A stretch of DNA of 32,079 nucleotides. It comes from an uncultured Candidatus Saccharibacteria bacterium (GTDB lineage: Bacteria > Patescibacteriota > Minisyncoccia > Minisyncoccales > UBA5738). The notes under the pieces were generated by a model, which was given only the letters and a program-made list of their open reading frames with translations, made no database searches and had not been told where the DNA came from. Shown piece after piece: positions 1 to 32,079 of the stretch; the first letter of the stretch is position 1, and each line of letters opens with the position of its first letter. The DNA is taken from positions 1-32,079 of the forward strand of contig CAZFZI010000004.1 in the NCBI GenBank assembly GCA_964523275.1, read 5' to 3'. The translations under genes and the position numbers were made by a program.

Positions 1-11
1 TCTCATCAACC

Positions 12-424
12 ATGGAAAAAGAAATTATCGGTATGACGCAAAAAGATTTAGCAAGATACCAAGTGATCAAGAATTTGATTGCCAAAAGGAATTATCAAAT
101 CTGGACGCGATATTCTCGGTTCAGTCAATCCGGCAAGTGAAAAACGACTTTACCATTCAGTTCAAATATCAATTAAGCAAAGAACAGCCGGCGACAGTCC
201 GGCGCCAAGAAAAAGTGCTCATTGAGGAGCGGCTTGATGGGTCGCTGGCGATCAGACTGCGCGGCAAATATTTAAACTTCAAGCTCCTGCCGGCCAAGCC
301 GCAAAAGGCGGCTGAGCCACTACCGGCGGCGATTGCGGCAAGCAAGGCGCATACTCCGACACCAAACCATCCCTGGCGCGGAAAGTTTGCCAAGGAAGAA
401 GAGCATGAAAAGGTATTTTCTTAA
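12..424 (+). pseudogene. Internally deleted IS1202/ISNCY-like transposase
   Basis: ATG at 12 gives MEKEIIGMTQKDLARYQVIKNLIAKR, a typical ISNCY N-terminus, with a stop at 138-140. From about 80 another frame reads NLDAIFSVQSIRQVKNDFTIQF...VLIEERLDGSLAIR...HTPTPNHPWR, a typical C-terminus. The DDE core is absent. Confidence 0.7.
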
Positions 425-453
425 AAGCAAACTTTTCTAAAAATTTTTCCAAG

Positions 454-479
454 TATGACATTTCTATTATCATTTGACA
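454..479 (+). mobile_element. Probable right terminal inverted repeat of the IS remnant
   Basis: TATGACATTTCTATTATCATTTGACA ends in TGACA 55 bp after the transposase stop and resembles TGT...ACA IS ends. The left end is outside the window. Confidence 0.5.
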
Positions 480-495
480 ATTTGACAGTTTACTC

Positions 496-524
496 TTGAC
501 AAATTTAGGGTATCGTGATACGTT
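496..524 (+). promoter_or_regulatory. Sigma70-type promoter for the secreted protein gene
   Basis: TTGACA (496-501), 17-bp spacer, TACGTT (519-524), with an extended -10 TG at 516-517. Confidence 0.55.
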
Positions 525-595
525 TGCAATCAGTTCAACGCGCATATGCATGCAATCATGCGTATGTAGAATATAAAAACTCGGAGGAAACCAGG

Positions 596-1330
596 ATGGA
601 ATCGAAATGGATGATTGCGACGATATTTGCCGCAATGTTAGCATGCTGTTGTATGGCAACGGCATGCAACACGGAAGATGAATGCGGGTGCAATGTGAAG
701 GTTAACGTCTTCACTTACGTCGAGGTAGCGTGTGAAGGCGGCAACTGCAACGGCGGCAATGGCGGCGAGAACGGAAACGGGGACAATGGTGGAGAAGCCG
801 GCGGGAACGGCGGCGGAGCAACCCAGGGAGATTTAATTCCCAATTATTACAACGGAGGGCGCAACGGGATAGGCGTCACTGGCGTAGTTAATAGCCAATG
901 GGAAAATCCCGCTCCCAGGATCGGCCTGGGGTCAGTTGAAGTCAAGGAAGGATGCGAGAGCACCATCCTTGTGGGCGTTCTCAGCACAGGGCTAAGTAGA
1001 GCCCCTATCGGCCTGTGGTCGATTGTAGTGGAAGCACAGGACGAGTGCTTTAATGTTGTCGCCGCGGAAAAATACTTGATTCCGCACGACACCAACCTGC
1101 CGGCGGGCAAAATTGATGCTAGCGGAGCAACGATTCCCGGATTCAAAATCTTTCCGGTCAAAGCATCCGGCGCTTATTACAGCGTCAAATTGATTGATCC
1201 TGACGGCAACCAGATGGACCACATTAACTACGTCACAGGCGATGGGCTGAAAATATTCAGCCTTGCCGATGGTATGTGGATAGAAACCTCATACTCAACC
1301 AGGGATATCGGCCATTCCTTGAACTTTTAG
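596..1330 (+). CDS. Secreted/lipoprotein-like hypothetical protein with Cys-rich N-terminus and Gly/Asn-rich linker
   Basis: GGAGG at 583-587 precedes ATG 596. Signal-like WMIATIFAAMLACCCMATAC, then a GGNCNGGNGGENGNGDNGG linker and a beta-rich C-terminal domain. Confidence 0.75.
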   Translation: MESKWMIATIFAAMLACCCMATACNTEDECGCNVKVNVFTYVEVACEGGNCNGGNGGENGNGDNGGEAGGNGGGATQGDLIPNYYNGGRNGIGVTGVVNSQWENPAPRIGLGSVEVKEGCESTILVGVLSTGLSRAPIGLWSIVVEAQDECFNVVAAEKYLIPHDTNLPAGKIDASGATIPGFKIFPVKASGAYYSVKLIDPDGNQMDHINYVTGDGLKIFSLADGMWIETSYSTRDIGHSLNF

Positions 1331-1339
1331 AGATACATA

Positions 1340-1369
1340 GCTATCCTTACACAGGGTAGCACTTTTTTT
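1340..1369 (+). terminator. Intrinsic terminator
   Basis: GCTATCCT-tacac-AGGGTAGC hairpin followed by a T tract. Confidence 0.7.
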
Positions 1370-1384
1370 ATATTTTTTTCTTTT

Positions 1385-1445
1385 TTATGATTTTATGTTT
1401 ATTATATGATTAAATGTTTATATATTTAAACGGTTATATGATTTA
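1385..1445. repeat. Degenerate 8-nt tandem repeats (TATATGAT/TAAATGTT type)
   Basis: ttttatga ttttatgt ... tatatgat taaatgtt tatatatt. The units are complementary to those at 2730-2780. Confidence 0.5.
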
Positions 1446-1516
1446 CTCTTGTGATTGCGCGGATTATGGTGTAAATTGAATCTGTTTGATTCAACAACCG
1501 ACTAAAACCGATTAAT

Positions 1517-2719
1517 ATGAGTTTTTTTAACACACTAAAAGAAAAAGGAGGTTCCAAAAACTACTGGCCTTTAATGATTGCGATCACCGCTTTGGCAAGT
1601 TTTACCCTCGGAAACTGGACAGCAATATCAAGTTGCCCGAAACTTCCTCCCGCCGATGCCGATTTGTCGCTTTTCTGGGAAACATGGCACACTTTGGAAG
1701 AAAATTTTGTGGATAAAAGCCAAATTGATCACAAAAAAATGATCTATGGGGCGATATCGGGCATGGTAAGTTCCTTGGATGATCCCTATACCGCGTTTTT
1801 TGATCCCGCCGACGCCAAAAAATTTCTAGAAGACACCTCCGGATCTTTTGAAGGCGTGGGGATGGAAATCGGCATCAAAGAAAATCAATTGCGCGCGGTA
1901 ACTCCTTTGGAAAATACGCCGGCACAGCTTGCCGGAATTCGCCCCGGGGACGCTATTGTCCAAATTGACGGCAAGTCAACCGCCGGCATTACCACCGACG
2001 AAGCCGTAAATCTTATCAGAGGCCCAAAAGGCACCGAGGTGGTTTTAACAATATTCCGGGAAGATTGGAAAGAAACAAAAGATTTTGCAATCATTCGCGA
2101 CGTAATCAAGGTTCCTTCCCTTAAATGGGAAATCAAGGACGGCGATGTCGCCTACATACAGCTTTACCAATTCACCGAAAAAGCCGGTGGCGATTTCAAG
2201 GCCGCGGCAGTTGACATCATCAACAGCCCTGCCAAATCAATCGTGCTTGATTTGCGCAATAATCCGGGGGGGTATCTTTCGGTGGCGCAAGACATTGCCG
2301 GATGGTTTTTGAAAAAAGGACAAATTGTCACCCGCGAAAACATGGGCGGTGAAAATCCGGAGATAGAACACAAATCCAATGGTCCGTCGTTGCTGGAAAA
2401 ATATCCAACCACGGTGATCATTAATGAAGGATCAGCCTCCGCGTCGGAAATTTTGGCAGGCGCTTTGCGCGATAATCGCCAAATCCAACTGATAGGCGAG
2501 CAATCATTCGGCAAGGGATCGGTGCAACAATTAATACCTCTCAAAAGCGACGCTTCGCTGAAAGTGACCATTGCCAAATGGCTAACTCCCAACGGCGACC
2601 AAATCAATGAAAAAGGGTTATCTCCGGACGTGGAGGTGAAAACCGCCGCCGAAGACGAAGAAAAAGAAAGCGATCCCCAACTGGACAGAGCCATTGAAAT
2701 TGTAAAAAATTTAAGGTAG
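1517..2719 (+). CDS. ctpA: S41 family C-terminal processing peptidase (PDZ)
   Basis: N-terminal TM segment, LDDPYT, GVGMEI PDZ, DLRNNPGG, SASASEILAGAL, SFGKGSVQ. Confidence 0.95.
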   Translation: MSFFNTLKEKGGSKNYWPLMIAITALASFTLGNWTAISSCPKLPPADADLSLFWETWHTLEENFVDKSQIDHKKMIYGAISGMVSSLDDPYTAFFDPADAKKFLEDTSGSFEGVGMEIGIKENQLRAVTPLENTPAQLAGIRPGDAIVQIDGKSTAGITTDEAVNLIRGPKGTEVVLTIFREDWKETKDFAIIRDVIKVPSLKWEIKDGDVAYIQLYQFTEKAGGDFKAAAVDIINSPAKSIVLDLRNNPGGYLSVAQDIAGWFLKKGQIVTRENMGGENPEIEHKSNGPSLLEKYPTTVIINEGSASASEILAGALRDNRQIQLIGEQSFGKGSVQQLIPLKSDASLKVTIAKWLTPNGDQINEKGLSPDVEVKTAAEDEEKESDPQLDRAIEIVKNLR

Positions 2720-2729
2720 AATAAGCTAT

Positions 2730-2822
2730 TGAAACATACAAACATAAAAACATTTAATCATTCAAACATTTAATCATTTATTTTAAATTTATGATTATAT
2801 GATTTAATGATTACAATGGTTA
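2730..2822. repeat. Inverted array of degenerate 8-nt repeats
   Basis: aaacatac aaacataa aaacattt aatcattc aaacattt aatcattt, then complementary tatgatta tatgattt aatgatta. Confidence 0.6.
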
Positions 2823-2834
2823 TATAATTCAGTT

Positions 2835-3278
2835 ATGAAGGTAATATTACTACAAGACATTGAAAAATTGGGAAATAAATTTGAAGTAAAAGATGTCGCC
2901 GACGGATTTGCCAAAAATCACCTCTTGCCCAAAAAAATGGCGCAAATCGCCACAAAAAACGCGTTGATCTGGGCGCAGACCCAGCGCGAGATAGCGGCCA
3001 AGGCCACCGAAAACGAACTGCAAGAAATCCAAGCGAAAGCCGGCGCCTTGGACGGACGCGAATTTGCCATGGAAGTCAAAGTTGGAGAACAAAACCAGCT
3101 GTTTGAATCCATCACCAGCCAAAAGATTGCCGAAAAGTTAAAAGAAGACGATTTCAATATTGACAAAAAGCAAATTACCTTAAAAGATCCGATCAAAGAA
3201 TTGGGAGAGCATCAAATAAAAATAAATTTCCCTCACAACCTGGAAGCCGAAATCAAATTGGTCGTAAGCGCCGAGTGA
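2835..3278 (+). CDS. rplI: 50S ribosomal protein L9
   Basis: MKVILLQDIEKLG...VKDVADGFAKNHLLP, LFESIT, PIKELG. Confidence 0.97.
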   Translation: MKVILLQDIEKLGNKFEVKDVADGFAKNHLLPKKMAQIATKNALIWAQTQREIAAKATENELQEIQAKAGALDGREFAMEVKVGEQNQLFESITSQKIAEKLKEDDFNIDKKQITLKDPIKELGEHQIKINFPHNLEAEIKLVVSAE

Positions 3279-3285
3279 TTTTAAC

Positions 3286-3317
3286 GCCCCGCCCCCCCCA
3301 AAGAGCGGGGCTTGTTT
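3286..3317 (+). terminator. Probable terminator after rplI
   Basis: GCCCCGC (3286-3292) pairs with GCGGGGC (3305-3311), followed by TTGTTT. Confidence 0.5.
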
Positions 3318-3450
3318 AAAATACCAAATATCAAATCCTAAATCCTAAATAATTTCAAAATTCAAATATTGAAATTCAAAACAAAGCTATTTTGAATTTG
3401 GAATTTTGATGTTTGGATTTATTTGGAATTTAGAATTTTAGAATTTTAAT
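3318..3450. repeat. Inverted array of degenerate 7-nt repeats (long imperfect hairpin)
   Basis: aaatacc aaatatc aaatcct aaatcct...aaattca, then ttttgaatttggaattttgatgtttggattt...tagaatt. Confidence 0.7.
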
Positions 3451-3453
3451 TCT

Positions 3454-5070
3454 ATGACAAAATACATATTTGTGGCCGGGGGAGTGATGTCTTCCATCGG
3501 CAAAGGCATCACCACCGCCTCCATCGGTAAAATTTTAAAAAGCAAGGGGTTTGCCGTTACGGCGGTAAAATTTGATCCCTACATCAACGTTGACGCCGGC
3601 ACGATGAACCCGATAGAGCACGGCGAGGTTTTCGTAACCGATGACGGCACCGAATGCGACCAGGATGTGGGCAATTACGAACGCTTTTTGGATGAAAATT
3701 TAAGCTCGGCCAATTATGCCACCACCGGAAAAGTCTATCTTTCAGTGATTGAGCGCGAACGCAATTTGGGATATGACGGCAAGTGCGTGGAGGTTGTTCC
3801 CGATATCCCCAATGAAGTTATCCGGCGCATCAACAAGGCCGCCAAAACCGCCAAAGCGGATTTCGTGGTAATTGAAATCGGGGGCACGGTGGGCGAATAT
3901 CAAAATATGCTTTTTTTGGAAGCCGCGCGGATGCTGAAATTAAAAAATCCAAAAAGCGTTGTTTTTGTTCTTGTAGGTTATTTGCCAGTGCCGGCAATGG
4001 TGGGAGAAATGAAAACCAAGCCGGTGCAAAATGCCTGCAAACAGCTCAATTCCGCGGGCATCCAGCCGGATTTCATCATCGGCCGCTCAACCCAGCCGCT
4101 GGACAATCCGCGCAAAGAAAAAATTTCCATTTTCTGCAATGTTAACGCGCAAGATGTGATTTCCGCGCCGGACGCAAAAAGCATCTATCAAGTGCCGCTG
4201 GATTTCGCCGCCGAGAATCTGGGCAACCGGATTCTGGCCAAATTCAAAACGCGAACGCGCGAAAACAGCCTGGGTGACTGGAAAAAGTTAGTTGATACAA
4301 TCAATGGCGCGGTCAAGCCGGTAAAAATCGGCATCGTGGGAAAATATTTTGAATCAGGAAAGTTCACGCTTATGGATTCATATATTTCCGTGATTGAGTC
4401 TGTCAAACACGCGGCTTGGTTTTGCGGCAGATTGCCTGAAATCACATGGCTTTCATCGGAAAACTACCAACAAGATCCCGAAAATTTAAAAGAGCTTGAA
4501 CAATACGACGGAATTATTATTCCCGGAGGATTCGGCAATCGCGGTGTTGAAGGCAAAATTAAGGCGATTCAACATTGCCGCGAGAACAACATTCCCTTTT
4601 TGGGCCTGTGCTTGGGAATGCAACTGGCCACCATTGAATTTGCCCGCAATGTTTGCGGATTGGAATCCGCCACTTCAACCGAATTCAATCCAAAAGCCAA
4701 ACAACCGGTGATTGATTTGATTCCCGAACAGCGCCAATTGTTGAAAACCAAAAAACTGGGGGCAACGATGCGCCTGGGAGCTTATGATTGCGAATTGAAA
4801 CAAGGTTCGCGGGCATGGGAAGCATATGGAAAAACAGAAATGATTTCCGAACGCCACCGCCACCGCTACGAACTGAACAACGATTACCGCCAAATTTTGC
4901 AAGATAACGGCTTGATAATTTCGGGAAATAATCCCCAAAAAAATCTGGCGGAAATTATTGAATTGAAAAATCATCCGTTTTTCATGGCAAGCCAATTCCA
5001 TCCGGAATTCAAGTCCCGACCCCAAAAACCCCACCCGCTGTTTGCCGAATTTATCAAAGCATCCATATAG
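3454..5070 (+). CDS. pyrG: CTP synthase
   Basis: KYIFVAGGVMSSIGKG, DPYINVDAGTM, GLCLGMQ, ERHRHRYE, QFHPEF. Confidence 0.98.
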   Translation: MTKYIFVAGGVMSSIGKGITTASIGKILKSKGFAVTAVKFDPYINVDAGTMNPIEHGEVFVTDDGTECDQDVGNYERFLDENLSSANYATTGKVYLSVIERERNLGYDGKCVEVVPDIPNEVIRRINKAAKTAKADFVVIEIGGTVGEYQNMLFLEAARMLKLKNPKSVVFVLVGYLPVPAMVGEMKTKPVQNACKQLNSAGIQPDFIIGRSTQPLDNPRKEKISIFCNVNAQDVISAPDAKSIYQVPLDFAAENLGNRILAKFKTRTRENSLGDWKKLVDTINGAVKPVKIGIVGKYFESGKFTLMDSYISVIESVKHAAWFCGRLPEITWLSSENYQQDPENLKELEQYDGIIIPGGFGNRGVEGKIKAIQHCRENNIPFLGLCLGMQLATIEFARNVCGLESATSTEFNPKAKQPVIDLIPEQRQLLKTKKLGATMRLGAYDCELKQGSRAWEAYGKTEMISERHRHRYELNNDYRQILQDNGLIISGNNPQKNLAEIIELKNHPFFMASQFHPEFKSRPQKPHPLFAEFIKASI

Positions 5071-5077
5071 CATTTCC

Positions 5078-5138
5078 GCATTTTAAAGGTCGTTCCTCGC
5101 TGTAATCGGCGAGATGCTACCTTGTCAAACTGCGTCTT
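5078..5138 (-). repeat. Structured repeat, copy 1 (downstream of rpmA)
   Basis: Shares 22 identical bp (GCATTTTAAAGGTCGTTCCTCG) and a near-identical 3' arm with 5566-5634. Confidence 0.8.
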
Positions 5139-5204
5139 ATTTGTTTGAAAATTGAATCGCGGAAGATTGAAATTTGGTTCTTGAAACTTAATTCAAGCAA
5201 AAAC

Positions 5205-5233
5205 AAAAAAGCATCTCTCGCGAGGTGCTTTTT
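5205..5233. terminator. Bidirectional terminator between pyrG and rpmA
   Basis: AAAAAAGCATCTC-tcgc-GAGGTGCTTTTT. Confidence 0.75.
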
Positions 5234-5267
5234 GATGCCAAAATTTTTAATTTTGATTTTTCAATTT

Positions 5268-5546
5268 TTATTTTTCTATCACTTCCGCCACTTTTGCCAT
5301 CCTTTGCGTGCCGGAAAAATTCACCTTGCGAATTTGGCGGAATTTCACCGTGCCAGCCGCAACCGCGTAAAGAGTGTCATCTTTGCCTATTTTCACGTTT
5401 TTTCCGGGCAAAATGCGTGAACCGCGCTGGCGCACAATCACGCTACCGATTTTAGCCGGCTGGCCGTCATAGAGCTTCACGCCCAAAAATTTCGGATTTG
5501 AATCGCGGCCCAACTTTGTTCCGCCGGTATTTTTTGTCTTTGCCAT
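5268..5546 (-). CDS. rpmA: 50S ribosomal protein L27
   Basis: [36 protein letters not shown]. Confidence 0.97.
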
Positions 5547-5565
5547 AATTTTGTATTTGTATTTT

Positions 5566-5634
5566 GCATTTTAAAGGTCGTTCCTCGGCGAAGCGTTAGC
5601 GAAGCAGAGGCGCTACCTTGGCAAATTGCATCTT
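5566..5634 (-). repeat. Structured repeat, copy 2 (in the rpmA leader)
   Basis: Same arms as 5078-5138 with a different apical insert. Ends about 20 nt upstream of the rpmA ATG. Confidence 0.8.
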
Positions 5635-5682
5635 GAATTTAATGTTTATTTTCCCAAACTTATTTTTTCAAACAACACTCCA

Positions 5683-5726
5683 TTTATAGCGCAAATCTTG
5701 CTTTTTGTCAAAACCAAAGTTAAAAT
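5683..5726. promoter_or_regulatory. Overlapping divergent promoters (rpmA and reductase operon)
   Basis: Minus strand: TTGACA (5711-5706), 17 bp, TATAAA (5688-5683). Plus strand: TTGCTT (5698-5703), 17 bp, TAAAAT (5721-5726), 7 nt before ATG 5734. Confidence 0.6.
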
Positions 5727-5733
5727 CCTTTAT

Positions 5734-6744
5734 ATGAAAATTGCGATTGTGGGGGCCGGGGTCTGCGGCCTGTATCTGGCAAAAAATCTTGCGGAAAGAA
5801 AACATTCGGTGATGGTTTTTGAAAAAAATAAAACCATTGGAAAACTTTGCTGTTCGGGATTGTTTTCCGCGCGGCTCTTTGATTTTATTCCCGAAGCCCG
5901 CGGTTTGGCAACAAACCAGATCAATTCGTGCGCCATCAATTTTCCAAAAAAAACGGTAAAGTTGCGTTTCGCCCAGCCTTTTTTTGTGATGGAACACTCC
6001 CAATTGGATCTGTTGGCCGCCGCGCTGGCAACCCAAGCCGGCGCAGATATCCGCGTTGACCAAAACATTGATTTTGCAAAACTGGAAAAATTATCGTCCG
6101 AATATGATCGCATAATCGGTTGCGACGGCGCTCTTTCAACCGTGCGCGATTATCTTTGCGGGGATTGCGTGGGTCCGACCCACGCAAAATCAACTGGCAG
6201 AGGCGAGAATCCAAGGTTTTGGTTGGGAATACAGGGGTTTGAGAAAAAACAAGACGATTCGGATTTTGTCCAAACTTGGGCAACAAAAAACGGATTTTTG
6301 TGGCAAATTCCACGCGGGCAAGACGTTGAATGGGGAATTATGGAAAAACCGAATGTAGCGCCAAAATTATTCAATGAATTTGTCGCAGAAAAAAACATCA
6401 AACTTCATAATTTGAAATCCGCGATTATCCCGCAAGGACTCGTTTTGCCCAAAGACGAAAATATCACTTTGTGCGGCGATGCCAGCGGATTAACCAAGCC
6501 ATGGTCGGGCGGCGGCGTGGTTTGGAATTTAACACAAGCCGGCATTCTCTTGCAAAATTTCCCAAATTTTCTAAAATACAGGAAAGACGCCTTGCGCTTT
6601 TTTAATTTGCGCTTGCTCACCGGAAAGATGGCAAAATTTTGCGCCTATACCGCTGGATTTCATTTCCCGTGGCTAATCCCGCAAAACGTGAATCTGGACA
6701 GCGACTATCTGCTAAAATTCAAAAAGAATGGAAAAACAACCTAA
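5734..6744 (+). CDS. Geranylgeranyl reductase-like FAD-dependent oxidoreductase
   Basis: IAIVGAGVCG, CCSGL, IGCDGALS, GFLWQIP (similar to YxWxFP), GDASGLTKPWSGGG. Confidence 0.8.
   Translation: MKIAIVGAGVCGLYLAKNLAERKHSVMVFEKNKTIGKLCCSGLFSARLFDFIPEARGLATNQINSCAINFPKKTVKLRFAQPFFVMEHSQLDLLAAALATQAGADIRVDQNIDFAKLEKLSSEYDRIIGCDGALSTVRDYLCGDCVGPTHAKSTGRGENPRFWLGIQGFEKKQDDSDFVQTWATKNGFLWQIPRGQDVEWGIMEKPNVAPKLFNEFVAEKNIKLHNLKSAIIPQGLVLPKDENITLCGDASGLTKPWSGGGVVWNLTQAGILLQNFPNFLKYRKDALRFFNLRLLTGKMAKFCAYTAGFHFPWLIPQNVNLDSDYLLKFKKNGKTT
6165..6187. repeat. REP-like perfect palindrome inside a CDS
   Basis: TTGCGTGGGTC-C-GACCCACGCAA (11-1-11). A related copy is intergenic at 10902-10922. Confidence 0.7.
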
Positions 6745-7414
6745 TTTGCCGCGCCATGTCGGCCTGATCACCGACGGTAACCGGCGCTGGGCGCGCGAAA
6801 AAGGATTGCCGTCGTTTGAAGGGCATCGCCAGGGATGTGAAGCCGGGAAAAACATACTTCAAGCCGCTTACAACATAGGCATAAAGGAATTTACTGCATG
6901 GGCATTCTCAACCGAGAATTGGAACAGATCCGAAAAAGAAATCAACTATTTGATGAATCTTTTCGAAAAATGGCTCAATGATTCGTTAAAGAGATACAAG
7001 GATAAAAATGTTAAAATTCGCGTCGTTGGACAAAAATGGAAAGTGCCAAAATCATTTCAAAAAGTTATCACAAAAGCCGAACAAGAAACCGCGAACAATT
7101 CCGGAATGATATTTAACATGGCTCTAAGTTATGGCGGACGCGACGAAATCGTACAAGGAATTAAAAAAATCATTGAAAAAAACATCAAACCGCAAGATAT
7201 CAACGAGCAAACGGTTTCGGAAAACCTTTGGCTTCCGGACATTGATTTGATAATCCGCACCGGCGGAGAACAGCGGCTTTCGGGATTTTTGGCCTGGCAA
7301 GCAACCTATGCCGAACTTTTTTTCGTTAAAAAATATCTGCCGGATTTCACCCCGGAAGATTTCAATCAAATTTTAATCAAATACGGCCGGCGCCAGCGGC
7401 GATTTGGAAAATAA
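6728..7414 (+). CDS. uppS: cis-Prenyltransferase (undecaprenyl/polyprenyl diphosphate synthase)
   Basis: HVGLITDGNRRWA, AFSTENWNR, SYGGRDEI, IRTGGEQRLSGFLAWQ, RQRRFG. Confidence 0.96.
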   Translation: MEKQPNLPRHVGLITDGNRRWAREKGLPSFEGHRQGCEAGKNILQAAYNIGIKEFTAWAFSTENWNRSEKEINYLMNLFEKWLNDSLKRYKDKNVKIRVVGQKWKVPKSFQKVITKAEQETANNSGMIFNMALSYGGRDEIVQGIKKIIEKNIKPQDINEQTVSENLWLPDIDLIIRTGGEQRLSGFLAWQATYAELFFVKKYLPDFTPEDFNQILIKYGRRQRRFGK

Positions 7415-7419
7415 TCAAT

Positions 7420-8211
7420 ATGGACATAACTATCATCAAAATCGGCGGATCGGTGATCACAAAAAAGGAAAGCGACAAACCGAAGATCAACGCCGGCAAC
7501 ATCGGAAAAATCGGCGACCTGCTCCAAAAATTTCAGCAGCCCTATGTTTTGGTTCATGGAGTCGGATCGTTTGGGCATCCGATAGTTAAAAAAACCGGCA
7601 TTGACAAAAGCGTTATCAGCCAGGATCAGATATTGGCTTTCGCCAAAACCCAAAAACTGCAAAACGAATTGAATTGCGCGGTATGTGAAAAATTGATTAA
7701 AAAAGGAATCCCGGCATTCCCGGCGCAAGTATCAAGCCATGCGGTTCTGGAACGGGGAAGGCTGGTTTCAATGGAAACCGAAACAATAACCGGCCTTTTG
7801 CGGCTGAAAATGGTTCCCGTGGGTTATGGCGTGCCGGCTTATGACAGGGCGTGGGGATCGGCAATTCTTTCCGGCGATCAAATCACCCCTTATCTGGCCA
7901 AAAAAATAGGCGCAAAAAGAATCATTGAAGTGAGCGATGTTGAAGGAATATTCACCACCAATCCCAAAACCAAAAAAAACGCACGGCTCATATCCAAAAT
8001 CAACGCAGACAATTACAAAGAAATTGAAAAATGCCTTTCGGGAAGCACCGCCGCCGATGTCACCGGAGGAATGAAGCAAAAATACGTTGAACTAATTAGC
8101 GCCGCTCAAACCGGCATCGTCTGCCAAATCGTGGACATCAAACACTTCAAAGACGCGCTGGAAGGCAAGCCCTGCGGCACAATTATTGATTTGCGCGCAC
8201 AAAAACAATAA
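7420..8211 (+). CDS. ipk: Isopentenyl phosphate kinase (archaeal-type, amino-acid kinase fold)
   Basis: KIGGSVIT, VHGVGSFGH (IPK-type His), ILSGD, DVEGIF, DVTGGM. Confidence 0.88.
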   Translation: MDITIIKIGGSVITKKESDKPKINAGNIGKIGDLLQKFQQPYVLVHGVGSFGHPIVKKTGIDKSVISQDQILAFAKTQKLQNELNCAVCEKLIKKGIPAFPAQVSSHAVLERGRLVSMETETITGLLRLKMVPVGYGVPAYDRAWGSAILSGDQITPYLAKKIGAKRIIEVSDVEGIFTTNPKTKKNARLISKINADNYKEIEKCLSGSTAADVTGGMKQKYVELISAAQTGIVCQIVDIKHFKDALEGKPCGTIIDLRAQKQ

Positions 8212-8220
8212 TCTTAAAAT

Positions 8221-8562
8221 ATGCAAATAGTTGGCAAAACGCAAAGGAAAAAATTCAAAAACAGCGATTGTTGCACCGCGTTTGAATATCCAATGAACGA
8301 TAGCGATATCAATGGCGCGATAATTGAATTATCGGGAAGGTATCCAAAAAATGGTTTTGCCGTTAATGAAATTTGCAAAGAAATGGGCTATGTGATTTCC
8401 GGCTCCGGCAAGATTGTGGTTAAAAACAAGGAATATTTGATTGCCGAAGGCGATTTGATATTAATACAGCCTAACGAAAAATTCTATTGGCAGGGAAATA
8501 TGAAAATGTTTATGCCTTGCGCGCCGGCTTGGACGCCCGAACAACACAGAATTATCGAATAA
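8221..8562 (+). CDS. Cupin-domain protein
   Basis: EMGYVISGSGKI...EGDLILIQPNEK, C-terminal PAWTPEQH. Confidence 0.75.
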   Translation: MQIVGKTQRKKFKNSDCCTAFEYPMNDSDINGAIIELSGRYPKNGFAVNEICKEMGYVISGSGKIVVKNKEYLIAEGDLILIQPNEKFYWQGNMKMFMPCAPAWTPEQHRIIE

Positions 8563-8725
8563 ATAAAACTGCTCTTTCTTGTTTTTTGCCGAAAAAAAGA
8601 GCTATCCATTTGATTTTTTGCCAAAAAAAGGTTAGTCTGAAAACAGAGCTTATCTAAAGCGGGCGCGTTTGGCGCCTCTTTTCGCAAATAACCTTCATTT
8701 TTCAAAACAATTAATCAATTTAGAT

Positions 8726-9253
8726 ATGAATAATTTTGACAAAAATTGGAAAAACGCGAAAGAAAATATTTTCCGCCTTGAAGGGCGGGAGATATATTGC
8801 ATTCCGGGGGACTGGGAAAGTTTTGAAAAATGGAAAGAAAAAGATCTTGGATACAAACGGGGAAAAGAATGGCAAAAATGGATAAAATCGTTAAAAAGCG
8901 CGCAAACAAAAGGAATCGCCGTCCAGCGAATAAGGGTTGTTCCGAAACAATTGCCGGATTATATCAAATACGAAATTGACTCATGGCAGGAATTTTCCGT
9001 TAAAAACGGCGAGCAAATATTTTTCTTGGACGAAGATGAATATCAAAGAGCCGTTAGCGAATCCGGATTTGAGGCCAAAGATTTTTGGCTTTTTGACGAT
9101 GAGCGATTGCTGATTTTCAACTACAACAAAAACAACCAATTCACCGGCGACATACAAATCGCCGACAATGGAATGATAAACAGATATCGCGAAATGAAAC
9201 GCAAATTATTGAAACAATCAACGCCAATGGACTCGTTTATCAAAAAATTGTGA
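8726..9253 (+). CDS. DUF6879-like hypothetical protein
   Basis: FRLEGREIY, VQRIRVV, DYIKYE, GEQI, DFWLFDD motifs. Start placed at ATG 8726. Confidence 0.7.
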   Translation: MNNFDKNWKNAKENIFRLEGREIYCIPGDWESFEKWKEKDLGYKRGKEWQKWIKSLKSAQTKGIAVQRIRVVPKQLPDYIKYEIDSWQEFSVKNGEQIFFLDEDEYQRAVSESGFEAKDFWLFDDERLLIFNYNKNNQFTGDIQIADNGMINRYREMKRKLLKQSTPMDSFIKKL

Positions 9254-9465
9254 ACCTCTCCCCGCGCAACAATTCCTTTCAAAATCTTCCTCCAAACTCA
9301 AAATTAACGCCGCGTTTTTGCTAATCTGCCATGAGTTGAACCTATGGCAGATTTGTTTTAAATTTTTTGATTGAAAAATAAAGCGAAAGGAGGTAAAAAT
9401 AAATTGAAGAAGCAACAAAAGTATCCGGAAGGTTAGACCCTTTTGGAATTTAAATTATAAAAAAT

Positions 9466-9924
9466 ATGATCCAAACTGAAAACACCAAAGAAAAAATTCG
9501 GGAAGCGGTGCGGGAATTCAAAGCGCTTGACCACGCCGCCCTTCTGAAGGTTAATGTTTACGAGCCAACGATCAGCCATCGGATCGCGGTGTATTTGGGA
9601 AATTTGTTTCCCGGACTAAACGTTGATTGCGAATACAGCCAAAATTTATCGGGCACAAAAAAAGCCGGCCTCGCAAACAAAATCCGGCCGGATATTATTA
9701 TCCATAAAAGATTGAGTCAAGATAATTGCATAATTTTTGAAATCAAAAAAAGCGGCAAAGGCAGCCAAAAAGCCGCCGCCGACATTCAAAAATTGGAAGG
9801 CGCGGTGGGCGACAACCTTGGTTATGATTTGGGAGTTTTCATCGGCATCCTGAAACGCCGCGTTGATATCTGCTGGATTGAAAAAAATAACGGCATTTTA
9901 ACCAAAAATTGCGAAATCATCTAA
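9466..9924 (+). CDS. Putative PD-(D/E)xK nuclease-like protein
   Basis: E..ISHRIAVYL, VDCEY, RPDIIIH, FEIKK. Confidence 0.6.
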   Translation: MIQTENTKEKIREAVREFKALDHAALLKVNVYEPTISHRIAVYLGNLFPGLNVDCEYSQNLSGTKKAGLANKIRPDIIIHKRLSQDNCIIFEIKKSGKGSQKAAADIQKLEGAVGDNLGYDLGVFIGILKRRVDICWIEKNNGILTKNCEII

Positions 9925-9981
9925 TAAACCGCCATGAATAAGAAAATTATTTGTTTTGGTTTTTTAGTATATTAAGTTGAC

Positions 9982-10527
9982 ATGGTTACCGTTGAAACAA
10001 AAAATAATTTACCCAAGGAAGTAGAGGTAAAAGAATTTTTGGAGAAAGCACTGGCAAAATACCCTTATCCGATTTTTACGGATAAAGTCTTGGCTGAAAA
10101 AGAAGTAATACCGCATTCCAATCCGATATTAACCATCGGTGCTTGGAATTGGATTAAAAACTTCGATAAGCCGGAAGTGATTCTTTTTGAAATTTTTGTC
10201 CATGAACAATTCCACTGGTTCACGCTGTCGCTTGATGCAGATGTTTGGAATAAAGCGTTTACCCATATCAAAGCAAAATATCGGCGGCAGGGGGATGTTT
10301 TTGATTACCATAAATATGACAAAGAAAAAATTTTTTGGATAGAATTCGTGGTTTGTTTTAATACAATGCGTTATCTTCGCAAAGTGTTAAACAAAGGAGA
10401 ATATAATATGGTTTACGATTCCAGAAAAAACCGGCCATATCCAAAAACAGAAAAATTTATCGAAAAAAACTTTGAAAAAATTGACCAAGATCTGAAAAAA
10501 TTCGGCTTGGTTTACCATCAAAAATAA
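9982..10527 (+). CDS. Hypothetical protein with HExxH motif
   Basis: FVHEQFHW followed by a downstream Glu (FWIEFVV). AT-rich codon usage. Confidence 0.6.
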   Translation: MVTVETKNNLPKEVEVKEFLEKALAKYPYPIFTDKVLAEKEVIPHSNPILTIGAWNWIKNFDKPEVILFEIFVHEQFHWFTLSLDADVWNKAFTHIKAKYRRQGDVFDYHKYDKEKIFWIEFVVCFNTMRYLRKVLNKGEYNMVYDSRKNRPYPKTEKFIEKNFEKIDQDLKKFGLVYHQK

Positions 10528-10538
10528 TTCATAATTAT

Positions 10539-10757
10539 ATGGCAAATAATAAAAACATGGCGATATGCGGATTGGATTGTGGCTCCTGCCCGGCATTCAT
10601 AGCAACAAAAAATAATGATAGTGAATTGAGGATCAAGACCGGCAAGGGAAAGAACAGGATTTTGAACTCCGGTTATATAATAGATAACACCGTCAAGCTA
10701 ACCGCCGCGGATATCGAAAAGTATCTGGATTATTTGAACGCCAACGGCATCGAATAG
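10539..10757 (+). pseudogene. Truncated DUF3795-like Cys-rich protein, apparently chimeric
   Basis: AICGLDCGSCPAFIAT is a DUF3795-type N-terminus, but the later Cys clusters are missing. Confidence 0.5.
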
Positions 10758-10822
10758 CCCGCGACATTGAATCGTTCGCCCATCTCCCGACAAACGCGAA
10801 TTATCAAGCAATGTATATATTC

Positions 10823-10866
10823 AAATACGATTAAAATCGTATTTAAATCGTATTTAAATCGTATTT
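10823..10866. repeat. 11-bp iteron-like repeats
   Basis: AAATCGTATTT x3 in tandem (10834, 10845, 10856) plus one inverted copy with one mismatch (10823-10833). Confidence 0.85.
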
Positions 10867-10990
10867 ATTTACGTATATTGTCTATGATAAGTTGATACTA
10901 TTGCGGAGGTCAGACCCCCGCAGATTTTTAAATAGAGCCAAGGCAGCTTGAAAATTAATGCGAATCGGGCAATAATCAGAATGTCAAAGT

Positions 10991-11022
10991 TCCCGCCAAA
11001 AGCGAGACTCGCCAAGGGTGGC
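10991..11022. repeat. Short GC-rich double-hairpin element
   Basis: The reverse complement GCCACCCTTGGCGAGTCTCGCTTTTGGCGGGA resembles 30331-30365. Confidence 0.6.
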
Positions 11023-11058
11023 AATTTTCAACGTTCAAAGTTTAATGTTTAATCTATT

Positions 11059-12126
11059 ATGAGTTTACATGTTGGAATCGTGGGGTTGCCCAATGTGGGC
11101 AAATCCACACTTTTTAAAACCATCACCAAAAAACAGGCCGAATGTGCCAATTACCCTTTTTGCACCATTGAACCGAACATCGGCATGGTACCGGTTGCCG
11201 ATGAGCGCGTGGACAAGCTGGCAGAATTGACCAAATCAGCAAAAAAAATTTTTGCCACGGTGGAATTTGTGGATATCGCCGGATTGGTGAAGGGCGCGTC
11301 AACCGGCGAAGGGTTGGGCAACAAATTTTTGCAAAATATCCGCGAAACCGACGCAATACTATACATCTTGCGCGCCTTTGAAAACGAAAAGATAGTCAAC
11401 ACTCAAGAGTCGATTGACCCGTGGCGCGACAAAGAAATTTTGGACACCGAACTGGCGTTAAAAGACATGGAAACCGCGGCCAAGCGTCTGGAATCATTGG
11501 AGGGCGAAGTGCGCGGAGGCAAACCCGGCGCCAAAGAGGAGATGGCAATTTTGCAAAAAGTCAAACCGCTGTTGGAAGAAGGAAAAATTTTATCCGAAAT
11601 TGATTTCGCCGATGAAGAAACAAAGATTATCAACCGCTTGCAGCTGCTCACCATGAAACCCCGCCTCTATGTTCTAAACGGCAAAAAAGATGAGATAGGG
11701 GAAAGCGCCGCAAAAATTTTTGCGGAGAAAAAATTGCCACACATTGTCATCGATATTCTGGGTGAAAGCGAAGGAGAGGGGTTGACCGATCAAGAAAAAA
11801 AAGATTTTGATTTGCCGTCGGGAAAAAATTTGGAAATGCTGATTAAAAAATCCTACGAACTTTTGAATTTAATAACTTTTTTCACCACCGGACCCGATGA
11901 AACCCGCGCATGGACGATCAAGCGGGGGAGCACCGCCCCTCAAGCCGGCGGCGCGATCCACACGGACTTTGAAAAAAAATTCATCCGCGCTGAAGTGATC
12001 AACTGGCAAACCTTGCTTGATGCCGGCGGATTTGTTCAAGCGCGCGAGAAAGGCCTCATTGCCACCGTGGGCAAGGATTACATCGTCCAAGACGGCGACG
12101 TGATTGAGATCAAAGCCAATGCATGA
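11059..12126 (+). CDS. ychF: Redox-regulated ATPase YchF
   Basis: GIVGLPNVGKST, ANYPFCTIEPN, DIAGLVKGAS, FFTTGPDETRAW, YIVQDGDVI. Confidence 0.97.
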   Translation: MSLHVGIVGLPNVGKSTLFKTITKKQAECANYPFCTIEPNIGMVPVADERVDKLAELTKSAKKIFATVEFVDIAGLVKGASTGEGLGNKFLQNIRETDAILYILRAFENEKIVNTQESIDPWRDKEILDTELALKDMETAAKRLESLEGEVRGGKPGAKEEMAILQKVKPLLEEGKILSEIDFADEETKIINRLQLLTMKPRLYVLNGKKDEIGESAAKIFAEKKLPHIVIDILGESEGEGLTDQEKKDFDLPSGKNLEMLIKKSYELLNLITFFTTGPDETRAWTIKRGSTAPQAGGAIHTDFEKKFIRAEVINWQTLLDAGGFVQAREKGLIATVGKDYIVQDGDVIEIKANA

Positions 12127-12150
12127 AAACAGAAAGAAGATTTAAGATTT

Positions 12151-12702
12151 ATGAATACAAAAAATATTATTCTTTTTTTATCAGTCGGAGTTTTGATTAT
12201 TACCATCCTTTATTTTTTTATCTTTAAAGAAAATACCAACAAACCGATAATCAACAATGGCAATATTACTAATTTTGCGGAGTGCGTTACCGCCGGATAT
12301 CCGGTGATGGAATCGTATCCGCGGCAATGCAACACGCCCGACGGCAAACACTTCACCGAAGATATCGGCAACGAACTGGAATTGACCGACTTGATAAGAA
12401 TTGATTCACCGCGGCCAAATCAAAAAATCACCAGCCCGTTGGAAATTTCCGGCCAAGCCCGCGGAAACTGGTTTTTTGAGGCTTCTTTTCCGGTGGAATT
12501 GTTGGACGGAAACAACAGCAAAATCGGGCAAGGCATCGCGCAAGCCCAGGAAGATTGGATGACTGAAGATTTTGTGCCGTTTTCCGCCGCGATTGAATTT
12601 AACGCGCCGGAAACGCCCGCCGGTTTTTTGATTTTGCGGAAGGATAATCCCTCAGGTTTGCCGGAGCATGACAACCAACTGATAATTCCGGTGAAATTTT
12701 AA
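12151..12702 (+). CDS. Membrane-anchored Gmad2 immunoglobulin-like domain protein
   Basis: N-terminal TM, NFAECVTAGYPVMESYPRQC, GQARGNWFFEASFPV, DWMTEDFVPF, KDNPSGLP. Confidence 0.8.
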   Translation: MNTKNIILFLSVGVLIITILYFFIFKENTNKPIINNGNITNFAECVTAGYPVMESYPRQCNTPDGKHFTEDIGNELELTDLIRIDSPRPNQKITSPLEISGQARGNWFFEASFPVELLDGNNSKIGQGIAQAQEDWMTEDFVPFSAAIEFNAPETPAGFLILRKDNPSGLPEHDNQLIIPVKF

Positions 12703-12709
12703 AATAAAT

Positions 12710-12724
12710 ATTGTGCAACGTTTA
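12710..12724. repeat. 15-bp direct repeat, downstream of xer
   Basis: ATTGTGCAACGTTTA, identical to 13988-14002. Confidence 0.85.
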
Positions 12725-12733
12725 CCATGATTC

Positions 12734-12764
12734 AAAATCCGCCTCAATTGAGGCGAATTTTTTT
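12734..12764. terminator. Bidirectional terminator
   Basis: AAAATCCGCCTC-aatt-GAGGCGAATTTTTTT between convergent genes. Confidence 0.7.
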
Positions 12765-12769
12765 GTTTT

Positions 12770-13744
12770 CTAATTGCTATTTTTCATTTTTCGGCCACTG
12801 TGGAATTGGCGATGAATGTCGCGCAAGCGCTTATTGGTCACGTGAGTATATATTTGTGTTGTCATAATGCTGCGATGGCCCAAAAATTCCTGGATGGCGC
12901 GCAAATCCGCGCCTTGTGCCAAAAGATCCGTTGCCATGGAGTGGCGCAAAGTGTGCGGCGTGGTAAAAAGCGGCACGCCCGAAATAATCACATATTTTTT
13001 CACCAGCCGTTCAATGGAATAAGGGGTGAGGCGCTTCGGCGCGTCCTTGCGCGAACGAAAATTAACAAACAGCGCCTTTTCATCTTTTTCGCAAAAGCTG
13101 TCGCGGATTTTGATGTATTTTTTGATCCATTCCAGCGCGCGATTTGAAAAATAAACCGTGCGGGGATGCTTTCCTTTGCCGATAATGCCCAGTTCCAATT
13201 CTTTGTTTTCCTGCAAATTCGCGAATTGCTCGCGATTGAGGCTAACTAATTCGGCAATCCGCAGGCCGGTAGAAAAAAGTGTTTCCATGATCGCGCGGTC
13301 GCGAACTCCAGCGTCGGCGGCAACATCAGGCGCCAGCAAAAGCTTTTCTACTTGTTCCAAATTTAGAAATTTGACAGTTTTTCCTTTTTTGGCATCGCGC
13401 GGCAAAACTATTTTGTCGGCAGGCAAACAATTTATGTCTTTTGCCGTAAAATAGCCCAATAAGGCGCGCAAAGCGATCAGGTAGTAGTTTTGTGTGGCTT
13501 TTGACAAACTATGCCCCTGAGGGTCAATAAAACGGCTCAGATGGACACGATAGGCCCAAATATCGTCTCCGGTGAGCTCACAAGGCAAAATTTGCGCTTT
13601 TTGGTGATCTTTGAGCCAATCAATGAATCTTTGCAAATAGCGGCGGTAGTTTATCTGAGTGTTTTCCGAAAGCCCTTTTTCAATCTCGCAATAGTCAAGA
13701 AAGTCGGGGATATGGCCGATTATGGTTTTGGTTGAATTTTTCAT
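12770..13744 (-). CDS. XerC/XerD-family tyrosine recombinase
   Basis: SAM-like N-domain, RDRAIMETLFSTGLRIAEL, GKG, PHTLRHS, LGH, TTQIYTH. Confidence 0.95.
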   Translation of the reverse strand: MKNSTKTIIGHIPDFLDYCEIEKGLSENTQINYRRYLQRFIDWLKDHQKAQILPCELTGDDIWAYRVHLSRFIDPQGHSLSKATQNYYLIALRALLGYFTAKDINCLPADKIVLPRDAKKGKTVKFLNLEQVEKLLLAPDVAADAGVRDRAIMETLFSTGLRIAELVSLNREQFANLQENKELELGIIGKGKHPRTVYFSNRALEWIKKYIKIRDSFCEKDEKALFVNFRSRKDAPKRLTPYSIERLVKKYVIISGVPLFTTPHTLRHSMATDLLAQGADLRAIQEFLGHRSIMTTQIYTHVTNKRLRDIHRQFHSGRKMKNSN

Positions 13745-13987
13745 TGGAATTAAATAGGGAAACAGTTATTACATTCAAATGGAATTAAAGCAAAAAAAAT
13801 AAAATTTCAAAAAATAATTATAAAAATTTCAAAAAATAATTTAATAAAACTTCGCAAACATCCGCGGCGATGGCCGCAAAAGAGCCCTCCCCCCGAAATC
13901 AAAAGTGAAGAGTGTCGTCAAAACAGGCAAATTCGGGCTGAAAACCCAAATTCGGCTAAAATTGATAAAAAACGTTGATTAACCAAC

Positions 13988-14015
13988 ATTGTGCAACGTT
14001 TATATTATCGCGCAT
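13988..14015. other. dif-like Xer recombination site candidate
   Basis: 11-6-11 layout ATTGTGCAACG-TTTATA-TTATCGCGCAT. One arm read on the minus strand (ATGCGCGATAA) resembles the E. coli XerC arm GGTGCGCATAA. Lies about 245 bp upstream of xer. Confidence 0.55.
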
Positions 14016-14057
14016 CAAACAGGACAACATTCAATCCCCGCGCCGGCAAAAACCCCG

Positions 14058-14360
14058 CTAATAAATAAATTTTCCAACGAACCAGTCTTTAAATTGCGGC
14101 CAGTACTTTTCCTGCGTCTTCTGATATAAATTTTGCGCGTCCTCCTTTGTTTCGCCGGCTTGGCGCGCAAAATCTTCTTTGATCCCCGGCACCCGCTCTT
14201 GAGCGGTTTTTGACAAATACACATTGACAACATTAACGCCCCGCCGAATTTCATCCACCACGGTTTCAGGCAAAAAAACAACGCCCAGCAATATCAAAGC
14301 CGCCAGCAATATCAATTTGAAGACTCCAAAAGTTATTGATTGAATAAAGTTGGCGCACAT
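14058..14360 (-). CDS. Small membrane-anchored hypothetical protein
   Basis: One hydrophobic helix (FKLILLAALILLGVVFL) followed by an amphipathic helix. Overlaps the gltX 3' end. Confidence 0.6.
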   Translation of the reverse strand: MCANFIQSITFGVFKLILLAALILLGVVFLPETVVDEIRRGVNVVNVYLSKTAQERVPGIKEDFARQAGETKEDAQNLYQKTQEKYWPQFKDWFVGKFIY

Positions 14361-15892
14361 AAACCATTTATAATTTCAATCGCGGCGGCAATCCTTTGCA
14401 AGGTTTTTTCTTTTCCCAAAACATCAGCCATTTCAAACGGCCCGATGGACATCTTTTGCCCGCAAAGCGCCACTCGCAACGGCCACAATAAATAACCGCG
14501 GTCTTTTTCGGGCAAACCGCGCGATATGTTGAATTGAGTAATTTCAGGCAACACCGCTTGCTCCAAATTTTGGCGGCCCCAATCCCCCGTTTTTATTTTT
14601 GACAATATATCTGTCAATTTGTCAAGAGCTAATTTCGTTTCGCTGGAAGACACCTCTTTCCATTTCAATAAATCTTTTTCATATGCCAATTGTTTGTCAA
14701 AAAAATATTTTGAAAATTCAACTATTTCGGAAAGTTTTTTAATCCGCGATTGTTGATATGAAACAATTTTCCTAAAAAAATCAAAATTAACACGCTCCCC
14801 CGTTTGCGGATTTTTATAAATTACCGCGTCGTTTTCCTTTTCTTCAACAACATAATCGGCTTCAATAAAATACGGTAAGCAAAGGCGCGCCAAATCTTCG
14901 GAAGATTTCTGGCGGATGTACAAGCCATTGATATAATCAAGCCGGACGGAGTTAAACACCGCTCCCCCTTTTTGAACCTTATCCATTGAAAAATCGCGGA
15001 TCAATTCTTCTATTGAATAAATTTCTTTTTCTGTTCCCGGATTCCATCCCAAAAACGCGGTGAAATTGATTAGAGCTTCGGCCAGATACCCCTGGCGGCG
15101 GTATTCGGTAACCCCCACCGCGCCATGACGCTTGGAAAGCTTGCTTCTGTCGGCGCCCATTATTATCGGCAAATGAGCATAAACAGGCCGCGACAACCCC
15201 AATGCCTCCTGAATAAGAATCTGTTTGGGGGTGTTTGAAATATGGTCCTCGCCGCGAATCACATGAGTAATTCCCATTTCAAAATCATCCACCGCGACCG
15301 TGAAATTATAAAGCGCGGCATCCATACCTTTGGCAATAACAAAATCGCCGATAAGTCCGGTGTCAAATTCAATATCGCCCCGCACCAAGTCATTGAATTT
15401 TATTTTCTTTGATTCGGCGCGAAATCTGATTACATACTTCTTCCCGGACGCGGCCAAATCTTGCGCTTCTTTTTTTGAAAGCCGCGCGCATTTACCCGAA
15501 TAAACCGGCGCTTCGCCGCGCGACATTTGGTATTGCCTCTGCGCTTCAAGTTCATCCGCGGAACAAAAGCAATAATATGCTTTATTTCCATCAATAAGTT
15601 TTTGCAAATAATTCCGATAAAAATCCTCTCTTTGCGTTTGATAAAAAGGGCCCTCGTCCCAAGTGAAACCAAGCCATTTTAACCCATCAATAATATCATC
15701 GGCAAACTCCTTTTTTGATCGCTCTTTGTCGGTATCTTCCATGCGCAAAACAATCTCGCCCCCGTTTTGTTTCGCAAAAATATAATTAAAAAGCGCCATC
15801 CGCAAAGTGCCGATATGCATATAGCCGGTCGGCGACGGCGGGATTCTCACTCGCACCTTGCTCGCCGTTGTTTCTGAATTATTGTCATTCAT
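14333..15892 (-). CDS. gltX: Glutamate--tRNA ligase
   Basis: PPSPTGYMHIG, RMEDTD, YYCFC, HVIRGEDH, KLSKR. Confidence 0.97.
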   Translation of the reverse strand: MNDNNSETTASKVRVRIPPSPTGYMHIGTLRMALFNYIFAKQNGGEIVLRMEDTDKERSKKEFADDIIDGLKWLGFTWDEGPFYQTQREDFYRNYLQKLIDGNKAYYCFCSADELEAQRQYQMSRGEAPVYSGKCARLSKKEAQDLAASGKKYVIRFRAESKKIKFNDLVRGDIEFDTGLIGDFVIAKGMDAALYNFTVAVDDFEMGITHVIRGEDHISNTPKQILIQEALGLSRPVYAHLPIIMGADRSKLSKRHGAVGVTEYRRQGYLAEALINFTAFLGWNPGTEKEIYSIEELIRDFSMDKVQKGGAVFNSVRLDYINGLYIRQKSSEDLARLCLPYFIEADYVVEEKENDAVIYKNPQTGERVNFDFFRKIVSYQQSRIKKLSEIVEFSKYFFDKQLAYEKDLLKWKEVSSSETKLALDKLTDILSKIKTGDWGRQNLEQAVLPEITQFNISRGLPEKDRGYLLWPLRVALCGQKMSIGPFEMADVLGKEKTLQRIAAAIEIINGLCAPTLFNQ

Positions 15893-15894
15893 AT

Positions 15895-17016
15895 TTATTT
15901 TGAAGCATACTCAACAATATAATCGGCGATCGCTTGACCGGCAAGCGGCCGCGCGAATTGCGATGCGGCCTCCGCCATTGCTTGCAATGTTTCAGGCGTG
16001 GCAAGCAAATCGCGTATTTTTTCCAAAAAAAGATGGTTTGTGAAATTTTCTTCTTCCATCACCAGCGCCGCGCCGGTTTGGGCATAAGTGTAAGCGTTTT
16101 TAACTTGATGATTTTGCGCCGATTCAGGCAAGGGTATCAAAATGCTTGGTTTTTTCACCGCCGCGATTTCAAAAATACTGCCCGATCCGGCACGGCTCAC
16201 AATCAAATCGGCAACAGCATAAATATCCGCCATTATCTTTTCGCCGGCAAAACCCAGTGGATGATAATATTCCAAAACCCCGTCTTGAACCATAATTTTG
16301 GCTTCTTTGTTGATTTGATCAATGTTGCGCTGCCCCACAATATGAATAATTTCATAAGCTCTGAGCAAATCCGGCATTGCATCCAATATTTTATCGTTAA
16401 TTCTTTGAGCGCCCTGCGACCCGCCGATAATTAAAATGGTCGGTCGGCCGCCTTTAAGCCCCAATTCCTTCGCCGCTTCTTGTTTTGAACCGCTCATCAT
16501 TTCGGCGCGCACCGGATTTCCCATCAAGATAGTTTTGCGCCCCGAAAAACCTTCCGTGTTGGGAAATGAAACAAAAATCGCCGTCGCGTAACGCGCGGTT
16601 TTCCTTACCGCCAATCCCGCCATAATGTCGGATTCTTGCAAAAATATCGGAATCCGCAACACCCAAGCGGCAATCGCAACAGGGAACGAGCCATATCCCC
16701 CTTTTGAAAAAACCGCGTCCGGATTAATAAAAAAAAGTAAAAAAAATGATTGTAAAACCCCCAGCGGGATCTTTACGACCATATCAATAATATTTTGCAT
16801 CACCGCCAGCAAATCGGCATAACGCCTTAATTTGCCCGCAATAATCGTGTGCGTTTTTACATGCTCTTTAGCCAGCACCACCTTGCAAAAATTATCTTTC
16901 GGGCCCAAATAAGAAAGATTGATGCCAGCGCCATATTTTTTCCGCAATTCACGCACAACGGCTAAAATCGGATAGATATGCCCGCCCGTGCCGCCGCCGG
17001 TAAAAAGTATTTTCAT
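15895..17016 (-). CDS. murG: MurG GlcNAc transferase
   Basis: MKILFTGGGTGGHIYP (start 17016), SKGGY, GNPVR, GGSQGA, SRAGSG, HQVKNA. Confidence 0.96.
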   Translation of the reverse strand: MKILFTGGGTGGHIYPILAVVRELRKKYGAGINLSYLGPKDNFCKVVLAKEHVKTHTIIAGKLRRYADLLAVMQNIIDMVVKIPLGVLQSFFLLFFINPDAVFSKGGYGSFPVAIAAWVLRIPIFLQESDIMAGLAVRKTARYATAIFVSFPNTEGFSGRKTILMGNPVRAEMMSGSKQEAAKELGLKGGRPTILIIGGSQGAQRINDKILDAMPDLLRAYEIIHIVGQRNIDQINKEAKIMVQDGVLEYYHPLGFAGEKIMADIYAVADLIVSRAGSGSIFEIAAVKKPSILIPLPESAQNHQVKNAYTYAQTGAALVMEEENFTNHLFLEKIRDLLATPETLQAMAEAASQFARPLAGQAIADYIVEYASK

Positions 17017-17075
17017 TGGTTTTAAATAAAAAATTAAAGATGGACACCCTTGAGAGAAGTATAGAATATTTGCCG

Positions 17076-18230
17076 CTATTTTAAAACCCCGGCATCGGCG
17101 GCGCGCGTCCGGCGCGAGATATTCAACAATAACCCGACTGCGGCCAATTCCGCAATAATCGCAGTTCCACCATAACTGATAAAAGGCAAAGGAATACCGC
17201 TTAGCGGAATAATCCCCGTGGTAGACGCGATATTGACTATCCCCTGCGCAACAATCCAAAAAGTGATGCCGCAAGCCGCCAAATATTCAAATTTTTGGCG
17301 GGCTTTACGAGCAATCAAAAAACCGCGCCAAGCAAAAACCATAAGAATCACCACAAGCGCCGCGCTTCCCGCAAATCCCAATTCGTTTGCATAGGGCGCA
17401 AAGATGGAATCACCGATGAGTTCGGGTAATGAAGCGTATTTCTCGGATGAAGCCCCAAACCCCTGGCCAAAAACCCCACCGGAACCAACACTGATCAATG
17501 CTTGGCTGGATTGAAACCCCTTTCCCAGCGGGTCCACTTCGGGGGACATCCACGAAGCAAGCCGTTCAGCCCGATAAGGCGCGAAAAAAACCAAGGCCGC
17601 CAACGCCAAAATCCCGGCAAAAATAATTAAAAGAGTGTGTTTGAATGGAGTGCCGGCCAAAAAATACATCGCGCAAACCGTGAGAGTGATGATGCCAAAA
17701 GTGCTCAAATCGGGTTGTTTTAGAAGCAAGAGCCCTACCAAAGCAACCACCAAGGCAAAAGCCGACAGCGTGTTTTGAAATTCTTGTTTTAAATTTTTCG
17801 CGGCCTTTGCCGCGCCGTCAATCCGTGAAGCCAGCCAGCTGGCCAAATAAACAATGAAGACCGGCTTCAATATCTCCGAAGGCTGGATTGTTGCTATCCC
17901 CAGATGAATCCATCTTTGCGCGCCACCGGCGGAAAACCCCAGTTTCGGAACAAAAACCAAAATCAAAAGCACGATTGAGAGCAGAAGCAAAAATGGCGCG
18001 AACTTGCGCGTTATGCCAAGCGGAATTTTGTAAGCCAAAAAACCCGCGGCCAGCCCCGGCAAAATCCCCAAAACCAACTGATGGCGGATTAAATAATAGC
18101 TATCATGATATTTTGCCAGCGCCAGCATTGCCGAAGCGCTGGACAAAATCATTGCGCCCAAAACCAGCGCGATCGCGCAAACCGCCAACAAAACGAAATC
18201 CGGACTTTTTGCTTGATTTTGTTGTATCAT
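17076..18230 (-). CDS. ftsW: SEDS peptidoglycan glycosyltransferase FtsW
   Basis: GAQRWI, QPSEILK, QPD, GSGGVFGQG, GIPLPFISYGGT. ATGA overlap with the murD stop. Confidence 0.93.
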   Translation of the reverse strand: MIQQNQAKSPDFVLLAVCAIALVLGAMILSSASAMLALAKYHDSYYLIRHQLVLGILPGLAAGFLAYKIPLGITRKFAPFLLLLSIVLLILVFVPKLGFSAGGAQRWIHLGIATIQPSEILKPVFIVYLASWLASRIDGAAKAAKNLKQEFQNTLSAFALVVALVGLLLLKQPDLSTFGIITLTVCAMYFLAGTPFKHTLLIIFAGILALAALVFFAPYRAERLASWMSPEVDPLGKGFQSSQALISVGSGGVFGQGFGASSEKYASLPELIGDSIFAPYANELGFAGSAALVVILMVFAWRGFLIARKARQKFEYLAACGITFWIVAQGIVNIASTTGIIPLSGIPLPFISYGGTAIIAELAAVGLLLNISRRTRAADAGVLK

Positions 18231-19573
18231 TTTAGCTTGGCGGATGCCTTCTTCGCGAGGCATTCTTTAAAACGATTGCCACGGTCGGCATAATCGGCAA
18301 ATTGACCGAAACTCGCCGAAGCCGCGGAAAGCAAACAAATTTCCCCCTTTTTGGTTTCTGAAAAAACGAAATTGACCGCCTCTTCCATCGTTTCAACAAA
18401 ATAATGTTTCAATTTCAATAAACGCTCATTTTTATTCGCGATTGCCGCCTGATTTTTAACTTCTTCCCAAATTCTATCGCCGGTCACCGGAAACAGGATC
18501 AATGTTTTAACGTTGCTATCCAAAATCACAACGGCAAGCTTATCAAACGGCTGTCCCCGATCAAAACCCCCCGCAATCAAAGTTGAAACCGCGTTTCCCA
18601 ACCCGCGAATTGCCGCCACCGCGCTTTCCTGAATCGTGGACAACGAGTCGTTATAACAATTAATGCCGGAAAAACTGCCGACAAATTCCAGCCGATTGGC
18701 CAGCGGTTTGAATTCCGAAATCGCCGCGTTTACGGTTTCATTCGAAACACCCAGCAAACGGCCAACAATCGCGCCAATCTTGGCATTTTCCAAATTAAAA
18801 TCGCCGATTAAATTTGTTTTTTTAGCAAAATCCCATTGATATTCGTTGAAAGCAATTTTTTTGGCCGCCGATTTTTCCGCAATCTCTTTGGCTTCAGGAT
18901 TAGTGGAATTATATATTAAATAATCCTTTTTTGATTGATGGATAGCTATATTCGCTTTAGCGCGAATATATTCGTCATAATTGGCATAATAATCCAGATG
19001 CTCCGGATATATATTCAGAAGCACGGCAACGTGCGGACTTTTGTTTAAATTATAAAGCTGATGCGCCGAAAGCTCGCAAACAAAAAATGTTTCTTTGCCC
19101 CCAGTGTCAAGATATGAAAGCAAGGGCTGGCCGATATTGCCCAAAAGAAAAACATTTCTGCCGGATTTTTTGAGAATTTCATAAATTATTGACGCAGTGG
19201 TGCTTTTGCCTTTGGTCCCGGTGACGCCGATAATCATCCCCGGGCATTTTTCAAAAAATATCTCTGTTTGAGAAGTGATTTTCCCTTGCCGATATGCCGC
19301 TTCAATTTCGAGCAAATGAATCGGCACGCCCGGCGACTTCACAATCAGATCATAATCATCAATTGCCGACAAATAATCATCGCCGCCAAAAAAACAAACT
19401 TGGGAATTTCGCGCCAAAAGCTCCCGCGCCGGTTCATTCAGTTCGGTCAATTCCAGACGATCCGCGGCACCAATTTGAGCAGAGGGATATTTTTTCAAAA
19501 AATAGCGCAAACTGTCAACGCCTTCCCGGGCCATCCCCAAAATCAATATTTTTTTATTATCGCAATCTGCCAT
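18227..19573 (-). CDS. murD: UDP-MurNAc-L-Ala--glutamate ligase (possibly the L-Glu-using MurD2 type)
   Basis: KSPGV, GVTGTKGKSTT, GNIG, ELSAHQL, PEHLDY, NDSLST, SFGQF. Confidence 0.92.
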   Translation of the reverse strand: MADCDNKKILILGMAREGVDSLRYFLKKYPSAQIGAADRLELTELNEPARELLARNSQVCFFGGDDYLSAIDDYDLIVKSPGVPIHLLEIEAAYRQGKITSQTEIFFEKCPGMIIGVTGTKGKSTTASIIYEILKKSGRNVFLLGNIGQPLLSYLDTGGKETFFVCELSAHQLYNLNKSPHVAVLLNIYPEHLDYYANYDEYIRAKANIAIHQSKKDYLIYNSTNPEAKEIAEKSAAKKIAFNEYQWDFAKKTNLIGDFNLENAKIGAIVGRLLGVSNETVNAAISEFKPLANRLEFVGSFSGINCYNDSLSTIQESAVAAIRGLGNAVSTLIAGGFDRGQPFDKLAVVILDSNVKTLILFPVTGDRIWEEVKNQAAIANKNERLLKLKHYFVETMEEAVNFVFSETKKGEICLLSAASASFGQFADYADRGNRFKECLAKKASAKLK

Positions 19574-19587
19574 ATTGGAAATTTTAG

Positions 19588-19757
19588 CATAAAAAAACGC
19601 GCCTTAAAAGCAAGCGCAAAAGTAAAAAGGAGAGGTGGGATCCGCTTCCCTTAGCCGGTCCCGATCAACGAATCGGAAACGATTAACGAAAGCGTTCCTC
19701 AGAGCTCTCCTGTTTTTGCGGAGCGGATGAACCGCCCTTGATAAAGAGGCAGTTTCA
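19588..19757 (-). ncRNA. Unannotated structured RNA, 6S-like rod candidate
   Basis: GC-rich intergenic island. On the minus strand the nested helices are AGGAGAG/CTCTCCT, CGCTTTC/GGAAGCG and TTCCGAT/ATCGGGA, with 5'/3' end pairing. TAGAAT lies 7 nt upstream and a T7 tract lies downstream. Confidence 0.5.
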
Positions 19758-20020
19758 AAAATGATTCTACTCTGTTCAAAAGAATTTTCGCTTTTGAAAA
19801 AATCATTTTAAAAACCTTCTGTTTGAAATGTTCTTTCCTTCCCGCCTTTGTTTCCTTCTCTCACAATTTAATTTTATACCCTGATAATAATATGTCAAAT
19901 CCAGTTATCCACACCCGTAAATTTATCCTCATAAAAACATTAAAGAATTTGCGAAAAATGTCGTTTCAAAAATTGCAATTTAAGCTTATTTTTAAAATTT
20001 TTCATATACCCAGTAAGTAG

Positions 20021-21424
20021 TTACCCACGGCGAAGGGCGGTTTGAAGGGCGGATTTGAGATTATTTTCAAGATTTTTGGGAAGATTGTGGCGGTTGTTCC
20101 ACGATGATAATATTTTTTGGCTTTGCTTTTCCATGCTGCCGTATTTTGGCAAAAATTCTTTTTCAAAAACCTCTAGCAAAACCGGCAGATTGTTTGCATT
20201 CTCCCCTTTCACAGCTTTTAATGACAAATAAAACGCAACACGGGTTTCCTCAAACGTGCCCACGCACTCAAACGGCTTGCAGGCCGCCACGCCCAACAGT
20301 TCGCGCATCAGGGGAATCAAGTCCTTGTCTTCAAAAAGATTCTTTTCAAAAATCTTTCTAATTTCTCTTTTACTAACAAACGGATAAAGCATCGCAAATA
20401 CCGAAAGACATTTCGGGCACTCACCGCACCAACCGACAATTTTTTTTTGCCGGTTTTTAATCGTAAACGGTTTGTTGCAACTTATAAAATGGGGAAAATA
20501 TTTTGGATGGCGCGAAAACAGCATCGCGATTTGTGTTTCGTGGAGCGGGCGCAAAAAACTGAAAAAATTAATGTTTTTTGCCAGATATTTTTTGCAATAT
20601 TTGCGAAATTTGTTTTCAAAATCAAATGATTTGGAGTATTGATGGTTCACGTCTTGATCCAGATATTTTATATTGCCCTCGCTTGAGCTTCTTTCCTGCG
20701 AAATGGCAACATAACCGCAATCAAACACAGCCGCCAATGCCGCGGAATATATTGCCAGGACCGCGGAAAACGGCGTGTGGCCGTTTAAAAATCCTTTTTG
20801 CGCCAACAGCACCAGTTGAGAATCTATCGTTCTTTCCACGGCAATTGCCGTGCCCTTGGCGACACGGCAAACTTCTTTTAACGGCTCATTTGGGTTGAGA
20901 GCAAACAGAAGGAGTTCTTCACCCGCCCGCCGCAACAATTCCAGCGTCACCAACGAGTCTTTGCCACCCCCCATGGGCACCAAAGCCCGATTCTCCAATC
21001 TCGTCGCAAAGGGATTTGGATGTTTTTTTGGTTTTGGAAAATTTATTTGCCAATCCGGCGCGATAAAGGGCAACCGGTTTTCATAGAAAAACTGCGCCAT
21101 ACCTTTGGCAATCAAGTTTTGCCAGAATTTTATCTGCGTTTTGTCCAGATAGCCGGCTTTGATAATGATTTTGGGACAACACGCGGCTTTCCAATAACTG
21201 GGGATCTCGGCCAAACCCATATTGAAAACAAAATTTGTTATTGCTTCCTCCCCTATTTTTTCAATTCTCGCCGCATCAATCCCGCGGATAATAATTTTGG
21301 GATTGAATTTCATATCCCCCATGGCAAAACAAAAACTCGCGGCCAAATCGCCGCCCGCAATTTTCCAGTCAAAACTTTCATAAACAAACTCCGGATATTT
21401 TTTTTGCAACTCTTTTAGTTTCAT
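20021..21424 (-). CDS. murL: MurL-like UDP-MurNAc-L-Ala-L-Glu epimerase
   Basis: GGGKDS PP-loop, NGHTP, ERSSSEGN, VNHQYSKSFDFE, SCN, WCGECPKC, KPFECVG. Located between mraY and murD. Confidence 0.8.
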   Translation of the reverse strand: MKLKELQKKYPEFVYESFDWKIAGGDLAASFCFAMGDMKFNPKIIIRGIDAARIEKIGEEAITNFVFNMGLAEIPSYWKAACCPKIIIKAGYLDKTQIKFWQNLIAKGMAQFFYENRLPFIAPDWQINFPKPKKHPNPFATRLENRALVPMGGGKDSLVTLELLRRAGEELLLFALNPNEPLKEVCRVAKGTAIAVERTIDSQLVLLAQKGFLNGHTPFSAVLAIYSAALAAVFDCGYVAISQERSSSEGNIKYLDQDVNHQYSKSFDFENKFRKYCKKYLAKNINFFSFLRPLHETQIAMLFSRHPKYFPHFISCNKPFTIKNRQKKIVGWCGECPKCLSVFAMLYPFVSKREIRKIFEKNLFEDKDLIPLMRELLGVAACKPFECVGTFEETRVAFYLSLKAVKGENANNLPVLLEVFEKEFLPKYGSMEKQSQKILSSWNNRHNLPKNLENNLKSALQTALRRG

Positions 21425-21427
21425 ATA

Positions 21428-22537
21428 TCAGCCCATCAGGCGGATTGCCACGCCCACCGCGGCAAAGATTATGCCCAAAATCCAAAACCGCATCGTCACG
21501 CTATGCGCCGGCCAACCGATGGCCTCAAAATGATGATGGATTGGCGTGGAAAGCCAAAGTTTTTTGCCGAACATTTTTTTATAGAAAAGCTGAACGATCA
21601 CCGATCCGGCATCTATCACCAACAAGCCCGCGATAATGGGCAAAACCACCACCGAATCGGTCAAAAACGCCACCACCGCCATTGCCGAAGTTAGCCCCAA
21701 AACACCAGTCTCTCCCATGTAAAATTTTGCCGGCGGAATGTTGAACCACAAAAACGAAAACAGCGCGCCGCAAATAATCGCGCAAAATGTCGCCAAATCC
21801 GCCTTACCCTGTGAAAAAGCGATCAGTGAAAACGCGGCGAAAATTGAAACGAACGCGCCGCCGGCAAGGCCGTCCAATCCATCAATCACTCCCCCTGCCC
21901 ACGACGCCAGCATCACCAACATAAAAAACGGAACATAATACCAGCCGATGAAAACATCAATTCCTTCCGGAAAATTCCCCCACAGCGGAATATGCATTGT
22001 TTGATATCCCAATTTTTCATAAAACCACCAGCCGCCCACCAATCCGATCACCGCCACCACCGCCAGCCGGCGCTTGAAGCTGATTCCCCCTCCCACATAT
22101 TTCCCGCCGCCATAAATTGTGATGATATCGTCAAACAAGCCGACCAGCGACCCCACAACCAGCGCGAAAAGAGGCAACCAAACCTCGCGCCGGGATAAAA
22201 AATCAAGCAAGACAAACCACCATGGATGCACAACTCCCAGGTTTTCCCAAAATTGGACAGGAATATTGGTAATTCCCCAAACAAAAAAAGTTAACAACAA
22301 CACCGAAATCCAAATCAACAATCCGCCGCCGCGCGGCACTGTTGTTTCCCGCTCCTTATGAAGTGAATGAAACACCGTTGCTTCTTCTCCGGTAATTGTT
22401 TTCCGGCGCGCATTTTTTTTCCAAAATTTAACACGGTTGAGAAACGCAATCAGACGCGGAGCGGACAAAAACGCGATTATTGAAGTTATCGCGGTAAAAA
22501 TCAACATTCTGATGATGTTAAAAGTGAATAATGTCAT
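21428..22537 (-). CDS. mraY: Phospho-MurNAc-pentapeptide transferase
   Basis: PRGGG, GLFDD, DGLDGL, WFNIPPAKFYMGETG, PIHHHFE. Confidence 0.93.
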   Translation of the reverse strand: MTLFTFNIIRMLIFTAITSIIAFLSAPRLIAFLNRVKFWKKNARRKTITGEEATVFHSLHKERETTVPRGGGLLIWISVLLLTFFVWGITNIPVQFWENLGVVHPWWFVLLDFLSRREVWLPLFALVVGSLVGLFDDIITIYGGGKYVGGGISFKRRLAVVAVIGLVGGWWFYEKLGYQTMHIPLWGNFPEGIDVFIGWYYVPFFMLVMLASWAGGVIDGLDGLAGGAFVSIFAAFSLIAFSQGKADLATFCAIICGALFSFLWFNIPPAKFYMGETGVLGLTSAMAVVAFLTDSVVVLPIIAGLLVIDAGSVIVQLFYKKMFGKKLWLSTPIHHHFEAIGWPAHSVTMRFWILGIIFAAVGVAIRLMG

Positions 22538-22538
22538 A

Positions 22539-23513
22539 TCAATTATGATTGTTGGCAAAATTCACCAACTTTTGCATTTCAACCACGCGCGCTTCCGACG
22601 AGGCCGACCCCAATAAAATATTGATATAATAACTTCCGGAATCGTTAGCAATAACCATAATCATACATCCGCCGGCTTTTTGGGTATATCCGGTTTTTCC
22701 GCCAGCCAAAGTTTGGCCGTCCCAAAGATTGATGCTAAAAATCCCGTTTTCCGTGCGATAAGGTCCGGACGTTATTGTTGTTGAAAAAATATCCGGATAA
22801 ACTTCAAGAATATGGCGCGTCAACGCCAGCAAATCAGCCGCGCTTGAATGATTGCACAAACCGCTCTCAATATCCAAGCCGGTGGCATTATAAAACAAAG
22901 TCTTTTCAAGTCCGATCTGAACAGCCTTTTGGTTCATCGCGGTAACAAACTCATCAATACCCATAAATTCGGCAAGCGCGTATGCCGCGTCGTTGCTGGA
23001 ATAAAAAAGCATCAAATGAACCAATTGACTGATGGTGTAATTTTCCCCTTCCAACAAATTGCCAAAAACCGGCACGTCATCTTGAACAGCGGCTTTTTGG
23101 CTGATTGTTGTTGTTTTTTCAAAATCATAAATTTGAGGATTTCCAAAAATTACCGCGGCGGCCATCAGCTTTGTGAGCGACGCGATAGGAAAAATTTCAT
23201 CGGTATTTTTTTTAAAAATTATATTTTCCCGGCCGGACGCGCCAACACGCAATAATAAAGCAGCCTTGGCATCCAATCGCAAATTTTGCTTTACAACCTT
23301 TTTGGGAATAACTAAAACAATATCGCTCATCGGCTGAGATATTTGCGCGTATAAATAATTTTCAAATCGCGCTTGACCGCTATTAATCGTCAAACACAGC
23401 GCGCAAGCCGAAACCGCCGCGCCAAAAAAAGATAACCATCTTTTAGCGCAAGAATTTTGTTTTTTCGCCCGCTTTCCGGGAGGCAGGGGCAATGGAATAT
23501 ACGACCTTATCAT
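22539..23513 (-). CDS. dacA: D-Ala-D-Ala carboxypeptidase (peptidase S11)
   Basis: PIASLTKLM (SxxK), SSND (SxN), GGKTGYT (KTG), N-terminal anchor. Confidence 0.9.
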   Translation of the reverse strand: MIRSYIPLPLPPGKRAKKQNSCAKRWLSFFGAAVSACALCLTINSGQARFENYLYAQISQPMSDIVLVIPKKVVKQNLRLDAKAALLLRVGASGRENIIFKKNTDEIFPIASLTKLMAAAVIFGNPQIYDFEKTTTISQKAAVQDDVPVFGNLLEGENYTISQLVHLMLFYSSNDAAYALAEFMGIDEFVTAMNQKAVQIGLEKTLFYNATGLDIESGLCNHSSAADLLALTRHILEVYPDIFSTTITSGPYRTENGIFSINLWDGQTLAGGKTGYTQKAGGCMIMVIANDSGSYYINILLGSASSEARVVEMQKLVNFANNHN

Positions 23514-24937
23514 TTTATCGGTTTTTCTTTTTTAATAATCGCCAACCCCAACTCTTTGAGCTGGTCGGAATTCACTTCCGAAGGCGCATTCATCATCAAA
23601 TCGCGGCCATCTCCGGTCTTGGGAAAAGCGATAGTTTCTCTGATATTGGGTTCTTGTTGTAACAACATAACCAAACGATCAAGCCCCCAAGCAATGCCTC
23701 CGTGCGGTGGAACACCATAAGAAAAAGCTTCAAGTATATGACCAAAATTTCTTTGAATACTCTGTTCGCTTAACCCCATTATGTCAAACACAGCCTTTAG
23801 CGCGATAGCATCATGATTGCGAATACTGCCGCCGCCGATTTCCCATCCATTAGCGACAATATCATATTGCGCCGCTAATATCTTTTCAATATTTTTTTTG
23901 CCCATCAAATCGTCAATAAATTCCGGCTTGGTTGCGGAAAACGGATTATGAGTAAACGTCCACTTATCATCATCGGTTTTTTCAAAAAAGGGAAAATCCA
24001 CCACCCAGCAAAAGGCAAGCAAATTGGGATTATTTTTGTCTTCGCGCATATCCGGCCGATCGCTACCGTATTTTCCCATTGCCTCCCGATAGGAAACTCT
24101 TGGAAAAGGAATCTGCTGAATAGTTTTTTCGGGGAACAATTCCTGCACCAACATAATTAACAAATCTTCGTTTAGTTGCATCATCTCTTCTTCGTCGATA
24201 AAGCTCATTTCAAGATCAAGTTGAGTAAATTCGGGCTGGCGATCACCGCGCGTATCTTCGTCGCGAAAACATCGCGCAATTTGAAAATACTTTTCAAATC
24301 CGGCAACCATTAAAAGTTGCTTGTATTGCTGGGGACTTTGAGGAAGCGCATAAAACAGCCCTTCTTGCAAACGCGCAGGAACCAAAAAATCGCGCGCACC
24401 TTCGGGAGTTGAGCGGGTAATATATGGCGTTTCGATTTCAATAAACTTTTTTTTAGTTAGAAAATCGCGAATAAAATTATTTATTTTATGTCGTATAGCA
24501 AAATTTTTTTGCAATCGTTGGCGGCGCAAATCAAGATAGCGATACTTCAAGCGGTTGTCTTCGCCGATTTCATAACCATCGCTGTCAATTGCAATCGGCA
24601 ATGTCTGCGCTTTTGATAAGACTTTCAAATCCCGCACCAAAATTTCCACGCCGCCGGTGGCAACTTTATCGTTAACCATATTTTCCGGGCGCGCCTTCAC
24701 CTCGCCAAAAATTTCCACCACCCACTCGCTCCTCACCTCTTTTGCCAAATCAAAAAACGGCGCTTTGGGAGTTACCACCATTTGAACCACGCCGCTTGCG
24801 TCGCGCAAATCAAAAAAAATCAGCTTCCCATGGGCGCGCACGATTTGCACCCAGCCGCAAAGCCTCACGGTTTGCCCGGCCATCTTCGGCGTTTGAGCAA
24901 TCATTGTCCTTGATAATTGTTTTTCCATATTTTCCAT
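23510..24937 (-). CDS. aspS: Aspartate--tRNA ligase (short form lacking the GAD insertion)
   Basis: FFDLRD, RYLDLR, TPEGARDF, ALPQSPQ, CFRDED..DRQPEFTQLD, PPHGGIAWGLDR. Start is 24937 or 24928. Confidence 0.96.
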   Translation of the reverse strand: MENMEKQLSRTMIAQTPKMAGQTVRLCGWVQIVRAHGKLIFFDLRDASGVVQMVVTPKAPFFDLAKEVRSEWVVEIFGEVKARPENMVNDKVATGGVEILVRDLKVLSKAQTLPIAIDSDGYEIGEDNRLKYRYLDLRRQRLQKNFAIRHKINNFIRDFLTKKKFIEIETPYITRSTPEGARDFLVPARLQEGLFYALPQSPQQYKQLLMVAGFEKYFQIARCFRDEDTRGDRQPEFTQLDLEMSFIDEEEMMQLNEDLLIMLVQELFPEKTIQQIPFPRVSYREAMGKYGSDRPDMREDKNNPNLLAFCWVVDFPFFEKTDDDKWTFTHNPFSATKPEFIDDLMGKKNIEKILAAQYDIVANGWEIGGGSIRNHDAIALKAVFDIMGLSEQSIQRNFGHILEAFSYGVPPHGGIAWGLDRLVMLLQQEPNIRETIAFPKTGDGRDLMMNAPSEVNSDQLKELGLAIIKKEKPIK

Positions 24938-24945
24938 ATATCCGG

Positions 24946-24974
24946 ATTCTACCCCATTTTGCCCCATATTTCAA
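24946..24974 (-). promoter_or_regulatory. aspS promoter
   Basis: Minus strand TTGAAA, 17 bp, TAGAAT, 8 nt upstream of ATG 24937. Confidence 0.65.
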
Positions 24975-25022
24975 CGCCACGGAGGATAATCGCATTTCCG
25001 CTCATCCGTTATAATTTGTTCC

Positions 25023-25045
25023 ACCTTTCGGGCGAAACATCCTAT
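25023..25045. repeat. 23-bp direct repeat / putative ArsR operator, copy 1
   Basis: ACCTTTCGGGCGAAACATCCTAT, identical to 25426-25448, with a TTTCG-N2-CGAAA dyad. Confidence 0.85.
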
Positions 25046-25092
25046 TCGCCCAGCTGGCTTAAAGATGAGGGCAAAAAAACAACTAAAGTTAA

Positions 25093-25359
25093 TCAATTGA
25101 ACAATTTAAGTAACGCGGAAATTTCGGGCCGCGGATTATCAACGATTCGGTAATGGGTTTCGTAGCCAGCTTGCTCGCGATCAACAATATCGTTGGCAAA
25201 AAGAATCACCAAATGTTTTGACACAGCTTTATATGAACAACCTACAGCATCTTTAATCATACCTACCGACGCCCCATCGCGCCGGATCAAAAGATATTTC
25301 ACAATCTTGAGCCGATTGATATTGGCAAACGCTTTGAAAATTTTTTCAAGTTTTTTCAT
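25093..25359 (-). CDS. ArsR/SmtB-family winged-helix regulator
   Basis: FKAFANINRLKI, SVGMI, AVSKHL, VDREQAG...Y. Confidence 0.85.
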   Translation of the reverse strand: MKKLEKIFKAFANINRLKIVKYLLIRRDGASVGMIKDAVGCSYKAVSKHLVILFANDIVDREQAGYETHYRIVDNPRPEISALLKLFN

Positions 25360-25425
25360 TTTGTTTTTTGTTTATTTTTTTCGTGTTTTCTATTCTAATT
25401 TTAACAGAAACCATTCATTTATTCT

Positions 25426-25448
25426 ACCTTTCGGGCGAAACATCCTAT
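25426..25448. repeat. 23-bp direct repeat / putative ArsR operator, copy 2
   Basis: Identical to 25023-25045 and upstream of the ArsR gene. Confidence 0.85.
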
Positions 25449-25656
25449 AGCTCATTCCACCATAATTTTTCAACCAAATTAAAAGCCCGGCACAACGGCC
25501 GGACAGAAAAACAAGATAATGTATCCAATCTATAATTAACATTTTTTTGATAGTTTTGTAGTTTTTCTGAAGATATCGGAAGTCTTCGCGGATTAATGTC
25601 TTTTCCGCAAATAACGCAATTTTTGGCCAATCATTTCAAAATTTCTTTTTTCATTT

Positions 25657-25839
25657 TCATATAATTCCTTTATTTTTAAGACTTATAAATCCGCGGGCGG
25701 TTAAAATGATGTGATCCGCAAGCTCAATGCCCAGGATTTTGCCGGCTTCCGCCAATCTCTTTGTTATTGCCAGATCATCGCTTGACGGCTCCAAATTGCC
25801 GCTGGGATGATTGTGGCAAACGATTACGCTTGCGGCGCG
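25657..25839 (-). pseudogene. radC: RadC/JAB-domain C-terminal fragment
   Basis: Reads [46 protein letters not shown]...KGII*. An in-frame TAA lies immediately upstream and the N-terminal part is absent. Confidence 0.85.
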
Positions 25840-25850
25840 TTATTTGTTTA

Positions 25851-26029
25851 GGCGGCTTTCATAAACAATATCCATATATTACCTTGCAAATTTGCTCCAG
25901 ATTTTGGTTTTCCGACCAAGCGAAATTTGAGGCGTAGCTCTCGCTACGGCGAAAATTTCGCGACCGAGGAAAAGCAAAATATGGAGCAAATCTGCGGGCA
26001 TGGTGTGGATATTGTTTATGAAAGCCGCC
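25851..26029. mobile_element. 179-bp MITE-like palindromic element
   Basis: Perfect 24-bp terminal inverted repeats GGCGGCTTTCATAAACAATATCCA. TTA on both flanks (25848-25850, 26030-26032). Internal arms are also complementary. Confidence 0.8.
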
Positions 26030-27685
26030 TTAGCTGTTTTTCATCGGCAAATCAATAATAAACTCGCTTCCTTTGCCCCATCCCTTGGACTCAACGCTAA
26101 TATTCCCGCCGTTGTTGGCAATAATTTGCGCGGCCAGATAAAGTCCAATACCCTTGCCCTCAACATTCACGCTTTTAGCCTTTTCACCTCGTTCAAAAAT
26201 ACGGCCAAACAACCCCTGCCGGTCTTTTTCGTTCATGCCGATACCGGTATCCTTCACCGAAATGCGCAACTTATCGCCCGCAACCGCCACTGATACGTTA
26301 ACGCCGCCGGTTTGAGTGTATTTAATCGCATTGTCAACGATATTGTAAACCGCTTCGCGAATTCCCCGCGCGTCAATTGGCACAAAAGGAATCGGGGCGG
26401 GCGGTTTTGCAAAGTCAAGATATAATTTTTTGGCAACCGCCACCGCGCGCAAATCTTCAATCACTCCGGCAATCAGCCCCACTGCATCGGTTGACTCCTT
26501 AACTGCCGCACCCTTGTTCATCTGAAAATGCGCCACATCCAAAAGCTCATCCACCAAATGAATCAATCTTTGGTTAGCTTCAAGCGAAGAGTTGATTTTT
26601 TCTTTGGCTTTGGCCGGAATTTTGCCATAGCTCCCCTCGCCGATCATGCTCAAATAGCCCTGTATCACCGACAACGGGCTACGCAAATGGTGCTGAGTGG
26701 AAAGCAAAAATTGGTTTTTGGCCGCGTCCAACCGCCGCAAATCCGCAGCTAAAACCTCGGCCTCCTCGCGCAATTCCCGCTCCCTCGCTGCCACCATCTC
26801 GGCCTCCTCCCTCCGTCGGCTTTCGTTAAGAGTGGTTTTGATAAGATAATATCCGAAAAAAGAAAACGATATCAAAATTAATAGCGAGATAAATTTTAAT
26901 CCGATTGTTGGCATTAAAAAGAATTGTATTGCCAAAATAATCCCCATCAATCCCACTAGTATTTCAGTCAAAATAACCCTCACGTCAAAAAGGTGGTATT
27001 TAAGAATGGCCAGTGCGATTATTGTGACGGCAACAATTTCCGCCCAATAAGCACCTATGGCATTTACGTTTAAACCGTAGGCCGGTAAAAAAGCATAAGC
27101 CCCTAAATTTAATATTATAAAGGCAACAAATAAAAATTTTACCGATTTGATATTTTCTTTTTCGGTTTTAATTTCAAATTTTTTACAACGTTTCAAAAAT
27201 AAAAATCTGTAAATTTCAAACAAAAACAGCAAAATATAAATTGAATAAAAAACTAAAAAAATATGATGAAAAATTTTAGCCTGAGTGTGATAACCCCATT
27301 CATAATAATATAAACCGGAAATAAAGTAGTCGCTCCTGCTCAAGACAAGAAAGAAAAAGGAAAAAAAATATCCAAACAAAAGCTTGAATTTATTTTTAAT
27401 TTCCCTGTGAGTGAAAATAAGTCCGAAGTGATACATCAAAACAGGGATAAAGACAACGCCGGCATAAACCATTCTATCCCAAAAAATAATATCTGTTTCG
27501 GATTTGGCGATATACATCATGTATGCCGAGAACAGCCAATTCGACATCGCAACACAAAAAATTAAAAAAATGATATTCAATTTTTTTCGTGGATTTTTCC
27601 AAAAAACAAACACCCCCAGTATCATCATCAATAACCCACTAATCAATGCGGAATATGAATTAATAAGCAGTAATAGCGCGTTCAT
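26030..27685 (-). CDS. Sensor histidine kinase with N-terminal 7TM (HisKA_7TM-like) domain
   Basis: Multiple TM helices, H-box HHLRSPL, N-box NIVDNAIKYT, DTGIG, GKGIGL. Confidence 0.93.
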   Translation of the reverse strand: MNALLLLINSYSALISGLLMMILGVFVFWKNPRKKLNIIFLIFCVAMSNWLFSAYMMYIAKSETDIIFWDRMVYAGVVFIPVLMYHFGLIFTHREIKNKFKLLFGYFFSFFFLVLSRSDYFISGLYYYEWGYHTQAKIFHHIFLVFYSIYILLFLFEIYRFLFLKRCKKFEIKTEKENIKSVKFLFVAFIILNLGAYAFLPAYGLNVNAIGAYWAEIVAVTIIALAILKYHLFDVRVILTEILVGLMGIILAIQFFLMPTIGLKFISLLILISFSFFGYYLIKTTLNESRRREEAEMVAARERELREEAEVLAADLRRLDAAKNQFLLSTQHHLRSPLSVIQGYLSMIGEGSYGKIPAKAKEKINSSLEANQRLIHLVDELLDVAHFQMNKGAAVKESTDAVGLIAGVIEDLRAVAVAKKLYLDFAKPPAPIPFVPIDARGIREAVYNIVDNAIKYTQTGGVNVSVAVAGDKLRISVKDTGIGMNEKDRQGLFGRIFERGEKAKSVNVEGKGIGLYLAAQIIANNGGNISVESKGWGKGSEFIIDLPMKNS

Positions 27686-27694
27686 TGATTAAAA

Positions 27695-28729
27695 TTATTC
27701 GCAAAGATTTAAATTTTTATCCAGCTTCTTGCCAAAACTTTGATATATATCAATTTTGAATTGGTTGGAATATTTATCCATTAACTTCAACATTTTTTCC
27801 GCCAAATCGGGTGTTGTGTATCCAACGTAATTGTGTGTATTTTTATCCATCGCCAAAAGTACGGTTTCGGCCAAACACGCGTATGCTTGATATTTTTTGA
27901 TTCCAATGTCAACACCAAAATCGATTGAGGACACATTAACAAGGCCACCGTCAATAATGGTGATATCCGGTCTTTCCGCGAGCAAGCCAGGTGACGTATT
28001 TCTGGGTTGAGTTATATCATAAACAATCGCATTTCTCTTTAAATAATCAGGTTTTATCAGTTGATCCATCGAAGAGGTCGCGATGACAGCAACCGCCGCT
28101 TTTTTAATGGATGAAATATCTGTTTCGAATCTCAACCTTGGATGAGGAAAAAATTTTTCTTTAAGTTTTGCTATTTTTTGTTCTCTATCAACAAGCAGAA
28201 CATTTAGCCCCCTTTTAATCAATAGTTCCGAAACTCCTTGGCCAATTGAACCGGCAGCACCAACAACGGCGATTTCCGCTTCAGCGATATTGATCTTCTT
28301 AATTTCAATAATCTTTTCCACTGCCCTAAAAACTACGCCCGTAGTAAGAGAATTGCCGCTCGTAATGCTAACGCCATCAACCCGGCCAACCAAATCTTTA
28401 CCACCATGAGTTACCGACGCGGTAAATTCCCCCAATCCGATGACTTTTACGCCCGAAGCTTTCATCATTTCAATTGCTTTGACAAGTTTATCAATAACTA
28501 TCTCTCTGGGAAAATTTAAAATTTGTTTTCCCAGAAGAGGAATCCACACAATCCAACCGATAATTTCTTTATTATTTTTAAATTTTACCTTACCCGCTTT
28601 AATCGGTCCGATAAAGGTGATAATTATTCTTAATAAAAATTCCGGAAACAACAAAAACAATGGCGAAACCTTGCCCATATCTTCTCTGGCCGAATGGCGA
28701 GGGTGCACTAAAAAAGCAAATTTATTCAT
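27695..28729 (-). CDS. Acyl-ACP reductase-like NAD(P)-dependent oxidoreductase (COG5322-like)
   Basis: FAFLVHP, IGLGEFTASV, TSGNSLT, VVGAAGSIG, DITQPRN, DGGLV, AYACLAET. Confidence 0.8.
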   Translation of the reverse strand: MNKFAFLVHPRHSAREDMGKVSPLFLLFPEFLLRIIITFIGPIKAGKVKFKNNKEIIGWIVWIPLLGKQILNFPREIVIDKLVKAIEMMKASGVKVIGLGEFTASVTHGGKDLVGRVDGVSITSGNSLTTGVVFRAVEKIIEIKKINIAEAEIAVVGAAGSIGQGVSELLIKRGLNVLLVDREQKIAKLKEKFFPHPRLRFETDISSIKKAAVAVIATSSMDQLIKPDYLKRNAIVYDITQPRNTSPGLLAERPDITIIDGGLVNVSSIDFGVDIGIKKYQAYACLAETVLLAMDKNTHNYVGYTTPDLAEKMLKLMDKYSNQFKIDIYQSFGKKLDKNLNLCE

Positions 28730-28753
28730 AGGATTTAGCTTTTGTAAAAAAGA

Positions 28754-28870
28754 TTATTTTTGGAACAAGACGCCAATAATTTGGCGGATCATGGGAAGTA
28801 TGTCAATAATTCCCCAAACTAAAATTGTGAAAAATCCGACAATTAAAATGAAATCAATCAATTTGTTCAT
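28754..28870 (-). CDS. 38-aa hydrophobic small protein (not in the ORF track)
   Basis: MNKLIDFILIVGFFTILVWGIIDILPMIRQIIGVLFQK*. Fills the gap between murC and the reductase on the same strand. Confidence 0.55.
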   Translation of the reverse strand: MNKLIDFILIVGFFTILVWGIIDILPMIRQIIGVLFQK

Positions 28871-28923
28871 ACAAAATTAACGACTACAAATTCATTATAA
28901 ACAAAATCACGTCCGCTACAAAT

Positions 28924-30237
28924 TTATTTTAGCAGAGGTTGGAAAAAATCGTAAATATCGCCCGCGCCCATCACCAGCAAAATTTCGCCGCCTTTTATTT
29001 CGCGCTTCAATTTGGCAAAAATTTCTTTTGTGGGAACGTATTCAATTTTTGCGCAACCAATGGCGGCAACCAATTTTTGGCTGCTCACTTTTTTGGCGAT
29101 TGCTTGATTCTCGCGCCCGGTAACTTGATAAATATCGGTAATAAAAATCTTGTCTAACATTGATCCTTGAAACGCTTTGACAAAATCATAAAAAAGCAAA
29201 TGCGTGCGCCATGCCTGATGCGGCTGAAAGACACAGATAATCTTTTTTTTAGACCAAAGCTGGCGCGCGGCGGACATCGTTAATTTTATCTGCGTGGGAT
29301 GATGCCCATAATCAAAAACCGCGGTAATTTTTTTCCCGGCAATGCTTGTCGGACGCCGGTCAAACCGGCGCCACGAACCGCGATATTTTGCCAGAGATTT
29401 GAAGATAATATCATCGGCAACGCCAAGCATTCGCCCCACAACAAGAACGGCCAGCGCGTTGGCAATATTGTGCTCGCCGGGAACCCGCAAAATTTTTCGC
29501 AAGATTTCGGCTTCAACCATTTTTTGTGAATAATAAACAACGTCAATCCCCCTTTTTTTCATTATCACGCCAAGCTTTTTGGCATTGGCGTCATCGGCGC
29601 AAACCGCCAATTTGCCGCCTTCATTCAAATTGCCCGCAAATTTCTCAAACGCCGCCAGCAAATCAGCCTCATTTTCGTAACACTCCATGTGATCCATTTC
29701 AATATTGGTAATCACCGCGATTTTTGGATGATAATTTAAAAAAGCTCGGCCATATTCACAAGCTTCAACCACCAAAACTTTTGATTTGCCGCAACGAAAA
29801 TTTGAGTTGTTAAATTCTTTCAATTTCGTACCCACAATAACCGTTGGATCCAATTTGGCATCTGCCAGCATCAAGCCAATCATTGCCGCAGTCGTGCTTT
29901 TGCCGTGCGCGCCGGCCACCGCAACAGTTTCGCGGGTTTTGACAAGCTCGCCCAATGCTTGCGGGTAGCTCATAGTTTTGACACCCAAACGCAAAGCCTC
30001 TTTTAGTTCCGGATGGCTGTTTTTTACCGCCAAGCTGTAAACAACCAAATCCGGCGCGACAGACTTCAAATCCGCGGTTTTTTTGATAAAAACCCGCGCC
30101 CCTAATTTTTTTAGCGCCCCGGTGATCTCGGAAACCAGCAAATCCGAACCGCTCACTCGCCAGCCAAGCGCCAAATAATGACGCGCCAGCGCTGATATTC
30201 CAATACCGCCAATACCGATGAAGTGAACCTTTTTCAT
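28924..30237 (-). CDS. murC: UDP-MurNAc--L-alanine ligase
   Basis: HFIGIGGIGIS, GAHGKSTT, EACEY, TNIEMDH, GEHN, DYGHHP, FQPH, MGAGDI. Confidence 0.96.
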   Translation of the reverse strand: MKKVHFIGIGGIGISALARHYLALGWRVSGSDLLVSEITGALKKLGARVFIKKTADLKSVAPDLVVYSLAVKNSHPELKEALRLGVKTMSYPQALGELVKTRETVAVAGAHGKSTTAAMIGLMLADAKLDPTVIVGTKLKEFNNSNFRCGKSKVLVVEACEYGRAFLNYHPKIAVITNIEMDHMECYENEADLLAAFEKFAGNLNEGGKLAVCADDANAKKLGVIMKKRGIDVVYYSQKMVEAEILRKILRVPGEHNIANALAVLVVGRMLGVADDIIFKSLAKYRGSWRRFDRRPTSIAGKKITAVFDYGHHPTQIKLTMSAARQLWSKKKIICVFQPHQAWRTHLLFYDFVKAFQGSMLDKIFITDIYQVTGRENQAIAKKVSSQKLVAAIGCAKIEYVPTKEIFAKLKREIKGGEILLVMGAGDIYDFFQPLLK

Positions 30238-30240
30238 AAA

Positions 30241-30390
30241 TTCCAAATATCAAGCACCAAATACCAAAGTAAATCTCAATATTCAAAATTCAAGTTTTAA
30301 ATATTGGGATTTGAATATTGAATATTATTTGCCACCGTTTTTGGCGGGGTTCCGCTGAGGCGGGAGAAATTGGAATTTGGTTCTTGAAGC
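30241..30390. repeat. Inverted 7-nt repeat array with an embedded GC-rich double hairpin (30331-30365)
   Basis: caaatat caagcac caaatac ... attggga tttgaat attgaat [insert] attggaa tttggtt cttgaag. Confidence 0.65.
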
Positions 30391-30422
30391 TATTGCGCTT
30401 TATTCAAAATTCAAAAAATTTT

Positions 30423-31004
30423 TTAATCTTGGCCCAATTTGGCGCTTTCAAGCACCGTATAAATCGGGCCGCCGCGCCTCAATTGGCTCTCCATAATTTC
30501 AATTGATTCCACCAAAAAAACATGATTTATTTTTTCATCTATTAGCGGAATTTCCTCAATATCCATTTGGCGCAAATCAGTTTGGCGCAAACGCGCCAAA
30601 GTGACATGTGGCGCAAAGCCATAGTCCTCTCTGGGCCGGTATTCTCCCCCGCAAAACTCAAAAAAAGAGCTTTCAAGGTCTTTTTGCAAGCCGCCGATCT
30701 CTTGGGAATTTTCACCGACAGCCCAAATCATTTTGGGAGGAATTTTGGTTTGAGACCCATATGAAATCTTAACAAGGTTGATTTCAAAAGAATCATGGCG
30801 TTTGGCAACATCAACTGCGGTTTGACAAATTTCGCAAATTTCCTGGTCGTTGGCATTGCCCAAAAAATTTAAAGTGATATGCAAGTTTTCCGGCCTAGCC
30901 CAATTAGCCGGCAATTGAGGCCACCAACCGGAAAAAGACGACAGCTCTTGGCGTAGCTTTTCCGGCAAGTTTATGGCAATAAATATCCGATGCAAATTAT
31001 TCAT
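30423..31004 (-). CDS. thpR: RNA 2',3'-cyclic phosphodiesterase (2H family)
   Basis: RIFIAI, LHITLNFLG, PHVTLAR, GPIY. Confidence 0.93.
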   Translation of the reverse strand: MNNLHRIFIAINLPEKLRQELSSFSGWWPQLPANWARPENLHITLNFLGNANDQEICEICQTAVDVAKRHDSFEINLVKISYGSQTKIPPKMIWAVGENSQEIGGLQKDLESSFFEFCGGEYRPREDYGFAPHVTLARLRQTDLRQMDIEEIPLIDEKINHVFLVESIEIMESQLRRGGPIYTVLESAKLGQD

Positions 31005-31178
31005 AATATGGTTTATTCTAAACGATTTGGCAAAAAAAGAAAGATGCGATAGAATTCATATTGAAATAACATCCTTATTAAGGATCTGTTGCCAAATGAG
31101 GCTTTTGTTGCAATTTTAAGTTCCGCATATATCGGCGAATACTATTCAAAATCAATAAAGCATATTGCGCATATATAT

Positions 31179-31487
31179 ATGAAAGAAAAAATCACGGGAA
31201 AACTCAAAAGCACCATCTACAATTTAACGCGGGATCTGGGCTATCATTTTCAAGGGCAAGACGACAAAACCGAAGAATTGGGATTTGCCCGGCCAAAATC
31301 CGGATACCCTCGCCTGCATCTTTTCACCAAGCAAGAAAAAGACAGCCTATCGCTTTCATTGCATCTTGATCAAAAGAAACCCGTTTACGACGGCGCAACG
31401 GCACATTCAGGCGATTACGACGGCCCCGTCGTGGAACGTGAAATGGCGCGCATTAAGCAATACATAGAGAGCCAAATCCAGCAATAA
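31179..31487 (+). CDS. Hypothetical protein
   Basis: Start placed at ATG 31179. Contains YPRLHL, LHLDQKKPVY and AHSGDYDGPVV, and ends 8 nt before tsaC. Confidence 0.65.
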   Translation: MKEKITGKLKSTIYNLTRDLGYHFQGQDDKTEELGFARPKSGYPRLHLFTKQEKDSLSLSLHLDQKKPVYDGATAHSGDYDGPVVEREMARIKQYIESQIQQ

Positions 31488-31495
31488 ATTATGTT

Positions 31496-32079
31496 ATGGA
31501 AATTATTTCTCTCACGCCGAAAAATTTTCAAACCGCCGTGGAAATGGCGGCGGGCGCGATTCAAAAAGGTGGCACAATAATCGCGCCCACCGACACGATT
31601 TACGGACTATTGGCCAATACCACAGATGAAAAAACAATTGAAAAAGTTTTCGCGATAAAAAAACGGCCTCAAGAAAAATCACTGCCGATATTTGTTAAAA
31701 ATATGGCCATGGCTAAAAAATTGGCCAAAATAACAGGTGCGCAGGAAAAGACATTGGAAGAAAATTGGCCCGGGAAATTCAGCGCCAGATTGAAACGAAA
31801 AAAAGAAATGAAAATTTTTGGCGTTGAAAACGAGACTATTGTTTTGCGCGTTCCTTTTTGTCCGTTTGTCAACTCTCTTTTGGAAACCCTGAATTTCCCT
31901 CTTTGCGCAACCTCGGCCAACATTTCCGGACAACCGGCTTCGGGCAAAATTGACGAAGTTTTGCGACAATTTGCCGGAAAAAATAATTTGCCCGATCTTG
32001 TTATCAACGCCGGAGATCTGGAAGCATCAAAGCCGTCAACTATTGTTGATTTGACTCAAACTCCGCCAAAAATAATCCG
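31496..32079 (+). CDS. tsaC: L-threonylcarbamoyladenylate synthase (Sua5/YrdC), 3'-truncated by the window edge
   Basis: Translated by hand: PTDTIYGL, IKKRP, WPG, VLRVP, TSANISG, PSTIVD. No stop within the window. Confidence 0.93.
   Translation, partial: MEIISLTPKNFQTAVEMAAGAIQKGGTIIAPTDTIYGLLANTTDEKTIEKVFAIKKRPQEKSLPIFVKNMAMAKKLAKITGAQEKTLEENWPGKFSARLKRKKEMKIFGVENETIVLRVPFCPFVNSLLETLNFPLCATSANISGQPASGKIDEVLRQFAGKNNLPDLVINAGDLEASKPSTIVDLTQTPPKII

What the first reader, a model, noticed from the sequence alone, without database searches (positions are those of the whole stretch)
26030..28870. Candidate lipid-signal synthase/receptor cassette: small peptide + acyl-ACP-reductase-like enzyme + 7TM histidine kinase
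Seen: three co-oriented genes with 24-nt and 9-nt gaps, sitting behind murC. The enzyme keeps a Rossmann motif and AYACLAE. Established: cyanobacterial acyl-ACP reductase carries its catalytic Cys in a similar FACFAE motif and makes fatty aldehydes, normally together with an aldehyde-deformylating oxygenase. Neither that oxygenase nor a response regulator is in this window. Inference: the layout mirrors synthase/sensor pairs such as CqsA/CqsS, so this may be an undescribed communication or host-sensing system with an acyl-derived signal. That would be notable in a lineage that generally lacks fatty-acid synthesis.
Basis: partly seen in the sequence, partly recalled or inferred. Interest (0 to 1): 0.8.

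Follow-up and report, generated by a model that had tools for sequence, protein, structure and literature searches.

The report
Lipid-acyl reductase paired with membrane sensor kinase
A tiny-genome bacterium that has no acyl carrier protein keeps a fatty-acyl/aldehyde enzyme next to a seven-helix membrane sensor kinase, and relatives link or fuse that enzyme to membrane-lipid acyltransferases, so it looks like a lipid-building and membrane-sensing unit more than a chemical signalling pair.

Summary
Three co-oriented minus-strand genes lie behind murC, separated by gaps of 24 and 9 nt. They encode a 38-aa membrane peptide, a 344-aa enzyme of the AAR/PigE-N superfamily with its Rossmann motif and catalytic Cys285, and a 551-aa HisKA_7TM histidine kinase.

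The proposed check passes. A 7TM kinase lies directly downstream of the enzyme in 16 of 77 testable homolog loci. These include 12 of 14 loci labelled as CPR and 2 from Nitrospirota. In a 301-genome phylum sample, 6 of the 14 enzyme-bearing genomes show the same adjacency.

- The genome has no detectable ACP, acyl-CoA/ACP ligase, FakB, PlsX or PlsY, so "acyl-ACP reductase" cannot be the activity.
- The enzyme's other recurrent partners are bulk glycerolipid acyltransferases: a PlsC-like gene directly upstream in 6 loci, and PlsY fused to the enzyme in 3 proteins.
- HisKA_7TM kinases occur in 133 of 301 genomes, mostly without the enzyme.

Best reading: a membrane-lipid acyl-handling enzyme co-transcribed with an intramembrane sensor kinase. 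The synthase/receptor reading survives as a rival. The boldest reading not excluded is that the enzyme supplies activated acyl groups (acyl-phosphate) in ACP-less CPR bacteria.

The parts
28754..28870 (-). Gene for a 38-aa hydrophobic single-helix peptide, the first gene of the cassette
   Evidence: ORF. Orthologous small ORFs lie directly upstream of the enzyme in L014 (5876-5986), L018 (5800-5913) and L017 (1608-1727). They are 75, 41 and 47% identical, with 9 invariant positions. No Pfam or NCBIfam match. No similar ORF upstream in L016.
27695..28729 (-). 344-aa stand-alone Cys-dependent NAD(P)-linked oxidoreductase of the AAR / PigE-N / TAD superfamily
   Evidence: NCBIfam: PigE N-terminal region 6.5e-41, AAR TIGR04058 3.9e-18, both far below the curated cut-offs. 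PDB by sequence: 4ppm_A 9.9e-25, AAR 6jzu 1.9e-10. AlphaFold model pLDDT 94.6. Foldseek: AAR TM 0.75-0.77, carmabin TAD TM 0.74-0.78.
27875..27877 (-). Codon of Cys285, the predicted acyl-enzyme nucleophile (AYACLAE)
   Evidence: Aligned with the Cys of AAR 'FACFAE' and with PigE. Invariant in A1, A2 and A7. The catalytic role of the equivalent Cys294 (AAR) and Cys296 (PigE) is stated in passages of PMC8341465.
28241..28261 (-). Rossmann dinucleotide-binding motif GAAGSIG (G157-G163)
   Evidence: G157, G160 and G163 are invariant. In the model the motif follows strand 152-156. D181 ends the next strand (176-180), which is the usual NAD-type signature (inference). 7 of 17 kinase-linked homologs have Asp there and 7 have Gly plus Arg/Lys.
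26030..27685 (-). 551-aa sensor histidine kinase: 7TM input, coiled linker, HisKA, HATPase_c
   Evidence: All three domains pass their Pfam cut-offs. H332 and the N, G1, F and G2 boxes are invariant in 15 enzyme-linked kinases. It is the only HisKA_7TM match in the genome.
26981..27646 (-). HisKA_7TM membrane sensor domain (residues 14-235)
   Evidence: Pfam PF16927 6.7e-13; same coordinates. The AlphaFold model of residues 1-300 has pLDDT 88.4 and shows seven long helices plus a short hairpin at 122-136. No solved structure matched at Foldseek E <= 0.001.
26039..26722 (-). Kinase core: HisKA (26528-26722, phospho-acceptor His332 at 26690-26692) and HATPase_c (26039-26374)
28924..30246 (-). 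murC, the upstream neighbour (context only; 53 nt before the peptide gene)
   Evidence: TIGR01082 382.6 bits, above its cut-off. murC is also upstream of the cassette in L017 and L018, but not in L014, where an LCAT-like gene sits there.

Best explanation
The cassette is a membrane-lipid acyl-handling unit under its own sensor.

The enzyme is a stand-alone member of the AAR / PigE-N superfamily. It loads an acyl group on Cys285 as a thioester and couples this to NAD(P)(H), interconverting an activated fatty acyl group and a fatty aldehyde. Because these bacteria lack ACP, the activated form is acyl-CoA or acyl-phosphate, not acyl-ACP. It works alongside glycerolipid acyltransferases (PlsC-like, PlsY) that build or remodel membrane lipids from scavenged chains.

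The 7TM kinase is co-transcribed and probably translationally coupled. It senses the state of the membrane or a lipid made or used by the enzyme from within the bilayer, and passes phosphate to one of the genome's single-domain receivers. The 38-aa peptide is a small membrane subunit or anchor of this unit.

Shown: the fold, the catalytic residues, an intact kinase, and the conserved gene order and fusions.
Inferred: the substrate, the direction of the reaction, what the kinase senses, and the peptide's role.
For: 1. Superfamily and active site.

2. Tight conserved operon with the kinase:
- The gap is 9 nt in the window.
- Start and stop overlap or abut in G143 and G221. The ORF coordinates also overlap in L016, L017, L038, L086 and L088.
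- The kinase is directly downstream in 16 of 77 loci and in 6 of 14 enzyme-bearing genomes of a 301-genome sample. A seventh has one gene between.
- In L074 the kinase sits 4 kb away, behind an AbiEii toxin gene and an IS200 transposase. This looks like a split by insertion.

3. Link to bulk lipid synthesis:
- A PlsC-like acyltransferase lies directly upstream of the enzyme in L029, L036, L046, L062, G143 and G221. All six have the kinase downstream.
- PlsY is fused N-terminally to the enzyme in G029, G285 and P0152, with the Cys kept in the two fusions that were aligned, G029 and G285.
- GpsA follows the G029 fusion.
- An LCAT-like lipase gene is upstream in the closest relative, L014. Lgt lies two ORFs upstream in G274, with a 126-aa ORF between.
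- 2 of the 11 PlsY genes in the phylum sample are these fusions.

4. No ACP, AMP-binding ligase, DegV/FakB or PlsY in the window's genome. Among the 14 enzyme-bearing genomes, ACP is in 1, PlsX in 3 and DegV in 0.

5. The kinase core is intact. Its input is a membrane helix bundle with only short loops.

6. Chemistry. Reversible Cys-thioester aldehyde dehydrogenases use acyl-thioesters or acyl-phosphates (passages of PMC12041015). PigE-N reduces a thioester (PMC8341465). The TAD relative is proposed to pass the acyl-Cys to another nucleophile (sections 5 and 8 of preprint 10.1101/2024.10.28.620694).
Against: - No biochemical or expression data exist. No RNA run holds the locus.
- 7 of 14 enzyme-bearing genomes have no adjacent kinase, and 133 of 301 genomes have HisKA_7TM kinases, mostly without the enzyme. 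Neither partner needs the other.
- In the window's own genome the PlsC-like genes lie on another contig (C11) and no PlsY was found. The lipid link for this locus rests on relatives.
- No response regulator is adjacent, so no regulatory target is known.
- Outside CPR, 32 of 77 loci pair the enzyme with a Pyr_redox_2 flavoprotein of unknown role. The family's core chemistry may therefore differ from what I assume.
- The cofactor signature is mixed among kinase-linked homologs.
- Genomes of kin are not independent, and no tree-based test could be run.
Confidence: 0.45

Rival explanations
1. Signal synthase and receptor pair. The enzyme makes a diffusible hydrophobic signal, such as a fatty aldehyde or a derivative. 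The adjacent 7TM kinase detects it, as CqsA/CqsS or LuxM/LuxN do, for cell-cell or host sensing.
For: - The synthase-like enzyme directly precedes a multi-pass kinase without a large extracellular domain, and the order is conserved in 16 of 77 loci and in two phyla.
- The enzyme is patchy (14 of 301 genomes) and the kinase family is common (133 of 301). This would fit many orphan receptors.
- In Nitrospirota the pair sits with an MFS transporter and a receiver-GAF-HD-GYP regulator.
Against: - The enzyme is fused to PlsY in 3 proteins and directly follows a PlsC-like gene in 6 loci. These are bulk-lipid contexts not expected for a signal synthase.
- Half of the enzyme-bearing genomes in the sample lack the adjacent kinase.
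- No known autoinducer-synthase family was hit.
- No acyl-thioester source is evident in the genome.
- The 7TM domains of the partner kinases are very divergent: 16-44% identity to the window's for 17 of 18 partner kinases (83% for L014), with only 3 invariant positions. This argues against one shared ligand pocket.
Confidence: 0.2
2. Accessory co-sensor. The enzyme binds the kinase and reports the cytoplasmic NAD(P)H/NAD(P)+ ratio or the pool of activated acyl groups to it. Its catalysis is secondary to signalling.
For: - Tight, probably translationally coupled gene pairs, which is typical of interacting proteins.
- The dependence is asymmetric: the kinase family is common without the enzyme, while the enzyme is often with the kinase.
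- Relatives AAR and GluTR hand their product to a bound partner protein (passages of PMC8341465).
Against: - The full catalytic set (Cys285, Rossmann glycines, TSGNxxT) is invariant, as expected for a working enzyme.
- No fused enzyme-kinase protein was seen among the 30 longer homologs; all 30 carry an aminotransferase.
- The enzyme stands alone or is fused to PlsY in other genomes.
- No binding test could be run.
Confidence: 0.12
3. Non-lipid substrate. The enzyme reduces or transfers another activated carboxyl group, for example an aminoacyl-tRNA ester (as GluTR does) or a cell-wall precursor. The cassette would then belong to envelope or peptidoglycan physiology next to murC.
For: - murC is upstream in the window, L017 and L018.
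- FemAB-like and DegT-type aminotransferase genes are upstream in L029.
- Aminoacyl-tRNA synthetase genes lie near the cassette in L014, L017, L036, L038, L046 and L047 and in the window (AspRS by its translation; label recalled, not scanned).
- GluTR is a distant structural relative.
- The TAD relative acts on peptidyl thioesters.
Against: - Similarity to GluTR covers only the dinucleotide-binding region (hemA 1.6e-4, residues 131-248; TM about 0.3).
- Housekeeping neighbours are expected by default in small packed genomes.
- The only fusions and overlapping-gene partners found are lipid acyltransferases.
Confidence: 0.1
4. No functional link. The enzyme and the kinase are neighbours only through operon packing in streamlined genomes.
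For: - CPR genomes are dense, and HisKA_7TM kinases are frequent in the phylum (133 of 301 genomes).
- 7 of 14 enzyme-bearing genomes lack the adjacency.
Against: - The same order and strand recur at 26-37% enzyme identity and in Nitrospirota.
- Start and stop codons overlap in several loci.
- The surrounding genes differ between loci while the pair stays together.
Confidence: 0.05

Closest known systems
Cyanobacterial acyl-ACP reductase (AAR, TIGR04058; PDB 6jzq/6jzu/6jzy)
   Same: - Same three-part fold (Foldseek TM 0.75-0.77, E about 1e-21).
- Same Rossmann motif.
- Catalytic Cys in the equivalent xACxAE motif.
- Stand-alone protein of about 340 aa.
   Different: - Only 20-21% identity. It scores 65.9 bits against a family cut-off of 449.7.
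- No ACP was detected in the genome.
- Asp181 at the end of the second Rossmann strand suggests NAD rather than NADPH (inference).
- The partner is a sensor kinase, not an aldehyde-deformylating oxygenase. I did not search for the oxygenase.
N-terminal thioester-reductase domain of PigE (prodigiosin MAP pathway; PDB 4ppm) and related reductase-aminotransferase fusions
   Same: - Best sequence match: 6.5e-41 to model positions 49-310, and 9.9e-25 to 4ppm_A.
- The same conserved Cys (Cys296 in PigE, passages of PMC8341465).
   Different: - PigE and all 30 longer homologs found carry a class III aminotransferase. The window's enzyme is stand-alone.
- It scores 140.5 bits against a cut-off of 850.
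- PigE works in a pigment pathway on a thioester. No such pathway is in the window.
Putative terminal amidation domain (TAD) of the carmabin pathway (PDB 9e4s and others)
   Same: - AAR-like fold (TM 0.74-0.78).
- An invariant Cys beside bound NAD.
- The family includes a cluster of discrete proteins with no biosynthetic-cluster context (preprint 10.1101/2024.10.28.620694, section 5).
   Different: - 16-18% identity.
- TAD usually ends an NRPS module and is proposed to release an amide.
- Its function is itself unproven (section 8).
Lipid-modifying enzyme gene beside a multi-pass membrane-sensing kinase (des-desKR of Bacillus subtilis; kdpFABC-kdpDE with the tiny KdpF peptide); recalled, not tested here
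   Same: - A target enzyme or transporter operon is directly joined to its own sensor kinase.
- The kinase senses from within the membrane.
- A very small hydrophobic peptide gene opens the operon (the KdpF analogy).
   Different: - No homology to Des, DesK or Kdp was tested or is claimed.
- No response regulator is adjacent here.
- Six of the genome's seven receiver matches lie in open frames of 124-159 aa, too short for a DNA-binding output domain; the seventh is a 467-aa hybrid kinase.
Autoinducer synthase/receptor pairs CqsA/CqsS and LuxM/LuxN (recalled, not tested here)
   Same: A gene for an enzyme acting on acyl chains lies next to a multi-pass histidine kinase that lacks a large extracellular domain.
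   Different: - The enzyme family is different.
- The enzyme here is fused or coupled to bulk-lipid acyltransferases in relatives.
- No diffusible product is known.

Membership tests
Long-chain acyl-ACP reductase (AAR, TIGR04058) | Scores at or above the curated equivalog cut-off (449.7 bits) | tested here: not met
   65.9 bits, E 3.9e-18.
Long-chain acyl-ACP reductase (AAR, TIGR04058) | AAR fold with the catalytic Cys in the xACxAE motif next to the nicotinamide site | tested here: met
   Foldseek TM 0.75-0.77 to 6jzy, 6jzu and 6jzq. C285 aligns with the AAR Cys and is invariant.
Long-chain acyl-ACP reductase (AAR, TIGR04058) | Acyl-ACP is available as substrate | tested here: not met
   No PP-binding match in the genome, which is 96.5% complete. 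ACP was found in 1 of 14 enzyme-bearing genomes. No AMP-binding ligase.
Long-chain acyl-ACP reductase (AAR, TIGR04058) | Works with an aldehyde-deformylating oxygenase | not tested
   No search for the oxygenase family was run. The gene downstream is a kinase.
PigE-type bifunctional thioester reductase/aminotransferase (NF053554) | Reductase domain fused to a class III aminotransferase; full-length score at or above 850 bits | tested here: not met
   The 344-aa protein matches only model positions 49-310 and scores 140.5 bits. Fused forms exist elsewhere: 30 of 30 longer homologs.
AAR / PigE-N / TAD superfamily (Cys-thioester, NAD(P)-binding two-domain fold) | Shared fold, Rossmann GxGxxG, and an invariant Cys in the interdomain cleft | tested here: met
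HisKA_7TM sensor histidine kinase (PF16927 + PF00512 + PF02518) | All three domains above the Pfam gathering scores; phospho-acceptor His and the N, G1, F and G2 boxes present | tested here: met
   49.4, 42.0 and 80.4 bits. H332, N448, D479-G481-G483, F493 and G512-G514 are invariant in 15 partner kinases.
Two-component system | A cognate response regulator is identifiable | tested here: inconclusive
   None is in the window. The genome has 7 receiver matches. Three of them (on C69, C44 and C9) are not next to a kinase match. No pairing could be assigned.
Autoinducer synthase/receptor pair (CqsA/CqsS, LuxM/LuxN type) | Conserved adjacency of the enzyme and a membrane kinase | tested here: met
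   16 of 77 loci. 6 of 14 genomes directly, plus 1 with one gene between.
Autoinducer synthase/receptor pair (CqsA/CqsS, LuxM/LuxN type) | The enzyme makes a diffusible product to which the kinase responds | not testable with these tools
   Needs expression, metabolite analysis and kinase assays.
PlsX/PlsY/PlsC phospholipid pathway (as a functional partner, not by homology) | Gene fusion or operon coupling with PlsY or PlsC | tested here: met
   In relatives:
- PlsY-enzyme fusions: G029 = P0151 (PlsY 152.6 bits, above the 137.2 cut-off), P0152 (190 bits) and G285 (124.6 bits, below the cut-off).
- A PlsC-like gene directly upstream in 6 loci.

Not met in the window itself: PlsC-like genes lie on contig C11 and no PlsY was found.

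The most novel reading that the evidence does not exclude
The enzyme is the missing ACP-independent acyl activator of CPR bacteria. It would run like GAPDH or aspartate-semialdehyde dehydrogenase on an AAR scaffold: it oxidises a scavenged fatty aldehyde (or takes up another acyl donor) to an acyl-Cys285 thioester. It then releases the acyl group to phosphate, giving acyl-phosphate for PlsY, or hands it directly to the PlsC-like acyltransferase. The 7TM kinase closes a feedback loop by reading the resulting membrane lipid state.

This would answer the question raised by Probst et al. 2020 (PMC7242380, passages): how do CPR bacteria that have PlsY and PlsC, but no PlsX or ACP, obtain acyl-phosphate?
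Probability: 0.15. Interest if true: 0.85.

Novelty: new variant of a known kind. Interest (0 to 1): 0.62.

Why it matters
CPR/Patescibacteria have ordinary fatty-acid-based membranes but lack the known machinery to make or activate fatty acids. How they assemble membranes is an open question (PMC7242380).

Here a conserved enzyme with thioester chemistry is coupled or fused to the very acyltransferases whose acyl donor is unknown, and is wired to a membrane sensor kinase. This gives a concrete candidate that can be tested at the bench, both for ACP-independent acyl handling and for how such cells monitor a membrane built from borrowed lipids.

It also gives a first functional context to two groups that have none I could find:
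- the stand-alone, non-cyanobacterial branch of the AAR family, which databases label 'shikimate/semialdehyde dehydrogenase';
- HisKA_7TM kinases, the sensor domain found in 133 of 301 sampled genomes of this phylum.

Even if the signal-pair reading turned out to be right, it would be a new signalling chemistry in a symbiotic lineage.

Tried and rejected
- **Complex prediction (enzyme alignment A1 with kinase alignment A3).** It was never accepted because the queue was full. No result exists, so nothing can be said about binding.
- **Script machine.** Lost. No trees, no co-phylogeny test of enzyme against kinase, and no automated neighbourhood census could be run. Neighbour ORFs come from my simple ORF picker. 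On high-GC loci it sometimes chose a wrong-strand ORF: 20 of the 77 downstream neighbours had no Pfam family, several of them large opposite-strand ORFs. The count of flavoprotein neighbours (32 of 77) is therefore a lower bound.
- **Identity ranks of enzyme and kinase.** The ranks of enzyme and kinase identity to the window run roughly parallel. I do not count this as co-evolution.
- **Sequencing runs.** 10 DNA holders, labelled lake water metagenome. No RNA holder is listed.
- **Rfam and tRNA scans of the window.** Nothing found.
- **Promoter and terminator scan.** 16 promoter-like sites against 13.4 expected, and 4 terminator-like sites against 7.6 expected. This is not informative, and no operon boundary is claimed from it.
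- **Foldseek of the 7TM model against the PDB.** No match at E <= 0.001. There is only generic seven-helix (GPCR-like) resemblance, with query TM up to 0.53. I do not take this as homology.
- **Protein atlas.** Only unnamed or generically named clusters.
- **Is the peptide a relic of a PlsC N-terminus?** I aligned 8 PlsC-like proteins but never compared the peptide with them. This stays untested.
- **Other long PlsY proteins.** 10 that I checked have no reductase domain, so the fusion is rare.
- **Literature.** I found no description of a reductase-7TM kinase pair or a PlsY-reductase fusion in searches ('HisKA_7TM'; 'COG5322'). The library is limited to open-access papers and preprints. The lipocone paper was irrelevant.
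- Failed on a coordinate slip and was corrected.

Full report
**What is there**

On the minus strand, behind murC (28924-30246; TIGR01082 382.6 bits, above its cut-off), lie three ORFs:
- 28754-28870, 38 aa;
- 27695-28729, 344 aa;
- 26030-27685, 551 aa.

The gaps between them are 24 and 9 nt. The window is contig C4 of an 833-kb genome in 108 contigs, rated 96.5% complete. Its nearest loci carry labels such as Paceibacterota, Minisyncoccales, Nealsonbacteria and Patescibacteria. I therefore treat it as a CPR/Patescibacteria genome. The DNA is held by runs labelled lake water metagenome.

**The enzyme**

- By sequence it is closest to the N-terminal region of PigE (6.5e-41, model positions 49-310 of 837). 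Next comes cyanobacterial acyl-ACP reductase (AAR, 3.9e-18). Both scores are far below the curated family cut-offs.
- Against solved structures by sequence, the best matches are PigE 4ppm_A (9.9e-25) and AAR 6jzu/6jzq (1.9e-10). The AYACLAE cysteine aligns with the AAR 'FACFAE' cysteine.
- An AlphaFold model built on 26 homologs has pLDDT 94.6. It matches AAR at TM 0.75-0.77 and the carmabin 'TAD' domain at TM 0.74-0.78. Everything else matches only through the Rossmann half.
- C285, G157, G160, G163, T123, G125, T129, D238 and P242 are invariant in my alignments.
- Passages of PMC8341465 state that the PigE N-terminal domain is a thioester reductase, and that AAR, GluTR and PigE load the acyl group on this cysteine.
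- The TAD preprint (abstract and sections 5 and 8) shows that a relative may pass the acyl-Cys to a nucleophile other than hydride.
- Asp181 closes the second Rossmann strand. By the usual rule this suggests NAD rather than NADP. It is not uniform: 7 of 17 kinase-linked homologs have Asp, and 7 have Gly plus Arg/Lys.

**The kinase and the peptide**

- The kinase passes the Pfam cut-offs for HisKA_7TM, HisKA and HATPase_c. It keeps His332 and the N, G1, F and G2 boxes.
- It is the only HisKA_7TM protein of the genome.
- The model of its first 300 residues (pLDDT 88.4) is a bundle of seven long helices with short loops and one small hairpin. No solved structure matches at E <= 0.001.
- The peptide is a single hydrophobic helix with no family match. 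Orthologous ORFs sit in the same place in L014, L018 and L017, at 75, 41 and 47% identity. This is about the same divergence as the enzyme (79, 45 and 46%), so it is a real gene. L016 has no such ORF in its 174 upstream bases.

**Is the adjacency conserved?**

Yes. A scan of one genome per species returned 80 loci encoding relatives; 77 of them have a downstream neighbour.
- In 16 of the 77 loci the neighbour on the same strand is a HisKA_7TM kinase. These loci are L014-L018, L029, L036, L038, L046, L047, L062, L086, L088, L089, L091 and L093. In L036 and L046 the 7TM part is seen only by phmmer.
- Of the 14 loci whose titles carry a CPR label, 12 have the kinase. L084 ends at the enzyme. In L074 the kinase lies 4 kb downstream, behind an AbiEii gene and an IS200 transposase.
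- L089 and L091 are from Nitrospirota. There the order is MFS transporter, enzyme, 7TM kinase and, in L089, a receiver-GAF-HD-GYP regulator.

In an even sample of 301 genomes of the phylum:
- The enzyme occurs in 14 genomes.
- The kinase is directly downstream in 6 of them: G000, G143, G221, G267, G253 and G088.
- It is one gene away in G274.
- It is not adjacent in 7: G050, G299, G029, G163, G212, G197 and G285.

Start and stop codons overlap or abut in several loci. Kin are not independent. Even so, the linked enzymes are only 25-44% identical to the window's, apart from L014 at 79%.

**What else travels with the enzyme?**

- A PlsC-like acyltransferase (PF01553) lies directly upstream in L029, L036, L046, L062, G143 and G221. 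Each time the kinase is downstream.
- In G029 and G285 the enzyme is the C-terminal half of a fusion whose N-terminal half is PlsY, the acyl-phosphate:glycerol-3-phosphate acyltransferase. The catalytic residues are kept.
- A third fusion, P0152, turned up in the protein collection.
- GpsA follows the G029 fusion.
- PlsY is rare in the phylum sample (11 of 301 genomes), and 2 of those 11 are these fusions.
- The closest relative, L014, has a 765-aa LCAT-like gene upstream. G274 has Lgt two ORFs upstream, with a 126-aa ORF between.
- Outside CPR the partner is different: a Pyr_redox_2 flavoprotein follows the enzyme in 32 of 77 loci (TIGR03169-like).
- All 30 longer homologs are PigE-type fusions to a class III aminotransferase.

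**What acyl donor could there be?**

The window's genome shows none of the following:
- ACP;
- AMP-binding ligase;
- DegV/FakB;
- PlsY or PlsX;
- ketoacyl synthase, FabH-type or thiolase condensing enzyme.

It does have two PlsC-like genes. They sit in a cluster on contig C11 with FabG-like, cyclopropane-synthase, FabA/Z-FabK-like, FabK-like, AccC and BCCP genes.

Among the 14 enzyme-bearing genomes, ACP is found in 1, PlsX in 3 and DegV in 0.

So 'acyl-ACP reductase' cannot describe the activity. Probst et al. 2020 (PMC7242380, passages) noted that Nealsonbacteria have PlsY and PlsC but no PlsX or ACP, and asked what makes the acyl-phosphate.

**How it most likely works**

*Shown:* a catalytically complete AAR-superfamily enzyme, an intact 7TM kinase, a conserved and tightly coupled gene pair, and repeated coupling or fusion of the enzyme to glycerolipid acyltransferases.

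*Inferred:*
- The enzyme interconverts an activated long-chain acyl group (CoA thioester or acyl-phosphate) and the aldehyde, through an acyl-Cys285 intermediate. It serves membrane-lipid assembly or remodelling.
- The kinase senses membrane or lipid state from within the bilayer, and signals to single-domain receivers.
- The peptide is a small membrane subunit.

The general chemistry is established: reversible Cys-thioester aldehyde dehydrogenases use acyl-thioesters or acyl-phosphates (PMC12041015, passages). I give this reading 0.45.

**Rivals**

It fits the layout and the patchy distribution of the enzyme. It does not fit the PlsY fusions, the PlsC coupling, or the very divergent 7TM domains.
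- **Accessory co-sensor (0.12).** It fits the tight coupling. It could not be tested, because the complex prediction never got into the queue.
- **Non-lipid substrate (0.10).** It is suggested only by housekeeping neighbours.
- **Chance packing (0.05).** It is disfavoured by conservation at low identity.

**Comparison with what is known, and novelty**

- The enzyme works like AAR and PigE-N, but it is not a member of either curated family. It fails both score cut-offs, it has no ACP to act on, and it has no fused aminotransferase.
- The kinase is an ordinary member of HisKA_7TM. I found only listings of that domain and no function for it.
- My searches found no description of the enzyme-kinase pair or of the PlsY fusion, within an open-access library only.
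- I rate it a new variant of known kinds: known folds in an undescribed, conserved combination.
- The boldest reading that the data allow is that this enzyme supplies acyl-phosphate or an acyl-enzyme donor to PlsY/PlsC in ACP-less bacteria. I give it 0.15. It would bear on a stated open question.

**Limits**

- There is no expression or biochemical evidence.
- No tree-based test and no binding prediction could be run.
- The lipid link for this particular locus rests on relatives.
- Supplementary files of the cited papers were not opened.

Noticed in passing
G000 contig C11 (locus L110), about 2633-10884: A lipid gene cluster sits in this otherwise FAS-poor genome. It holds a FabG-like SDR, a cyclopropane-fatty-acid synthase, a FabA/Z-FabK-like fusion, a FabK-like NMO protein, two PlsC-like acyltransferases, biotin carboxylase and BCCP. 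No condensing enzyme, thiolase or ACP was found anywhere in the genome. This could be an ACP-independent chain-modifying or elongating set.
   Followed up: partly
G000 contigs C5, C31, C69, C44, C9: Six of the seven response-regulator matches lie in open frames of only 124-159 aa; the seventh is a 467-aa hybrid kinase. The genome therefore appears to have only single-domain receivers and no classical DNA-binding response regulator.
   Followed up: no
loci L019-L092 (32 of 77), e.g. L019:7083-8381, L052:7061-8383: Outside CPR (Deinococcota, Actinomycetota, Bacteroidota, Bacillota, Ignavibacteria) the same enzyme family is followed by a ~430-460-aa Pyr_redox_2 flavoprotein, TIGR03169-like. This is a second conserved pair of unknown function. 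In Cohnella (L024) the order is kinase, LuxR-type regulator, enzyme, flavoprotein, MMPL transporter. Paenibacillus (L032) has ORFs of matching sizes and the flavoprotein, but I did not scan its flanking genes.
   Followed up: partly
window 25657-25794 (-) and 25093-25359 (-): Downstream of the kinase lies a 45-aa remnant of the C-terminal end of a RadC-like JAB domain (2.1e-12), followed by a small weak HTH_20 protein. The closest relative, L014, has LeuRS and a full RadC after its kinase. This stretch of the window therefore looks rearranged or decayed.
   Followed up: partly
L074:7141-9789: An AbiEii toxin-type gene and an IS200-like transposase lie between the enzyme and its 7TM kinase. This looks like a mobile insertion that split the pair.
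   Followed up: partly
L017:1724-2797: The enzyme gene of this relative is read as two abutting ORFs, 187 and 169 aa. This is either a frameshift or an assembly error.
   Followed up: no
L093:4162-5622 and 6994-9186; L086:6974-10268: In the Komeilibacteria locus, a 7TM-only protein lies upstream of the enzyme and a 7TM-GAF-kinase lies downstream. In L086 two 7TM kinases follow the enzyme in tandem.
   Followed up: no
window 21428-24967 and 30423-31004: The surrounding genes are cell-envelope and housekeeping genes: a Glycos_transf_4 (MraY/WecA-like) protein, a D-Ala-D-Ala carboxypeptidase and a LigT-like phosphoesterase. The 485-aa ORF at 23510-24967 looks like an aspartyl-tRNA synthetase by its translation; that label is recalled and was not scanned.
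   Followed up: partly
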